A stretch of 64,000 nucleotides of DNA from Bacillota bacterium (GTDB lineage Bacteria; Bacillota; Clostridia; Peptostreptococcales; Anaerovoracaceae), in the NCBI GenBank assembly GCA_022787405.1, contig JALFXR010000046.1, forward strand, positions 2,365-66,364, given 5' to 3'. The position numbers and the translations under genes are program-made. Below are positions 1-64,000 of the stretch, piece after piece. Positions within the stretch are counted from its first letter, which is position 1, and every line of letters begins with the position of its first letter. The notes under the pieces are model-generated. The model worked only from the letters and a program-made list of their open reading frames with translations, did no database searches and had not been told where the DNA came from.

Positions 1-1476
1 CGCCTCCACCTTTATTCCCGTTATGTCCAGTGTATCTCCGATATCGTATACTTTTTTCTTGGGTGGGGTGATAACTTCTATGTAAGTGATTTTGCTGCCC
101 AGTGCCATCATGTGTGCCGAGTCATTCTTAAAGTAAATGGTACCGTATTCATCACAGATCGGGCTTGCTATTGCGTACTGTGCCTGTCCGCCCTGGGGTG
201 TAAACAGCACCGGCGCACAGTCATAGGTCTTGCCGTCTGATGCCGTTTCTTTGATTCCATCCAGCAGAGACATCTGCCCCGGTCTGTCCTTTATGTACCG
301 CAGTTTGCCCGGCGTCATATTTTCAAAGAAATACACATAGACATATCCTTCCGACTTTTCGTATGCGGTGGTAATCAGCCCGCTTGTCTGAGGGTATCCC
401 ATACAGCTTGCGGTGTAGGCGATAGAAAAGCTTTCAAGATCGATTACGGCGATTCTATGTCCGTTATACTTATCAAACTGCCCGCTTCCCGATACGCCAA
501 CATAGGCTCTCCCGTTATATACCGCGGGAGTTGAGGTGCTCATGCCGCCTAGTTTTAGCTCTTTCAGGTCACTGATTTTCCCTGATTCGGATACCTTCAC
601 CGAGTAAAAGCTGCCGCCTTTGCTGGTAAAATAATATCTGCCTGTGACCTCATCGTATGATACATTGGAGCGAATGTCCGCATTCAGTCCTTCCACTGAA
701 TCAAGAAGCTTTCCCGTCTTCGGTTTAAAACATAAAAGCTTTGAGCTCTGACTTATATATCCGTCATTTCCATCATCTGTCCCTACAAGGACAAAATCAT
801 CATTTACGAAAGCTCCTGCCCAGTAGTATCCGCCCTTGCTTGTATAGGTCCATTTGGCTTTCTTGGCTTCTGTCGCAGATGCAGGTTTTTCGTCCTTTAC
901 CGATACACATACGAAGTTGGCATTCCTCGTTTCGGAGTTCCAGAACCCAGTATACACATATCCGTCATGATATATAATCGGACAGTTTGGCTGTCCCTTA
1001 AGCTCGTCCTGATACACCCACAGAGATTCAAGCGTCTTGGCATCGAAGGCCTGAATTCTCCCGTTGGCAAGACCCACGAAAATCATTCCGTCCCCATAGG
1101 TAGGCGGAATAATGCTGAAATTGGAGCGCTCCACCATGCTGCCGCTGGCCACCAGTTCTCCGCTTACCGCATCCATTTTATTGATAGTCTTTCCCTGATT
1201 GTAATAGAGGTATCCATCCACCAGAATCGGTGAACCGATTGCTCCTTCACCGTACCCATCTCCGGATTTAGTGGCCCAGTAAAGGGCTGCTTCCCCTGCT
1301 TCTGTCGGCACCGGATCAGAAACCACGGCATTGTTGTTTTCGTTTCCGCGAAAATCCGTCCAGTCACGCGTTATGACTTTTGACGGGTCGCTGGCTCCGA
1401 AGGCAGCAGCGGAAGATGTCACTACAAGGACTGCACAAAGTGCTGCTGTCAGTATCTTTTTACCTGTTCTTTTCAT
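1..1476 (-). CDS. Secreted PQQ-like/BamB-like beta-propeller repeat protein (3' end runs off the window)
   Basis: Absent from the ORF track because no stop is reached before the window edge. An ATG at ~1476 follows an AGGAGGG RBS and reads MKRTGKKILTAALCAVLVVTSSAAAFGA (signal peptide). I checked the frame by hand at 1-120, 721-780 and 1441-1476 and found no stops. Propeller-blade-like motifs repeat (GSPILVDGYLYYNQGKTINKMDAVSGELV; GDGMIFVGLANGRIQAFDAKTLESLWVY). The start overlaps the stop of the upstream gene by ~16 nt. Confidence 0.6.
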   Translation of the reverse strand, partial: MKRTGKKILTAALCAVLVVTSSAAAFGASDPSKVITRDWTDFRGNENNNAVVSDPVPTEAGEAALYWATKSGDGYGEGAIGSPILVDGYLYYNQGKTINKMDAVSGELVASGSMVERSNFSIIPPTYGDGMIFVGLANGRIQAFDAKTLESLWVYQDELKGQPNCPIIYHDGYVYTGFWNSETRNANFVCVSVKDEKPASATEAKKAKWTYTSKGGYYWAGAFVNDDFVLVGTDDGNDGYISQSSKLLCFKPKTGKLLDSVEGLNADIRSNVSYDEVTGRYYFTSKGGSFYSVKVSESGKISDLKELKLGGMSTSTPAVYNGRAYVGVSGSGQFDKYNGHRIAVIDLESFSIAYTASCMGYPQTSGLITTAYEKSEGYVYVYFFENMTPGKLRYIKDRPGQMSLLDGIKETASDGKTYDCAPVLFTPQGGQAQYAIASPICDEYGTIYFKNDSAHMMALGSKITYIEVITPPKKKVYDIGDTLDITGIKVEA

Positions 1477-3382
1477 ATTCTTTCCTTTTCCCTCCTGTTT
1501 TTTTCAGTTTCTTCGCCATCATGGCAAAGCGGTGCATTTCCTCTTTTTCTGTATTTCCTGCGGAAGCCTCACCGTACCGGATGCTATCGTAAAGCTTCGC
1601 CGCCTTTCTGTATTCCTTTCTGAATTCTTCGCCCCATAGCATACCGATTTCTTCTTCGTAGTGAGAAAGAGGCCTGTTTCTTGCGGGCAGCCCTTTCTTT
1701 TTAAGGCTTTGCAGTGCCTCTTCCATAGAAAAGATAACCGCATCTTCCGGCTTAAGGCGCAGATACTTTCTCCTCCGCAAAGCTTTCCGCAATATCGCCG
1801 TGATTGCAGCGATAATCAGAGCCAGGCACAGAATGTACCAAAGCAGGTTTAAGCCTTCTTCCTGTGTGCTCATTTCATTGCTGCCGGCCGGTTTTTGCTC
1901 CTGCCCGGTGTTCTTTTCCGGTTCCTGCATCTCGCTTTCGGTATCCTTACCTGCGTTTATCAGCACATCGTCATTTTTCATCATGCAGCGAAGCGCAGGG
2001 TCAGATTCAAAGGGAAGCCAGCCGATGCCGTCTTCGTAATATTCGCACCAGGCATGGTAATCCTCTCCTGTAAGCTTTACAGTGCTATTTTCGAAGTCTG
2101 CAGCTTCTTCTGCTGCTTCTTCCGTAATCAGATAACCTTCCGCATATCTTGCGGGAACCCCGAGGCTTCTGAAGAGAAGTACCGCCGCAGCAGCCTCCCC
2201 TGCGCTCTTTGCATCAGGGCTGTCTTTTTTGTTCCCGGCATAGGCTGAAAATTCATCCGGAAGGCTGCTAAAGCAATGGGAATCTTCCTGAAGAACGGTC
2301 AGAATCAGGGACTTGGCTGCATCTGTTTTTCCGATGCCCGCCGCTTTTGTCTCTGCTTCTGCTTTATCAAGGTCTGTATACTCATCCAGTATATACATCA
2401 CTTCCTGCCTGTTGTCATCGCTTATGGCGAGGTAGTTTTTTTCTGCAAAGAGCCGGTAGTTATATTCTGCTTCTGCCGCTTCCCCTTCCGGCAGAGCATC
2501 CAAGATGTCACGCCGCCTGTGAACAAGGTATGTACCGGCACTGATGGTATATGTGTCTTCTCCCCATGCTCCCCCAGCGAGGAAGGTTCTGTCGCCTGTT
2601 TCCGCCTTTCTCTCCGCTCCGATGCTTATGGTTTCATAGGGTGCGTACAGATACTTTCTTGATGCCCCTGTGTTTTTTATGCGCAGAAGATTTTCTGTGG
2701 TCTTCAGATTCGCTGCAGCAGAGGAAAGGGCGGTCTGGGCGTAAAAGCCCCTTTCATGAAGCCTTGCGAAAAGTCCCATGGCATCCGTGCGGGTCGTTCC
2801 GCTAAGCTCCGTCCACACGCCGCCCTCATAGCTTTCTCCAACAAATCCCCGCAGGTAATATGGTGATGGCTCCGACATGGATACTTCAAGCTGCACCTGT
2901 TCATCGCCGTCAAACCTTCCGTATCGCATTTGGGAAATCAGATCCCCGGCCCTGCTGTTTACAAAAAGAATGTCATCCTCGCTTACGGCAGCGTAAAGAG
3001 CTGTGCAGCCTGCCGCCACACACACAGCAAGGGTAATCATCTTACACAGTTCACGCTTCAGACCGCATCTTCCGATGGAAAGATGCGCGAAAAGAAGTGT
3101 CAGGAGGATCATCGCCCCGGCCGCTGCAAGCCATAGCCAGTACTCCGAAAGAAAACTTCCTTTCCCTGCCGACGGCGGCAGAATGTCAGCGGAATAAATG
3201 CAGTTTATTCTCCCTGTGACTATACCGTACACAGTCTCTGAGATAGTTCCGGCTGTATCTGCGTTATAGCCGGACATCGTTGAGGTATCCCAAAGCACAG
3301 CAAACACGCCTGCGAAAGCAAGCAGCGCCAGGACAAGGCTCTTAATATATTTCTTTAATTTCTGTGCTTTTTGCTCCTTCAT
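1460..3382 (-). CDS. Transglutaminase-like multi-pass membrane protein (last member of a MoxR/DUF58/TGase trio)
   Basis: 640-aa ORF with several hydrophobic segments. Transglutaminase-core-like block: LFRSLGVPARYAEGY ... DYHAWCEYYEDGIGWLPFESDP. Overlaps the DUF58 gene upstream. Confidence 0.75.
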   Translation of the reverse strand: MKEQKAQKLKKYIKSLVLALLAFAGVFAVLWDTSTMSGYNADTAGTISETVYGIVTGRINCIYSADILPPSAGKGSFLSEYWLWLAAAGAMILLTLLFAHLSIGRCGLKRELCKMITLAVCVAAGCTALYAAVSEDDILFVNSRAGDLISQMRYGRFDGDEQVQLEVSMSEPSPYYLRGFVGESYEGGVWTELSGTTRTDAMGLFARLHERGFYAQTALSSAAANLKTTENLLRIKNTGASRKYLYAPYETISIGAERKAETGDRTFLAGGAWGEDTYTISAGTYLVHRRRDILDALPEGEAAEAEYNYRLFAEKNYLAISDDNRQEVMYILDEYTDLDKAEAETKAAGIGKTDAAKSLILTVLQEDSHCFSSLPDEFSAYAGNKKDSPDAKSAGEAAAAVLLFRSLGVPARYAEGYLITEEAAEEAADFENSTVKLTGEDYHAWCEYYEDGIGWLPFESDPALRCMMKNDDVLINAGKDTESEMQEPEKNTGQEQKPAGSNEMSTQEEGLNLLWYILCLALIIAAITAILRKALRRRKYLRLKPEDAVIFSMEEALQSLKKKGLPARNRPLSHYEEEIGMLWGEEFRKEYRKAAKLYDSIRYGEASAGNTEKEEMHRFAMMAKKLKKTGGKRKEYEKNR

Positions 3383-4349
3383 AATCTACAGTTATTACAC
3401 GGGAAAACTCCCATTCGTTCCTTTCATCTTCATAAATTGCCGCAGTCGAGATTCCTTTATACAAGGGCGACGATAATATATCTGCCATCTCCCATGCAAG
3501 GCTCTGGGCATCTGATATTTCCGCAATCTTAAGCCTGCTTCCGGTTTCGTTCACGAAGCCGATGTGATGGACGATTCCCCTTTGGATAAGGCTTTGGGAA
3601 AGGGAAAGAAAGTTTGATGCGGCCTGCTGTATCTTTTCTGTCGTATCTGCGCCCTCCAGCAGAATCAGGACTGCGTTTTTTACAGGAAGGCTTCCCTGCC
3701 TTATCATCAGGCTGTCCGTTTTCTGGGAAAGCTTCCAGTGAACAAAGGCGGTTCTGTCTCCCGGCACATATTGGCGCACTTCAAAAACCTCGCTCTGGTC
3801 AAAGCCCGGTTTTATCTCATCATATACATTTCCGTCAAGGTCCAGCATATACCCTCCCAGGGACTGCGTATCCAGAAAAAAGGTCTCCGGTTTTTTCAAG
3901 AATGCCGCTCTTGCCTTCACGTCTTTCACAGAGAAGCGAAAGGTTCCCGTCATGTCGCAGATCCGGACGGCTTCACTTTCAAATATGTATTTTCCCGCGC
4001 TGCCGTATGATGGCTCCATAAGGGCATCTCCCCCTGCTCCAAGGACTTTCCATTGAAGCGTTTCTTCGCCTGTAAGAAGGTTTTTTACCCTTCCTTTTAC
4101 AGCGGCCAGCGGCGTAAGGAAAGCCGGACTCTCGCATTTTACCGTAAGCACAAAGCCATTTTCTGCCGTTTCTGCCTTAAGCGATGTTTTTCCTGCCATC
4201 CGCCGTGCCGATACTGTACTCAGCAGGAGAAACAAAAGAAGTCCTGCACATATCCCAAGCGCCGCCCGGCTTCCAAGATAAATCCCTGTTCCCGCAAGCA
4301 GGCCCGCCAACGACCAGAACAAAAGGCAGCGTTCTCTGATTATGTTCAT
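3342..4349 (-). CDS. DUF58 domain protein (vWA-like, MoxR partner)
   Basis: 335-aa ORF with an N-terminal TM pair and the characteristic DUF58 motif EVRQYVPGDRTAFVHWKLSQKTDSLMIRQ. Abuts the moxR stop with no gap. Confidence 0.8.
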   Translation of the reverse strand: MNIIRERCLLFWSLAGLLAGTGIYLGSRAALGICAGLLLFLLLSTVSARRMAGKTSLKAETAENGFVLTVKCESPAFLTPLAAVKGRVKNLLTGEETLQWKVLGAGGDALMEPSYGSAGKYIFESEAVRICDMTGTFRFSVKDVKARAAFLKKPETFFLDTQSLGGYMLDLDGNVYDEIKPGFDQSEVFEVRQYVPGDRTAFVHWKLSQKTDSLMIRQGSLPVKNAVLILLEGADTTEKIQQAASNFLSLSQSLIQRGIVHHIGFVNETGSRLKIAEISDAQSLAWEMADILSSPLYKGISTAAIYEDERNEWEFSRVITVDYEGAKSTEIKEIY

Positions 4350-5282
4350 CTACAGTGCCCCCGGTATCTTTTCGCTGTCCAGTATCTCTGAAAGAACTCT
4401 TCTTTCATCCTTTTCCTCTGCCCTTGCCTTACTGCTCAGCCGAACGCGGTGGCAGCAGACATGAAGAAATACGGTTCGTATATCGGCAGGTGTAACAAAG
4501 TCTCTTCCTTCCATATATGCGGCTGCTCTTGCCATCCTGCTGAGAGCCAGCGTGCCTCTCGGACTGATTCCCAGTGAAATCATTTCGTCCTCCCTTGTCC
4601 TTCGACAGAGTCCTGTCATGTATGCCATCACTTCTTCGGATATATGTACGCTGCCTGCCTCTTCCTGCATTTTCAGTATATCCTCAATGCCGCAGACTTT
4701 TTCTGCCTTTTCAAGAGGGTTTGTTTTCTGTCTGTCCCTCACCATGTCAAGCTCGCTTTCAAAGTCAGGGTATCCCATGGATATTTTGATAAGAAAGCGG
4801 TCAAGCTGGGCATGAGGAAGTCTCTGGGTTCCTGCACCGCCCTCGGGATTCTGTGTTGCGATTACCATAAAAGGTCTAGGCAGAGGATGGCTCTTACCGT
4901 CTACGGTGGCCTGCTTTTCTTCCATAACCTCAAGGAGTGCAGACTGGGTCTTGCTTGAGGTGCGGTTTATCTCGTCTGCAAGAAAGATATTGCAAAAAGC
5001 CGCTCCTTTCTCATATCGGAACCGACCGCTGTTTTTGTCATACATGGTAAAGCCGGTAATGTCCGATGGAACCACATCGGGTGTAAACTGTACACGCTTG
5101 TAGTCCAGTCCAAGGACCTTGCTGAAGGCAAGGGCCAGTGTGGTCTTACCCACGCCGGGCACATCCTCGATCAGCACATGGCCTTCCGACAGGAGCGCCA
5201 TGAGAACATTTCTTATGACTTCATCCTTTCCTTTTACTACAGCGCCTATTTCATCAAGAATTCTGTTTATCATATCTACCAT
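4350..5282 (-). CDS. moxR: MoxR-family AAA+ ATPase
   Basis: 310-aa ORF. Walker A is DVPGVGKTTLA, Walker B is FLADEINR, and the sensor region VIATQNPEGGAGTQRLPHAQLDRF is typical of MoxR. Confidence 0.9.
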   Translation of the reverse strand: MVDMINRILDEIGAVVKGKDEVIRNVLMALLSEGHVLIEDVPGVGKTTLALAFSKVLGLDYKRVQFTPDVVPSDITGFTMYDKNSGRFRYEKGAAFCNIFLADEINRTSSKTQSALLEVMEEKQATVDGKSHPLPRPFMVIATQNPEGGAGTQRLPHAQLDRFLIKISMGYPDFESELDMVRDRQKTNPLEKAEKVCGIEDILKMQEEAGSVHISEEVMAYMTGLCRRTREDEMISLGISPRGTLALSRMARAAAYMEGRDFVTPADIRTVFLHVCCHRVRLSSKARAEEKDERRVLSEILDSEKIPGAL

Positions 5283-6697
5283 TCCTTTCCGTAATTCTTC
5301 AGTTTTCCGTAATTCATGCCCATGGCCTTGTATCCCCCGATATCCTTGCCGTAGGCAAGGGTAAAGCGCAGCCTTACCACATCACCGTCCTGCACATAGG
5401 CTTTGCTCAGCCCGTAGGAGGAATATATGCCGTTGATGGAATACATCCAGCCGGAGCCCTGAGAAAAATCAAATTCTCCCAGCTCGTCTATGCCGGCGTA
5501 GCTTTCCCTGTCGAAGATGAGACCGTCTTCTTCGATTTTTTCTGCCAGATCTTCCGGTATGCTGAAGCCGCTGAGCATACCTTTCTTTTCCACTGCCGCC
5601 AGGTAAAAGCCGTTCTCGATGGTTCCGGCATGGCGACAGGAAAATCCGTTGCTTTTCAGGAACCTGTCCACCACGGATGCAAGACTCTCTCCGTCTTCTG
5701 CCTTCATGGTCTGCGGCCTGATGAGATAAGGAATTCCCACAGTGCCGGCTTCAAGGCTTATGATTATTTCTCCTGCTCCGGTTCGATACCACAGGGTCCA
5801 TACCCTGGTGACGGTGTACTGATAGACATCTCTTGCAGTCACCTGAATCTTGTTTTCTCCTTCCTTCAGATACACGCTGTAGGTCTGGCGGTCCATTTCG
5901 CCGATATAGTCTGCGGCCTTGCCGTTGCAGGTGACCTCCATGTTGCTGTAGGAAAGAGTTTGCCCCCGATAGTCTGTAAGCCATACATCAAAATTAAGTT
6001 CCTTCTGGTTATATGTGGCTCCGTCCTTCAGGTTTGTCTCGATGACGGGCATCTTTTCGGCAGGGGTTGTGCCTTCCGGTCTCTCGTACTGCACCTTTTT
6101 TATGTAGCTTCGGCGGTTTCCGCTTCCATCGATATAGCTTATCTGAAGGATGGTGGTTCCTTTGGTGCTCAAACTGATTTCAAAGCTTCCGCCGGATGCG
6201 GTAACCCGTGTTTCTTCGCCCGGAGCTGTGATGACCTTTATCTCCTGTATCTTTTCGTCAGGGCCAAGGCCCATTTCCTCAGAAAGCGCATCTTCAGAAA
6301 AAGATTCCTTCGCAAAGGCATCCTCCTCCAGATCATCCTTTAAAATCTCCTGCGGATTTCCTGGCGGTTTTTCGGGCAGATTGTCTGCCGTGCTGTTTTC
6401 TTTTCCTGAAGATGGGTTCTCGGCGGGTTCACTGTCTGCTTTTTCTTCCTTCTCCCGGCTATCTTCTGACTCATCCTCCCCTTTCGCAGCATAATTTTGA
6501 GCAGTGCCGGTTTCAGGCACTTTGTCTATCCATGGATATTCGGGCACAGTTTCTTCCATTTTTTTCACGCCAAAAACAGCACCTGTAATTAGTACAAGCG
6601 CCAGCAGCAGCGAGATATATTTCTTTATGGTTTTCTGTAATCCGGACATTTTTTCCTGCTCTTTCTGGCGTTTTTGGAGTGCTCTCCTGACAGTCAA
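5276..6697 (-). CDS. Membrane-anchored extracellular protein with C-terminal DUF4430 (transcobalamin-like) domain
   Basis: 473-aa ORF with an N-terminal TM segment (ISLLLALVLITGAVFGV) and an acidic Glu/Ser-rich linker. The C-terminal block GSGWMYSINGIYSSYGLSKAYVQDGDVVRLRFTLAYGKDIGG matches the DUF4430 signature. Confidence 0.7.
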   Translation of the reverse strand: MTVRRALQKRQKEQEKMSGLQKTIKKYISLLLALVLITGAVFGVKKMEETVPEYPWIDKVPETGTAQNYAAKGEDESEDSREKEEKADSEPAENPSSGKENSTADNLPEKPPGNPQEILKDDLEEDAFAKESFSEDALSEEMGLGPDEKIQEIKVITAPGEETRVTASGGSFEISLSTKGTTILQISYIDGSGNRRSYIKKVQYERPEGTTPAEKMPVIETNLKDGATYNQKELNFDVWLTDYRGQTLSYSNMEVTCNGKAADYIGEMDRQTYSVYLKEGENKIQVTARDVYQYTVTRVWTLWYRTGAGEIIISLEAGTVGIPYLIRPQTMKAEDGESLASVVDRFLKSNGFSCRHAGTIENGFYLAAVEKKGMLSGFSIPEDLAEKIEEDGLIFDRESYAGIDELGEFDFSQGSGWMYSINGIYSSYGLSKAYVQDGDVVRLRFTLAYGKDIGGYKAMGMNYGKLKNYGKEW

Positions 6698-6750
6698 AAT
6701 GGCCGAAGGGGCAGAAACTGCCCCGACGACCTGTTCTCATTGGTTTATTG

Positions 6751-9700
6751 TTATTTCGTCCACGTTCTCACGGCGTATTTACACTGTATAAGCAGAGTCT
6801 GTGCTACAAGGTTTCCATCCTTGTCGTAAATCTGGATACGAGCCTTGTAATAGTACTTGGTTCCCTTCTTGCCTGCAGTATTGATAAAGGACTTTGTTGT
6901 CTTAGTTATCCTTGCCTGATACTTTGAGGCTTTCTTGGTTGAACGATAGTACTTATACTTCACAGTATATCCCATGCTCTTTATTTCTTTTATGGCTGCT
7001 GCCGTGTCATCATCCACGGTCAGAGTAACCTTGATGTTCTTCTTGGAAGTCTTTGATGAGCGTGCTTTCAGGCTCATGTCTGAAACGAGCTCCTTGATTC
7101 TTTCGATGTTTGCTTCTTCATCGTTTACTTCCAGTCCCAGTGCTTCGCCGTCCACCAGTGCAAATGAGCTGAAGTGTTCTGTCTCAAATACGTAGTATGC
7201 AGTATTGCCGATAGTCTTTCTGCTGCCCGGCATCTGATTGAACTTATCTGCACTTTCAATATGCACTGCGGCAACCTTCTTATCGAGAAGCTTTGACGGT
7301 ATTTCAAGAGTTACAGTCACCTTGCCTGCAAACTTTGTGATGGTCTGCGCACCCGATTTCACGGTCAGATCAACTCTTGCAGCAGTATCTCCAAGAAGCT
7401 TCTTTTCGCTGTCGGTTGTATTCTTTTTCTCGATAATGATGGTCAGTTCGCTTCCTCTTGCCTGTGTGAGGGCGTCCTTGAGGGACGCGCTGTCCAGCTT
7501 GACGGTGCCTGCTTCCGTGGATACAGTAAGTGCCACATCCTGGCTCTTTGCAATATCTTTTAAGGTGCTGACATCCACATTCACTGTAACGGAGTTTGCC
7601 TGCTGGCCCTTGACATCCTTTGATACCTGAATGATGATATCATCGGATTTTGCTTCCAGAGCCTGCTTTTTGATTTCCTCAAGGGTATCCTTATCCACGG
7701 TTACGGAAGCGGCTCCTTCGCTGATGACCGGCTCAACTACAGCGGTAGTATCCTTCTTATCGGTGGTCACATTGCTTTCAGGCATCTGCTCTGAGCCTGC
7801 GATAGCGGTCATCTTATATTTTTCGGCAAGCTGATTGTATATCTCTGTATCTGCCACAGTGATGTATTTTTTCTGCTCATCATTCAGCTTGTTATATGCA
7901 TTATAGGCTGCTCTTGCAGCGCTTTCAGAAGAGGTTGACTTTAACGCTGCAAATTTATCCTTTGCATCGTCGATATCGGAGTAGAACTGAATCTGGTTTT
8001 CAGCTGCGGCAAGCTTTTCCACAAGTTTGCTGTCAAGTTTGGCCCGATCCGTACTGCTGAGGAGATTGTACACTTTTCTTACACTTGCCACCTCTTCCTT
8101 ATATTTCTTATATGTGGTGTATGTGATGGCATCTGCCGAAACCATTGTTTCAAGGGCATCTTTGACATAATCCAATTCGGTTTCATAAACCTTTATGGTA
8201 TATTTGGTTCCGGTATATGCTCTTGCTTCAGCTCCCTGATTGTTCATGGACGGCCACGAATATTCGCCGCATCCCACATACAGTGTGTCTCCCGCTTTTA
8301 CAGGAACAATACTTGTTCTTCTGTACAGAGCACTGTCACTGTTATATTTATTCAGGTATGTTCTTACCTGATAGTTCTTATTGGAAGCAGCAGGCGATAC
8401 CATAAGGTTTGCAGAACTGCTTCCCAGAATCAGTCCATAGTTTAAGGTGCTGCTGTCAAAAGACGGCATAAGTTTGCCTTTACTGATGGAAAGTGATTTA
8501 AGGCTGGTGTCTGAATTACCCCATGTTCCTCCCAGATCTTCTCCGAGATTTTGTGAGAACATGATATGGATTTCATCACCATCTTCCAGTTCACCGTTCT
8601 TATAGCTGAACTCGTTAAAGCCGTAGTTTGTGAACCAGTCGTTTAAGGTTCCCATCCAGCCTGAGCCGGATTCTCCGGAAAACTCTCCAAGGCGTTCTTC
8701 CGAATCATTCAGAACGAAGTCGCTTCCGTCTGCATTAACATTTCTCGGTACTTTGATGGATGCGATATAGCTTATGCTGTAATCATCCCAGCTTGAGGCC
8801 ACACCCTGACTTCCTGTAGACCAGTTACAGCCTTTCAGCTGCAGAGCTTTTAGTACAGCAGTCATCATGGTGTCGTTTTCGCAAAGGTCATAATTGCCGT
8901 CTATGAGAGTACCATACCATGCCGGCGCTCCATTGGAACCAGCCGTCTTGAAGGTCTGATTTTCAACAATGATGTGGACCTTTCCTACGACCTTGCCGTA
9001 GTCAGGAAGTGCCACACCTGAAGCCCCGCCGGTTTCCTGTTCATTCTTCTCTTCCTGTGCTTTTGTCTTAACAGCCGCCATAGCAGCGAGGGCATTTCTT
9101 CTGGCTTCGGAGATAGCCTCCACAGTAGCCGCAAGTTCAACTGCACTCAGTCCATCGACATGAGCACTGGCAAGTACCGCCCAGTTTTCATTGCTGTAGT
9201 CTTCCTGTTTATATTTGCTGAACGCTGAATCAACAGCATCCTTTGCTGATTGCTTCGCTTCCTGAAGTTCCTGCGCCACCTGTTCGCGAGTGGCTTCTTC
9301 GTATTCAGTCTTCGACATTGGAGACAACTGAATCTTCATACTTTCAGCTTCTATATTCGGCATTGTGAAATCGATGGAAATCCAAATCTCACTATACTCG
9401 TTATATCCGGTTTTTTCTGCAAGCTCCCAGTTTTCTCCGCCATCAAGAGAGTATTTTACCCAATACTGTCCTTCGTTTTGTGTCACAAGACGCCGCAGCG
9501 TTATCTCGTTTCCTGCATATGCAGTGATAGATCTCAGCTTTGCTATATCCCCACTGTTGCCAGAAGAAACTCCATTGGTTTTCACAGTATCAAAGATTCC
9601 TATGTTTTTTTCCGTTACTTTATTGAACCAAACCCATCCGGCGACATACTTTCCTGTTGCACTGCTAACCACCGCGCTATTATGTGTCCCTTGTACAAGA

Positions 9701-12612
9701 GTACCTTCTTCCACGCTGATTGTTTTTGTCGGCGGTATCTTAATGCTTGCTACCTCGAAAGCAGCATACATCTCGTTTTTCGCAATCTCAACCGATGAGA
9801 ACAGTTTTGTTTTCTCATATTCATTCAGATACCCATAGCCTCTTTGGAAAGTTTCTATCAGCTCCTTATGTGCATAGGTCACTTCCGTGGTTTCATCCGG
9901 CAGATTCTCTAAATATGACCTGATGTTTGAAACGCGAAGCTCATGATTCAGTGCCGTTGCCGACGCTTTTTTCAGTGCGGCATAATCTGTATCAAAGCTG
10001 TTCATCAGCTCTGCATAGGTGAGCCCTTCCTTTTTCTGATTTGTTACGAGAGTATTGTATTTTTCTACGAACCCAGCATAGTTGCTGTCCGTAAAATCAT
10101 AATCATGGTATTGTTCGTAGAAGGCCTTCGCTTCTGCCAGATTGCTCTTTCGGCTTTCTTCAATCAGTGCTGTTTCATCCTCTGCCGCAGTAACGTATAC
10201 TGATGCATATCCTGCAGCACGCATACCGTGATAATCACCTTTTTCAATTACCTCATTATAGCTTTCGTGATAATATGTGTCTTCGTTGGTATCGTAAAGA
10301 GCGATGATATACCAACCCGGTTCTCTGAAAATATATTCTGTTCTGCCGTCTGCATCCGTTACGGAATTAGTCTTCTTCATGATATCGGCAATCTCGGTTT
10401 TATTTTCAGACGGTTCGCTTACAAACAGTGTAAGACCCTCCGCAGACATGACTTCATCCTGATTGGTGAAATATGTGCCTTTTACTGAGCCCGCAATGGT
10501 TGTTTTCTCTCCTACCACAGCTTCTACCGGACTTTTCGTTATGGAAATGGCTCCTATGTAATCTCCCAGAATATTCAGGGTTTTTACTGAAGCATAAGCC
10601 ACAGTTGTGCCGCCGTTATCTGCAGCATATTCATATCTGCCGATTCCATACAGGCACTTTACAACGCGCACGTCTTCACCATTGTGAAGCTGGATGTTAT
10701 TCATGTCGTTTAGCGCATATATCCCTCGGAATTCGTCATTGATGTATACCATAAACCACGAATTGTTCGCATCCTGAACAGCCACCTGGCTATATCCGGT
10801 TGCAGGAGTTATCCATATGCCGTTTGTCTGGAACTGAAGCCCAGCTTTTGTAACCAGGCTGCTTATAGTAGTGCTTCCTGCTTCCAGACCGAACTCTTTC
10901 TTCATATGTATGCCGGTGCCTGTAATCGTTGCTTTTTCAGATAAACTGTAGGCATTATTGATGTACTCGAAAGAAACCGTGATATTTTGGTTGCTAACAA
11001 GCCCATTTACTGCTGCCTTAAATTTTTTTAACGCAGTATCAAAATAGAATACGGTATTGAAATCTTCTTTGCTCCCGCCGATTTTGTTGCCTGGGCTTGT
11101 TTTAATCGTATACTCGCACTTTTCCTTGAACGCATTATATTCAGCCACATAGCTGTCCCACGAATCCGCTGTATATGTACCATTCTGATTATTTCCTAAC
11201 GCTTCCGGACTATATTCTTCGATAAAGATTCTTGCTTCTTCTAAATACGGGAGATAGTGGTTATTGTAATGGTCCTCATAGGTGGATTTTTTCACCATAG
11301 CGGACGCTGCAGCCGAGTCTGTTTTATCAGAAAAAATCCCATCTTTATAAACGGCAACTGCGATTGCCTTTGATAAAGCGTCACACTTTTCCTGCGCAGA
11401 TTTATCAGTTTCAGATACTTCATTTTTTTCAGTAGGTTCACCGTTTTCATACAGGGAATTCAAATAGTCTTGTCCTTCTTTTAATGCTTTCGCATACGGA
11501 GCCCATGTAACTGCTGTTGTCGTATTTTCCGTTACTATATTTTCACCGGAATAGGAAACATCAATTTTACCGATTTTATTGTCGTTAGTCATCCATCTAT
11601 ACCTTGCGTTTAGAACCTCATACAGCTCCGTCGCATTGACCTGCGTGGTCGGGATGAGGTCGGCGATGGCGGCTTCAAGCAATGCAGCCGCAGCATCAAC
11701 TTGATTCTGCTTAACGCCTGCTGCTAATGCACGCGTTCCGCCCTCTCCCGCAGGATAGATGGTATTCACCCTACCCATTGCAGCTTTATACAGTGCCCAG
11801 AAGCTATCTATTCTCCACTCCTGTTTGGTCCTTGAATTATAGGTGTAGAACAACTTCACTGCATTTCGGTCCGCCTTGATGGTCGCGTCGTTCCGCAACC
11901 TGTCGACAAGGTCTGTAATCGTGGTCTTGCCGTTATAGCGGTCAACCGTGTGGTAATATGCAGTGTCCGTTTCAAGCGAAGGTGCATTTTTGAGCACTGC
12001 GTTCAATTTATCAGTGTTAATTATGACAGGTGTAGCTTCAATCAAAAGTGCATAACGCAAATCATTGTTATTTTCATCTGTTCTAATAAAGGCATAATAA
12101 TAAGTTGCATTTTCAGCGGTGACAAATTCTTGAGAACGATACCCTTTTTCCGTTAAGTCGCTTGTTGTGACAGAATATTTTTGAAAATTAGTATCATCAT
12201 ATTTGAAGGCTCCACCAGTTGTTGTTACTTGTACGGCTCCTTTTCCACCAGCAAGTAAGTGATTATGATACAGTGTAATATTACTTCCAGTATCACTAAG
12301 GGCCCGAAACGTTTTACCAGGTATGGAAATAAAATATGTTTTGAGAACCTGAGCATTTGTACCGGTTGTGTCATTGCTACTTGTTTGACAGTTGATAATA
12401 AGATTTTCTGGCGTTGTGATCTCTTTGATACTGTAGCCGTCTGTGACTGTTATTCCTGATATGCCCAGCTTTATCGTGCAATCATACGAATCTGCCGCCC
12501 AGGCATCTTCCAGTCCCCACTGACCGATGCCAAGCCCTGTGAACACCATCATAAATGTCAGCGTCAGCGCCAGTATCTTCTTTATGGAACTGTTTTTCTT
12601 TACTTTTTCCAT
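6751..12612 (-). CDS. Giant secreted surface protein (1953 aa) with DUF4430 and cadherin-like beta-sandwich domains
   Basis: Signal peptide MEKVKKNSSIKKILALTLTFMMVFTGLGIG...AWA. Internal DUF4430-like block GSGWMGTLNDWFTNYGFNEFSYKNGELEDGDEIHIMFSQNLGEDLGG. It is followed by SLKSLSISKGKLMPSFDSSTLNYGLIL...MVSPAA (cadherin-like beta-sandwich pattern). The C-terminal end has YYYKARI Fn3-like repeats. Confidence 0.7.
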   Translation of the reverse strand: MEKVKKNSSIKKILALTLTFMMVFTGLGIGQWGLEDAWAADSYDCTIKLGISGITVTDGYSIKEITTPENLIINCQTSSNDTTGTNAQVLKTYFISIPGKTFRALSDTGSNITLYHNHLLAGGKGAVQVTTTGGAFKYDDTNFQKYSVTTSDLTEKGYRSQEFVTAENATYYYAFIRTDENNNDLRYALLIEATPVIINTDKLNAVLKNAPSLETDTAYYHTVDRYNGKTTITDLVDRLRNDATIKADRNAVKLFYTYNSRTKQEWRIDSFWALYKAAMGRVNTIYPAGEGGTRALAAGVKQNQVDAAAALLEAAIADLIPTTQVNATELYEVLNARYRWMTNDNKIGKIDVSYSGENIVTENTTTAVTWAPYAKALKEGQDYLNSLYENGEPTEKNEVSETDKSAQEKCDALSKAIAVAVYKDGIFSDKTDSAAASAMVKKSTYEDHYNNHYLPYLEEARIFIEEYSPEALGNNQNGTYTADSWDSYVAEYNAFKEKCEYTIKTSPGNKIGGSKEDFNTVFYFDTALKKFKAAVNGLVSNQNITVSFEYINNAYSLSEKATITGTGIHMKKEFGLEAGSTTISSLVTKAGLQFQTNGIWITPATGYSQVAVQDANNSWFMVYINDEFRGIYALNDMNNIQLHNGEDVRVVKCLYGIGRYEYAADNGGTTVAYASVKTLNILGDYIGAISITKSPVEAVVGEKTTIAGSVKGTYFTNQDEVMSAEGLTLFVSEPSENKTEIADIMKKTNSVTDADGRTEYIFREPGWYIIALYDTNEDTYYHESYNEVIEKGDYHGMRAAGYASVYVTAAEDETALIEESRKSNLAEAKAFYEQYHDYDFTDSNYAGFVEKYNTLVTNQKKEGLTYAELMNSFDTDYAALKKASATALNHELRVSNIRSYLENLPDETTEVTYAHKELIETFQRGYGYLNEYEKTKLFSSVEIAKNEMYAAFEVASIKIPPTKTISVEEGTLVQGTHNSAVVSSATGKYVAGWVWFNKVTEKNIGIFDTVKTNGVSSGNSGDIAKLRSITAYAGNEITLRRLVTQNEGQYWVKYSLDGGENWELAEKTGYNEYSEIWISIDFTMPNIEAESMKIQLSPMSKTEYEEATREQVAQELQEAKQSAKDAVDSAFSKYKQEDYSNENWAVLASAHVDGLSAVELAATVEAISEARRNALAAMAAVKTKAQEEKNEQETGGASGVALPDYGKVVGKVHIIVENQTFKTAGSNGAPAWYGTLIDGNYDLCENDTMMTAVLKALQLKGCNWSTGSQGVASSWDDYSISYIASIKVPRNVNADGSDFVLNDSEERLGEFSGESGSGWMGTLNDWFTNYGFNEFSYKNGELEDGDEIHIMFSQNLGEDLGGTWGNSDTSLKSLSISKGKLMPSFDSSTLNYGLILGSSSANLMVSPAASNKNYQVRTYLNKYNSDSALYRRTSIVPVKAGDTLYVGCGEYSWPSMNNQGAEARAYTGTKYTIKVYETELDYVKDALETMVSADAITYTTYKKYKEEVASVRKVYNLLSSTDRAKLDSKLVEKLAAAENQIQFYSDIDDAKDKFAALKSTSSESAARAAYNAYNKLNDEQKKYITVADTEIYNQLAEKYKMTAIAGSEQMPESNVTTDKKDTTAVVEPVISEGAASVTVDKDTLEEIKKQALEAKSDDIIIQVSKDVKGQQANSVTVNVDVSTLKDIAKSQDVALTVSTEAGTVKLDSASLKDALTQARGSELTIIIEKKNTTDSEKKLLGDTAARVDLTVKSGAQTITKFAGKVTVTLEIPSKLLDKKVAAVHIESADKFNQMPGSRKTIGNTAYYVFETEHFSSFALVDGEALGLEVNDEEANIERIKELVSDMSLKARSSKTSKKNIKVTLTVDDDTAAAIKEIKSMGYTVKYKYYRSTKKASKYQARITKTTKSFINTAGKKGTKYYYKARIQIYDKDGNLVAQTLLIQCKYAVRTWTK

Positions 12613-12730
12613 TTCTTTTTTTCCTTTCTTAATATTTCCCTCCGGTCCGGTCAGGCTCCATTGCCTTCCCGTCCTTTGCGATTGATCTATGTAAACACTA
12701 TTTTTCGTGTAGTGAACTTTCTGTCAGAAA

Positions 12731-13123
12731 CTATGTCCCTCCGCTGTTCTGTTCCATTTCTGCCGCTGCTTCTGCAGCTGCCTTTTCTTCTCTCAGCTGT
12801 CTGCGTCTTTCCGCCTGACGGGCCTTTCTTTCCGCCTTCTTCTGCTCTTTGATGAGATGACTTTCTGCCACCGGTCTTGTGCCTGCCTTCTCCAGCATCC
12901 GGTACCACGGTCCGAAGCGTGCTTTTAAGATCACGTCATATACCAGATCGTCTCTCGTTGGTTCTCTGCCGTTTTCCTCGGTAAAGTCTCTCACAAGCTG
13001 CAGAAGCTCCTCGTCGCTCATGGCCTTGTACGGTTCTCTCAGCTCGTTAAGCAGCTTCTGTTTCTCATGTTCGGTCATGGTCTTGCTTTCTGCAATTTCC
13101 TTTTTTGTCATCTGCTTTGTCAT
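12731..13123 (-). CDS. Small protein with a single homing-endonuclease-associated (HNH_repeat-like) module and a Lys/Arg/Glu-rich tail
   Basis: 130-aa ORF. SDEELLQLVRDFTEENGREPTRDDLVYDVILKARFGPWYRMLEKAG resembles the PF18780-type repeat (..G R.Pt..d......y..rFGsW..AL..AG). A GGGAG RBS lies ~10 nt upstream. Confidence 0.45.
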   Translation of the reverse strand: MTKQMTKKEIAESKTMTEHEKQKLLNELREPYKAMSDEELLQLVRDFTEENGREPTRDDLVYDVILKARFGPWYRMLEKAGTRPVAESHLIKEQKKAERKARQAERRRQLREEKAAAEAAAEMEQNSGGT

Positions 13124-13203
13124 ATATGTAACTCCCGCTGACCTCGGGGGCGGCTTTTTCTTCTATGCACCGCCCCTTTAAGGATGAAAAGTTTTCGAGT
13201 AAT

Positions 13204-13231
13204 AAAAAAACGATGATTTTAAAACCATCGC
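13204..13231 (-). terminator. Intrinsic terminator (expression platform of the proximal riboswitch-like leader)
   Basis: Minus strand reads cgatggttttaaaatcatcg followed by TTTTTTT. It lies ~80 nt upstream of the 130-aa CDS start. Confidence 0.5.
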
Positions 13232-13379
13232 TTTTGTGACATATGAAATACAGGCAGACAGCTTACGCCATCTCCCTTTCTTTCGGCTCCCCGACCCTTT
13301 CTTTATCTTGGTTTCAGGGGTTTGTAGGTCTTCTGACTTTTACATTCAGATGCAATCTTTTCAATTGCACCAGCGCACG

Positions 13380-13600
13380 CATTTCGCCTTCTCTCCGGGC
13401 CATGACAGCCCTTCCAATGACCGGCTTTCGCCGTATGCAGATTACCCTGCACAGAAACGGTACTTTGTAATCACAGCTACTAAGGGAGCGTGCATCTTCG
13501 CCAGTATGCACCTGGCTGCCGCTCCCACGTGTCCAGGAATTTCACCTGATTCCCTTGTTCAGCAAGGAACAAGAATGCGTGTCCGAAGCGTAATCGCATC
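13380..13600 (-). promoter_or_regulatory. Cobalamin-riboswitch-like element, proximal copy of a tandem pair (divergent)
   Basis: Minus strand contains ACAAGGGAATCAGGTGAAATTCCTGGAC (conserved 5' core). An inserted hairpin (GGGAGCG...CGCTCCC) follows, then TAGCTGTGA, GGTCATTGGAAGGGC and a B12-box-like GGCCCGGAGAGAAGGC. The match is less canonical than the other two copies. Confidence 0.4.
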
Positions 13601-13653
13601 TTCGGGTCGCGCATTTGCCACAAAAGCCATTTTCCTATTCAATTATTCATCGA

Positions 13654-13684
13654 AACAAAAATAGACTGCCTTCTGCGGCAGTCC
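13654..13684 (-). terminator. Intrinsic terminator between the two tandem riboswitch-like elements
   Basis: Minus strand reads GGACTGCCgcagaaGGCAGTCtATTTTTGTTT (7-8 bp GC-rich stem plus U tract). Confidence 0.6.
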
Positions 13685-13694
13685 ATGCATTCTC

Positions 13695-13925
13695 GTAATA
13701 TCCCGGCATCCCGGTTCTATTATCGCTCGGTGCCCCTCCGCAAATCCCCGCCGCTCTAGCAAAGGATTCTTCTCTTCGGTTACCCTCACACTGAATGTTT
13801 CTTCTGCCTCAGAAGTGAAATCATTCGAGCCACAACTCGTCTCCCGTCTCGTCGCCATCGGCGCATTACGGTTGCTGGCCAGCCGGGGAATCTCACCCCA
13901 CTTCCGTTAGTTATGCTCATTTCGT
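13695..13925 (-). promoter_or_regulatory. Cobalamin riboswitch, distal copy of the tandem pair
   Basis: Minus strand GGAAGTGGGGTGAGATTCCCCGGCTGGCCAGCAACCGTAA aligns almost base for base with the core of the canonical copy at 15.6 kb (GGAAGCAGGTGAGAATCCTGCACGGTCCCGCCACTGTA). A B12-box-like GAGACGGGAGACGAG lies downstream. Confidence 0.6.
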
Positions 13926-13954
13926 TATATATTCTATTTTTTCTCAGTAATTAA

Positions 13955-13983
13955 ATGCTATCACACCGACTTCATAAAGTCAA
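13955..13983 (-). promoter_or_regulatory. Sigma-A-type promoter for the tandem riboswitch leader
   Basis: Minus strand reads TTGACT, 17-nt spacer, TAGCAT, with an extended -10 TG (gTGaTAGCAT). It lies ~25 nt upstream of the riboswitch core. Confidence 0.45.
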
Positions 13984-14171
13984 CATATTTTACCAAATCA
14001 AGAGGGGTTTTTTTGCTTGTACAATTGCACTGCCTGCTGCTGTGTTTTCCGTCATAAATGCCGCCTCCTTTTCTTTCGCTTTTTTATTGTCAGAATGCAA
14101 AACTCCCGCCTCACATGGGAATGCTTTGATATCTCGCCCTTCCCACCGGCAGGAGTTTTCTTTACTCGCAG

Positions 14172-14339
14172 TTATATATTTTTAATTTGCTCTTCTTCCC
14201 TTTTCACTCTGATGTGAGCTATGCAGTGCTGCACGAAGTTATCGGTTTCATCCTTTTGAGTGAATCTTCTCATGACATTTCTCTCGTTATCTCTATAGTT
14301 TCTCTTAATTTTTTCCGATATGTTCTTTAACAGTTTCAT
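14172..14339 (-). CDS. Small basic hypothetical protein (55 aa, below the ORF-track cutoff)
   Basis: ATG preceded by GGGAGG at 6 nt. Reads MKLLKNISEKIKRNYRDNERNVMRRFTQKDETDNFVQHCIAHIRVKREEEQIKNI. I recognise no homology. Confidence 0.3.
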   Translation of the reverse strand: MKLLKNISEKIKRNYRDNERNVMRRFTQKDETDNFVQHCIAHIRVKREEEQIKNI

Positions 14340-14485
14340 TTCTTGCCTCCCGTTGATTAAAATATATGTCTGATCATCTCTTAATCATTTTGAGGCTAGT
14401 TGAAACCCTCGCTCTCCGCACTGCCATGGTCAGCAGCACGGGGAACATTCCGTAAAGTTTTAAGTCTTTTTATCATAACATTCCC

Positions 14486-15211
14486 CTATCTGCATATATA
14501 AATCGGTGCTGACTTTTCTCTTGCCTCCCTTGCCAGTGCAAGGTCTGCCTTCATCAGCTCGAAGCTTTCTCCCGGCCGCATAAACGGCTCGATGACCTTG
14601 GCAACCTGTGGAAACAGCATCCTCCTGTCTCCAAAAAACTCGATGACAAACAGCTTATGAGGCGCTGTCCTATAGTCGGGTCTGGCAGCCAGAATCCATG
14701 CCCGGGTCACCTCCGGATTTTTCTCAAAGAAGCTTCTGAGAACTTCCACGATTCCGGGCGGATAGCTTTTTAGTGGTGATAATATCTGTGGCGCTGGGTG
14801 GTCTGTGCGCTGCAGCGTCATTCCTTCCATCTCCCTGTCAATCTCCATGAGCTGGGGTCTTCGCAGTACCAGCGCCTTGCCGAATGGATTAAGCACCACC
14901 CCTGAAAATTCCGCAGGAAGGTCTATGATTATGTGTTTTAAGTCATCAAGGGTCATCACACCTATGTTGTCCCATGGCGTATGTTCTCTTGTCAGCTCGT
15001 ATGGTGATGTAAATGCCGGAAGGAGTATTTCGCCTGCAGAGTTATGTAATGCTGCCACGTTCATGGTATCTCCCTGGTATGGCACGAGAAGCTGCGCATC
15101 CTTCAGTTCTTTAAAAAACCGCCTCTTTCCTTGCTCCGTTGGGTTGTCTCTGAATCTTTCCATGGCCTTCACCAGGTCGAAGCCCTCTGCGAAATTATCG
15201 TCTATTCTCAT
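14486..15211 (-). CDS. SseB-family protein (enhanced serine sensitivity protein B-like, N and C domains)
   Basis: 241-aa ORF. FFKELKDAQLLVPY ... LLPAFTSPYEL ... and a C-terminal half typical of SseB_C. RBS CCGGAGGAAC upstream. Confidence 0.6.
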   Translation of the reverse strand: MRIDDNFAEGFDLVKAMERFRDNPTEQGKRRFFKELKDAQLLVPYQGDTMNVAALHNSAGEILLPAFTSPYELTREHTPWDNIGVMTLDDLKHIIIDLPAEFSGVVLNPFGKALVLRRPQLMEIDREMEGMTLQRTDHPAPQILSPLKSYPPGIVEVLRSFFEKNPEVTRAWILAARPDYRTAPHKLFVIEFFGDRRMLFPQVAKVIEPFMRPGESFELMKADLALAREAREKSAPIYICR

Positions 15212-15370
15212 TTTGTTCCTCCGGTTAGCTTTTGTTTTCGTATTTTGGAGTGGCGCAGCCTCAGGCTATACCTTATATGCATATAACCATCGGCTGCCCG
15301 TAAGGATAAAAAGAGTCCATTCGGGCTGCGACCTCTGAACGTTAATTATGGAAATCGTCATTTAAGGAGA

Positions 15371-15420
15371 AAATTAAAAAGACCACAGCCCCGCAGGTCA
15401 TAACCTGACCTACCGGCTGC
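15371..15420 (-). terminator. Intrinsic terminator (expression platform of the canonical cobalamin riboswitch)
   Basis: Minus strand reads CAGCCGGTAGGTCAGgttaTGACCTGCGGGGCTG followed by tggtcTTTTTaaTTTT. Confidence 0.6.
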
Positions 15421-15484
15421 AGCCCGTTTTTACTGCAACAAAAATATTCGCAAGTGCTCCCCGACACAAGGAACTGTCAAACAA

Positions 15485-15690
15485 TTTATGCATGTCTCCT
15501 GACTCAGCGATCAACGCTTTACTCACCTTCCCACACCCATCTTCTATCCTTTTAAATCGGTCAGAGGTGCAGTGGCATACTGAGCAAAACTCCTTCAATA
15601 CAGTGGCGGGACCGTGCAGGATTCTCACCTGCTTCCATCTTAGCTCCGGCCTCGGCTCGCTTCATGCCGCCCGGAGAACATAAATGCCTT
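15485..15690 (-). promoter_or_regulatory. Cobalamin (B12) riboswitch, canonical
   Basis: The minus strand carries all hallmark blocks in order: GGAAGCAGGTGAGAATCCTGCACGGTCCCGCCACTGTA, ATGCCACTG, GGGAAGGTG, and the B12 box AGTCAGGAGACATGC. Confidence 0.85.
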
Positions 15691-15708
15691 CATATGAACT
15701 TCGAACTT

Positions 15709-15737
15709 ATTCTATCATTTAATTAAGGGATTTGCAA
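15709..15737 (-). promoter_or_regulatory. Sigma-A-type promoter for the canonical riboswitch leader
   Basis: Minus strand reads TTGCAA, 17-nt spacer, TAGAAT, directly upstream of the riboswitch. Confidence 0.5.
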
Positions 15738-15768
15738 GCCCTCAATTTGAAATACATCGCTGCCTTTA

Positions 15769-16416
15769 TCACCCCATCATTGCCGCATCCGAAAGACTCA
15801 GCGCATCGCAGTAGGAAAGGGTGCTCTTTCTCATATAGTGATAAGCCCTGCGCCAGTAGGTAACATAAGCTGACAGGCTGAGCTGCCCTCCTTCGCTAAG
15901 AAAATGCTCCATAATTTTTCCATCAGCACCAATGATTTTATCCATTGCATCTACATATACGACTCCCGTCTCTTGAGCCAGCTCCCTGATATCAGCATTA
16001 AATCTGCATTTTGCCACATCACCGGAAAAAACAGAAATGAGCATAATTTTAGTTCCGGGTGAATCTGCTTTTATGTAGTCGATAAGCTTTATATAATCAT
16101 CGATGAATCCGGCATTTTCTTCAACCTCTCCTAAACCGATAAACAGCTTCTTTGGTTTCAAGGGTGATACAACCTGACGATAAACTTCTACCGCATCTGA
16201 TGCCGAAAGCCCGCATATGCTCCTGTTATACATCTTTTCGTCTACGCACAGCTTTCTGCAAAGCTCTGCAAATGGAAAGTCATGCAGAAAAGTGCCTCCC
16301 ATAAACACGGTTTCCCCTTCGGCTGCCAGTTTGTTAAGCTCTCTGTACTCATGAATCTGAACATTAAATTCCGTTCTCATAAGCTGCCTCCATATCATAT
16401 CTTCTGTTTCTGACAT
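15769..16416 (-). CDS. SGNH/GDSL-hydrolase-like protein with degenerate catalytic blocks
   Basis: 215-aa ORF. Overall layout follows Lipase_GDSL_2 (block I VFMGGTF, block III IGLGEVEE, block V SEGGQLS), but Ser, Asn and His are not conserved. Confidence 0.5.
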   Translation of the reverse strand: MSETEDMIWRQLMRTEFNVQIHEYRELNKLAAEGETVFMGGTFLHDFPFAELCRKLCVDEKMYNRSICGLSASDAVEVYRQVVSPLKPKKLFIGLGEVEENAGFIDDYIKLIDYIKADSPGTKIMLISVFSGDVAKCRFNADIRELAQETGVVYVDAMDKIIGADGKIMEHFLSEGGQLSLSAYVTYWRRAYHYMRKSTLSYCDALSLSDAAMMG

Positions 16417-16651
16417 ACAGGAGTATATCGGTGCTGACCATAACCAGATTTATTATATAAAGCACCAGCACGTAGTTTATGTTTCCCGCCATAAATTTGC
16501 TGCATATTCCAAAGATGTATCCTATGAAAATCGCAAGTTCAAACATAAGGCTTTTGCCCTGTGCAGTACATGATTTATAAGATTTTACAACTGATATCGG
16601 CCATGAGAGTCCGAAGCATACAAGCATTAAAGTTTCAAAAATTTCCGCCAT
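16364..16651 (-). CDS. Small three-TM PQ-loop/SemiSWEET-like membrane protein
   Basis: 95-aa ORF with three hydrophobic helices. The motif GLSWPISVVKSYKS...GKSLMF resembles PQ-loop repeat proteins. Overlaps the next gene by ~50 nt (or that gene starts later). Confidence 0.5.
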   Translation of the reverse strand: MAEIFETLMLVCFGLSWPISVVKSYKSCTAQGKSLMFELAIFIGYIFGICSKFMAGNINYVLVLYIINLVMVSTDILLYVRNRRYDMEAAYENGI

Positions 16652-16791
16652 GTTTTTTCCTCTTTTCCTTTTCTATCTCGTTCTTGACTCCATCATAGCA
16701 TGGTTATATAATAATGTAAAATATATAAAAATTATCGTTTTCATAATGTTTATATTATATACGTTTGCCATCGTGACAGGAGGGCTTTTAC

Positions 16792-17688
16792 ATGGAAATA
16801 CAGCAGCTCAGATACTTTCTTGAAGCAGCAAAAGACTGTAACATTACAAAGGCAGCCAGAAGGCTTCATATCGCTCAGCCTGCTCTCAGCCAGTCAATAA
16901 AGAGACTGGAGGAGGAACTTGGCACGGAGCTTTTTACCCGCAGCGGTCGTCATATTTTTTTAAACGATGCAGGAAAGCTTATGGTAAAAGAAATAACGCC
17001 CCTGCTCAGCTCTCTTGACGGTCTTCCCGCAAAGATTGCCGAGGCAGCAGGCGTAATGAATCGTACTGTTAAAGTAAGTGTAATGTCAGCTTCTCGTCTT
17101 GTCACAGACATCATCATAGTATACAAGGAACTTCATCCGGAAGTCAACTTCCTTTTCCGCCAGGAGCAGACCGGTGCCAGCGATGATTCCGACTGGGATG
17201 TACGAATTTCCACCGGCATCTCGGGGAAACTCGCAGAGGGCGAGGCTGCCGCACTGGACGAGGAGATTTTTCTTGCCGTTCCCAAAATATGGGACCATAT
17301 CGAAAATGGCAGCGATAGTGTAAACCTCTATGACTTCGGACAATCTCCTTTTATAAACTTTTCCGGTGCCGTGCCTTTCAGCAAGCTCTGCGAAGAGTTC
17401 TGCCATATGGCAGGTATATCTCCAGAAATCATCTTCAAAAGCGATAACCCTGCATCAGTTCGCGACCTCATAGGCGCAGGACTTGGGGTGGCCTTCTGGC
17501 CTGCCTATTCATGGGGCAAGCTGACTTCGGATAAGGTGCGCCTCCTTCACATCAGCGAGCCTGTCTGCCGCAGAACCATCATACTGTCCAAAAGCAGAAG
17601 TGTAATGCCCGGCAGTCCTCAAGATGACTTTTACCGCTTTATCCTTGAATATGCCGCTGTTATTTCAAGTCTGGGGAGGTATGAATAA
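16792..17688 (+). CDS. LysR-family transcriptional regulator
   Basis: 298-aa ORF with N-terminal wHTH MEIQQLRYFLEAAKDCNITKAARRLHIAQPALSQSIKRLEEELGTELF and a LysR substrate-binding half. Divergent from the PQ-loop/SGNH genes. Confidence 0.9.
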   Translation: MEIQQLRYFLEAAKDCNITKAARRLHIAQPALSQSIKRLEEELGTELFTRSGRHIFLNDAGKLMVKEITPLLSSLDGLPAKIAEAAGVMNRTVKVSVMSASRLVTDIIIVYKELHPEVNFLFRQEQTGASDDSDWDVRISTGISGKLAEGEAAALDEEIFLAVPKIWDHIENGSDSVNLYDFGQSPFINFSGAVPFSKLCEEFCHMAGISPEIIFKSDNPASVRDLIGAGLGVAFWPAYSWGKLTSDKVRLLHISEPVCRRTIILSKSRSVMPGSPQDDFYRFILEYAAVISSLGRYE

Positions 17689-17690
17689 TT

Positions 17691-18698
17691 TTACGCAATA
17701 GAAGAACCATATCCCATAATCACCTTATCCCCGGCTGCATACCATTTTTTCATGCAGACATCATTGCTGTTGCCTTCAACAGTATACACCAATCCATCTT
17801 CGCATCTTTCCACAATTCCCACATGGTCCGCCCTGCCGTCACCATTCCAGTCAAAGAATATAATCATTCCTGGCTCAGGACTGATATTTCTGTTAAACCA
17901 TCTTCCCTTTTCTACAAACCAGCGTATGCCGTCATCGCACACAGCAAACTTTGGCATGCTTCCGTCATCAAGGAGTCCAACCTGTTCTGCACACCAGCTT
18001 ACGAAAACTGCACACCAATCAACATGTGAAGAAAAACCATACCACCGCCAGTAGGTTTCGCCGCCCTCGTTACCTGTTTGCGACCGGGCAATGGCAACCA
18101 GCATGTCATCAGAGGGAATTTCCCCCTCCGCATCACTGCCAAAAATGGCGGCTGCTCCGCATAGTGGAAGGAGCACAGCAAGAAGTACAAGGAGTATGCT
18201 GCCCCCGGTCAGCAGGGTTGAAATCGCTCTTTTGGTGCCTCGTGCAATCCTGCTTGCGGTTTTTACTCCTGATGAGCCCTCTGCTTTCCCTTTGCGGTTC
18301 AGCGGGGGAATCCCATACTTTCTATCGACAAAGCCTTTTTCTTGCAGGACAGAGGAAATGTAGGCTTGTTTTTTTCTCTGTGCCTGTAAATTTTGCCTTT
18401 GCATCTGTGCCTGTCGTCCTCGGTTTTCCCTTTGCCTCACCAGAAGCCTTTTTCCCTGCAGCCTTGCTCTCTTCGCATAGGCTTTGGTATATCTTTCGAT
18501 ATACTGCTCTGCATAGTTCTCTGGTGAAACCTGCTTTTCTTCCTGCTGTGTCTGCGGGCTATCCTGCCCGCTTCCTTGGGAAGCCCGCCTGCTGCGCTGC
18601 CAGAGAATCCGTTCTTTTGTTTTTTTCCTTGCATAACGCAATTTTCGTTTGTCCATACAGTTTTTCACCTCCTTTCGGTTCTTGTTTTTTGCAAGCAA
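17691..18698 (-). CDS. Membrane-anchored CHAP-domain peptidoglycan hydrolase (conjugation-associated)
   Basis: 335-aa ORF with a basic N-terminal region and a TM segment (ISTLLTGGSILLVLLAVLLPLCGAAAIFG). C-terminal CHAP motifs: VDWCAVFVSWCAEQVG (Cys) and GDGRADHVGIVE (His). Confidence 0.8.
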   Translation of the reverse strand: MLAKNKNRKEVKNCMDKRKLRYARKKTKERILWQRSRRASQGSGQDSPQTQQEEKQVSPENYAEQYIERYTKAYAKRARLQGKRLLVRQRENRGRQAQMQRQNLQAQRKKQAYISSVLQEKGFVDRKYGIPPLNRKGKAEGSSGVKTASRIARGTKRAISTLLTGGSILLVLLAVLLPLCGAAAIFGSDAEGEIPSDDMLVAIARSQTGNEGGETYWRWYGFSSHVDWCAVFVSWCAEQVGLLDDGSMPKFAVCDDGIRWFVEKGRWFNRNISPEPGMIIFFDWNGDGRADHVGIVERCEDGLVYTVEGNSNDVCMKKWYAAGDKVIMGYGSSIA

Positions 18699-18735
18699 AA
18701 AGCCCGAAGTTCATGGCTCCGAGCTATCTTGTGTT

Positions 18736-20196
18736 TTATTTCAGTATTTTCCAAGTTCCTTTCTTATTTGAGCCCACCCGTACAAGGTACCCTTTCTCTT
18801 TTAGCTCTTTAATTAGTCGTGCTACCGTAGCTCTTGAACAACCTAATTTCTCCATAAGTTCTGCAGTAGTAATATGTGGATCCAATTGCAAAATTTCTAT
18901 AAGTTTCTGCGACTTGTTATTTATTGTCTCATTTATTGTCTCATTTATTGTCTCATCTGACACCGATACAGTTTCTAATGTCAACACTACCCTTGCAGGG
19001 TCGGATAACTCTTGAATGACGGGCTTCGCAAAGCCGTTTTCTTCCCATGTGCTGTAAATATCGCACAGACCGGAGCCGGAGCGTTCTCCCACATTTATTA
19101 GAGAAAACATATTGAAGATTCTTGCGTTTCGTGTGTCGCTTACCCCTCCTGCTATGGCGTCCTCTATGCTGACTCGAAAGGTTCCCGGATTGGATATGGT
19201 GATTTTGCTAAAGTCTTTATCGATGACAATTCCCTGCCGCCCGTAATAATCGGCGTGAATCAGTGCATTGGCCAATGCCTCTCGGATGGCTGCGTGTATA
19301 GGTGTGTCATCGACTCTCATCATCTGTTCATCCAGCTTGAAAGGTTTTTTCACATCGGCGGTCAGTTTCCCGATGATTCTAAAATAAAAATCAAAGATAT
19401 TGCCGCTCCAGTCTCCGTCACTACAGCATACCCTGTCTGACCAGCGGGTATCCGTAGCCTTCCGCTCTCTGTAGTCAAGGAAGTAATTCGGTAATTCGTC
19501 CATGATCGTGATAAAATCGCCAAAGAACAGAAGTCCTGCAAGGGTCGGATGTAATTCTCCGTCTAAACCTTTCTTTGCTGCACCGATTTTCAGAAGAAAT
19601 TCTTCGTCGCTGAGCTTTGTCCAAATATGGTTTGGCTTACGATTGGAAAACATTCTGCGATAGCCAAGGAGCGCTTCGTGATTCAAATCAGAGAGCCTAA
19701 GAGTTTCCACAACCTTGCTGTCCGCACTTTCTTCCGCTTGGTCGCGAAGCATGGCAAGCACTTCTTCCCTCTTACAACGATAGTCACCTTCTCCATTGCG
19801 TCGATAGCTGCCGGAAAACATATCTTTCCCAATATAGACCGGTCGGCTCTGCCTTGCCGCCCGGGGAACCTCCATGACGATGATTTTTTTCTTATCATAA
19901 TCAACGGTATAAATGTTTTCGTTCAGCAAAATATTCTCGCTTATTTTCTGTGGGTTGTTCAAAGCATTCCAAAGCTCCGAAATCATCTTTTCCGTATTTT
20001 CAACGCCGATTGGTATCAACTTCTTTGTCTGTGCATCTTCTTGCACACCAAGGAGGATGACCCCGCCATCTGTGTTGGCAAACGCCGAATAAGTTTCCCA
20101 CATGCTCTGCGGCACTCCGCCTGTTGCCGTCTTGACCTCTATGTGTCCGCTCTCTTTCTCGGATGATAAAATTCTATGGATGTCCACCATGTACAA
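18736..20196 (-). CDS. AlbA_2 (Schlafen-like) / HATPase_c_4 / C-terminal wHTH protein (often annotated as putative DNA-binding or RecG-like)
   Basis: 486-aa ORF. N-terminal ESGHIEVKTA...FANTDGGVILLGV (AlbA_2). Central REALANALIHADY...ISNPG...NARIFNMF...GSG (HATPase_c_4-like). C-terminal HTH TTAELMEKLGCSRATVARLIKELKEKGYL. Confidence 0.7.
   Translation of the reverse strand: MYMVDIHRILSSEKESGHIEVKTATGGVPQSMWETYSAFANTDGGVILLGVQEDAQTKKLIPIGVENTEKMISELWNALNNPQKISENILLNENIYTVDYDKKKIIVMEVPRAARQSRPVYIGKDMFSGSYRRNGEGDYRCKREEVLAMLRDQAEESADSKVVETLRLSDLNHEALLGYRRMFSNRKPNHIWTKLSDEEFLLKIGAAKKGLDGELHPTLAGLLFFGDFITIMDELPNYFLDYRERKATDTRWSDRVCCSDGDWSGNIFDFYFRIIGKLTADVKKPFKLDEQMMRVDDTPIHAAIREALANALIHADYYGRQGIVIDKDFSKITISNPGTFRVSIEDAIAGGVSDTRNARIFNMFSLINVGERSGSGLCDIYSTWEENGFAKPVIQELSDPARVVLTLETVSVSDETINETINETINNKSQKLIEILQLDPHITTAELMEKLGCSRATVARLIKELKEKGYLVRVGSNKKGTWKILK
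18919..18954 (-). repeat. Perfect 12-bp x 3 in-frame tandem repeat (encodes INET x 3)
   Basis: Plus strand atttattgtctc occurs three times back to back. It translates to ETINETINETIN in the linker before the wHTH of the 486-aa protein. Confidence 0.85.
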
Positions 20197-20271
20197 ATCC
20201 TCTTTTCATCGAAAATGTGTTTTTATTATTATATTATTTTTTCTTCCTAAAATCCATACTAATTTTATGGG

Positions 20272-22617
20272 CTACTCCCGGTCGGCGGATTTGGTGGTCA
20301 TGAGCTGATAGAGCCTTGTGTCTCTTGGGAAATGGTTCTCAAAGGGAACGAGGCTGCTGCCGATTTTGAGCAGGCCATGTCCGGCGTCCACATCGGTGAT
20401 ATAGGATAGCTGGGTGTCGGAAATATCAAGAAGCCCCGCAAGTTCCTCCCGGTTGGTGGCTGCCTGATTCAGCATGATGACAAACTCGGAATTTGAAAGC
20501 ATGGTACGGGCGACGTGAGATTGCAGAAGATCCTCCACGTCCTGCGTGATTCCGGTGCAGAAGGCGCCATACTTTCTGACACGTTTCCAGAGCTTGAACA
20601 AAAACTGTGCGGAGTATTCGTGCATGAACAAAAGGTAGATTTCGTCGATATAGACGAAGGTTTTTCTGCCTTTCTTTCGATTCGCCGTAATGCGGTTGAG
20701 AATGCTGTCTAAAATCACAAGCATGCCTACCGGACGGAGCTGCTCTCCCAGCTCCATGATGTCGTAGCAGATCAGGCGATTTTCCGTATCCACATTGGTC
20801 TGCCGGGCAAAGGTGTTGAGGCTGCCCTTTGTGAACAGCTCTAATTCCAGTGCAAGGGCATGTGCCTCCGGTTCCGGCTGTTTTAGGAGTTCCTCCCGAA
20901 AATCCTGCAAAGTAGGGGGAACGCCCTGATAATTTCCCTGCATATAATACCGATAGACGCTTTCGGTGCAGCGGTCGATGATGGACTGCTGCCCTCTGCT
21001 GAAGGTATGGCCTGCGATAATCTGCTCACACAGCGACTGCAGAAATTGTGATTTTTCGATAATCGGGTTGATCTCCCCGTAGTCCTTTGTCATGTCCATG
21101 GCATTAATATGGTTCGGGCTCGTGGCTGAGATTTCCATGACCTCGCCGCCAAGTGCCCGCACAAGCGGTGCGTACTCCCTTTCCGGATCTATTATCAAAA
21201 TATCCGCATCGGTGGCCAGCATCAGATTGGTGATTTCGCATTTTGCCGCAAAGGACTTGCCGCTGCCGGATACCCCTAAAATAAAGGAATTTCCATTCAG
21301 AAGCTGCCTTCTGTCAGCTAAAATCATATTCTTGCTGACAATATTCTGCCCGTAATAAATGCCTTTCCGGTGGGATATTTCCTGCACCCTGAAAGGCATC
21401 ATAACTGCAAGAGATTCAGTTGTCAGAGTTCTGAATGTATCAATTTTTCGTGTGCCTATAGGAAGCACGGTATTCAGTCCGTCAAGCTGCTGAAACTTAA
21501 GCACTGCAAGCTGGCACAGCCTTTCTCTTCCCATTGTAAGCAGCGCCTTGGTATCCTGGTCAAGCTGCTCCATGGTTTCAGCAGTATGGACAAGGGTCAT
21601 TACCGTCAGCATCATGCGCTGATCACGGTTTGAAATATCGTCAAGAAATTCTCGCAGCTCCGTTCTTTGCATCTCCATATCGTATGGCACCTCTGCCGAA
21701 AAGTTATTATTCGTGTTCTGCCTTCTCTGCCAGTTGGTGATGTTTGTCTCCGCACCAAGGAGCCTTGATTCTATCTCTTTTACTGCTTCCCCTGTGGATA
21801 CCGGAATCACATCCATTGACAGCATCATGTTTTTACACCTGTTGGTCAGTTCGGTTACAAAATCATCCCTGATGAAATTGGCATATTCCTTTAAGAATAT
21901 CACCCGTGCGTAACGCTCTCCCATTTTCACATAGTCTTTTCCGATTTCCAAAGAATCGGGGCAGATGTAATCTTTGAAGCTGTGTCCTTTTTTTCGGTTC
22001 TCGCTGATATTAAAAGCGAAGCTGCTTTCTTCGCCGCTTCTGTAAAAGTCATGCAGAATGCGCAGCCGTTCAACGGCTCCAAGTTCTGTGCATTTGGAAC
22101 CCAGCTTATTCAGATGAATTGAAAGCTCCGCACCAAATCTGTGAAAATATACTCTTGCGTCCTCCACGGATTTCTCTGCAATAGTTACAGTGATGTATTT
22201 TTCCTGTGTAATGGAATTGCCCGCATTTCCCTTGTGAAGCAGCATACGGTTATATTCTTCCCTGTACATATCCAGACTGTCATCTGCTCTGTCAATGAGG
22301 ATTCTGCTCTTGAATTCCGCCGTGTTAAGTTTGCGGTTGAATATGGTTATCTTAGTATCCGCACTGCTATCCAAGGAGTTAAGGAGTCCGCTGTACTTCT
22401 CAAACATAGTTTCCTTGTCTTCTTCCGATGCCACCTGATAGTTTATATCTTCAAAGCGGTATGTTCTGCTGAACTGATTCTTACCTACACAAATTATCCC
22501 GTCGTCATAAACGATTTTTACCGGAATGGTGTCCTGCACGCTCCGAGGCATTTTGATGTATTCTTTTCTTCTTTTCGACTCTGTTTTTCTTATCACTGTG
22601 CGTTTCCTGCCTTTCAT
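20272..22617 (-). CDS. virB4: VirB4-family type IV secretion ATPase
   Basis: 781-aa ORF. Walker A is GVSGSGKSFAAK and Walker B is TFVYIDEIY. The N-terminal MPRSVQDTIPVKIVYDDGI is typical of Gram-positive VirB4/TraE. The true start is probably the internal Met at ~22551. Confidence 0.9.
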   Translation of the reverse strand: MKGRKRTVIRKTESKRRKEYIKMPRSVQDTIPVKIVYDDGIICVGKNQFSRTYRFEDINYQVASEEDKETMFEKYSGLLNSLDSSADTKITIFNRKLNTAEFKSRILIDRADDSLDMYREEYNRMLLHKGNAGNSITQEKYITVTIAEKSVEDARVYFHRFGAELSIHLNKLGSKCTELGAVERLRILHDFYRSGEESSFAFNISENRKKGHSFKDYICPDSLEIGKDYVKMGERYARVIFLKEYANFIRDDFVTELTNRCKNMMLSMDVIPVSTGEAVKEIESRLLGAETNITNWQRRQNTNNNFSAEVPYDMEMQRTELREFLDDISNRDQRMMLTVMTLVHTAETMEQLDQDTKALLTMGRERLCQLAVLKFQQLDGLNTVLPIGTRKIDTFRTLTTESLAVMMPFRVQEISHRKGIYYGQNIVSKNMILADRRQLLNGNSFILGVSGSGKSFAAKCEITNLMLATDADILIIDPEREYAPLVRALGGEVMEISATSPNHINAMDMTKDYGEINPIIEKSQFLQSLCEQIIAGHTFSRGQQSIIDRCTESVYRYYMQGNYQGVPPTLQDFREELLKQPEPEAHALALELELFTKGSLNTFARQTNVDTENRLICYDIMELGEQLRPVGMLVILDSILNRITANRKKGRKTFVYIDEIYLLFMHEYSAQFLFKLWKRVRKYGAFCTGITQDVEDLLQSHVARTMLSNSEFVIMLNQAATNREELAGLLDISDTQLSYITDVDAGHGLLKIGSSLVPFENHFPRDTRLYQLMTTKSADRE

Positions 22618-22933
22618 TTATTAAGCTGTAATATATATTCGTTGTCTTTACCGTAAGCTTCTTCGGTGTCAGAATTTCCGACTTGATGACTGCCCATAAA
22701 AACTTCTCTGCCGGCATTTTGTTATATGTTACAAAACCCAGCAGCGCACATGGCAGCATGCCAAAGATACATGCCCACGATACGGCTCCTGTGCCAAGCC
22801 GATTTCTCAGCAGAAAATATATTCCCACCGATACCCCTATACCCAGACATGAAAAAAGGAACTGCCGCAGTGACAGTCCCCAAAATATGGACTCTTTATA
22901 GTCCCTGATTTCTTTATTCGTTTTTATTTCCAT
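22505..22933 (-). CDS. PrgI-family small T4SS membrane protein
   Basis: 142-aa ORF. MEIKTNKEIRDYKESIFWGLSLRQFLFSCLGIGVSVGIYFLL is the PrgI-family pattern, with two TM helices. Its 3' end overlaps virB4. Confidence 0.7.
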   Translation of the reverse strand: MEIKTNKEIRDYKESIFWGLSLRQFLFSCLGIGVSVGIYFLLRNRLGTGAVSWACIFGMLPCALLGFVTYNKMPAEKFLWAVIKSEILTPKKLTVKTTNIYYSLINERQETHSDKKNRVEKKKRIHQNASERAGHHSGKNRL

Positions 22934-22946
22934 TGTAATGTGCTCC

Positions 22947-23783
22947 TTATAATCCCATCATTTCCTTAACGACTCTATCCGACAGTTTAATCATTCCCAC
23001 AAGTACAAGCATATTGAATATGAGCTCACCCAGGTACGACCATACCATCGATACAGCTGCCGCATTCTCATCGATTACCGGCGGTGATGCAGCAAACATG
23101 GAGAAAATTATGCATGCAAGGATAATTATGGCGCCTTCCATACAGACGGAAACATAGGATTTGATAAATGATATTCCTATGTGCTGTGAGGGTTCGCCTG
23201 CAACAGTTGAGAGAGGTATAGGTGCTATTGCCGTATACATATACAGTCTGAAAAAACGCCCGTACACAGTCATAATAATGATAAAGGAAAGCACCGTGAT
23301 TACCAGGCTGCCAATCAGCGTTACGGCCCACAGCGGTATACTCTCAAAAAAGCCGCAGTCCTCAATGGCCGTTATCATCACATCCGGCAGGCTCATTCCC
23401 TGAGTCCGTCCCAGCCCTGCGGTCCTCATAATTGTACTTATAACTCCCTGCAATATCTCAAAAATTGCAAGCATCAGTTCCATCCCGTAAGTAATCATTC
23501 CTTTTGCTATGATAAACCTTATAAACAGCTTCAGTGCATGCTCCGGTTTTTTTACGTCAGCAAAGCTGCCGCAGGTTTTCATCATTCCGACAAGAAAAAA
23601 GAGCACCAGCAAAGCAACTCCGATTGCCTGCAGTGCTCCGTGAATGTCAACGATTACTTGCCATATTGTACCACCTTTAAAATTCTCCGGCTCTTCCGTG
23701 AGCAGCACCCATATTTCCGACAGTTTTTCATTCCAGGTCGTAAGTGCATTCTGTAGGTTCTGCACCACCCAGTTGTCTGACAC
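22947..23783 (-). CDS. Polytopic T4SS channel protein (VirB6/TrbL-like, CD0415/CD1112-type)
   Basis: 278-aa ORF with at least 5 TM segments. It sits in the position conserved between Maff2/VirD4 and PrgI/VirB4 in this ICE family. GTG start after an AGGAGGTG RBS. Confidence 0.6.
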   Translation of the reverse strand: MSDNWVVQNLQNALTTWNEKLSEIWVLLTEEPENFKGGTIWQVIVDIHGALQAIGVALLVLFFLVGMMKTCGSFADVKKPEHALKLFIRFIIAKGMITYGMELMLAIFEILQGVISTIMRTAGLGRTQGMSLPDVMITAIEDCGFFESIPLWAVTLIGSLVITVLSFIIIMTVYGRFFRLYMYTAIAPIPLSTVAGEPSQHIGISFIKSYVSVCMEGAIIILACIIFSMFAASPPVIDENAAAVSMVWSYLGELIFNMLVLVGMIKLSDRVVKEMMGL

Positions 23784-23874
23784 GTTATCACCTCCTAGTG
23801 TAGTAGTTATAACGGATTGACCTTTTTTCGTGCATAATAAAAAGCCCGGAATATTAATCCGAGCTAGGTAATCA

Positions 23875-24618
23875 TCATTCTTCTTCTTGTTTTTTCTTTG
23901 GAAAACATAGGCTTAAGTTAGTATGCCTTTCAAGCGAATGCTTATCTTCTTTTATATATTTCCAGCTTGAAAGATAATCTCCACCAACAGAGAAATCAGA
24001 TTCTGATATGAATTCCTTAAATCCTTCTGTATCAGATTTATATTTACGCACAAAATTGTAAGAATCATTTTCCTTTTCTTCATCAGAGCTGTTCAGTTTA
24101 TTATATAGAACATGATCAATATTGCAAGACATATAATAAGCAGAATACGGGATTTCTCCCCATATTACAGGTGTCTCTGACAGCTTATCAATGTTCTTGC
24201 TTTTAACAAGATTTCTTTCAATTATGCCCTGCTTATTACGAGTTTTTATTGAATTCAGGGAATACATTGTTTTTTCCACTGTTTCATCTTCTATTATGCA
24301 ATCTTCTGATACATAAGCTCCATCCATATCAATAATATGAATGACCTGCTGAAAATGGACTTTATTAAAGTGATTGTTCCTAGCATATCCTATTATCTCT
24401 TCCGTTACTTTCTTTAGGATATTAGACGCATTATTCCCTGTTCTGCTTGTAATATCTCCATGTGTAACATGAACAAACACTCTGTTACTGTCAAAAATAT
24501 TATTCAACAACAATTCCAGTGCATCCTGGTCAGAAGGTCCTTCCACTATGATAAATACAATTTTCTTACGAGCCAATGCTCTCACCAGCCTCTCTGAATG
24601 CCAATGCAATCTCAGCAT
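23875..24618 (-). CDS. Toprim-like (DUF4276/DUF4435/RloB-like) putative nuclease, partner of the upstream ATPase
   Basis: 247-aa ORF. N-terminal KKIVFIIVEGPSDQDAL (conserved Glu of Toprim-type folds) and a later acidic motif VIHIIDMDGAYV (DxD-like). Overlaps the ATPase stop (a GTG/TTG start nearer 24585 is possible). A weak terminator follows at ~23845-23870. Confidence 0.5.
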   Translation of the reverse strand: MLRLHWHSERLVRALARKKIVFIIVEGPSDQDALELLLNNIFDSNRVFVHVTHGDITSRTGNNASNILKKVTEEIIGYARNNHFNKVHFQQVIHIIDMDGAYVSEDCIIEDETVEKTMYSLNSIKTRNKQGIIERNLVKSKNIDKLSETPVIWGEIPYSAYYMSCNIDHVLYNKLNSSDEEKENDSYNFVRKYKSDTEGFKEFISESDFSVGGDYLSSWKYIKEDKHSLERHTNLSLCFPKKKQEEE

Positions 24619-26029
24619 TGTTTGTCAGATCATAAACAGCCTCATCCTGTTCTCCCAGTATAATATCTCTGTAGTAGAAGTCTCTAAGATTATTGTTCTC
24701 TTTAACGTTAGCAAGTCTGATATATCTGTTATCAGGATTTGTTGTAGTAAATGCCACAAAACCCCTGTCAATAGTCTCTAATGGCCTGAGGTTATGGGAA
24801 GTAAATATCAGCTGCCCTTTTCCCTTTTCAGATATTATCCTCAGCAGTTCTCCTAAAAGATACTCAAACACTCCTGAGTCAAGCTCATCAATTGCAACGG
24901 TTATTGACTTCTGGTTATAAACGACAACAAGTAGCTGGAGAATCGAAACAATCTTTTTTATTCCTTCAGACTCATATTTTAAAGGTATTTCCTTGCTGTT
25001 CTTATTTGAAACAAGTTCTATTCTTTTCCCGGCAGACCCATTCGGCATAAGCTGACTGCCAAGATCTTTTACAGCAATTGTGAGCCCCGGAACGATCTTC
25101 TCAAGCACTATGTTCATATTTTCAATTACAGCTTTTGTAACATGAAACATCTCTTCAGGTATGACTGAAGGTTCTTCAATAGGCACAGCAATTGTTCCCA
25201 ATGTTCCCGTTTTCTTTCCCTGAATTTTGAAGACAAGAGGTTGCGCATTTAAGCTTATCAGACCCGAATTCGCTGTATTTATCACAAACAGTTCAGAATT
25301 GCCAAACTTGACTAAAGACTCAATCAAAGCCAAGTAATGTGTTAATTCTTTTAGTTCTTCATCATTAGTTCTGCTCTGCTCACTGTATTTTTTTCTGATT
25401 GCATTCAATAAATCTTTTGAAAACAAAAACGATTTTGATGTCTTCTGTGACAATTTTTTTGAAACAAGAAGGTCTGTCGAGGTTTCTTTATTTCCGCCAA
25501 CTAGTAAATCATATTTGGCTTTAGGGACAAACACTGCAGTTGACTCTGTATCAATTATTCGTCCCATTCTAAGTTTTCCACTTGGAGTCTTTGCCTGACA
25601 TTTTAACACTTCATTTAAGACTTTGGCTTTATATCGTTCCCTTTCTTCTATTGCACTCTCTGTGTTTCCGCTATCCTGCACAGTCTCTCTCATTATGGTC
25701 AGGCTATATACAACAGGATATACTGTTTCATCCAGAATAACATCAAAAGAATACTCAATTTCCGAACCGTCAGAATCAACATTGATATAGTCAGCAAATT
25801 TATCTGGAATTTCAAATTCACATAATGCGCCCTTAAGCAACTCCAATGCATCAATCAACGCAGTTTTTCCTGAGCCGTTCTGGCCATATAAACCTAAAAC
25901 GCTTGCCTTGAAGTTTTTTCTACTATTGACAAATGATATTTCGCCTTTGTTAACATTTTTAAAATTCCTGATTGAAATATTCGTTATCCTAACATTAGAC
26001 TCCATAACATGAACCTCCAAATTGTACAT
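24566..26029 (-). CDS. ABC-type (AAA_21/AAA_15-like, OLD/AriA-like) ATPase
   Basis: 487-aa ORF. Walker A is LYGQNGSGKTAL, the signature-like motif is YESEGIKKIV, Walker B is ITVAIDELDSGV, and the H-loop is IFTSHN. A long helical insertion separates the two halves. The likely true start is MESNVRITNISIRNFKN at ~26005, with a GGAGG RBS. Confidence 0.75.
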   Translation of the reverse strand: MYNLEVHVMESNVRITNISIRNFKNVNKGEISFVNSRKNFKASVLGLYGQNGSGKTALIDALELLKGALCEFEIPDKFADYINVDSDGSEIEYSFDVILDETVYPVVYSLTIMRETVQDSGNTESAIEERERYKAKVLNEVLKCQAKTPSGKLRMGRIIDTESTAVFVPKAKYDLLVGGNKETSTDLLVSKKLSQKTSKSFLFSKDLLNAIRKKYSEQSRTNDEELKELTHYLALIESLVKFGNSELFVINTANSGLISLNAQPLVFKIQGKKTGTLGTIAVPIEEPSVIPEEMFHVTKAVIENMNIVLEKIVPGLTIAVKDLGSQLMPNGSAGKRIELVSNKNSKEIPLKYESEGIKKIVSILQLLVVVYNQKSITVAIDELDSGVFEYLLGELLRIISEKGKGQLIFTSHNLRPLETIDRGFVAFTTTNPDNRYIRLANVKENNNLRDFYYRDIILGEQDEAVYDLTNNAEIALAFREAGESIGS

Positions 26030-26197
26030 AATAATATACTACTACGATTATCAAAGAAAATCAATAAAAATTTATTTATTTCTATACATTTTGTACCGTT
26101 TTTGCACATTTTATGCATGTTTGTTCTGAATATCACCATAATCATTCATTTATCATTTTGTTTGTCTTCCCCTAAATACTACTTGTTGTTTCGCTTT

Positions 26198-26569
26198 CTA
26201 TCCTGTAATCATATTCAGGATTTCCTTGGTAAAGGTAATGATCACACCACCGGCAAGGGTCAGAAAACCATTGGCACGCTGCGACGGATCATGGGACTTA
26301 AGAGATAAACCAACCTGCATAACTCCAAGCCCCAGCAATATAATGCCGATGGCTCTGATTAAAGCAAAAATGAAGTCTGATAGGTTATTTACAACTGCTA
26401 ATGGGTCTCCCCCTGCTCCAAATGCCGTCTGGGGGACTGCGGCAGCAATTCCATAGCAGAAATAGAGTACCCATTTAACTTTTTTCAGTGCGATTTTTTC
26501 GCTCATTTTTCCTTTTTTCTCTTTCATTTTCTTAATCCTCCCATTCATTTTTTTCTTCCAGTTCCTCAC
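26198..26569 (-). CDS. Maff2-family (VirB2-like) small membrane protein
   Basis: 123-aa ORF. The hydrophobic hairpin IRAIGIILLGLGVMQVGLSLKSHDPSQRANGFLTLAGGVIITF resembles the Maff2 pattern. It lies immediately downstream of virD4. Confidence 0.6.
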   Translation of the reverse strand: MRNWKKKMNGRIKKMKEKKGKMSEKIALKKVKWVLYFCYGIAAAVPQTAFGAGGDPLAVVNNLSDFIFALIRAIGIILLGLGVMQVGLSLKSHDPSQRANGFLTLAGGVIITFTKEILNMITG

Positions 26570-28334
26570 TTGTCATCATCTCATATTGTTCCGGATGAAC
26601 ATCGTATGTTGCTATTTCCGTATTAAACGGCTCATCCATGCAAAGGCTTATGCTGCCCTTGACTTCTGTAACCTTTCCATGCTCATAAGGCTCACCCTTT
26701 CCATCAGCTGTAGCTTTGATATCAGGGTGTTTCAGAATATCATATTTAAAATCCATTATAGGGCTTTCTCCCCTTATAAATGCCAGTGCATATCTATTGT
26801 CCAGCTTTCGTACCTCATCCGGCGTCATCAATTCCCTTCCGGTAATCTGATAGTTTGTCGAATAGTTTCCTCCCCGTCCGCTGGACTTCCCATAGGTGTT
26901 GGTGTCTATTGTGTCTTTGCCGAGCAGTTCGCTGACATATTTATGTGTGCTCTGCTCATTTCCGCCAAGATATAAAAAACTGTCACAATTTCCCACAATG
27001 CTTTCCCACTGTTTTTCAAACAGTGCCTTCAGCTGCGCCAGATTCTGCAGTATGATGCTTACTGATACGCCACGTGAACGCATAACCGAAAGTATCTTGT
27101 CGAAGTCATCAGGCAAAGAAACATTGGCAAATTCGTCCATCAGGAAATGAACGTGAACAGGAAGTGAGCCTCCGTGAAGATGGTCAGCGGCATAAAAAAG
27201 CTGCTGAAAAAGCTGCGTATAAAGTATTGATACCAGAAAGTTAAAACTGGAGTCATTATCCGGTATCAGTGCAAACAGGGCCATCTTTTTCTCTCCAAGT
27301 AAAGGAATTTCAAGCTCATCAGTTGCCGTTAATGAAGCTATACTTTCAAGGTTGAACTTCTCCAGTCTTGCAGCAAGCGTAATCTGTATGGATTTCAGTG
27401 TCTTGGCGGAACCGCTTCTGTAGTTCTTATAGTATTTGACGGCGATGTGAGCAGGTTCTCGCGTTTCCAAATTAAAAAACAGACTGTCTAGTGGACTGAT
27501 ATAACTGTCATCGTCTTCCCTCACCTCACCATACCTTAGCATTTCCATTACCATGGGGAAGTTCTGTTCTTCCTCCGGGGCTTCATATCGGAGATAAAAA
27601 ATCAGCGCCAGAAGCAGCATTGAAGCCGCTGTATCCCAGAAAGGGTCCTGAGATTGGGCATTTTTAGGCGTCGTGCTCTTAAATAAATTAGTTACAAGCC
27701 GCTGTACATCGTTATCATCCTGAAGATAAACAAACGGGTTGTAACAATGGCTTTTATCCATATTTATTAAATCAAGAACCCTTACCTCATAACCTCTCTC
27801 TTCAAGAAGTCTTCCGGTGTCTCTTAAAATCTCTCCCTTAGGGTCCAGGACCACGAATGAGGTATTGGCCTGCATAATGTTAGGCTTGCAAAAAAAGCGA
27901 GTTTTTCCCGCTCCGCTGCCGCCTATGACAAGTATATTCAGATTACGTCTGTGCTTTCTTCCATCCAGTCCTATCCTGAGGTTCTGAGTCAATATTTTAT
28001 TTGCAGCAGCCGGTGTCTGCTCGTATCGCTTGTTTACAGCCTTCACATCACCCCATTTTGCAGAGCCGTGTTCTTCTCCTTTCCGATAGTTCTTTTTTGT
28101 AGATATGTAGACGGCTATTGCCGCTGCGTAAACTGCTAAAAAAACGAGGACAGTTTTGGGGCTGTCCTCACATATTCTGATGGATTTAGGATTTTCTATT
28201 CCTGCGGTTATGCCTTCAATTATGCCTAAAAGTCCGTTTTCTATATATGGCGCTGCGCAAAGTGCAAGATAGATTACCGGAATGGAAAGGAGAAAAGCCG
28301 CCAGCATTTCAGTTCTTTTTTCTTCCTGCTTCAT
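26532..28334 (-). CDS. virD4: VirD4/TraG-family type IV coupling protein
   Basis: 600-aa ORF with two N-terminal TM helices. Walker A is VIGGSGAGKTRF and Walker B is HFLMDEFAN. TraG/TraD-type C-terminal half. Confidence 0.9.
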   Translation of the reverse strand: MKQEEKRTEMLAAFLLSIPVIYLALCAAPYIENGLLGIIEGITAGIENPKSIRICEDSPKTVLVFLAVYAAAIAVYISTKKNYRKGEEHGSAKWGDVKAVNKRYEQTPAAANKILTQNLRIGLDGRKHRRNLNILVIGGSGAGKTRFFCKPNIMQANTSFVVLDPKGEILRDTGRLLEERGYEVRVLDLINMDKSHCYNPFVYLQDDNDVQRLVTNLFKSTTPKNAQSQDPFWDTAASMLLLALIFYLRYEAPEEEQNFPMVMEMLRYGEVREDDDSYISPLDSLFFNLETREPAHIAVKYYKNYRSGSAKTLKSIQITLAARLEKFNLESIASLTATDELEIPLLGEKKMALFALIPDNDSSFNFLVSILYTQLFQQLFYAADHLHGGSLPVHVHFLMDEFANVSLPDDFDKILSVMRSRGVSVSIILQNLAQLKALFEKQWESIVGNCDSFLYLGGNEQSTHKYVSELLGKDTIDTNTYGKSSGRGGNYSTNYQITGRELMTPDEVRKLDNRYALAFIRGESPIMDFKYDILKHPDIKATADGKGEPYEHGKVTEVKGSISLCMDEPFNTEIATYDVHPEQYEMMTSEELEEKNEWED

Positions 28335-28522
28335 CTTTCCTTTATCCTCTCAACTACCTTGACTCTTTTTTCCGGCGCGTATGCTGTTTTGATAATTAAA
28401 TCATCCACCGCATCGGTAGTACGCTCTTCTTCAATCAAATCGTTGCGAAACTCATTAAGGGCATTGAGCATTATTCCATGCTCGTTATCATCAAGTGCCA
28501 GATGGTATCTCTTCTCTCTCAT
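28331..28522 (-). CDS. Small hypothetical ICE protein
   Basis: 63-aa ORF whose 3' end overlaps the virD4 start by 4 nt (translational coupling). I recognise no motif. Confidence 0.4.
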   Translation of the reverse strand: MREKRYHLALDDNEHGIMLNALNEFRNDLIEEERTTDAVDDLIIKTAYAPEKRVKVVERIKER

Positions 28523-28530
28523 AACCGCAC

Positions 28531-29433
28531 CTACCGTTCTTCTCTGATGGGAGACGGTTTTTCTGCTGCTCTTTGTAAAATCTGGCGTTCCGCTTCCCTG
28601 ATCTGATTTCTCAGTTCCACAGGCTTATTTAATATTTTTCTGATTTCCTTTGGCTTTTTTTTCTTTACTGCATCCGGCACATCTATATGCACATCTTTTT
28701 CTGCCATGCCATGGTCCTTCTCCACAAGATATGCCCCGCACATTGTCTGAAAATCTAAAATATCTTCCTGTATTTCAGGCTGCTCGCATACTATGTTTGC
28801 TCTGATAGCCTCAGTGATTACGCCTTTAACTACTTCCAGATCATTCAGCCCTCTTCTAAGATAAATGGTCCGCTGCTCTCTTCCGTACATAGCATCCCTG
28901 TTATCCGGCAATTGGTCTGTTACACCTAGCTCAACATTCACAATGCTTGAAACAGCATACATAATCGTTCTTTTATCAGGGATTTCCCTCTTTTGATTTA
29001 CAGGCAGGGCGTTAGTCTGCGATATGTCAAGAACCTTCTTCACATTGAATCCAGTAAAGGCTTCTCCTTCTCTGGTTCTTGCGGAAGTAGGCTCAAGAAT
29101 ACGGATTGCTTTGGAGTTCTTTTTAATGCTTACTCCGTCAGCTTTCCAGTCATCGAATTCCTTTAACTGCACGGCATCAGGCTTCTGTTTGAAAACAAGC
29201 AGGGTGTTTGACACAGTATAATTGAGTCTGGCCTGCAGTCTGATATACTGGCTGAAATCTTCATTGCTGGATACTGCCTCCACTGTTGCTGCATCCAGAA
29301 GGTCAAAGGTTTCACGGCGCTCCTGTTCTTTTTTCTGCCTGTATTCATCAGGGTCGAAGGTCTTCATTTCCGGTGTGTTCGTTTCTCCGCTTTTACCGAT
29401 ATTTTCAATAAAACTGTACAAATCATTTGTCAT
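28531..29433 (-). CDS. Conserved ICE protein, possible ArdC-N-like ssDNA-binding N-terminal region
   Basis: 300-aa ORF. NTLLVFKQKPDAVQLKEFDDWKADGVSIKKNSKAIRILEP resembles the DUF1738/ArdC N-terminal pattern. The rest is unassigned. Confidence 0.4.
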   Translation of the reverse strand: MTNDLYSFIENIGKSGETNTPEMKTFDPDEYRQKKEQERRETFDLLDAATVEAVSSNEDFSQYIRLQARLNYTVSNTLLVFKQKPDAVQLKEFDDWKADGVSIKKNSKAIRILEPTSARTREGEAFTGFNVKKVLDISQTNALPVNQKREIPDKRTIMYAVSSIVNVELGVTDQLPDNRDAMYGREQRTIYLRRGLNDLEVVKGVITEAIRANIVCEQPEIQEDILDFQTMCGAYLVEKDHGMAEKDVHIDVPDAVKKKKPKEIRKILNKPVELRNQIREAERQILQRAAEKPSPIREER

Positions 29434-29438
29434 CTTTT

Positions 29439-30119
29439 CTACCTTTCCTTTCCAATTTGTTTTTCAGTCCTTGCTCTCGCAATCGCCGTACTTTTTTCGA
29501 GCTTTTCTTTTATATCTTTAAGCTCGGCTCTGACTGAAGGTTTTTTCACCTTTTTTACATTTGAATCAGTAATATTCTTCGCTTTCTTTTGCCCGTCTGA
29601 GAATAACTCTGACTGATTGCTTACTTCCCTGCGGGCTAAACCGGGGACCGAAGTCACCTCGTCCAGCAGCTTATCAATCTTATCCATATAGTCATTAGTT
29701 TCTCTGCTCTTTTCCGCTGTCCGGACAATCTGTGCCTTGTCTACAGACGCCAGTTTGAAGCGTTCTACAACCCTGTTAATCTTCGGTGCATCCTCCGCCC
29801 TTGTTATGATGTCAACAATTCCGTTTTCATCTTTGCTGTTCTTTTCCTTGATTACGGAATATAGCACGCCATACTTCTTTGCTTCCTTTACAAACTTCTT
29901 TAAATCCTTCTGCGGCAGTGAAAACACCGTCAGTTCCTTGCCGGACTTCAGCATATTTGTAAGTCTGCCCTTTCCGGCAGTCTTCTGTTCAGCTTTAAGT
30001 GCTGCTGCAATGAGTATGGCCAGTTCTCTTGTTCCCTGCCCGGTAATGCGCAGCAGCGCTTCCATACCTTCCAGAGAAAAACGCACAATCTGTTCTGCTG
30101 CGTCTCCGCCATAGTTCAT
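29439..30119 (-). CDS. PcfB-family (DUF3801) relaxosome accessory protein
   Basis: 226-aa ORF. AEQIVRFSLEGMEALLRITGQGTRELA...GKGRLTNMLKSGKELTVFSLPQKDLKKFVKEAKKYGVLYSVI matches the DUF3801 pattern. Overlaps the relaxase stop by 4 nt. Confidence 0.7.
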   Translation of the reverse strand: MNYGGDAAEQIVRFSLEGMEALLRITGQGTRELAILIAAALKAEQKTAGKGRLTNMLKSGKELTVFSLPQKDLKKFVKEAKKYGVLYSVIKEKNSKDENGIVDIITRAEDAPKINRVVERFKLASVDKAQIVRTAEKSRETNDYMDKIDKLLDEVTSVPGLARREVSNQSELFSDGQKKAKNITDSNVKKVKKPSVRAELKDIKEKLEKSTAIARARTEKQIGKER

Positions 30120-31483
30120 CTGTCATCTCTCCTTTCTTTGTTTGCTTGTCTGCAGTTCATCTTTTCGACCTCCTCTTGTTCTGTTTTCATTTTTTGTTTT
30201 ATTACTTCCGAGCGTACTATTATGCCGTCACACAGGTGAATATTTCGGCGAACTCTTCTCAGCTCCGCTGTTATATACTCACGCCGGCTTGCATAATTCT
30301 CCTTTTGCTGTTGTGTCACTCCAAGTCTGCGTCCTGTGTTATATATGTTTTGACGCTGCCTGCACAGTCTTTCCACCTCCTTTTCCAGTTCCTTTCGGTA
30401 CGAAAAAAGCTCCTCTGTGCTTTCGATTTTGTTCATGCAAAGGAGCCTCGTTTCGTCCGTTATATTTTTCAGTTTTAAAAGATCATCACGGTATAGGTAA
30501 TATATTTTCTTTCCGCTCTGTGGTTTCTGAAATGCACCTAGCTTATAGCAGTAGTGCAGATACCGTCCTCTAAGTCCTCCAATTTTTCTGTATGCTTTAC
30601 TATGAGGTGTTTTATGCTTTTTTCGCTTCCCGCCCTTCCTTTTATGAATTGTTTTCATCCCCAGCTTCATATTGTATTGGTTTGCCAAGAGTCGTTCCTT
30701 TATTATATCGTTGGAATATTCCTCGCCCATATGGATAATTCTGATTGATTTCTTCCAGTCTTTCTGTCTGATAGTCCAGTATTTCCTCGCTGGGTCAAAC
30801 CGGCAGTAATAGCCCTCCTCCTTTAACCGCTGCTCCAGTTCTCTCAGGCTGCAGCTTTTTAGAATTGCCTCATCCAAGGCCTCTTTAGCCAGCAGTAGAC
30901 GACTGGGTTTTCCTTCGCTTTCTGCTTTTGCAATCATATACGGAAGTCTTTTTCCCTTCGGTTCAGCTATGGTTGACAGCTTTTGCTCTCTGCATATTTC
31001 ATCGGACACTTGATGAATCTGCCGCCATGTGGTCTTCCTGCACCTTCTTCCATGCTTAAAAGAAACCGAATTAACTATGAAATGATTATGGAGGTTGTCT
31101 GTATTCAGATGCGTGGAAACCACAATTTGATAGTCCTCGCCCCACACTCTTTGGGCAAATTCCATCCCTATAGCGTGTGCCTGCTCCGGAGTAACCTCTC
31201 CTTCTGCAAATGACTGATAGCCATGATAGCATATAATCCCTCCTTCCTTTCCGAACTGCTTCTTGACAAAACCGAATTCCTCCGATGCGCTCTCAGGCTG
31301 ACAGTTTATACCGCTCACATAAAGCTGCTGTTCTGTCTTCTGTGGGTTCGTTGCATATTGCAGTACCTCTCCCATGGCAGTCTCTCCATTCCAAAGGCTC
31401 TTATCTGTCTTTTCCGGATTTTTAATATACTCGATAGGCTGCTCTATCCGGCCACGTACCTCCCATATTCTTGTTACAGCCAT
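30116..31483 (-). CDS. MobA/VirD2-family relaxase
   Basis: 455-aa ORF. N-terminal relaxase domain with histidine triad STHLNTDNLHNHFIVNSV. Confidence 0.85.
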   Translation of the reverse strand: MAVTRIWEVRGRIEQPIEYIKNPEKTDKSLWNGETAMGEVLQYATNPQKTEQQLYVSGINCQPESASEEFGFVKKQFGKEGGIICYHGYQSFAEGEVTPEQAHAIGMEFAQRVWGEDYQIVVSTHLNTDNLHNHFIVNSVSFKHGRRCRKTTWRQIHQVSDEICREQKLSTIAEPKGKRLPYMIAKAESEGKPSRLLLAKEALDEAILKSCSLRELEQRLKEEGYYCRFDPARKYWTIRQKDWKKSIRIIHMGEEYSNDIIKERLLANQYNMKLGMKTIHKRKGGKRKKHKTPHSKAYRKIGGLRGRYLHYCYKLGAFQKPQSGKKIYYLYRDDLLKLKNITDETRLLCMNKIESTEELFSYRKELEKEVERLCRQRQNIYNTGRRLGVTQQQKENYASRREYITAELRRVRRNIHLCDGIIVRSEVIKQKMKTEQEEVEKMNCRQANKERRDDR

Positions 31484-31818
31484 TCCGCTTCATCCGGTTC
31501 CAGATATTTTTTCATAAGTGCAAGCCTGAAAGCTTTTAGTGCTTCCACTTCTGTTTTTAACCGTTCTCCGTCTATTTCTCCGGTAGAATTAACCTTTGCC
31601 GCAATCTGGTTTATATTGTTTCCAATGGCAGCAAGCTGCTTCATTTCCTTATAGAACTGCTCATCGGGCCTTTCCTTAGGCATAAAGCCTTTAATCAGAA
31701 GCCTCACAAATGCCGCTTCTGTAAGGCAGGTGCGTTCTGCGTTTTTCTGCAGTGCTTCTGCTTCCTCTCTGCTTAGCCAGAACTGTTTTTTTACGGTTCT
31801 TTTCATTTCTCTTTTCAC
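31474..31818 (-). CDS. mobC: MobC-family relaxosome protein
   Basis: 114-aa ORF. LAAIGNNINQIAAKVNSTG is the MobC signature. Overlaps the relaxase start. Confidence 0.8.
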   Translation of the reverse strand: MKREMKRTVKKQFWLSREEAEALQKNAERTCLTEAAFVRLLIKGFMPKERPDEQFYKEMKQLAAIGNNINQIAAKVNSTGEIDGERLKTEVEALKAFRLALMKKYLEPDEAEWL

Positions 31819-31831
31819 CTCTTTTCTGCAA

Positions 31832-31860
31832 TAAAAAAGACTGCCGGTTTAGACAGTCTT
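31832..31860 (-). terminator. Intrinsic terminator upstream of mobC
   Basis: Minus strand reads AAGACTGtctaaaccggCAGTCTTTTTT. Confidence 0.55.
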
Positions 31861-32127
31861 CACGTTTGTTTTCATTTTAAGATATCAGAGCATATCTGGT
31901 TCTTCAATTTCTTCGACAAATAGATTCATTAAATCATGGTTTGCACCTACATTGGTAACCTCAAAATGATTTACGCATTTTGATAACCAAGGGAATGACT
32001 TCCCCATCTCATCAATCAAGTCAAAGATTTCAAGGTCTGTAGTCTTGAAATTAGAATGGTATCCGGAATATTGCTCATGTGAAAAGTTTCGCTTAACAAG
32101 GAAATTTTTTATCTTCTTTCCTTGCCA

Positions 32128-32463
32128 TCAAGCCATACTCTCCCTTCGCGTATAATGATACAGTACATCTTCAATGCAAAAGTCGTTTTCACTTTCTCCG
32201 TCATCACTATTATACCATAGCCATTTCGTCAGATATGGTGTAAACCACTCTTTATCCTTTAAGGAGGTGATAATTCTGCCAAAAGTGCCATAATCCCTTG
32301 CATTTCCATTACCATAATAGCAAACGGTTCCATCTGAAAGCTTTTCTTTACGGAAATCATATTTTGCAAATGCCTTGTCTATGGCCTGATAGATACTGCT
32401 TATGCTGTACCTTGCATCATATTCAATCTTTTTTTCATTTAACTTAATTTCAACTTTCAGCAT
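32128..32463 (-). CDS. Hypothetical ICE cargo protein
   Basis: 111-aa ORF. I cannot assign a family. Confidence 0.4.
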   Translation of the reverse strand: MLKVEIKLNEKKIEYDARYSISSIYQAIDKAFAKYDFRKEKLSDGTVCYYGNGNARDYGTFGRIITSLKDKEWFTPYLTKWLWYNSDDGESENDFCIEDVLYHYTRRESMA

Positions 32464-32626
32464 AAAAGCTCCCTCTCTTTCCTTATTCCATTATACCAAA
32501 ACAATATGCAAAGTCAAACATTTCAAAGCATATTTAAGGGGTCTTAGGGGACAGCCCCTAACAAGCGTATTTTTCTCCGTCAGGAGTAAAAATGCACTGC
32601 TTGCTAATTTATAACAACAGCTGTTA

Positions 32627-33034
32627 TCATCTTTCCATGTCTGTTCGTTCCTTAAGCTGGATAACACGAATACCCTTTATTGTCCTTTGAAATCTTTCAG
32701 GATATTTAAACCTTTCGGAATACTTTTTCTTCTGCTCCTCAGTTAAGCTTTCAAATCGGTCGCTGTCTGCCGGCGCTCTGCAAATAAAAAAGTCTCCTGC
32801 TATTATTTCAACAAGAGAACCTGAGCTGTCGTAAATTGCCCTGTTAAGCGGAAGTCCTATGAGTTTTCCCTCCTCATTGCATATAATGGCAGCATCATCA
32901 TCAAAAGGCATATATAGCTCAATCATTCCGCCAACTAGCTTTTGCTCACTTTCCAAAGAGTCCGTAATAGTCACTTCCTGCGGCCTCTGATTAGCTTTTA
33001 CAAGCAGAACATCCAGTTTTCTTTCTTCATTCAT
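32627..33034 (-). CDS. DUF3846 domain protein
   Basis: 135-aa ORF. VGGMIELYMPFDDDAAIICNEEGKLIGLPLNRAI...IIAGDFFIC matches the DUF3846 pattern. Overlaps the upstream gene by 4 nt. Confidence 0.6.
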   Translation of the reverse strand: MNEERKLDVLLVKANQRPQEVTITDSLESEQKLVGGMIELYMPFDDDAAIICNEEGKLIGLPLNRAIYDSSGSLVEIIAGDFFICRAPADSDRFESLTEEQKKKYSERFKYPERFQRTIKGIRVIQLKERTDMER

Positions 33035-33978
33035 TTTATCTTATCCCCCTTATCTATAGATTTATTGCATGAATGCAGTAATAAGTAATCGTTTACATCC
33101 TTTCCCTGCGGTGGCGGGCAGTCAACAACATCATATTTTTTATCCAGTTTTTCAATAATTTTAATGCTGTATTTTCTGCCTGCTGCATCGTTATCAAGGT
33201 GCAGTGCAATGGTTCGTGGCCTCTCATGTGAATTGAGGAAGTGCGAAAGGGCAGGTGGAAGACCGGTCTGCGGTGAAATCGCTGTTCCTCCAAGGGAAAT
33301 ATAGCAATGCTTTTTCCAGTCCTCACCCCTCATCTTGAGTATGGTCGCATATGAAAGCAAATCAATAGCACTTTCAAACACATGCAGGGTTTCAGAATTG
33401 CCTTCCGAAAAAGAGAAGGCATATTCCTTTATGCTTCCCTCAGCCTCCCCCACAAACCTTTTTTCTCCTGTGCCTCTTATTGCAGCATAGGCTGGCTTTC
33501 CGCTTTCATCTTTTCCTACAAATACCGCATTGTGATACGGCAGTGATTCATATATAAGACCTCTGTCAATGAAGAAGTCAATAATACTTCCGTCTATTCC
33601 CCTTGCCTTAAGATATTTTATTACCCGTCCATTGCTCCCTGCCTTTTCCGGCATACTGAGTATCGGGTGCTCGTCTCTGCTGCTTTGAATAACTGCCTGC
33701 TTCTTTTTATTTTGGCAATTCTCTGAGCCGGAAAGAAAAAGCACAGCTTTCCTGAAATTCCATCCCTCCACCCTTACAAGATAGTCAAGAGCGCTGGTTC
33801 CTCCAAAACCGCGGGACCACCAGAACCATTTTCCTTTGTCTATTTTCAGGCTGTCATGAGTCCTGGTACAATACCTTCCAGAACTGATTTTTACCAGTTC
33901 AAATGGTTCATAGATCCTCAGGTAAGTAAGCAGATCCATCTCCCGTGCTTTTTCTATAGCCTCGTTTGACAAAAGCAT
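33031..33978 (-). CDS. DUF3991 + Toprim domain protein (primase-like)
   Basis: 315-aa ORF. VFVGKDESGKPAYAAIRGTG ... HVFESAIDLLSY ... ALHLDNDAAGR (Toprim acidic motifs). Confidence 0.7.
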   Translation of the reverse strand: MLLSNEAIEKAREMDLLTYLRIYEPFELVKISSGRYCTRTHDSLKIDKGKWFWWSRGFGGTSALDYLVRVEGWNFRKAVLFLSGSENCQNKKKQAVIQSSRDEHPILSMPEKAGSNGRVIKYLKARGIDGSIIDFFIDRGLIYESLPYHNAVFVGKDESGKPAYAAIRGTGEKRFVGEAEGSIKEYAFSFSEGNSETLHVFESAIDLLSYATILKMRGEDWKKHCYISLGGTAISPQTGLPPALSHFLNSHERPRTIALHLDNDAAGRKYSIKIIEKLDKKYDVVDCPPPQGKDVNDYLLLHSCNKSIDKGDKIK

Positions 33979-33983
33979 TTTTT

Positions 33984-34922
33984 CTACCTCTCCTTATCTT
34001 CTTTTCCCCTGTTTATATCTGCAGACAGCTGTTTAATCTCCTTTGAAGTCTTATCATATGCATAAACGCTGTCAGACAGATAATCCTCCGGTTGAACTAC
34101 TTCTTTGTTTGCCATCCTTAGCATTTCTTCTGCTCTCTGCAGAGCAAAAGCGTCTCCGCCTGCAAGCAGTATGGTCTCATGGACAGAGGATGGCAGAATA
34201 AAGAAAGGTCCTCCTATCCTTTCGGAGATTTTCTCCATTACACCGGGATAAAGCATTGCTGCCGCTCCGTAATCGTAGCTTTCGTTGGTCAATACATAGG
34301 CGACTTCATTCAGCATACTGTTATCATTTAGCAGGTTCAAGTAAGGTTTCCCATAAGCAGTAATATCTAACGCCTGAAGCAACGGCGGCTGTTTCACAGG
34401 CATATTATTTAATGCCGTATCCTGAAGCTTTTTCGTGTCAACTTCCCAGGCCTTCAACATTTCGCATGTAATCTTTATTCTATGCATGTCATCGACCACT
34501 ACATAAAACACCTTGGCAATATCTCCAAATGAACGGTAGGCTGCATTACGAAGATAATGTGAATTACTTCTTTTGTTTACAAGAAGCATCTGTATCTTGT
34601 CTGAAACCTGAGTAAAGTCAGATATGTCAAAATCCATTTTGTTTCTGATAGTCTCTTTACCATCGGCGAGTGCCTTATCGTAGAGTTCTGCCATTTCTTT
34701 CAGCACATTTCCTACAAATTCTCCCTTCTGAACCTTTTCATAATAAGGTTCAATATATATCAGCGGTGATACATCACAGATGCCCTCAACTGCTATCCCT
34801 TCTGCAACAGGTCCATTTCTCAGCTGCTTCGGGATAAATCTGATTTTCGCCTTGGAAGTATCTGCTCCAAGATAATTCAGCCATTCTTTTTCAATGTAAT
34901 TTTTAAATTCAAGGTATGTCAT
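33984..34922 (-). CDS. DUF5688-like conserved ICE protein
   Basis: 312-aa ORF in the conserved position between the polyvalent protein and the DUF3991 gene. Assignment is from remembered family pattern only. Confidence 0.4.
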   Translation of the reverse strand: MTYLEFKNYIEKEWLNYLGADTSKAKIRFIPKQLRNGPVAEGIAVEGICDVSPLIYIEPYYEKVQKGEFVGNVLKEMAELYDKALADGKETIRNKMDFDISDFTQVSDKIQMLLVNKRSNSHYLRNAAYRSFGDIAKVFYVVVDDMHRIKITCEMLKAWEVDTKKLQDTALNNMPVKQPPLLQALDITAYGKPYLNLLNDNSMLNEVAYVLTNESYDYGAAAMLYPGVMEKISERIGGPFFILPSSVHETILLAGGDAFALQRAEEMLRMANKEVVQPEDYLSDSVYAYDKTSKEIKQLSADINRGKEDKER

Positions 34923-37900
34923 ATTTGTCGCTCCTCTCTTTTATATGTCGCTTCATCCGTTTCAACTTCGGGACTGTCGTCTATTTCAGCGACATCCTTC
35001 TTATCCATATTAAGTAAAATGTTCAGTTCATCCAGCCTTCTGCTCTTTTCATGCAGTTCTTCCTCATGTGGATATTCCCTTGCAGCCTCTTCTCGTGCAT
35101 TTTCCATCTGCCTCCGTGTTTCCTCAAGCTCTATTGTGGTCTTTTTAAGAAGCTCTGGAATCCTTTCCAGGGCATTTTCAATACGGGTAAGATTTCCTAA
35201 AGTATCAGCTCCGAGAGTAATGCTGTAGCTCATACTGCCTCGCAAAGTAAGGATGTAGTCTCTTTCCAGCATGTCAAAGCCAAGTTCCATTGAAAATCCT
35301 TTATATTCCCCTATCTTCACCGCCTCGGGACTTTTCATCTTCTTGCATTCAAGAAGAAGGGCATCACCTGCAGTTTTCTTTTCATCATAGGTATGCTCTC
35401 CAATCATCATCCCGGTAAATTTATCTTCTGACTCAGGAAGCGACTGAAGCATTGCGTTGTCTTTTTCGTATCCGGATATTTTCTCCTGACAGTTCTTCAC
35501 TACTTGCGGATAAACACGCAGCAGCCTGTCTTCAAGATCATACTTTTCACTTAAAAAGCTCTGCTTGAGCATTTTGAGTTTGCTTACCTGTATATCCAAA
35601 TCCATTTTTTCCTTAATATACGGATTATCAGAAGCAAGCATCTTCATCTCCGCATAGGACAGTGCCACCTCGTCCACATCTTCTGCCGAACGCACCGGCG
35701 ATTTTGAAGTATATATCTGACTTATAAATCGCTGCTTTGTTTCAAGAATCTGATATAGATAAGCATCAAATGTTCCTTCCGTCACATACCGGGTAATTGT
35801 TACTTTCTCATTGGAATTTCCCTGACGTATTATACGGCCGGAACGCTGCTCCAGGTCCGAAGGCCGCCATGGGCAATCAAGATCATGCAGTGCTGCAAGC
35901 AGCCGCTGCACATTAGTACCTGCTCCCATCTTTTGTGTTGAGCCGATGAGAATTCTTACCTCTCCTGCACGGACCTTTGAAAACAGCTTTGCTTTCTTGG
36001 CATCATTATCCGCATCATGTACAAACGCTATTTCCTCCTTCGGAATGCCCCTCTCTGTAAGTTTGTCTTTAATGTCATTATAGACATCAAAGCTTCCGTC
36101 ATTTTTCGGCGTCGAAAGGTCACAAAATAAAAGCTGGGTCAGCTTTCTGTCCTTCCCGCTTTCCCAGATGTCATATACTCTTTTTACGCACTCGTTGACC
36201 TTGCTTCCTTCAAAATCCGGAAGCATCGGGTTAAGAAGCCGCTGATCCAGCGCAAGCTTTCTGCCGTCGTTTGTCACCTTAAGCATGTTGTCCTGATTGG
36301 AAGATACCTGTTTGTTTCGGATTTTTTCCGCACGTTCTGCTAGTCCCTGAACCATCTCTTTTTGCATTTCTGATGGCTTTACCGACACATTTATATACTC
36401 TGCTTCCGGCACAGGAAGGTTGAGCATGTCTGCTGTCTGAATATCTGCAATTTCTTTAAACATCGCCATAAGTTCAGGCAGATTATAAAATCTTGCAAAT
36501 CGTGTTTTAGCTCTGTATCCTGTTCCCTCCGGTGCAAGCTCGATGGCAGTAACCGTCTCACCAAAGGTTGAAGCCCATGCATCAAAGGTTTCAAGACCCA
36601 TTTCTTTCAGTCTGTCGTATTCGAGATATCGCTGAAGAGTATACAGCTCCACCATGGAGTTGCTGACAGGAGTTCCCGTCGCAAACACTACACCTTTTCC
36701 CCCCGTCAGTTCATCCAGATAACGGCACTTCATGTAGAGGTCTGTGGACTTTTGTGCCTCCGTCTGTGCTATTCCCCCTACATTTCTCATCTTTGTATAG
36801 AGAAACAGATTTTTGTAATAGTGAGCCTCATCTATAAAAATCCGGTCAACACCTAGCTCTTCAAAGGTTACTACATCATCTTTTCTGCTCTGGTCGTTAA
36901 GCTTTTTAAGTTTTGTTTCAAGCCCCTTTTTCATTTTTTCAAGAGCTTTTACTGATAGTCTTTCTCCCCGCTGTGCTTTCAGCTCCTTTATTCCTCTTGT
37001 AACAGATTCAATTTCATTTTCCAGATGCGTTACCTGGCGCTGCATGGACATAGGAATTTTCTCAAATTGCGAGTGCCCTATGATGATGGCATCGTAATCG
37101 CCTGTAGCAATTCTGCTGCAAAACCTTTTTCGGTTCTTCTTTTCAAAATCCTTTTTGGTGGCAACAAGAAGATTTGCTGCCGGATAAAGCTGCAGAAATT
37201 CACTTGCCCATTGGTTAATAAGATGATTGGGTACAACAAAAAGAGATTTGCTGCATAGTCCCAGCCTTTTGCTTTCCATTGCCGCTGCCGTCATTTCAAA
37301 GGTCTTTCCGGCTCCCACGCAATGTGCCAAAAGGGTGTTTCCTCCATACAGCACTCTGGCCACCGCATTCTTCTGGTGAGTCATCAACGAAATTTCAGGG
37401 TTCATTCCTTCAAAAACAATGTGGCTTCCGTCATACTCTCTTGGACGAATGGCATTAAATTTATCATTGTATATCCGGCATAGCCTGTTCCTTCTGTCAG
37501 GATCTTTCCATATCCAGTCTGTAAATGCCTGTTTTATCTGTTCCTGCTTTGCCTGTGCGATGGCTGTTTCTTTTTTGTTCAGAACGGCGGTCTTTTTTCC
37601 GTCACTTTCATAGTTATAGTCAAATATCCGGACGTCTTTTAGATTAAGCGTCTGCTCGATGATTTTATATGCATTGATTCTGGCCGTTCCAAAAGTTCTG
37701 TTAGCCTTCACATTGCCGCTGTCCATACTTTTGTTTTCCACATACCACTCACCTGTATATTTGGATAGATGAATACGTATGCGGTCTTTCAGGTAAAAAG
37801 GAGTTCCAAGAAGTTCATAGGTAAACTGCTCAATATACCTTTCGGGAATCCAGGTGGCTCCAAGGCGTACTGAGATTTCTGAGGCGGGAAGGTCTTTGGG

Positions 37901-40900
37901 CTGTGCCTTTTCCAGAGCCTTGACGTTTTCAGTAAAATCATCCCCTCTGGCGGATGCTGCAAGCTTTGCTGTTTCTAGCTTTTCTCTCACATTTCCGGAC
38001 AGGTATTCATCAGCCGTAAGATACTTTTCCTCAGAGCTTTCCTCTTTCCAGTTTGGATTCATGAAAATAATACCCTTTAGTTCCTCAAAGATCTCTGCTT
38101 CTGTTTTCATGCAAAGCGACTCCATATAGGCCATGTCCACCCTTGCCTTTTCACCTATAGATACTCCCAGAGCCTCCACCGAGGTATCAACTCTGGTTGA
38201 CGGTTTATGTGAGCGTATGGTGCGCTTATAGAAAATATCCGCCTTCCTGTTTAAGCTGCCGTCATCATTTAGGATTTCAAGAGCAGAAAGCAGAAAATAT
38301 GAACTGTCATCAGAAAAGGCAGAGCTGTTCGCCCTGCCTGAGATTAAACCGTATTTCTTTGTAAAACTGTCATAAAGCTGATTCAGCTTTTTTTGCTCTG
38401 CCGCAATTTCTTCTTCGGGATAATCCTCTGACTGATAAGTTATAAGCATTTTCAGGCAGTCTCGGATTTGTATCATGCCTTTTATCCTGCTTTCGGCCGT
38501 AGAGGTAGTCTCCACCGGTTTCATTATGGAGTTCTCCCGGAAATAGATTTTTCCGTCTATCATAGCAAAGGAAAAGTTTTTTACCGAAGGGTCTGCGATG
38601 ATATATTCATTCTCCTCTTCGGCAAGCTCCTCTGCTCTTTCTGTTATCTGTGCATGAATGGATTTTACAGCATTGTCAAGCTGTATTGACAGCGGAATGC
38701 TTTCATCTGCTATGCAGCTGCTCTCTTGCCCGAACCGACCGCTTACCATTTCCATTTTGCCAAGTACCATTTCCGGATGCTGGATATAATACTGATTTAT
38801 CTGTATTCCATCATCATTAAGTCCCAGATGCAGCCACTCCGGCTCAATATCAATAATGCTTTCTCTCTTCTGAAGGAAGATAATATCTGAAGTTACCTCC
38901 GTTCCGGCGTTTTTAGTAAATGTATTGCTTGGAAGTCTGATGGCACCTATAAGGTCGGCTCTTTGTGCAATGTATTTTCTTACCTTTGAGTTTTCCTTAT
39001 CAAGAGTACCTTTGCTTGTCACAAATGCAATAATGCCTCCCGGTCTTACCTTATCAATGGTCTTAGCAAAGAAGTAATCGTGAATTAGAAAATTTTCCTT
39101 ATCGTAACGTTTGTCAGCAAGTCTGAAATCACCGAAGGGGATATTGCCTATGGCAACATCAAAGAAGCTGTCAGGAAGAGAAGTATTTTCATATCCTTCA
39201 ATGCTAATGCTGGCATTTTGATAAAGCTGCCTTGCAATCCGGCCTGATACAGAGTCCGCCTCAACACCATACAATTTACTCTTTTCAAAGTCTTCAGGAA
39301 GCATTCCAAAGAAATTTCCTATGCCGCAGGAGGGTTCAAGTATGTTACCCTCACTAAATCCTGATTGCTTTAGCACCTGATACATGGCCCGGATTACAAC
39401 AGGAGGTGTATAAAATGCCGTAAGGCATGACTGCCGGGCAGCAGCATATTCATCTTCGTCAAGAAGCTGCTTAAGCTGCATATACTCATTTGCCCAGCTG
39501 CTGTTTGATTCATCAAAAACCTCCGGCTGGCCGCCCCAGCCTGTGTAGTCCGCAAGTATCTCCTGTTCTTTCTCTGTGGCAAAGCGCTCCTTTTCATCAA
39601 GTGTTTTCAGAAGCCGGATTGCTTCAATGTTTCGCCTGAATTTTTCTTTCGGACTGCCTTCTCCATACGCATCGTCTGAAATACAGTATTGTATTCTATC
39701 TGCTCTCTTTATCTCAGGAAAAATATATTCTGCCGGCTTTTTCTCAGTAGGGAGCTCCCATGATGGTGTCAGGCTCTCGCTCTCGGATACTTGGACTTCT
39801 TCTTTTTCTTCTTCCTCTTTTTCTGATTCCTTCCCTGGCTCTTTCCTCAGGTGCTCGTTTCCCGGTGTTTCTGCAGCTTTTATATCAAACTCCTGCCGAT
39901 TCATGGTCTTATTTATCAGTGGGCAGGCGATGTCATAAAGCACCACTTCTTCATCATCAATAGCTAATATCTCATATTGCTGAGCGCCGATAAAGACTGA
40001 ATCTCCCAAGTGAAATTCATATTCGCCATATTGGGTTTGCTCTTTTGGCTTTGCCTCCGGCGGTGCTATGGAAAGAATTTCTTTGTTCTTCCGGTATTCT
40101 TCAATCTCCTTTCTGCAGATTGTTTCTTTCTCCAGCCATGCAGGATAATTTTCTGCTTCCTTTTTATTCAGATACCTTCCTATGCGAATCAGTTCCCTTA
40201 TTCTTTTCTCAACTTCTTGCCATTTAATCAAAATTTTCGGGCTGTCATTTCCATAGCCTTTGCTTAGCATAATTCCTTTCGGTGAGTGATCCTCGCCTAT
40301 TCCAAGGCCGGATTTTATCGGGTTCCTTCCACCTGTGCCGTACTCCTTTTTCAGAAATTCCACATTTTCTTTTTGTGACAGGCTTTTTTCAAACTGCTCA
40401 AAAATCCGATATTTCCCGTTTTCAAACCCGCTCCCCTTTGTGATTGCAACATCAATTACCTCCTGTGGGAAATCAGTCTCTTTTGCGGAATCAAAAGAAT
40501 CAAAGAATGCAGTCTGTTCCTCAACAGATGGTAAGGGTTCTGCAATGTCATACAGTTTATTGAGAATTCTCAGACTGTCAAAATGCTCTGAAACGACCTC
40601 CCAGTTATAATAGCCTTCTGCCGTTCTGTTAAGGTAACTCCCTTCCCAAAGGTGCAGCACATTCTGATATGTCTTATATCCGACCCGGCGTTCTCCGCTG
40701 ATGATCAGCTCTGTGTAATCGTTATTGAATATTTCTTTCAGATAAGCTACCCTTTCGGCTGTATCATCATGCATCTCAAAGAATTTTCGTATTTCTGAGT
40801 AGCTTGCTTTTAAATGCGGGGTGCTAAGCAGTATTTCGTGTATGTCACTGTCTTTACAAAAAAACGGGAGCTTGCTTTCTCCCGCTTTCCTGTCAAAATA

Positions 40901-42085
40901 TTTTACTTGAAAATCAGTTCCGTCTTTACTACTTCCATCGCTCTGGCCTTGATGCTGTTCATCTTCTGAACCCAGCTCATCATGTCGGCTGCTTTCAATT
41001 CCTCGCTCACGCCCTCGTTCTTCGCCATCTGCGCAATCAGAAGTTCCAGCATCTCCTCTGCCTCCCTGTCCGTGTTCCTCAGATGCTCGCTTAAGCTGCA
41101 GTCCGTCAGCATGCTGTAAAAAATCAACTTGCGATGTTCTTTCAAGTAGTCCCTCCTCATCTGTCCGAATCTGCCTATTTGCATCGGCTCTTCCTTCGGC
41201 ATGCCTATCATTGGAATCTGATAATTCCCTCTCTGTTGATATCCTATGTTCATGTTCTCCTCTCCTTTCCCTTTTTTCTCCATTATATATACCTTCTTTT
41301 GGTGCCGCAAATGTGCGATTCAAATTTTTTTCGGCTTGCAGGTTTCGTATTGTCTTTCCTATTTCTGAAAGTGCCATCTGAGAAATATCGCTTACTGCAT
41401 ATCCAATAGCGTGCAGAGTATCCTTGGTGTTAAAATCGGTAATTGCAGCAAAATCAGCTTTTTCAAAGCTGCTGTTAATATCAATGCCAAGCCTTGCCAT
41501 AATCATATATGCCACACTTGTGGATACCAGCTGTTCAAAGCAGATTTTAATGTTGTCATTGTCTAATGTGCCAATCCGGCTTCCTGCCTTTCGCTCATGC
41601 AAAAATTCCAGGTAGTCTGAAAGATTATCTCTGGCTGCATTCTCTGAAGCAGAAAGCACCGCACCTGCGATGCTTTCTTTTCGCTCCAGTTCTCCGAAGC
41701 TTGCTTCGAGTGTTTCAATAACCTCATCCTCATATGAATTATCATAATCCCACAGGGGTACAGGTCTTGAAAATGTTCCTTCATGAGTATCAGAAACATC
41801 AAAGTAATACTTCAGTCGCTGATTTTCTCCAAATTCATCGTCAAAAACTGCAATCCCTCTGGCTCCTTTATTTACCCATCTGCGAAAAAGGCCATTCCAC
41901 TTTTCAATAGTTAAAACGGCTGTGGCATCCGGTCTTTGGGCATAAACAAGTACCTGTTCGTCAAACCTTAGCTTGAAATTCCGCCCTGCTGACAAAAGAA
42001 ATCCCTGCCAGCTTTCGATATCTGTTGAAATCTCTTTGCAGGCATCTTTATACAGCTTATTGATTGAATAAAACTTGCTGGCCAA
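34919..42085 (-). CDS. Polyvalent ICE protein: ArdC-N-like domain, charged linker, N6-adenine DNA methyltransferase, SNF2/DEAD-like helicase
   Basis: 2388-aa ORF. N-terminal VLVYAQRPDATAVLTIEKWNGLFRRWVNKGARGIAVF (ArdC-N-like). MTase motif I is ILEPSCGIGNFFG and motif IV is DVAIGNIPFGDF. Helicase motif I is LLAHCVGAGKTFE, motif II is IFIDEAHYYKN and motif VI is LEQRSGRIIRQGN. Confidence 0.9.
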   Translation of the reverse strand: MASKFYSINKLYKDACKEISTDIESWQGFLLSAGRNFKLRFDEQVLVYAQRPDATAVLTIEKWNGLFRRWVNKGARGIAVFDDEFGENQRLKYYFDVSDTHEGTFSRPVPLWDYDNSYEDEVIETLEASFGELERKESIAGAVLSASENAARDNLSDYLEFLHERKAGSRIGTLDNDNIKICFEQLVSTSVAYMIMARLGIDINSSFEKADFAAITDFNTKDTLHAIGYAVSDISQMALSEIGKTIRNLQAEKNLNRTFAAPKEGIYNGEKRERRGEHEHRISTERELSDSNDRHAEGRADANRQIRTDEEGLLERTSQVDFLQHADGLQLKRASEEHGQGGRGDAGTSDCADGEERGRERGIESSRHDELGSEDEQHQGQSDGSSKDGTDFQVKYFDRKAGESKLPFFCKDSDIHEILLSTPHLKASYSEIRKFFEMHDDTAERVAYLKEIFNNDYTELIISGERRVGYKTYQNVLHLWEGSYLNRTAEGYYNWEVVSEHFDSLRILNKLYDIAEPLPSVEEQTAFFDSFDSAKETDFPQEVIDVAITKGSGFENGKYRIFEQFEKSLSQKENVEFLKKEYGTGGRNPIKSGLGIGEDHSPKGIMLSKGYGNDSPKILIKWQEVEKRIRELIRIGRYLNKKEAENYPAWLEKETICRKEIEEYRKNKEILSIAPPEAKPKEQTQYGEYEFHLGDSVFIGAQQYEILAIDDEEVVLYDIACPLINKTMNRQEFDIKAAETPGNEHLRKEPGKESEKEEEEKEEVQVSESESLTPSWELPTEKKPAEYIFPEIKRADRIQYCISDDAYGEGSPKEKFRRNIEAIRLLKTLDEKERFATEKEQEILADYTGWGGQPEVFDESNSSWANEYMQLKQLLDEDEYAAARQSCLTAFYTPPVVIRAMYQVLKQSGFSEGNILEPSCGIGNFFGMLPEDFEKSKLYGVEADSVSGRIARQLYQNASISIEGYENTSLPDSFFDVAIGNIPFGDFRLADKRYDKENFLIHDYFFAKTIDKVRPGGIIAFVTSKGTLDKENSKVRKYIAQRADLIGAIRLPSNTFTKNAGTEVTSDIIFLQKRESIIDIEPEWLHLGLNDDGIQINQYYIQHPEMVLGKMEMVSGRFGQESSCIADESIPLSIQLDNAVKSIHAQITERAEELAEEENEYIIADPSVKNFSFAMIDGKIYFRENSIMKPVETTSTAESRIKGMIQIRDCLKMLITYQSEDYPEEEIAAEQKKLNQLYDSFTKKYGLISGRANSSAFSDDSSYFLLSALEILNDDGSLNRKADIFYKRTIRSHKPSTRVDTSVEALGVSIGEKARVDMAYMESLCMKTEAEIFEELKGIIFMNPNWKEESSEEKYLTADEYLSGNVREKLETAKLAASARGDDFTENVKALEKAQPKDLPASEISVRLGATWIPERYIEQFTYELLGTPFYLKDRIRIHLSKYTGEWYVENKSMDSGNVKANRTFGTARINAYKIIEQTLNLKDVRIFDYNYESDGKKTAVLNKKETAIAQAKQEQIKQAFTDWIWKDPDRRNRLCRIYNDKFNAIRPREYDGSHIVFEGMNPEISLMTHQKNAVARVLYGGNTLLAHCVGAGKTFEMTAAAMESKRLGLCSKSLFVVPNHLINQWASEFLQLYPAANLLVATKKDFEKKNRKRFCSRIATGDYDAIIIGHSQFEKIPMSMQRQVTHLENEIESVTRGIKELKAQRGERLSVKALEKMKKGLETKLKKLNDQSRKDDVVTFEELGVDRIFIDEAHYYKNLFLYTKMRNVGGIAQTEAQKSTDLYMKCRYLDELTGGKGVVFATGTPVSNSMVELYTLQRYLEYDRLKEMGLETFDAWASTFGETVTAIELAPEGTGYRAKTRFARFYNLPELMAMFKEIADIQTADMLNLPVPEAEYINVSVKPSEMQKEMVQGLAERAEKIRNKQVSSNQDNMLKVTNDGRKLALDQRLLNPMLPDFEGSKVNECVKRVYDIWESGKDRKLTQLLFCDLSTPKNDGSFDVYNDIKDKLTERGIPKEEIAFVHDADNDAKKAKLFSKVRAGEVRILIGSTQKMGAGTNVQRLLAALHDLDCPWRPSDLEQRSGRIIRQGNSNEKVTITRYVTEGTFDAYLYQILETKQRFISQIYTSKSPVRSAEDVDEVALSYAEMKMLASDNPYIKEKMDLDIQVSKLKMLKQSFLSEKYDLEDRLLRVYPQVVKNCQEKISGYEKDNAMLQSLPESEDKFTGMMIGEHTYDEKKTAGDALLLECKKMKSPEAVKIGEYKGFSMELGFDMLERDYILTLRGSMSYSITLGADTLGNLTRIENALERIPELLKKTTIELEETRRQMENAREEAAREYPHEEELHEKSRRLDELNILLNMDKKDVAEIDDSPEVETDEATYKREERQI
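40903..41253 (-). CDS. tnpV: TnpV-family protein, nested in the +1 frame of the 2388-aa ORF
   Basis: The ORF-track entry is 40903..41310. The likely start is MNIGYQQRGNYQIP at ~41253, preceded by AAAGGAGAGGAGAAC. IGRFGQMRRDYLKEHRKLIFYSMLTDCSLSEHLRNTDREAEEML...EGVSEELKAADMMSWVQKMNSIKARAMEVVKTELIF matches the TnpV (PF14198) pattern end to end. Confidence 0.7.
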   Translation of the reverse strand: MNIGYQQRGNYQIPMIGMPKEEPMQIGRFGQMRRDYLKEHRKLIFYSMLTDCSLSEHLRNTDREAEEMLELLIAQMAKNEGVSEELKAADMMSWVQKMNSIKARAMEVVKTELIFK

Positions 42086-42105
42086 TCTTGCTGCCTCCTT
42101 CCTTT

Positions 42106-45100
42106 TTACTCGTCTTTTTCTTTGCGTGAAACTGCTGCAATCATTCCGGTGAATGCGATGACAAGAAGCAGCATCAACTCATGCAATCTGTTCTTATCCC
42201 CTGTCTTTGGTACTTCTGATGGCTTTTGCGGTTTTTCCGGTGTCGGATCGATGATTTCTACAGTCTGATCAATATCATTAATGTCGGTGTGCTTTGCAAT
42301 AAGCTTTACGTCAAGGTAAAGTCTTTCGAAGACTACCAGCTTATGTCCGCCAAATCCGCTGCCATCAAAGGTAAACTTGATGGTTAAGCTTCCGTCTTTT
42401 GACTTTGGAGTAAAGGTTTTTTCAGCTATGACTTTCTTTCCATTAACAGTAATGGCTTTTCCGGTAGCTTTATCCATGATAGTACCCTTCATGGTATAGG
42501 TTTCTCCCGGGGTGAGATTATAGTAGCTTACAGTATCAACAATTGTAATTTTTTTAGCTGCTGCAATCTCCTTAGAACCGTCTGTACCTACAGCAGATGT
42601 TTTTATCATCGGTTCCGTGACTTTTTCATTCTCCACTTCAATTCTGGTAATCAGTCCAAGCATTGTCGTGTCAATCAAATGAAATTCGCTATCTGCTTTA
42701 TAGCCGTCAGGTGCCTTTACTTCACGATAGAAGAAAGTTCCTTTATGGTCTACAGAAATGGTAACAACACCATACTGACCTGTGATTACATTCTGCTCTA
42801 AAAGCTTTTTATCAGGAATAAGGGTAACGCCATCTTCGGCCAGCTTGCTTGACCAGATTTCAAACTCAGCTCCGGCAAGAGTCTCTCTTGTATCTTTATC
42901 TACTTTCTTGATTTCGATTTGATAAGAAAAACCGCCGCCCGGAGTATACGGAACAGCTTCGTTTTCAACAACGAATCTGTACTGAGGAAGACCTTTGATT
43001 ACTCTGAATCTGTGATAATCATAATCATCAGCCTTGTATCCTGAAGGAGCCTTTATCTCACGCCAGAAGTATGTGCCGTAATCAAGGACCAACGTAAAGG
43101 TTCCGTCAGCGCCTGTGGTGTAGGTTCCAAGAAGTTTGTCCGGTTCATAGGTCCATTCGCCGGAAGGTTTTGCAGAGTAGATTTCAAAGACTGCTCCTGA
43201 AAGCTTCTTTTCAGGGTCTTCCCTGTCAACCTTTACAAACTCAATTTCCGGCTTGTGGTCGTTTTCAACAGCAAAGCCGTCTCTGTTATCAGAGTTGATC
43301 TTTATCATCAGCTTGTCAGCTGAGGTGTCCTGTCTTGCCAGAGTGACATTCTTTGTGAATTCAAATGTCTGAGCCGTATCGAAGGCACCTGTTGAAGATA
43401 CTTCTGAATTAGCTGCATCTGTAAAGAGGCCCGAAAGCACATTTTCTATGGCTGCCGTGACCACTCCGTATTTATCCATGGATACGGTAACGTCTGCACC
43501 GGATGCTGTCTTAAGCTTTAAGGTATCCTTCGGATTAAGAATAATCTCGCCGGACGGGTCAAGCGTCTCCGTTACAGCAGTTGTGCCGGATATTCTCTCG
43601 TATGATGCTTCTATTACGTTTACGTCGGCAAAGTCTTTTACCGTAATAACAGCGCTGTGCTTGAATATCTGGTTTCCGCCTGGTGTCAGGTTTCCTGATT
43701 CTGTGGTCACAGTCTCATATCCCAGTTCAGGCTGAGCCGGGTCTATAAGCTGCTCCTTTGTGGTAACTGTCTTTGACGGCTGGTGAGTGATAACTGCCTT
43801 TAATATTAACGCTGTCTTGTCTGTTCCTGCGCCGGTAAGGGTAAACTCCGGTGTGTAGGTGATAAGGTCTTCACCTTTAGTCGGTGTCCAAAGCTCCTCA
43901 TAGCCTGCATAATATCCTGTGTAGGCTGCGGTAGGCGTAAAGGTTTCTGTTACACCGTCAACGGTGTAATCAAAGGTGTTTCCTGTTTCGCCGAGTTTAA
44001 CCTTAAGGGTCTTCCCGTTTGGCAAAATGATGTTTGTCTCAGCATCTGCGAAAGTATCAACGGTAACTTCCGTAAAGTCGGAATCAGCATCGATGCTTAC
44101 TCTTCCGTCTTCACTTGCAAAGTCGGTATCCAGAGGATATACGCTTCCGTCGATTGTAATAGACGGCATAGGAAGTCTTGACTCAACCATGATTGTTGTC
44201 TTCACATGGTTCTTTTCTTCAAGAACGAACCTTCCGTAAATACCGTCATTGATTGTATAGTCAAAAGCGGCATCCGATGAGTAATCAGCATCGTCTTCTC
44301 TTACTTCAAAGTTGAATCTTACGTCGCTCAGAAGATAGTCTTCCGGTCCTTCAAGCTCCCTGATGTAGTAGCTTCCTTCAGGAAGCTTTGCATCTGCAAG
44401 GACGCTTCCGCCTGTGGTGTAATCAACTGATATAACATCAATCAAAGTGTCAGCCTTGATAGTCTTCTCTGTGACTTCATGCTTTCCTACAGCTGTTGCT
44501 GTAATATCTTCTGCGGTGTAAAGACCGAACTTCACAGTCTGCCCTTCCTCCGGCGGCTGGTATGCATCCGATCTGAACGAAGTCTCAAAGACTTTTGAAA
44601 GGTCAATCTGAACGCTCATATACTCATTGTCAAAGGAAGCAGCTCCCCAGATAACAGGTGTGAACTGGTCTTTGTACTTAAGGGTTACAAGCTGCTCTTC
44701 ACTGTCATTTAAGTAGTTATCATCAGCTGATAATTCGCGGACGATGTAATCGCCGAGAGGGAGAAGACCGCTTGTAGCAATTCCGTCCTCATTTGTAGTA
44801 ATTACTTCGATGATGTCTGACTGAGTATAACGGTTTGTCTTATACACATTGTAAAGGTCAAGAACGCCTACATTATTTCCCGATGCAGCCTTTGCGCAGT
44901 AGATTGCCATAGTGTAGCCGTCTGCAAAGGTTATCTCAAGAGGAGCATCCTCCGTCTGATTGGTGACGATTTCAAGGTAGTACATTGTCTTGCCGCCTAC
45001 TGCGGTAGAGTCAACTCTTCTTGCAATTACACTTACTCCGTCAGCAAGTCCGTCTTTACTGTTAAACTCAATTACCGGATTCTCCGGTGAGAGCTTTGAA

Positions 45101-48100
45101 TACCAGTCTATGAGAAGCGGCTGCTTCTCGCCTTCTGAGTTGTAATGAATAAAGTTAAGTGTCGGAACTATGTTCTCATAGAGATGTCCCACTGCCGATT
45201 CCGGCATAGTAATCGTGGTATAGCAGGCTCCGCCTTTATAGTACATATCAGCCTTTGTTCCGTCAGCCCAAGCAAAATATATAGGAGCTGCAAATGGGAT
45301 TGTTCTGAATGTAATCTCCTGCGGAGCATTCTCATATTCGTAGCCTGCGCCAACATCAATGGTTTCTGCAGGACTTGGTATCTGCTTTGTGATGATGGTT
45401 GTGGCCACATTGGTATTCTGGTCTACAGTAGAGCCAAGAGCAAAACCGTCGAAATTAACAGTAAAGCCATCGGCATCACCCTTTTCCTGAGTGTAGACTG
45501 CTCTGTAGACCTGAACACGCATCTTTTCAAAGTTTCCGATAGGTGTGCATTCCTGCCAGCCCGCCAGATCAGAAAGTAGAACTCTGTAAACGGTTTCTCC
45601 GGTTTGGGCATCTGTCTGATAGATAATAACATACTGTGGGTCTTCCTTCGGATCACCTGTAAAGGTCTTTAAGGTCCAGCCTTCCGGTACTGTGTATTCC
45701 GGAAGTGCAGCACCTGTTTCATCACTGTCAATGAAAGCATAATCACTTCCGGCGCCGGTAAGAGATGTCTTATTTCCGGCGATGTAGCAGCCTGTCACCG
45801 CTGCCTTATATACATCAGCTGCTTCGCTCTTTAAAACTGCCTTTCCGCCGACAGTCTTTGGTGATATTAAAGTAAAGCCCTCGTTATCCCATTCGAACAT
45901 AGTCTTGGTTTCTTTAATGTCTTCGGTCTTGTAGGTTGGCGGTGTATCTTCCGGATCATCATAGTCACCGTCTCCGTTGGCATCGACTCCCGGAGTATCT
46001 ATAACCTGTCTTTCTCCCACCTTTCTTTCCTCGGTCTTTAAATCGTCCTTGGTCAGTTCGTAGTAGATATAGTCTTTTACGAGGTATCTTTCCGGACAAG
46101 GCTCTGAAAGGTCTATTTCGTTTCCGTCTGTAAAGATGTCCTTTTCTCCGTCAGCCTCAAAGACATATGTTTTCTTGTACACATCAAGTTCTGATACTGT
46201 TGTCCAATCAAACGGGTCACGAAGCGGCTTGGTGTAGCTCTGGATTTCCCCATTTGAATCATCAACAACCACATCACCTACGGTGCCGCTCATGTAAGTC
46301 ATCGGAATCTCGGAAACGCAGCCGGAAAGCGGCATCGTTGTCTTTGTCACATTGACATCTGTAACATTTCTTCCGCCTGCCTGGTTCTTAAGGATTACCT
46401 CAATATCATAGCGGTAGCTGTACTTATCGTCTGCAGTCGCATAGATATATGAGTATGTGGTGTCTTTCTGCTCAGGGGAAACATATATGGTTCTCTTCAT
46501 GTTTCCTTCTGAAGCTTCCCTCTCAAGCATATACCAAAGCTCTGCTCCCGATTTGTGTGAGTATGAGCCGGTTTCATAGTTTGCAGCATCGTATTCCTTT
46601 GGATTAAAGAGTTTGCCAAAGAAAGCCTTTACCTTTTCAATTGCATTGGAAAGGTGTGATGATTTTTCCTTTGGAATTGTTATCTTATCACCTGTCTCGG
46701 AATCGTAAATGGCCGGTCCTTCAGAACCGTCATTTAATGTCTCATCCTTTGCAGCGAAGATTCCAAAGACTGCATCCTTTAATTTTGCTGCTGTTTCAAA
46801 TACAGGGGTAAGAATTGTATATCCGTCCTTTTCCTCTTCCTTAAAGCCTACAAGGGCTTCTCCTGTTTTACTTATTTCGAGTTTACCTTTTACAGCATCG
46901 TTTAATACTGCAGCAATGCGGTAGTAGTTCCTGTACGGATGGTCTCCGCTGTCATAGGACGGGTCTGCATCCATTCTCTTGCTGTCAAAAGTAACGAGCT
47001 GGGAGAAATTACCGTCTTCGTGCATATCCTGCTGAGTAACGGTGAAGGTGTATCTGTTCACTACCATCTTGGCAAGTTCATCAAAGGTGTATTTATCCTT
47101 ATCCTGGTACTTCACCTTATTTCCGGCAGCATCGTAGATTGCTACAACATCTTCGTATTTGTGTCCGTCGCCGCTGTAGTAGTCACCGAACTTTCCGGTG
47201 TCTCCGAACTTAAAGACTCCTTCCTCAATATATCCGAAGTCGTGGTTTTTGCCAACGCCTGTTTCATCGTACTTACCTACGAAATATCCATCGGGAACCA
47301 GCCACTCGGATATTTCATATCTTCCGTAAGGCAGCTGATAAGGGATGGTAATTTCGCCGTTTTCAGAGAGCTCAAAGGCGTAGTTTGTACTCTTTGAGTT
47401 AATGCTTTCTGCGTTTGGAAGGAACCTGTTATATATGTTCTTTGCTACGGTCCCGCCCTCTCCGAACATTGCTCTGTTTTCTTCGTCAGTATAGTCAGGG
47501 TTTCCTTTGAAACGGATATATACCTTGGTTCCGGCAAGGGGAATCTTCTTTCCTGTTTCAGAGTCAACCTTTTCAATCTTTACGATGTTTTCCTTGATTT
47601 TATCTCTCAGGTTCACATCATATCTGTTGTTATAGTAGTCGCCGGTGCCGTTTGACTTGGCACCGATTGGATTTGTTCCTGCTGTGCCGTATCCGGAATA
47701 AAGTCCTTCATCGGGAACTGCGCCCTTAGAGCCGTACATTACATTAGCACCGCTTGCTCCATTATGTTCTGATACAACTACAGTGCACTTTTCAAGAACA
47801 TATTTCGGATTATCTGCTTTTACCTCTGTTAATTCATACCTGCCATACGGAAGGTCTTTAATGAGAATCTGGCCGTTGGTACCGACCTTCATTCCAAGGC
47901 CGCCGTTAAGTGTGTTGTTTGGAATTCCTGATCCTCTTGATACAGTGTACTGATGGGTACCGCCCTCAAGGACTGTCGGAGTTGCTGACTGAAGGTGTGC
48001 ATATTCTACACCTTCCAAGCCGTCCATAAGCTTTATTGTCCAGTAAGAATCTATTGAGATGTTGCTTTTGTCGCCACCCATGGCAGAGTCTTTAAACGGA

Positions 48101-49986
48101 TTCTCCTGCTCATTGGATTTGATAATGAGGACATCGCCTCTGAACTCATCATCCACAAAGGTTTCAAGGTCATAGTCGAGGATGTTCTTAACAGCAGCTT
48201 TTGTTCCCGTAGAAGTAAAGCTGCTGCCATCACCTTTGGTCGCTGACCATTCAAATTTGTAATTTACTTCAGTCCACGGAGCCGATTCGCATTCGTATGT
48301 GCAGTTATCCTTAGCATCTGCGTGATATTTAAATGTGTATTCTCTTACGCCTCCGTATGGGTCAGGATTAATATACCTGCCGTCAGGTCTTGTTTCGGTG
48401 ATTCTATACTGCACCGTAACATCCCATGTTCTTGACTTTTCCTTATTTCCGCAGTGCTTCACAAGACCCGGTGGGTCATTTCCGTCCGGCACCATATGGT
48501 CAGGTGTCATGGTCTTCGTAAGGTATGCATCAAGGTCTGATTTAGTCAAGAAAGGTCTGTCCTCAAAGACATACTCTGAGCCGTAATCATCGAGAGTTAC
48601 TGTGCTGATGGTCTGCCAGCCCTCGCCTCCGATATTTCTTTCAAGAGTGAAGGTTGCATCAAGGCCTGCACCGCCAAGTGGAGTGTGGCTGTCTCCGTCC
48701 CATCCGGTATTTGCATCTATCTTTTCGATAGGCATTTTGATTGTCGGGAAAACTTCCACATCAGGAGGTGTGCAGTCGCCCTCTTCTTCTTTCGGGTCAG
48801 GTCCGTCTAAAACAAGCCATCCTGATACCGGATCGTTAAGTCCCGATACGAAAGCCTGAGTATGGCCTGTCTTGGTTGCGTGTTCCCAGATGTATCTCTT
48901 GTACTCGGAACCATTAGGACCATTCAAGTATTTTTCTGCTCTTTCGGCGATAGCATCCTTATGTTTTATCTCGAGAGTCTTTCCAAGAAGCGACTTGTCG
49001 GTAATGGTGATGATGTACTTGCCGTCCTTCTTGGTAGCCCCTTCTACATATTCAATCTTTATTCCGTCTAAATCATCACCGTTTTTATTGACAGCTTTGT
49101 ATTCGCCCTGGTATGACCCTGCCGATATTTCCTTTATGATTGTATCTGCCGCTTTTTCCTCTTCTGTAAGAAGTATGGTCTGAGGTTCATTCTTAAAGGA
49201 GCCTGCAATGCTTCTGTCAAGGTTTGATCTTTCCTTAATCTTCGATGCCATGAAGTTATATATGTCCATAGCAGGAGTTCCCCAGAGGTTCTTTGAGTAA
49301 TGCTCCTTTGGGATGAGATCCGTGTAAACGCCTGTCTTATATCCGGTTTCAAATCTAAGACCATTCTCACTTCTTTCGAAGTTTTCATCTCTGAACAATT
49401 GCTGGCATTCCCATATGAGCATCTGTGATGCTGCGTACCAGTCTGACTTTTTGTATGTTGTGTTCGGGTCCTTGTACTTAGAATCGGCAAATCCCATATC
49501 GTTAAGTTCCTTTACGCCTACACTTCCGTCAACAGGAGCCAGCATCAAAACATTTAAAATGTTTTTGATTGGATACGGATCGTCGCCTCCTGAATGAAGA
49601 GCATTCTGATATGCGTAGTATATAGGTGACTTTGCATATCCGTGCTTGTATAGTGTTGTAGACTTATGAGATACGCCGTGTTCAACGCAGTAAACTAAAA
49701 AGCCTCCAGCCTTATACATCTTTATGGGCTGCTTGGCCTCAGAGCAGCTTCCATCGTCTCTTAAGCGTGCATCCTCTGCTCTCATTCCGGCTTTGTAATC
49801 TGCCCACCATATCTGCAGGTACCTTCCGGATTTAAAAGTGTAACTGCCCAGGTTTTCCTCTGTAAGGGTATATCCGCTTGCAGCCTCTGCTGTTTCAGCC
49901 ATATCTAGGCACGGCACGGAAGTAAAGACGATGGTAATGGCCATCGCCAATGTCAGGATTTTTTCACCTAGTTTCTTAAAATTCAT
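42106..49986 (-). CDS. Giant LPXTG-like anchored adhesin with candidate N-terminal thioester domain and many Cna-B/SpaA-type repeats
   Basis: 2626-aa ORF with a signal peptide. Candidate thioester Cys in FLVYCVEHG and Gln in AASQMLIWE. Repeated motifs such as GAVFEIYS...GTYTTGADGTFTL..YGTYFWREIKAPSGYK. C-terminal VPKTG, then a hydrophobic helix, then RKEKDE. Confidence 0.85.
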   Translation of the reverse strand: MNFKKLGEKILTLAMAITIVFTSVPCLDMAETAEAASGYTLTEENLGSYTFKSGRYLQIWWADYKAGMRAEDARLRDDGSCSEAKQPIKMYKAGGFLVYCVEHGVSHKSTTLYKHGYAKSPIYYAYQNALHSGGDDPYPIKNILNVLMLAPVDGSVGVKELNDMGFADSKYKDPNTTYKKSDWYAASQMLIWECQQLFRDENFERSENGLRFETGYKTGVYTDLIPKEHYSKNLWGTPAMDIYNFMASKIKERSNLDRSIAGSFKNEPQTILLTEEEKAADTIIKEISAGSYQGEYKAVNKNGDDLDGIKIEYVEGATKKDGKYIITITDKSLLGKTLEIKHKDAIAERAEKYLNGPNGSEYKRYIWEHATKTGHTQAFVSGLNDPVSGWLVLDGPDPKEEEGDCTPPDVEVFPTIKMPIEKIDANTGWDGDSHTPLGGAGLDATFTLERNIGGEGWQTISTVTLDDYGSEYVFEDRPFLTKSDLDAYLTKTMTPDHMVPDGNDPPGLVKHCGNKEKSRTWDVTVQYRITETRPDGRYINPDPYGGVREYTFKYHADAKDNCTYECESAPWTEVNYKFEWSATKGDGSSFTSTGTKAAVKNILDYDLETFVDDEFRGDVLIIKSNEQENPFKDSAMGGDKSNISIDSYWTIKLMDGLEGVEYAHLQSATPTVLEGGTHQYTVSRGSGIPNNTLNGGLGMKVGTNGQILIKDLPYGRYELTEVKADNPKYVLEKCTVVVSEHNGASGANVMYGSKGAVPDEGLYSGYGTAGTNPIGAKSNGTGDYYNNRYDVNLRDKIKENIVKIEKVDSETGKKIPLAGTKVYIRFKGNPDYTDEENRAMFGEGGTVAKNIYNRFLPNAESINSKSTNYAFELSENGEITIPYQLPYGRYEISEWLVPDGYFVGKYDETGVGKNHDFGYIEEGVFKFGDTGKFGDYYSGDGHKYEDVVAIYDAAGNKVKYQDKDKYTFDELAKMVVNRYTFTVTQQDMHEDGNFSQLVTFDSKRMDADPSYDSGDHPYRNYYRIAAVLNDAVKGKLEISKTGEALVGFKEEEKDGYTILTPVFETAAKLKDAVFGIFAAKDETLNDGSEGPAIYDSETGDKITIPKEKSSHLSNAIEKVKAFFGKLFNPKEYDAANYETGSYSHKSGAELWYMLEREASEGNMKRTIYVSPEQKDTTYSYIYATADDKYSYRYDIEVILKNQAGGRNVTDVNVTKTTMPLSGCVSEIPMTYMSGTVGDVVVDDSNGEIQSYTKPLRDPFDWTTVSELDVYKKTYVFEADGEKDIFTDGNEIDLSEPCPERYLVKDYIYYELTKDDLKTEERKVGERQVIDTPGVDANGDGDYDDPEDTPPTYKTEDIKETKTMFEWDNEGFTLISPKTVGGKAVLKSEAADVYKAAVTGCYIAGNKTSLTGAGSDYAFIDSDETGAALPEYTVPEGWTLKTFTGDPKEDPQYVIIYQTDAQTGETVYRVLLSDLAGWQECTPIGNFEKMRVQVYRAVYTQEKGDADGFTVNFDGFALGSTVDQNTNVATTIITKQIPSPAETIDVGAGYEYENAPQEITFRTIPFAAPIYFAWADGTKADMYYKGGACYTTITMPESAVGHLYENIVPTLNFIHYNSEGEKQPLLIDWYSKLSPENPVIEFNSKDGLADGVSVIARRVDSTAVGGKTMYYLEIVTNQTEDAPLEITFADGYTMAIYCAKAASGNNVGVLDLYNVYKTNRYTQSDIIEVITTNEDGIATSGLLPLGDYIVRELSADDNYLNDSEEQLVTLKYKDQFTPVIWGAASFDNEYMSVQIDLSKVFETSFRSDAYQPPEEGQTVKFGLYTAEDITATAVGKHEVTEKTIKADTLIDVISVDYTTGGSVLADAKLPEGSYYIRELEGPEDYLLSDVRFNFEVREDDADYSSDAAFDYTINDGIYGRFVLEEKNHVKTTIMVESRLPMPSITIDGSVYPLDTDFASEDGRVSIDADSDFTEVTVDTFADAETNIILPNGKTLKVKLGETGNTFDYTVDGVTETFTPTAAYTGYYAGYEELWTPTKGEDLITYTPEFTLTGAGTDKTALILKAVITHQPSKTVTTKEQLIDPAQPELGYETVTTESGNLTPGGNQIFKHSAVITVKDFADVNVIEASYERISGTTAVTETLDPSGEIILNPKDTLKLKTASGADVTVSMDKYGVVTAAIENVLSGLFTDAANSEVSSTGAFDTAQTFEFTKNVTLARQDTSADKLMIKINSDNRDGFAVENDHKPEIEFVKVDREDPEKKLSGAVFEIYSAKPSGEWTYEPDKLLGTYTTGADGTFTLVLDYGTYFWREIKAPSGYKADDYDYHRFRVIKGLPQYRFVVENEAVPYTPGGGFSYQIEIKKVDKDTRETLAGAEFEIWSSKLAEDGVTLIPDKKLLEQNVITGQYGVVTISVDHKGTFFYREVKAPDGYKADSEFHLIDTTMLGLITRIEVENEKVTEPMIKTSAVGTDGSKEIAAAKKITIVDTVSYYNLTPGETYTMKGTIMDKATGKAITVNGKKVIAEKTFTPKSKDGSLTIKFTFDGSGFGGHKLVVFERLYLDVKLIAKHTDINDIDQTVEIIDPTPEKPQKPSEVPKTGDKNRLHELMLLLVIAFTGMIAAVSRKEKDE

Positions 49987-50088
49987 TTTGCTGTTTCCTC
50001 CTTGTTTAATTTTTATATAAAAGAAAAGAGAGCAAGTGTTTTCTTGCCCTCTTATCTGAAAAAAGAGTATTATATGTGTATTTGATGT

Positions 50089-51336
50089 TTAATATAGCAT
50101 AAAAGCATTGTAATGGATATCCGGGCCTTCATTTCTAAAAAAGTGGTCCTCCCAGTCTCCTGTGCCTACTTTTGAAAAGTACAGAAAACCAGAATCATAA
50201 CCTCCCTGCTTTGCTACTCTTGAGATGTAACCTTTTATTTCAGGCTTGTAAAATTCAATTACGTCTTCCTGCCTTGAGTAGATTGAAAAGTCTGCCCAAT
50301 GGCCATCTGAATAGTAGTTTGAGTTCTGAGGATTTCCCGTAGGTCGGTCCTCGTAGTGCCATCTAGGCTCGTTTTCAGCGGCATAGTCTATTGCGTACTG
50401 ACGAAGCTCTTTATATATCTCATCAATGTTTAGAGTTTCTTTCAGTGTGTAGGTATCTGACCATGGACCGTAGATTTTCTTACCATTTACCGTTTTATAT
50501 GCTCTTACTCTGAACTGATATGTGCTGTCATCTTGAACCGGACTTATTTTTATCTGATTTTTTGCTATCATGCTCTCTGCGTATTCTTCTACGGTAATTC
50601 TTTTTGATGTCATCTTTCCATCTTCGACTACTGCAACACTTACATATCCAGAAGGATTATGTTTTTTTTGCAATGCCAAATTGCTTCTATATGTCGAAAA
50701 TGTATTCTTAACCCCCTCGTAATCGTATGTATAGCTTCTGAAACCAGTCTCCTCGCCATCCTTAATCTGATTTATCTGTCCTTCATAATCTGTGGCTCCC
50801 CTTACAGTCTTAAAATCAATCGCTATGGTTGTAACTGCTGTATCAGGTGCATATGCATCGGTTATTGCCACCTTTGCCGGCTTTGGTGCCGCACTCATCA
50901 CTGAGCTGAACTTCGAGTAAACGGTCTTTCCGCTTATTTTCTTATATGCTCTTACCTTGTAGTAATATGTCTTACCGCAGGTTCTGCCTTCGTTGATGTA
51001 GGAAGACTTTGATGCTCCGGTAACGGATGTCACCTTGCTGTAAGTTCCACTCTTTGATGTGGCTCTGTAGATCTGGTAGCCATCCACTCCCGAAAGCGGC
51101 TCCCATGTCAACTTGATTTTATCATAGCTGTACGATGCGACTTTTATTAAATTAAGCTTTGCTTTCTTAAGCTTTGAACTTGTCCAACTGGTTGCTTTAA
51201 CACCGGTGGCTATCACTGTCTGTTTATCCGCATAATCTGTAGTTGTTTCTGCCAGAGCGGGAACTGCAAATGTGCAAGCAACTGCCAATGCTAAGGTTGT
51301 AACAAGCAGTCTCTTTTTTAATTTCTTGGCTTTCAT
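50089..51336 (-). CDS. Secreted protein with two Fn3-like repeats and an unassigned C-terminal domain
   Basis: 415-aa ORF with a signal peptide (LLVTTLALAVACTFAVPALA). KLTWEPLSGVDGYQIYRATSKSGTYSKV...YYYKVRAYKKISGKTVYS and a second YQFRVRAYKTVNGKKIYGPWS. Confidence 0.6.
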   Translation of the reverse strand: MKAKKLKKRLLVTTLALAVACTFAVPALAETTTDYADKQTVIATGVKATSWTSSKLKKAKLNLIKVASYSYDKIKLTWEPLSGVDGYQIYRATSKSGTYSKVTSVTGASKSSYINEGRTCGKTYYYKVRAYKKISGKTVYSKFSSVMSAAPKPAKVAITDAYAPDTAVTTIAIDFKTVRGATDYEGQINQIKDGEETGFRSYTYDYEGVKNTFSTYRSNLALQKKHNPSGYVSVAVVEDGKMTSKRITVEEYAESMIAKNQIKISPVQDDSTYQFRVRAYKTVNGKKIYGPWSDTYTLKETLNIDEIYKELRQYAIDYAAENEPRWHYEDRPTGNPQNSNYYSDGHWADFSIYSRQEDVIEFYKPEIKGYISRVAKQGGYDSGFLYFSKVGTGDWEDHFFRNEGPDIHYNAFMLY

Positions 51337-51552
51337 ACTTCTTTCCTCCTGGTCACATTTTATTATGTGTTTATGCTCACAGTCAAGAGTCTAAGAAGCT
51401 GATTATCTTTTCCCCTACCTTTCGTGCGCACGAACCATACAGCCACACCTGATCAAGCTTATCCCCCAAAACACCACTTAATGCCTCGCAGGTTTCTTGT
51501 ATTAGATTTTTGAATTCCAAATTCATCGGCAATGATATTTCATTTAATATAG

Positions 51553-52284
51553 CTACTCATCTAACATTAGCTTGCCCTTTTTTGCTTTTGCCTTTAAACG
51601 AGCCATTTGTTCTTTTTCAATTTGTTGTATGCTCTTATCAGGGGTTGGCAAATCTTCCGGCATAGTTCCGCCGATGTTTTCAATGGCAGTTCTCACTTCT
51701 TTTCCAACGTTATAATGAACAGATGTTGCTTTCTCTGCACCACATATTTTATCTTTTCGTATTTTTTCTTCCGTCTGGGATATTCTGAATAAGTTTGCTA
51801 TTAGTTCAGTACTACCCATATAATCTAAAATTTTCTGACCTACATCAAGCTTTTTTCTTTCATGAATATCGTCTACGTCTAAACCACCATACAAACCCAT
51901 ATAACCTGCATTTTGAAATATGGCAAATTCCTCATTTGTGATAACTCCAGCATCATGTGCGGTTTCCGCTAAAAGCTGATTCCATTGTTTTATATCTCCA
52001 CGAACAACGAGTCGACGGTTATCTTCACTCAGCTGGTTAAAATGGTCAGCTACTTCTTGTCTATATGTCTGTATTGCAAAATATGTCTGTCCCAATGCAA
52101 TTACTTCTTTTCTGGGATCACCATTCTGCACTATTAAGTAGCAAGCATATCTTGATAATTCATAATCTATAACAGGCTTAGTTGTCGCACCTGCATCAAC
52201 GATTTTCCTGACCTCAGGAAAATCGTAAGCAACATCATGCCCTGAATTATCAGCGGCAATCATTGCTCGCTTAATTACCTTCAA
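51553..52284 (-). CDS. dinD: DNA-damage-inducible protein D (DinD) family, N-terminus uncertain
   Basis: 243-aa ORF from the first ATG. The frame stays open ~85 nt further upstream and encodes family-like IEDIKCVRDDGSEFWSARELGNVLDYKKWENFLKVIKRA with no ATG/GTG/TTG. Confidence 0.7.
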   Translation of the reverse strand: MKVIKRAMIAADNSGHDVAYDFPEVRKIVDAGATTKPVIDYELSRYACYLIVQNGDPRKEVIALGQTYFAIQTYRQEVADHFNQLSEDNRRLVVRGDIKQWNQLLAETAHDAGVITNEEFAIFQNAGYMGLYGGLDVDDIHERKKLDVGQKILDYMGSTELIANLFRISQTEEKIRKDKICGAEKATSVHYNVGKEVRTAIENIGGTMPEDLPTPDKSIQQIEKEQMARLKAKAKKGKLMLDE

Positions 52285-52414
52285 AAAGTTTTCCCATTTT
52301 TTATAGTCAAGAACATTTCCCAGTTCCCTTGCACTCCAAAACTCAGAGCCGTCATCTCTGACACACTTTATATCTTCAATCTGATTCTATTCTTAATCCT
52401 TTACCTTTCCGGCT

Positions 52415-53314
52415 CTACCTTTCATGTGTTTTTTCTTTTCTCCTGCGGTCGAGTTCAGCTGCTTCTTCCTGAACTGCCTCTTCCAGCGCCTCATAATCGC
52501 TCATTCCATACTTATCAGCCTTTCTACGCATTTCGGCAGATATTCTTGAAATCGTTTTGTCTGACTTGAGTATAGAATTAATTCCTATACCATTTTGAGC
52601 CTTAAATTCAAGACGCTTTTCCTTATCTTTGTGAAGGTCGCTCAAAAAATTTCTAACATAGCTTTCATCCCAAATCCGCTGCTGCTCGAAGAAAGCTGTG
52701 GAAAGCTCATCTCTGGTTAAAGGTATCTCCATCTTCTTACCATTAACCTCCCTGGATATTTTCAAAGAAGAATAGTCCTCGTCTTTATCATCCGGCAGTC
52801 TGATTTCAGGAAGCTCTGATTCATTGATTTTATTCAGATCGTTTTCACTATCATCAAAAAGATGTTCATATCCATAGCTTCTCATGCTTATATAACCATG
52901 CTCAGCGCAGATTATATGGTCCACCACGGGTATCGCTAATACTCTTCCACAAACAGCAATACGTTCTGTAGTCTTGATATCTTCTTCACTTGGTGACAGA
53001 TTGCCGCTTGGGTGATTATGAAGAAGCATGATGCATGCAGCGGAACTAAGCACAGCACTTTTGAAGACTTCCCTGGGGTGTACCAATGTACTTGTCAGTT
53101 CTCCAATACTTGTTATGCTGGCACTCAGCGGCAGCCCTTTTGGGTTCAGATGCAGCACACAGAAAACCTCTCTGTCGTACTCGCCCAATTCTTTGCTCAG
53201 AAGTGCCACTGCATCTGAACTGCAGGCAATCTCCTTTTCACTATACAGCTTTCGCTCTGGCACAAGCCTGACGCCTACCATATCAAACTCTTTTTTACTT
53301 CTTGCTTCCATCAA
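52415..53314 (-). CDS. radC: RadC-like JAB/MPN domain protein with C-terminal extension
   Basis: 299-aa ORF. JAMM motif LLHNHPSGNLSPSEEDIKTTERI. Confidence 0.8.
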   Translation of the reverse strand: MMEARSKKEFDMVGVRLVPERKLYSEKEIACSSDAVALLSKELGEYDREVFCVLHLNPKGLPLSASITSIGELTSTLVHPREVFKSAVLSSAACIMLLHNHPSGNLSPSEEDIKTTERIAVCGRVLAIPVVDHIICAEHGYISMRSYGYEHLFDDSENDLNKINESELPEIRLPDDKDEDYSSLKISREVNGKKMEIPLTRDELSTAFFEQQRIWDESYVRNFLSDLHKDKEKRLEFKAQNGIGINSILKSDKTISRISAEMRRKADKYGMSDYEALEEAVQEEAAELDRRRKEKTHER

Positions 53315-53492
53315 ACCTTACCGAAAGCCTTTCCCCTATTTTCATAGTGCTAAGTGCAAGATGTAGGTCTTTACTGTCCACCTCTCTTACCTTTTCCTTT
53401 GGCTGCTCTACAAATTCGATCAATAAAGTGTTGTTGCTTTTAAGGTCTTTTAATAAAAAATCCATTCCCTTGTTCACTGCTCTCTTTTTCAT
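53295..53492 (-). CDS. Small hypothetical protein
   Basis: 65-aa ORF overlapping the radC-like start. No motif. Confidence 0.3.
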   Translation of the reverse strand: MKKRAVNKGMDFLLKDLKSNNTLLIEFVEQPKEKVREVDSKDLHLALSTMKIGERLSVRFDGSKK

Positions 53493-53608
53493 TTTCTGCG
53501 TCCCTTTCTCCGTATCTTACGGGCTTTTTCTTAATTAAGATTTAAAATAATATACTATTTTCGGCATACCGAAGAAAGAATGTCTTTTGTTTTTCGGTAG
53601 GCTAATTA

Positions 53609-54562
53609 TTATCTTGTAAGTGTTTGTGTTTGTTTTTGTTTTTCCTGAACCTTTGCATAATACTCCAGTGCCTTTATGATATACTCCTCTCTCCCCTTCA
53701 GCGGAATATTGGGAGGAATGAACCTGCTTATGCGCTCCTCTCGCAATACGATTTTTTCCTTCTGGTTCGGTTTTTCTTCCTGCATTATAGCCAATATGGA
53801 ATCGACGGACAGCTTGTCCATATCTAAAAACTTTCGCATTTTCTTCGCCTGTGCATATGATGGAGTGCAATCCTCCATTTCCATTGCGTTAAGGAGTTCT
53901 TCCTGAAGCTCTTTTGGGATATATGATATTTCAACAGCTGGTGTCATCGCCATTTTCCCCTCGTCTACACGCTTTAGGAGTTCAGGAATTAGATATGTCA
54001 AACGAATATATCTTCGTACCTGGTCTTGGCTTTCACCCACTTCTTCTGCAAGTTTTTGTCTTGACTTTTTCCCATCCAACTTGTGTGCAGATTGCACACA
54101 AGTTAAATCTGTTCTCATACCCTGCCTTTTCATTGCTTCAAGTTTCATCTTAAACGCAAAGGCTTTTTCACTCGGCAAGAGATTTTCTCTCTGCATATTG
54201 CTGTCTACCATGATTATAGTGGATTCATCGTCAGACAGCGTTCTTACTATGCAAGGTATCTCTTCTCTTCCTGCCAAACCGCTTGCAAATTTTCTTCTGT
54301 GCCCGGCAATCATTTCATAACCGCCGCTTTCTTTTGGTCTGACGAGTGCCGGAACCAATACACCGTTTTGCTTAATACTCTCAACCAGCCTTTCCATCTC
54401 ATTATCCATGCTTACATGGAAAGGGTGATTTGGGAAATCGCTTATCTCATCTAATCTCAAGTCTACTATCTTTTCCCTGCCGTTATCTTCCCTCTGCTGC
54501 TGGGTACTGAACAAATCATCTATCGAGGCCAGTGGAATCTCTAAACTTTTCTTTTTCGCCAT
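53609..54562 (-). CDS. parB: ParB/Spo0J-family partition protein
   Basis: 317-aa ORF. ParB-N motifs LVRPKESGGYEMIAGHRRKFA and an HTH region. Overlaps parA. Confidence 0.85.
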   Translation of the reverse strand: MAKKKSLEIPLASIDDLFSTQQQREDNGREKIVDLRLDEISDFPNHPFHVSMDNEMERLVESIKQNGVLVPALVRPKESGGYEMIAGHRRKFASGLAGREEIPCIVRTLSDDESTIIMVDSNMQRENLLPSEKAFAFKMKLEAMKRQGMRTDLTCVQSAHKLDGKKSRQKLAEEVGESQDQVRRYIRLTYLIPELLKRVDEGKMAMTPAVEISYIPKELQEELLNAMEMEDCTPSYAQAKKMRKFLDMDKLSVDSILAIMQEEKPNQKEKIVLREERISRFIPPNIPLKGREEYIIKALEYYAKVQEKQKQTQTLTR

Positions 54563-55343
54563 TTTTCAATACCTCCTTTGCAAACTTTCTATAGGCTTCC
54601 GACACCGTGCTTTTCGGGTCATACTCAAATATGCTTTCGCCTTGTGACGGCGATTCTGCGGTCGAAACCGCCACCGGTATTTCTGTTTTAAACATATTTA
54701 TTTTACTTCCATACGAACTCTGAATAGTTTTCTTTATTTCCTTTGCCAGATTCGTTCTGCTATCAACAAGGGTAAGAAGAATTCCGCTTATTCTCAGATT
54801 GGGGTTTGTATTTCTTTGTACCCTGCCTATGGTTTTAAGAAGTTGTGTCATTCCCTTTGCCGGGAGAAAATGTGCCTGAACAGGAATGATGACTTTGTCT
54901 GCAGCAGTTAAAGCATTTATTGTAATCATTCCAAGAGACGGCATACAGTCTATTATTACATAGTCATAGTTTTCTTTAATCTTATCGATGTATAGACTTA
55001 ATATCCTTTCCCTGCTCATGGCATTTACAAGATTAACTTCCATTGCTGACAAATCAAGATTAGATGGGACCAAATCAACTCCTTCTTTCTGATGAAGAAT
55101 TCCATCATTGCTTTCAATCGGTTCGTCCTGCATAATTTTTCTCATTACATCAGCAAGTGTCACATCCAGACTCTCTCCGTCAAAGTATCCAAGATATGTT
55201 GTCAAGTCGCCCTGTGGGTCTGCGTCTATCAGGAGTACCTTTTTCCCTTCCTTAGCAAGTCCTACTCCTAAATTTACTGCCGTCGTAGTTTTCCCTACTC
55301 CGCCTTTCTGGTTGCATATTGCTATTATCTCTGCTTTTTTCAT
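54516..55343 (-). CDS. parA: ParA/Soj-family ATPase
   Basis: 275-aa ORF. Deviant Walker A is NQKGGVGKTTTAVNLG, and a second motif is VLLIDADPQG. Confidence 0.9.
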   Translation of the reverse strand: MKKAEIIAICNQKGGVGKTTTAVNLGVGLAKEGKKVLLIDADPQGDLTTYLGYFDGESLDVTLADVMRKIMQDEPIESNDGILHQKEGVDLVPSNLDLSAMEVNLVNAMSRERILSLYIDKIKENYDYVIIDCMPSLGMITINALTAADKVIIPVQAHFLPAKGMTQLLKTIGRVQRNTNPNLRISGILLTLVDSRTNLAKEIKKTIQSSYGSKINMFKTEIPVAVSTAESPSQGESIFEYDPKSTVSEAYRKFAKEVLKNGEKEKFRDSTGLDR

Positions 55344-55478
55344 TTGCTGTCACCTCTCTCATATTTAAGAATGGCGGAGAGGTCTTTCTCCGCCTATGTA
55401 ATCATTTGTTTGAATCGTTGAAAATTCAATATTTACAGGCATTTAACTTATACACCAGCAGAATCTGTTGTAATTATT

Positions 55479-55634
55479 ACCTCTACACATAAGGATGTTA
55501 CGGAAAGGCTCCTCGAAATCAATCCGGGGCTGGCTTCCGAAGTAAAGGACGTTCTGGAAAACAACAAAGCGGAGCGCCACCTTCGCGGCGGGATGGCTAC
55601 CAGAGAAAAATATCAGCATGCGAAAGAAAAATAA
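55479..55634 (+). pseudogene. spoIIID: 3' fragment of sporulation regulator gene spoIIID (no start codon; 5' half absent from the window)
   Basis: Reads ..STHKDVTERLLEINPGLASEVKDVLENNKAERHLRGGMATREKYQHAKEK*. Compare B. subtilis SpoIIID STVHKDLTERLPEINPDLANEVKEILDYHKSIRHLRGGEATKLKY. Upstream in frame there is a stop at ~55419, no start and no similarity. Confidence 0.75.
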
Positions 55635-55662
55635 CGGCCCAACGGGTCGTTTTTTTACTTGC
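55634..55662 (+). terminator. Intrinsic terminator after the spoIIID fragment
   Basis: ACGGCCCaacGGGTCGT followed by TTTTTT. Confidence 0.6.
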
Positions 55663-55755
55663 TAAAGGCCATATACAGGTACTATAATTAAGGTATAAAA
55701 TATATGGTTCCGGCAGAATGATAAAAACGATTCACGTAACGAGGAGGATGAAAAG

Positions 55756-56778
55756 ATGATTTATTTCAGAAGCGACTATAGCCTTGGCGCCCACCCGAAG
55801 GTAATGCAGGCTCTTATGGATACAAATATGGAGCATACAGACGGTTATGCCGAGGACAGGTTTTCTTACGAAACTGCAGATATGATCCGCGAAATGATTG
55901 GCAAGCCTGACGCTCACGTTCATTTCATGGTAGGCGGCACCCCGACCAATACCATCACCATTGCAGCAGCACTCAGACCTTACGAGGGAGTCATCTCACC
56001 AGCCACAGGTCATATCTATGTTCACGAAACCGGTTCTGTAGAAGCAAACGGTCACAGAGTTTTCGCCGCTCCTACAGAGGACGGCAAGCTCACTCCTGAA
56101 GCAATAGAGAAGGTTCTCCTTCACCACGAAGACGAGCACACAGTTATCCCAAAGATGGCCTACATAACCCACCCGACGGAAAACGGCGGCGTTTACACTA
56201 AAGCTGAACTTACAGCTCTCAGCGAGTGCTGCAAAAAACACGGACTTTATCTCTACATGGACGGTGCACGACTGGGCACTGCTCTTACATGGCCGGGCAA
56301 CGACCTTTCACTTAAGGACATCGCCAACCTGGTAGACGCATTCTACATTGGCGGCACCAAAATCGGTGCCCTCTTCGGCGAAGCCCTTATTATCATGAAC
56401 GATAACATGAACGATCATTTCCGCTATATGGTAAAGCGTGCCTGCGCTTTGCTGGCAAAAGGCAGACTCATCGCCATCCAGCTCAAGGCTCTCCTCGAAG
56501 GCGGCGAAGATTCACTTTACTATGAACTTTCACGTCATGAAAACGAACTGGCTATCAAGCTTTCCAAGGGTGTTGTGGAAAAAGGCTACGAGCTCTGGAT
56601 TCCTCATCAGACCAACCAGGTCTTCGTAATTGTCGATAACGACAAGATTAAGGAACTGGAAAAGGACTTCTTCTTCTACACATGGTGTCCTTACGACGAA
56701 ACCCGTTCAGTAATCAGACTGGTTATCAGCTGGGGCTCCACTGAGGAAGACGTGGACGCTATTTTGGCAGCACTGTAA
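55756..56778 (+). CDS. ltaE: Low-specificity threonine aldolase family (PLP-dependent beta-eliminating lyase fold)
   Basis: 340-aa ORF. FRSDYSLGAHPKVMQAL..., GGTPTNTI, and the PLP-lysine region YIGGTKIGALFGEAL. Confidence 0.8.
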   Translation: MIYFRSDYSLGAHPKVMQALMDTNMEHTDGYAEDRFSYETADMIREMIGKPDAHVHFMVGGTPTNTITIAAALRPYEGVISPATGHIYVHETGSVEANGHRVFAAPTEDGKLTPEAIEKVLLHHEDEHTVIPKMAYITHPTENGGVYTKAELTALSECCKKHGLYLYMDGARLGTALTWPGNDLSLKDIANLVDAFYIGGTKIGALFGEALIIMNDNMNDHFRYMVKRACALLAKGRLIAIQLKALLEGGEDSLYYELSRHENELAIKLSKGVVEKGYELWIPHQTNQVFVIVDNDKIKELEKDFFFYTWCPYDETRSVIRLVISWGSTEEDVDAILAAL

Positions 56779-56811
56779 AGCCAGTCTGACGCAGTTTCCA
56801 CAAAAATCAGC

Positions 56812-56862
56812 AAAAAACCTCTGTTTGATGGGGGATTGCCCTCAAAAAACAGAGGTTTTTCT
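56812..56862. terminator. Bidirectional intrinsic terminator
   Basis: AAAAAACCTCTGTTT...AAACAGAGGTTTTTC lies between convergent genes. Confidence 0.6.
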
Positions 56863-56969
56863 TACATTTTATTATAGTATCACCTGGATTTAGTCAATCT
56901 ACAGCCCTTTTCCTCCACTCAAATCAGCATTTTTGACTTATTTTTGTGGGGAAAAGTGAAATCGAAAGC

Positions 56970-58034
56970 TTACTCCGCATCAACCACAGTCTTTCCGAAT
57001 TTCACCGCTTTCACCTGAGCCGTGTCAACAGGCATTGACCACTGATACTTCATCTGCCATGAACCGTCTTCAAGCTGTACACCGCTTCCCCCTGTAATAC
57101 CTACCTCGCTGCCATCCTTAAAAATCAGTCTCGGCAGTTCTCCGTGAGCCTCACTTTCTCCTTCAAAGAGATACTTTATTCCTACCATGTTAATCTGAAT
57201 TTTGCTCACTCTGCACATGGTCTCCTCGCCGTTTCCAATAGCAAATACTGCATCCGAATCAGGTGCTGTCATTATTTCTCCAGATTCTGCTGCAGGCACT
57301 TCAAACTCGAAACTCCAGGTCCCCTCCTGCAGTACAGATTCCTTTGTGCTTGTAATGATGCTGTGCTTCTTTTCCACAAAATCAGACACTGACAGCATGA
57401 AATGCATATTGCCCCCGTCGGCCGCAATAGCTTCAGCTGATTCCGGACTTATTTCTCCTTCGAAAAGCATTTTCAAAGCAGAACCGCCTCTGGCAGTCTG
57501 AGTTATGCTTCTGCCGCACTGCCCAAGCTCTCTGCCATCCTCGGACACAATTATCAGGTCACTCTTTCTGCACCCGTACCCGTTATCCTGATCAAACTTC
57601 ATTCCCTCTGCATAGACCATAAGCCAATAGTACCCGTCACTGTAAGCCACTGAATCCACTGTAACTGTCAGATTGCCAACAGTCTGGCTGATTCCTACAG
57701 GTGCGGAAAGGCTCTCAACTATCTGCTGTTGTTCTGCAGGCATTTCACCGTCATTATTGTATCCCCATTCATCAGAGAACCAGCTTTTCAAGCCCCCGCC
57801 TGATGTTACTGCTAATGCCGTGCCTGTAATAAGCACAACCGCCATGCAGACTGCCATAGCCATGGAAAACCTTCTTCTGCCGTGTAAGCTCCTTTTATCT
57901 TCACATTCTGCAGCAATCCCAAGAACTTTCTCTCTGGCATTTCTTCCCAGCTTCACCTGATTAAAGGCATCTATATAAGCATTTCTGTACAGGCTTTCCT
58001 CCGATTTCTCTCTCATATTTTTTATCTCGTTCAT
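56970..58034 (-). CDS. Membrane-anchored putative anti-sigma factor (DUF4179-like)
   Basis: 354-aa ORF overlapping the sigma gene stop by 4 nt. It has a short cytoplasmic N-terminus, one TM (FSMAMAVCMAVVLITGTALAV) and an extracellular domain. Confidence 0.55.
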   Translation of the reverse strand: MNEIKNMREKSEESLYRNAYIDAFNQVKLGRNAREKVLGIAAECEDKRSLHGRRRFSMAMAVCMAVVLITGTALAVTSGGGLKSWFSDEWGYNNDGEMPAEQQQIVESLSAPVGISQTVGNLTVTVDSVAYSDGYYWLMVYAEGMKFDQDNGYGCRKSDLIIVSEDGRELGQCGRSITQTARGGSALKMLFEGEISPESAEAIAADGGNMHFMLSVSDFVEKKHSIITSTKESVLQEGTWSFEFEVPAAESGEIMTAPDSDAVFAIGNGEETMCRVSKIQINMVGIKYLFEGESEAHGELPRLIFKDGSEVGITGGSGVQLEDGSWQMKYQWSMPVDTAQVKAVKFGKTVVDAE

Positions 58035-58513
58035 TTCATTTCCTCCTCTAATACCGCTCTGAGCTTTTCCCTGCCTCTGGCAAGTCTGGTCTGCAAAGTT
58101 GATATTTTGCTTCCTGTAAGCTCGGCAATCTCCTTCACCGAATACCCCTCGTAATAATACAGATACATGGGCACCCTGTACTTGGGCGGCAGTCCGGCGA
58201 CCTTCATGAGAAGGCCCTGCTGAAAGCCGTCTGTGCCGTCTGCAATATTAAGCACCTTCTCAAATGATGCCTCCCGCTTTTTCCATGGCAGCCCGACAAG
58301 ACGTTTTGACTCATTTACGGCCACACGGATAAGCCAGCGCCTGGCATGCTCCTCACTTTCAAAATCAGGATCTGACCTGTAGAGTCTCAGCATAACATTC
58401 TGAACCACATCCTCTGCATCGGCTGCACTTCCTGAAGCATTCAGCGCTATGCGATAGACCATATCCATATATTGTTCTGCCAGAGCAGTGAACCTGCTTT
58501 CGTTCATCATCAC
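58031..58513 (-). CDS. ECF-type sigma-70 family RNA polymerase sigma factor
   Basis: 160-aa ORF. Region 2 is DAEDVVQNVMLRLY...RRWLIRVAVNESK. Region 4 is YYEGYSVKEIAELTGSKISTLQTRLARGREKLR. Confidence 0.85.
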   Translation of the reverse strand: MMMNESRFTALAEQYMDMVYRIALNASGSAADAEDVVQNVMLRLYRSDPDFESEEHARRWLIRVAVNESKRLVGLPWKKREASFEKVLNIADGTDGFQQGLLMKVAGLPPKYRVPMYLYYYEGYSVKEIAELTGSKISTLQTRLARGREKLRAVLEEEMK

Positions 58514-58633
58514 CTATACCTCTGTTTCTTTTCTGAAAAGCTTTTCATCATTAATACCCGCCGGCAAGGAGAAATATCCCATAAAAAAACTCTGTTTACA
58601 GGGAAAAGTTTTTCACCCGCAACAGAGGTTCTT

Positions 58634-59065
58634 TTAATGATTTTCTATAAACGTGGAAAACACCACCTGAGTTTCCGTCTTGCCAAAGCTCTGCAGCTTG
58701 CCCAGAAATATCTCCAGCATCACTGTGCTTGGAAAGGCAGCCTTGACTATCATGGAATAGGGCCCTGTTATATGGCTGCATTCCATGACGCATTCCTGCT
58801 TACCTACAAATGTATAGAACTTCTTTATATCTTCAGGCTTAACAGTTATCATAATATATGCCTTGACCACGTATCCCAGTTTTTCAATATCAACTTCCGC
58901 ATGGTATCCTTTGATATATCCTTCCTTTTCAAGCTTTTCTATTCTTGCGGAAACGGCAGGCGTTGTAAGGAATACTTCTGCCGAAAGATCTTTCAGCGGA
59001 ATTCTGGCATTTTCCTGCAGTTTTTTAAGTATTTCTTTATCTATTGTATCCAATGCTTTCATCAC
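58634..59065 (-). CDS. Lrp/AsnC-family transcriptional regulator
   Basis: 143-aa ORF. LDTIDKEILKKLQENARIPLKDLSAEVFLTTPAVSARIEKLEKEGYI plus a RAM-like C-terminal domain. Confidence 0.85.
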   Translation of the reverse strand: MMKALDTIDKEILKKLQENARIPLKDLSAEVFLTTPAVSARIEKLEKEGYIKGYHAEVDIEKLGYVVKAYIMITVKPEDIKKFYTFVGKQECVMECSHITGPYSMIVKAAFPSTVMLEIFLGKLQSFGKTETQVVFSTFIENH

Positions 59066-59222
59066 TAACTGACCTTCTTGTCTATTACATGTTTAAATTA
59101 TCATAACATTCGCCAAACCAGGTACAGTATATCATATAACTTCAAAAAATGAAAGCTGCCACAGGAGTATTATTGCAGGTTATATGCAAAATATCCACGC
59201 AGCAGCATTCACGATGTTAAAC

Positions 59223-60449
59223 TTAAATAAAGAGGCTCTTGATGATTTCAGGCATCCGTTTGCATTCGTCAATTGTGTTTGATGCGACGGAAACCCTTAT
59301 ACCCTTGCTTAAAGGTACGGTGAAAAGATTCTTTTCCTGCAATTTTGCGCAGATTTCATCAGGATTATCACACGGAATTGTGATAAAGAATCCCGAATCA
59401 TACGGTATGATATCCAGGCCGACTTCCTTTGCCTTCTCCACGAAAGCTGTTCCTCTCCTGCGGAGTTTTACAAGCCAACCCTCTCTTTCTTTTTTTACTT
59501 CATCATAAAGCTCCGGGTTTTCCAGAATGTTTGCGATTACCTTCATGGCAGCTCTGTTTCCATTGGACCAGGAACCCCTGGACTGGACGCTTACAACATC
59601 TCTGAATTCATCAGCAATCTCCTTTGTAGGTGCCATACACATTATTGCTCCGCAGCGCATGCCGTACATTGTGTATCCCTTTGAAGCGCTGAATGCAATC
59701 AGGGGTAAAATATTTTCAGGAAGTCCGACTAATTTGTTCAGGAATCCTCTGTATTCATGGGCATCTCCTGAAAAATCCAGATAGGCAATATCCACCAGAA
59801 CAGCAATTTTTTTATTTTTATACTTCTTGATTACAGAAAGCACATTGTCCCAGTCCGCATAAGTAAAAGTATATCCCGTCGGGTTATGAGCAGGGGTGTT
59901 TATAATCACTACAGTTTCATCCTGCACTTTCAGAATCTTATCAAGTTCAGCATAAAAGCTGTTGTAATTTACATGTTTATTTTCATCGAACAGCTGGTAT
60001 GTAGCAACCTCTCTGCCGATTTCCTGTGCCACAATATTATATGGACTCCAGTGCCAGTCGGAAGTGAGAATCTTATCTCCGGGTTTTGTGTATGCGGAAA
60101 CAGCATGTCTTATTGCTCCCGTTCCTCCAGGAGTATAGCAAGCTCTGATGTGACAGCCTTCCGGTACCCCGTCTATAAAAACTATGTTCTTTACCGCTTC
60201 GAGATACTCAGGAAGTCCGGTAATAGGTGCGTAAGGTGCATAATCCTCCGGCCCCAGCATCCTGATTGCTTTCATAACAGAATCCAGCACTACAATTTTT
60301 CCTTCATCATCAAGAAGAACGCCAATGGTAGAATCTATAACCTTGTCCTTCCCCAGCTCAGCCTTCCTCTCCTTGGCCTTCTGAGATACTCCGAACAATT
60401 TATCCGGAACACCGATACTTTTTCTTCCGTTTTCATTTGCAAAAATCAC
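59223..60449 (-). CDS. Class I (aspartate/aromatic-type) PLP aminotransferase
   Basis: 408-aa ORF. TPAHNPTGYTF and the PLP-lysine region FSASKGYTMYGMRCG. Confidence 0.8.
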   Translation of the reverse strand: MIFANENGRKSIGVPDKLFGVSQKAKERKAELGKDKVIDSTIGVLLDDEGKIVVLDSVMKAIRMLGPEDYAPYAPITGLPEYLEAVKNIVFIDGVPEGCHIRACYTPGGTGAIRHAVSAYTKPGDKILTSDWHWSPYNIVAQEIGREVATYQLFDENKHVNYNSFYAELDKILKVQDETVVIINTPAHNPTGYTFTYADWDNVLSVIKKYKNKKIAVLVDIAYLDFSGDAHEYRGFLNKLVGLPENILPLIAFSASKGYTMYGMRCGAIMCMAPTKEIADEFRDVVSVQSRGSWSNGNRAAMKVIANILENPELYDEVKKEREGWLVKLRRRGTAFVEKAKEVGLDIIPYDSGFFITIPCDNPDEICAKLQEKNLFTVPLSKGIRVSVASNTIDECKRMPEIIKSLFI

Positions 60450-60464
60450 TGTAATCTACCTCCT

Positions 60465-61862
60465 TTAAATCGGATACGCTTTGTTTGTATAATCAAATCT
60501 GTCAGGGTCGAGGCCTTCTTTTCTTGCCGCTCTGCGTTTAAAATACTCTGAGGCGACCTGAGGGAAAAGAGCATAACTTAAGATGTCTTCATCTTTTTCC
60601 TTGAAGCTTCCAAGTTCCTTCTCCAGACTATCAAGTTCAGGCTGGATTAAATCTGCCGGCCTTACCGTAACAGGTTTTTCGTCTCCTATAGCTTTTTTCA
60701 GCACCTCCTCATTAAACGGAACGGCCGTTTTTCCATACTCTCCTCTCAGGATTCCCTTGGTTTCTTTAGAAATAATCTTATATCTTTCTCCGCTGAGAAC
60801 ATTAAGCACTGCCTGAGTACCCACTATCTGGGATGAAGGAGTTACAAGGGGAGGCTCTCCAAGATCTTCCCTTACCCGCGGAATCTCTTTAAGGACTTCG
60901 TCGTATTTATCCATAGCCTTCTGTCCTTTAAGCTGAGATACCAGGTTAGAAAGCATCCCGCCCGGTACCTGATACAGCAGACCTTCAAAGTCTATGCCCA
61001 TAACCTTTGGTTCTATAATTTTTTCATTTAAAAATCTGTCTCTTATGCCTTTAAAATGATTTGCGATTTCTGCCAGCTTTATCTGGTCCAGACCTGTATC
61101 CCTCTCAGTGTCCCTAAAAGCTTCTACCATCACTTCTGTTGCCGGCTGACTGGTACCGAGAGCAAAAGGCGAAATTGCAGTATCTATTCCGTCACATCCT
61201 GCAGCGGCCGCCTCCATATACACAATAGGAGCAGTTCCGCATGTGCAGTGGCTGTGAAGCTGTATAGGAACCGAGACAGTCTCCTTAAGAGCAGTAACAA
61301 GCTTTCGCGCTTCCTTAGGAAGCAGTATTCCTGCCATGTCCTTAATACAAATTGAATCTGCACCCATACTCTGCATATCATCGGCAAGCTTTTTCCAGTA
61401 ATCAAGTGTATATGCTCTGCCGGTTGTATACGCCATCGCAAGCTGCACATGTCCACCTTCTTTTTTAGCTGCATTGACCGCCGTTTCAAGATTCCTCAGG
61501 TCATTCAGCGCATCAAATATTCTCATTATTTCAATACCGTTTGCAATCGATTTCTGAACAAAGTATTCAACAACATCATCGGCATAATGCCTGTACCCCA
61601 GCAGGTTCTGTCCCCTGAGAAGCATTTGCAAAGGTGTTTTTTTAACTCTTTTCTTTATTTCTCCAAGCCGTTCCCACGGATCCTCGTTCAGGAATCTGAG
61701 ACATGCATCAAAAGTTGCTCCGCCCCAACATTCAAGGGAGTAATATCCTATTTCGTCCATCTTTTCCAGGATAGGAATCATGTCATCAGTGCTCATGCGG
61801 GTTGCGGCAAGTGATTGATGACCGTCTCTCAGCACGGTCTCGGTTATTCTAAGCTTTTTCAT
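60465..61862 (-). CDS. Oxaloacetate decarboxylase alpha / pyruvate carboxyltransferase (5S-type) subunit, no fused biotin domain
   Basis: 465-aa ORF. ITETVLRDGHQSLAATRMSTDDM..., HSHCTCG metal site. Confidence 0.85.
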   Translation of the reverse strand: MKKLRITETVLRDGHQSLAATRMSTDDMIPILEKMDEIGYYSLECWGGATFDACLRFLNEDPWERLGEIKKRVKKTPLQMLLRGQNLLGYRHYADDVVEYFVQKSIANGIEIMRIFDALNDLRNLETAVNAAKKEGGHVQLAMAYTTGRAYTLDYWKKLADDMQSMGADSICIKDMAGILLPKEARKLVTALKETVSVPIQLHSHCTCGTAPIVYMEAAAAGCDGIDTAISPFALGTSQPATEVMVEAFRDTERDTGLDQIKLAEIANHFKGIRDRFLNEKIIEPKVMGIDFEGLLYQVPGGMLSNLVSQLKGQKAMDKYDEVLKEIPRVREDLGEPPLVTPSSQIVGTQAVLNVLSGERYKIISKETKGILRGEYGKTAVPFNEEVLKKAIGDEKPVTVRPADLIQPELDSLEKELGSFKEKDEDILSYALFPQVASEYFKRRAARKEGLDPDRFDYTNKAYPI

Positions 61863-61880
61863 TGCGATTCACCTCAATTC

Positions 61881-63017
61881 CTATATTCCGAAAATAGCCA
61901 TAAATACGCCTGCTACCACTGCAGTGCCTATTACACCTGCAACATTAGGCCCCATGGCATGCATAAGAAGAAAGTTTGTCGGATCTGCCTCCGCTCCGAC
62001 CTTCTGGGCCACGCGAGCTGCCATAGGAACAGCTGAAACTCCTGCCGATCCGATAAGCGGATTAATCTTTCCCCCTGAAAGCTTGCACATGATCTTTCCA
62101 AAAATCACTCCTGCTGCAGTCCCGAAGCAGAATGCGGAAAATCCTATGATAACAATCTTGATTGTATCCCATTTAAGAAAAGCTTCAGCACTGGTAGTCG
62201 CACCTACTGAAGTTCCCAGCAGGATTACCACGATGTACATCAGTGCATTTGACGCTGTTTCAGTCAACTGTCGAACAACTCCGCTTTCTCTGAAGAGATT
62301 TCCAAGCATCAGCATGCCTACAAGCGGTGTTGTAGACGGAAGCAGACCGCATACCAGAATCGTTACTATTACAGGGAAGAGAATTCTTTCCTTTTTAGAA
62401 ACAGTTCTGAGCTGCTCCATCTTAATCCTTCTTTCCTCCTCAGTGGTCAGTGCCTTCATTATCGGAGGCTGTATGATAGGTACCAGTGACATATATGAAT
62501 AGGCAGCAACCGCAATCGGTCCCATTATATCGGTCTGCCCCAGCTTCATGGCCAGAAAAATTGATGTAGGGCCGTCAGCTCCGCCGATTATAGCGATTGC
62601 AGCGGCTGCCATATCATTGAATCCAAAACCCATGGCCAATATATATGCAGCAAATATTCCAAACTGTGCCGCTGCTCCAAGCAGGAAGCTCTTTGGATTA
62701 GCAATCAGCGGTCCGAAGTCCGTAAGTGCTCCCACTCCCAGAAAAATCAGGGACGGCAATATAGTCCACTCGTCCAGCATATAGAAGTAGTGCAGCAGAC
62801 CGCCTTCTTCCATAATCGGAGGATATATATTTACAAGCAGCATTCCAAAAGAAATCGGCAAAAGCAGCAAGGGTTCATATTGCTTGGCAATAGCCAGATA
62901 CATGAATCCACATGCCACAGCAATCATCAGGAAATTTCCTGCTGTAAGGGTTCCCAAGGCCGTCTGCGCTGCCAGATTTCCCAGAGTATCAAATATATAA
63001 CTCATGACCAGCCTCAC
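61881..63017 (-). CDS. Na+-translocating decarboxylase beta subunit (OadB/MmdB/GcdB family)
   Basis: 378-aa polytopic ORF. Family-typical IGGADGPTSIF and GSAGVSAVPMAARV. Confidence 0.9.
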   Translation of the reverse strand: MRLVMSYIFDTLGNLAAQTALGTLTAGNFLMIAVACGFMYLAIAKQYEPLLLLPISFGMLLVNIYPPIMEEGGLLHYFYMLDEWTILPSLIFLGVGALTDFGPLIANPKSFLLGAAAQFGIFAAYILAMGFGFNDMAAAAIAIIGGADGPTSIFLAMKLGQTDIMGPIAVAAYSYMSLVPIIQPPIMKALTTEEERRIKMEQLRTVSKKERILFPVIVTILVCGLLPSTTPLVGMLMLGNLFRESGVVRQLTETASNALMYIVVILLGTSVGATTSAEAFLKWDTIKIVIIGFSAFCFGTAAGVIFGKIMCKLSGGKINPLIGSAGVSAVPMAARVAQKVGAEADPTNFLLMHAMGPNVAGVIGTAVVAGVFMAIFGI

Positions 63018-63023
63018 TTTCCC

Positions 63024-63401
63024 TTATTTAGGTTCAACCAGTGCGATTCTCTTTCCTGATTCAACATCGCTTCCTTCTGTTACAAGAATCCTTGTTACTG
63101 TTCCTTCTACCGGCGATACAACCGGTATTTCCATTTTCATGGATTCCAGAATAACCACTGCTTCACCCTTGGCCACTTTGTCGCCTTCCGCCTTAACTAT
63201 CTTCCATATTTTCCCTGTTGCGCCGCACTCTACAGGAACGCCGGCAGCTTCTGCGCCGGATATTGATGCATTCTTCGTTTCAGCAGGCGTAACCGGGACA
63301 GCGGCTGAGGTTATATTGGTCACAGTGGCTGAGGCTCCTTCTTTTTTTTCAACTTCTACTTCGTATACTTTTCCATTTACTTTAATAATGTATGTCTTCA
63401 T
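63024..63401 (-). CDS. Biotin carboxyl carrier (biotinyl domain) protein
   Basis: 125-aa ORF with C-terminal biotinylation motif VILESMKMEIPV. Confidence 0.85.
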   Translation of the reverse strand: MKTYIIKVNGKVYEVEVEKKEGASATVTNITSAAVPVTPAETKNASISGAEAAGVPVECGATGKIWKIVKAEGDKVAKGEAVVILESMKMEIPVVSPVEGTVTRILVTEGSDVESGKRIALVEPK

Positions 63402-63406
63402 TTACT

Positions 63407-63745
63407 TCACCTTTTTCTGATTTTTTTAGCAGTAAATACTGTTGCCGCCCGGGTCTGACTGACTTCCTCTTTCTCATCTTCTTCAAAGGCTTGCAATGCA
63501 GCGGCAATTACCGCCACAGTTTCGTCATCATCAGAAAATTCCCGTTCTTCTTTATAAGCAGTCTGTTCAGTCTCCCCGCTTTTTTCCTTCTTGTCAGGGA
63601 TAAATCTCAATAAATAAATTACAGAACTGATAAAGATAAGCATCAGGAAAACCGTCCCCATTCCAAGGCATGTATTCAGCGCAGCTTTGGAAAGTATTTC
63701 ACCTAGTCCCATCTTCCTACCTCCTGACGTTTGCCAGGGTTTCAA
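63407..63745 (-). CDS. OadG-like decarboxylase gamma subunit
   Basis: 112-aa ORF with a single N-terminal TM (GMGTVFLMLIFISSVIYLL) and an acidic tail, in the gamma-subunit position. Confidence 0.6.
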   Translation of the reverse strand: MKPWQTSGGRKMGLGEILSKAALNTCLGMGTVFLMLIFISSVIYLLRFIPDKKEKSGETEQTAYKEEREFSDDDETVAVIAAALQAFEEDEKEEVSQTRAATVFTAKKIRKR

Positions 63746-64000
63746 ATGCCCCTATGAGATATTTGCGGCTTTCTTCGGGCCTTATTATCTTGTCAGCATA
63801 TCCGCACCTTGCCATGGCCTCTGCACTGCACTGATTTTCCTTATATTCGGCAGCCTTTTCTTCAAGTGCCTTCAGGCTGAGATTCGGGTATAAAATATCA
63901 GCAGCATACAAAGGATTTATTATCTGCACTGAAGCATCATCCCACATAAGAGTATAGTCCATACCGCATCCCTTGCTGTTAAATACACTGTAATAGCTTC
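63717..64000 (-). CDS. Acyl-CoA carboxyltransferase (12S-type; methylmalonyl-/glutaconyl-CoA decarboxylase alpha) C-terminal part, 5' end off-window
   Basis: The frame is open to the window edge (..SYYSVFNSKGCGMDYTLMWDDASVQIINP...). The C-terminal end CGYADKIIRPEESRKYL is typical of carboxyl_trans proteins. Confidence 0.7.
   Translation of the reverse strand, partial: SYYSVFNSKGCGMDYTLMWDDASVQIINPLYAADILYPNLSLKALEEKAAEYKENQCSAEAMARCGYADKIIRPEESRKYLIGAFETLANVRR

Follow-up and report, generated by a model that had tools for sequence, protein, structure and literature searches.

The ICE and the half gene at its right end

The window, that is, the whole 64,000-nucleotide stretch of DNA analysed here, holds the right 55.5 kb of what is, as predicted from its genes, a ∼62-kb integrative and conjugative element (ICE). 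A cargo region (1-17690, minus strand) was delimited by Pfam assignments and by continuity with another copy of the element, L012; the element runs on for ∼6.4 kb beyond base 1. It encodes a partial PQQ/fn3 protein, a transglutaminase (1460-3382), a DUF58 protein, a MoxR AAA+ ATPase (4350-5282), a DUF4430 protein, a 1953-aa protein (6751-12612), an HNH-repeat protein, SseB, a GDSL lipase and, on the plus strand, a LysR regulator (16792-17688). Pfam matches likewise define a conjugation and DNA-processing module (17691-34922, minus strand). Its genes specify a CHAP hydrolase (17691-18698), a VirB4/TraG-like ATPase (20272-22617), PrgI (22505-22933), a VirD4-type coupling protein (26532-28334), a DUF3801 protein, a MobA/VirD2 relaxase (30116-31483), a NikA/MobC protein (31474-31818), a DUF3846 protein, a DUF3991-Toprim primase (33031-33978) and a DUF5688 protein. 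Mating functions thereby occur together in one element (Pfam Relaxase, T4SS-DNA_transf/TraG-D_C, P-loop_TraG/AAA_10, PrgI and CHAP). Two giant genes follow (34919-49986, minus strand; Pfam), one for a 2388-aa SNF2 helicase with an Eco57I-like methylase (34919-42085, minus strand) and one for a 2626-aa surface adhesin with SpaA and TQ ester-bond domains (42106-49986, minus strand). The right end is made up of maintenance genes (52415-55343, minus strand; Pfam) for RadC (52415-53314), ParB (53609-54562) and ParA (54516-55343), the last being the final ICE gene before the right attachment site, attR.

Between the start of parA and attR, the ICE contains the hairpin and the palindrome that a first-pass annotation of the sequence had pointed out. 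The hairpin, GGCGGAGA-ggtctt-TCTCCGCC (55373-55394), has an 8-bp stem of 100% complementarity and a 6-nt loop, with a fold of -16 kcal/mol and a z-score of -3.9. The palindrome, TTGAAAATTCAA (55418-55429), includes the in-frame TGA (55419-55421) at which the spoIIID frame is closed on its upstream side. The plus-strand frame from 55344 reads ...LNR*KFNIYRHLTYTPAESVVIITSTHKDVTERLLEINPGLASEVKDVLENNKAERHLRGGMATREKYQHAKEK*, with no ATG, GTG or TTG start between this TGA and the SpoIIID-like part. The start-less fragment behind an in-frame stop that had been described is therefore real, and the spoIIID 3′ part at attR has neither a start codon nor a promoter. It comprises codons 38-85 (His38 to Lys85) and a TAA stop (55488-55634, plus strand; stop codon 55632-55634), and so the earlier estimate of ∼49 C-terminal residues becomes 48 codons. 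The terminator said to follow is also present as a predicted intrinsic terminator with a stem and T-run (55633-55658, plus strand), which lies in host DNA and is the same in empty-site alleles. The fragment aligns to residues 35-80 of B. subtilis SpoIIID (PDB 2l0k; E=6e-14) and covers positions 36-79 of the 80 in NCBIfam TIGR02844, where its 71.2 bits stay below the equivalog cut-off of 111.5 for full-length SpoIIID (TIGR02844 / PF12116, ∼85-93 aa). To its right, the first host gene encodes a threonine-aldolase-like PLP enzyme (55756-56778, plus strand), which served as an anchor for finding empty sites.

Empty sites, attachment sites and the left end

Metagenome contigs of the same species (L001-L007, L010) carry an intact 85-aa spoIIID at this locus and lack the element, which bears out the earlier proposal that a conjugative element is inserted in the gene. 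The intact allele of L001 scores 134 bits and passes the TIGR02844 cut-off of 111.5. From base 55487 rightwards, the empty-site contigs and the window have 100% identical DNA; leftwards they show no similarity, in keeping with the abrupt onset of SpoIIID similarity that had been reported. Among contigs of the host species, intact SpoIIID protein was found on 225 and the ICE ParA on 53. The junction of the ICE right end with spoIIID was seen in at least nine independent assemblies and in a second species, and an identical ParA adjoins spoIIID 3′ halves in at least nine other assemblies. At least five different host spoIIID alleles are found joined to one and the same ICE end; nine alleles of the same host clade differ only synonymously (5-15 synonymous and 0 nonsynonymous differences). 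At the level of sequence, an identical right end in at least five alleles and a second species is evidence of horizontal transfer of the predicted ICE. Because copies of the ICE are nearly identical across diverged hosts, the insertions are recent, and intact gene halves are for that reason no proof of selection for reconstitution.

The 5′ half of spoIIID is absent from the window by tblastn, as are the genes of the empty-site left flank (MatE, VanY, Lys_export). It had been placed, together with the recombinase, beyond the left edge of the window, and both were found there in other copies of the element. About 6.4 kb past that edge, copies of 98.5% identity have the gene for a large serine recombinase (LSR) abutting spoIIID codons 1-37. 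L012, which is 98.5% identical to window positions 1-11805, continues to the recombinase and the left attachment site, attL, with the gene order LSR, spoIIID 5′ half, MatE, VanY, the last three corresponding to what lies to the left at the empty site. At attL of L131-L133, the flanking sequence agrees fully with L001 as far as ...AGTCTACAGTACA. Immediately before attL in L012 and in L131-L133 lies the LSR, the type of integrase that had been predicted. It is directed outwards, antisense into spoIIID codons 37-1, and leaves the sigmaE-type promoter of spoIIID intact at attL, beside codons 1-37. Recombinase P0153 (NCBI MCI7619575.1), which is probably from the same metagenome-assembled genome (MAG) as the window, ends in YCRLADAEFFGGSSDR, the tail predicted from the antisense of the host spoIIID 5′ half. 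The first-pass annotation had listed, as a possible refutation, an intact second spoIIID elsewhere together with the lack of a matching 5′ fragment; the matching 5′ fragment is there.

An ICE left end at ∼17.7 kb, where the conjugation genes end, was considered and rejected, because L012 links the cargo to the recombinase and attL. The earlier minimum of 38 kb holds for the ICE, although it represents the conjugation genes alone and the whole element is ∼62 kb. The LSR is the only integrase found in the element.

Alignment with uninterrupted relatives, the comparison originally suggested, defined attL, attR and the crossover. The crossover is a 2-bp CA (55488-55489, plus strand), the first two bases of the His38 codon, and is common to attB, attL, attR and the inferred attP, TTACCTCTACA-CA-TATAGTCGTAACAG. 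The split thus falls inside KSTVHKD, the recognition-helix segment of SpoIIID. In L021, attL and attR differ on both sides of the CA, and in L126 the host base following it is C and not T. The P arm of attR, on the ICE side, reads ...GCAGAATCTGTTGTAATTATTACCTCTACA (55458-55487, plus strand) by comparison with intact alleles. Quasi-palindromic attP arms, and a CA bracketed by differences between host and element, suggest a 2-bp crossover of the LSR type. Joining attL to attR in silico at the common CA gives the empty-site allele base for base, and excision would therefore restore spoIIID exactly. The recombinase ORF itself crosses the attachment site, so that its C-terminus would differ between the integrated and excised forms. 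At attR, a minus-strand ORF (55443..55619) ends ...MCRGNNYNRFCWCIS; in the excised form, the minus strand from 55487 to 55446, closed by the stop at 55445-55443, would supply the recombinase with another C-terminus, CRGNNYNRFCWCIS.

The recombinase clade and its small gene

The LSR scores above the cut-offs for PF00239, PF07508 and PF13408 (resolvase, Recombinase and zinc ribbon), and its N-terminus reads YCRVST. In the PDB, it matches a conjugative-transposon recombinase fragment (3g13) and SprA best. Relatives occur in 409 species-representative genomes. Among the best 80 of these 409, 75 have a spoIIID 3′ half immediately after the recombinase gene, and 73 of the 75 loci show CAY-AAR-GAY at the junction. 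Hosts of the clade are Lachnospiraceae, Oscillospiraceae and relatives, and its carriers include ICEs, 5-7-kb Rep_trans elements and contigs from virus catalogues. Carriers in culture include Pseudoflavonifractor capillosus ATCC 29799, Clostridium sp. Marseille-P3244, Angelakisella massiliensis and Blautia ammoniilytica (loci L054, L045, L067, L095). Three loci (L053, L039, L111) appeared to have a full-length spoIIID behind the recombinase, with an element-borne replacement 5′ half. That reading was discarded, because the additional aligned stretch is of low complexity, falls in the +1 frame of the recombinase 3′ end and lacks the helix-turn-helix part.

Nearly all clade members have a conserved gene of 45-60 aa upstream of the recombinase. 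That of the window's ICE encodes 47 aa (L012 17943-18086) and has homologues in 76 loci; its product has no Pfam, NCBIfam or PDB match and is inferred to be a candidate recombination directionality factor (RDF). A bipartite motif, (A/C)TA-N16-CATA, stands 57-70 nt before the small ORF in 54 of 62 distinct upstream regions, against a background of ∼1% per interval of that kind. Its blocks are conserved (70% pairwise identity) and its spacer is not (41%). A regular-expression scan with strict sigmaE/sigmaK patterns gave no match in the recombination module or the ICE right end; the motif emerged from looser patterns and then from clade-wide comparison. A sigma70_r4 protein and a PemK toxin also adjoin the recombination module.

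The motif resembles a mother-cell promoter of the sigmaE-like kind. The sigmaE consensus is kmATAww-N14-CATACAhT, for which the backing in these data comes from the hosts' own spoIIID promoters. These have the same architecture as the motif (TTATAAA-N14-CATATATT and GTATATA-N14-CATACAAT), and the window's ICE has TCATATT-N14-CATAAAAT. Most clade members have CTA and not ATA at -35, and CATAG and not CATAC at -10. In C. difficile, the sigmaE promoter of spoIIID is ATA-N16-CATATATA (PMC3789822).

Developmental excision or disruption of spoIIID

We lean, by a little, towards a reversible gene-intervening element of the skin and SPbeta kind that is excised in the mother cell under sigmaE, with the small ORF supplying the RDF. 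Once sigmaE is active in the mother cell, the small ORF would be transcribed from its sigmaE-like promoter; its product, together with the LSR, would excise the element. spoIIID would then be restored and expressed from its own sigmaE promoter, allowing sporulation to proceed, and the integrated copy would stay in the forespore. Excision of this kind is favoured because the clade is spread across genomes at spoIIID and has a conserved small gene behind a sigmaE-like motif. [quoted passage not shown] On the other side, LSRs of the transposon type, TndX and TnpX among them, need no directionality factor for excision, and the host, a gut Clostridia MAG, may belong to the Anaerovoracaceae, whose cultured members are described as non-spore-forming. 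Extended to the whole clade, the proposal would make the His38 codon a dedicated attachment site in hundreds of species of gut Clostridia, each with a small sigmaE-driven RDF, and would make SpoIIID in the mother cell dependent on excision. We hold this extension tentatively, as not quite an even bet.

Plain disruption is a substantial minority possibility. spoIIID would then be merely a conserved landing site that is dispensable for vegetative growth, its carriers would be sporulation-deficient or oligosporogenous, and excision would be rare, serving conjugation and controlled by the element itself, not by sporulation. The target is the most conserved stretch of the gene across spore-forming Clostridia, as befits a broad-host-range integrase, and the ICE ParA occupies a minority of host contigs (53, compared with 225 for intact SpoIIID), as expected of an accessory element that could be mildly deleterious. 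Disruption is also in line with the recent insertions, in which diverged host alleles carry one identical ICE end, and with the empty result of the strict sigmaE/sigmaK scan of the recombination module. Gut Clostridia are thought to pass from host to host as spores, which speaks against it. Loss of SpoIIID cuts C. difficile spore yield ∼3000-fold, although the spoIIID mutant still sporulates to some extent (3e2 versus 9e5 per ml; PMC3789822), so that carriers would not be fully sterile, a point in favour of disruption. A loss of that size is hard to square with relatives in 409 genomes, nearly all of the best 80 of which are split at spoIIID. Disruption further leaves the conserved CATA-type motif before the conserved small ORF unexplained, and for other elements splitting mother-cell sporulation genes that have been tested (skin, SPbeta, vfbin, gin and yin), excision takes place during sporulation or depends on growth phase.

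Excision might instead have two triggers, sporulation in the mother cell and an ICE-specific signal in vegetative cells that leads to conjugation. This refines mother-cell excision and is hardly a true rival to it; we regard it as rather unlikely, with no second promoter or regulator identified. The predicted conjugation module is complete and the element has moved between hosts, from which it follows that it must also excise outside the terminal mother cell. There is a precedent in SPbeta, whose sprB has both a stress-inducible and a sigmaE/K promoter (PMC4191935, PMC6957869). The last explanation, a decayed fragment unconnected with the ICE end, as the first-pass annotation had allowed, or a chimeric assembly, is already refuted even though the window apparently comes from a MAG, a kind of assembly whose contigs may be chimeric: the fragment matches intact alleles at 100% identity, its junction recurs in at least nine independent assemblies and a second species, and the reciprocal attL breaks at the same dinucleotide.

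Mother-cell excision, the reading we prefer, has its closest parallel in the skin element of Clostridioides difficile (sigK; CD1231 and CD1234). There, a constitutive LSR is paired with a small, sigmaE-dependent RDF without database similarity, and the small protein limits excision to the mother cell (PMC5025042). The present element shares with skin an LSR at the edge, a split mother-cell regulator gene and a small protein without database similarity, whose ORF here lies behind a sigmaE-like motif. Whereas skin splits sigK, the gene split here is spoIIID, a regulator upstream of sigK. With spoIIID itself as the target, control cannot depend on SpoIIID, unlike that of CD1234 and of B. subtilis spoIVCA. 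Skin is, moreover, a defective prophage with known excision; ours is a ∼62-kb ICE, predicted to be self-transmissible and known from its sequence, with a distantly related recombinase. SPbeta in spsM (SprA/SprB) and gin in gerE (GirC/GirX) are further intervening elements in which an LSR and an RDF rebuild a mother-cell gene precisely; of the two, SPbeta remains mobile and gin is no prophage (PMC4191935, PMC5595907, PMC6957869). They differ in host class, target gene and mobility (phage particles or unknown, as opposed to predicted conjugation), and here the recombinase ORF crosses the attachment site.

For elements interrupting spoIIID itself, the literature yields only a one-line mention by Galperin et al. 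2022 (bioRxiv 10.1101/2022.02.25.481979, Table S3), who list a 'skin-like element' in Ruminiclostridium cellulolyticum. That element resembles ours in its target gene and SpoIVCA-like recombinase, and its host is a known spore-former; the single sentence gives no attachment sites, element type, recombinase clade, distribution or regulation. The large group of mobile elements in gut Clostridia that insert into spoIIID is apparently undescribed. Tn5397 (TndX), Tn4451 (TnpX) and Tn1549-like elements are likewise elements of Clostridia, conjugative or mobilisable, for which LSRs carry out integration and excision, and they share the MobA/VirD2 relaxase, VirD4-type coupling protein, VirB4, PrgI and CHAP proteins assigned here by Pfam. 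For Tn1549 itself, the integrase is a tyrosine enzyme. As transposases, TndX and TnpX have multiple targets, in contrast to the clade described here, which is strictly site-specific for one codon of one gene; TndX-like enzymes fall in a multi-targeting clade (Durrant et al., PMC10083194).

SpoIIID switches the mother cell from the sigmaE to the sigmaK programme. Suppose that hundreds of gut Clostridia species have a mobile element in this gene. If the elements are excised developmentally, they would form a large unrecognised class that includes self-transmissible ICEs and acts one step earlier than skin; alternatively, gut commensals would often owe a loss or reduction of sporulation, and with it a change in transmission, to mobile elements. 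In both cases, reading sporulation capacity from genomes is affected, because a split spoIIID looks absent. Should the clade-wide extension be true, it would represent a novel developmental rearrangement of DNA, very widespread and placed before skin in the cascade, in which the first mother-cell-specific transcription factor is made only after excision of an element. The doomed mother cell might then release a conjugation-competent circle, and many predictions of sporulation ability from genomes would wrongly have scored spoIIID as missing or as a pseudogene.

As a resource, the clade offers a strictly site-specific serine integrase family whose 2-bp crossover is defined, along with natural attB variants and two LSR subfamilies of opposite integration orientation. 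In samples SRR18323990 and ERZ27280876, contigs break at the junction; SRR19633749 is among the samples positive for the ICE. JGI metagenome contigs gave 0 matches to attP and 0 to an ICE-arm control, as expected of a collection without the element. Pairing of attP arms by 20-nt identity, with one member per subfamily, was ambiguous (23/40 versus 21/40). A position weight matrix built on 72 arms showed the recombinase-proximal arms of the two subfamilies to be homologous.

Junctions in spoIIID and extent of the ICE

Translation of the plus strand over 55344-55700 gives a TGA at 55419-55421 and then TSTHKDVTERLLEINPGLASEVKDVLENNKAERHLRGGMATREKYQHAKEK, which ends at a TAA (55632-55634) and is followed by a T-run stem-loop at 55633-55658. 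The peptide aligns with residues 35-80 of B. subtilis SpoIIID (PDB 2l0k; E=6e-14) and covers positions 36-79 of the 80-position NCBIfam equivalog TIGR02844. No start codon lies between the in-frame TGA and the onset of SpoIIID similarity, the hairpin and palindrome are where the first-pass annotation put them (55373-55394 and 55418-55429), and the whole 64-kb window yielded no copy of the spoIIID 5′ half. Its observation of a start-less spoIIID 3′ half at the ICE end is confirmed.

To find uninterrupted sites, public assemblies were queried with the exact protein encoded by the adjacent host gene (55756-56778). Same-species contigs (L001-L007, L010) carry an intact 85-aa spoIIID directly upstream of this gene, and its product passes the SpoIIID equivalog cut-off (134 bits versus 111.5). 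Aligned with them, the window is 100% identical in DNA from 55487 to the aldolase gene and unrelated leftwards; the left-flank genes of the empty site (MatE, VanY, Lys_export and an ABC transporter) are absent from the window. Two contigs, L008 and L009, start at or just after the junction, which is the assembly-graph outcome expected when empty and occupied versions coexist in one sample. In another contig, L120 (~3860-3990), an N run directly after the attR core (…CTCTACACATAA-NNN) is a further sign of assemblers breaking at this junction.

The left end was reached by a look-up of the transglutaminase protein, which led to L012, a contig 98.5% identical to window 1-11805 that extends beyond the window's left edge. 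Leftwards, L012 encodes a PQQ/fn3 protein, DUF4430, an fn3 protein, a sigma70_r4 protein, a PemK toxin, a small ORF and a 575-aa large serine recombinase (LSR) with Resolvase, Recombinase and Zn_ribbon domains. As had been predicted, the spoIIID 5′ half adjoins this recombinase, on the opposite strand; beyond it come MatE and VanY, which also flank the empty site on its left. Because coordinate mapping via L012 places attL ~6.45 kb left of window base 1, the element measures ~62 kb. The earlier lower bound of 38 kb is thus exceeded, and the reading of an ICE inserted in spoIIID is supported at this corrected size.

Within codons 1-37 of spoIIID, 13 synonymous and 3 nonsynonymous substitutions separate the L012 host from the window host; the LSR tail of the window host was therefore predicted from the antisense strand of L001. 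The predicted tail was found exactly in P0153, a 564-aa recombinase ending in YCRLADAEFFGGSSDR (NCBI MCI7619575.1, from a ‘Firmicutes bacterium’ MAG, numbered near the accessions of the window's proteins, MCI7618212-MCI7618230). In window orientation, its contigs (L131-L133) read MatE start, TTATAAA-N14-CATATATT, spoIIID codons 1-37, CA and TATAGTCGTAACAG..., and equal L001 in sequence up to the junction.

The att sites and crossover could be defined from alignments of empty and occupied sites, as the first-pass annotation had proposed. The empty attB reads ...GCAAGTCTACAGTA-CA-TAAGGATGTTACGG..., attL ...GCAAGTCTACAGTA-CA-TATAGTCGTAACAG..., attR (window 55488-55489) ...ATTATTACCTCTACA-CA-TAAGGATGTTACGG... 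and the inferred attP ...ATTATTACCTCTACA-CA-TATAGTCGTAACAG.... That the crossover is confined to CA follows from two contigs. L021 contains both ends of a related element, whose attL and attR differ from the very next base on each side of the dinucleotide; in L126 an identical ICE end meets the host His codon CAC, and the base following CA is that of the host. Joining at CA in silico gives ...AGT ACA GTA CAT AAG GAT..., or S-T-V-H-K-D. The cut falls in the recognition helix of the SpoIIID solution structure; neither half alone is therefore expected to function.

Two further features straddle these junctions. The LSR ORF runs across the att site, so that the final 14-27 residues vary with whether the element is integrated or excised (window 55443-55487, minus strand; L012 19832-19916): integrated, the tail is spoIIID antisense, YCRLADAEFFGGSSDR, and after excision it would become CRGNNYNRFCWCIS, encoded in the window's ICE arm. 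On the minus strand at 55473-55501, sigma-70-like hexamers (GTAACA-17-AATAAT) directed into parA span attR, the -35 belonging to the host and the -10 to the ICE arm; the match is weak (9/12) and may have arisen by chance.

A recombinase clade directed at spoIIID

A protein search with the LSR returned 7755 matches. In close relatives (68-100% identity), the tail is a spoIIID 5′ half translated from the antisense strand. Another group, far larger and at 59-66% identity, shows three C-terminal patterns: an end in ...T-stop, where ACA TAA borrows CAT-AAG of spoIIID and the host supplies the stop TAA; out-of-frame read-through into spoIIID (T-Q-G...); and in-frame fusions to SpoIIID residues 37-84 (P0111, P0112, P0116). 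Fusion ORFs occur in one group of small elements (L021 10001-11722; also L022-L024 and L098), the product being a 573-aa protein with both LSR domains and Pfam PF12116. Context look-ups placed one recombinase, P0049, beside the spoIIID 3′ halves of several hosts, and P0112 in a 6.4-kb Rep_trans element with both spoIIID halves on one contig.

With each species represented by one genome, LSR relatives turned up in 409 genomes. Among the best 80 loci, the spoIIID 3′ half lies directly downstream on the same strand in 75, with CAY-AAR-GAY at the junction in 73 of these; the other five comprise one antisense 5′ half, two truncated contigs and two located elsewhere. Hosts include Lachnospiraceae (Roseburia, Blautia, Agathobacter and Acetatifactor among them) and Oscillospiraceae (Pseudoflavonifractor capillosus ATCC 29799, Angelakisella and others). 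The IMG/VR virus catalogue contains a few clade members, one of them (L116) with an apparent attP. A few members lie away from spoIIID: L038 (7440-7760, Christensenella sp.), where unrelated GC-rich DNA follows the recombinase, L073 (7440-7760) and L116 (11440-11640). The junctions of L073 (ACA-TATGGAAG) and L116 (ACA-TACAGTAGTTATAATATGG) resemble attP and look like excised or circularly assembled copies.

The ICE itself has several hosts. Its exact ParA protein occurs in 115 blocks of the assembly collection. At nine of the ten places listed, the ICE end meets same-clade spoIIID 3′ halves at an identical base position, and these halves show 5-15 synonymous and 0 nonsynonymous differences from the window; the tenth, L126, is another species. 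The ICE end is invariant across these places; the integrations are therefore independent and recent, and the gene they enter is under strong purifying selection.

The two subfamilies differ in orientation. In the large one, the recombinase gene sits at the attR end in the sense direction, whereas in that of the window it sits at the attL end, antisense. For the large subfamily, 72 recombinase-proximal arms were combined into a weight matrix, with the consensus TCGTAACGAC CATA, then CA. The recombinase-proximal arm of the window's ICE (CTGTTACGACTATA, then TG) scores +4.1, a value reached by 0.09% of random 14-mers; its ParA-side arm (TTATTACCTCTACA) scores -6.2, reached by 1.8%. From these scores we infer that both subfamilies arrange attP in the same way with respect to the recombinase gene and that the central dinucleotide is complemented. 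Complementing the central dinucleotide of a serine integrase flips the direction of integration, and such a flip would account for the two orientations.

Proposed excision during sporulation

Elements of this kind are already known, since interruptions are reported for sigK, spoVFB (given as spoIVFB in PMC6957869), spoVR, spsM, gerE, kamA and yabG (PMC4191935, PMC5595907, PMC6957869, PMC10747680), and one sentence in Galperin et al. mentions a skin-like element interrupting Ruminiclostridium cellulolyticum spoIIID (bioRxiv 10.1101/2022.02.25.481979). That sentence is the only mention of an interrupted spoIIID that the literature searches turned up; the serine recombinase survey of Durrant et al. 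(PMC10083194) discusses target genes, and spoIIID is absent from its text. What appears to be new is a natural ICE as a sporulation-gene intervening element, the att sites and 2-bp crossover in spoIIID, the size, host range and two orientations of the spoIIID-specific clade, and a conserved small ORF with a promoter-like motif.

In almost every clade member, this 45-60-aa ORF precedes the recombinase gene on the same strand (L012 17881-18086; homologues in 76 loci). Its protein motif is KRKLNYRFHNPN..TADYILKIxIEAN..KVE.AI, in the window's ICE MTKKGNQYYIYDPNPNKDTSGELIKIIAEVAARKVKEKL..., and it has no match in Pfam, NCBIfam or PDB. Directly upstream of the small ORF and recombinase is the gene for a PemK/MazF-type toxin (L012 17522-17875; L128 9333-9686), with no obvious antitoxin gene ahead of it; the toxin may aid element stability.

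In 54 of 62 distinct sequences, (A/C)TA-N16-CATA stands 57-70 nt before the small ORF (chance expectation ~1% per region). Its blocks are conserved (aGg.cTAttT, TCATAG.atTGgA) and its spacer is fixed in length and poorly conserved; the window's ICE has TCATATT-N14-CATAAAAT. The promoters of spoIIID in the hosts share this architecture (TTATAAA-N14-CATATATT; GTATATA-N14-CATACAAT). In C. difficile, the sigmaE promoter mapped for spoIIID reads ATA-N16-CATATATA (PMC3789822). These host promoters are of textbook sigmaE type (L001 9561-9621; upstream of the 5′ halves in L021, L097, L098 and L108). Downstream of each lies a box containing TAACAA, similar to KRTAACARK, the reported consensus for SpoIIID binding in C. 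difficile; this similarity suggests autoregulation.

[quoted passage not shown] By this analogy, sigmaE in the mother cell would switch on the small protein, the recombinase would join attL and attR to restore spoIIID, spoIIID would be transcribed from its untouched sigmaE promoter, and the element would be retained in the forespore. Most clade members, with CTA and CATAG, depart from the textbook consensus, and a scan for strict sigmaE/sigmaK patterns in the recombination module and the ICE right end was negative. On balance we favour, by a modest degree, a developmentally excised intervening ICE as the best mechanism. That carriers simply sporulate poorly, with no developmental excision, is a serious though somewhat less probable alternative.

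Genes and cargo of the ICE

By Pfam annotation, the ICE genes in the window lie nearly all on the minus strand and include no integrase. ParA, ParB and RadC (52415-55343) are followed leftwards by a 2626-aa adhesin with SpaA and TQ ester-bond domains (42106-49986), a 2388-aa SNF2 helicase with a methylase (Eco57I-like region; 34919-42085), and a stretch (17691-34922) encoding primase, NikA/MobC, MobA/VirD2 relaxase, VirD4-type coupling protein, PrgI, VirB4-like ATPase and CHAP hydrolase. Defence-like genes lie inside the conjugation module (18736-20196, 24566-26029 and 34919-42085): a Schlafen/AlbA_2-HATPase_c_4-wHTH protein, an AAA_21 (AbiEii-type) ATPase and the SNF2 helicase.

The cargo (1-17690) comprises LysR, GDSL lipase, SseB, a 1953-aa protein, DUF4430, MoxR, DUF58 and transglutaminase. 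The 1953-aa protein (6751-12612), without a Pfam match, is with the adhesin one of two giant surface-type proteins; ~11805-12495 within its gene cannot be aligned to the otherwise near-identical L012 copy. The MoxR AAA+ ATPase/DUF58/transglutaminase cluster occupies 1460-5282, and copies of the transglutaminase with 100% protein identity occur across many metagenome contigs (L011-L020). The cargo comes in at least two forms (L011 17181-21923 and L128 1-8602, versus L012 and L131). In the longer, ~13 kb of additional DNA separates the sigma70_r4 gene from the PemK/recombinase module and encodes an Fe repressor, FeoAB, an HMA protein, ABC/FtsX, AraC, BAAT, a methyltransferase, a flavodoxin and two ABC exporters.
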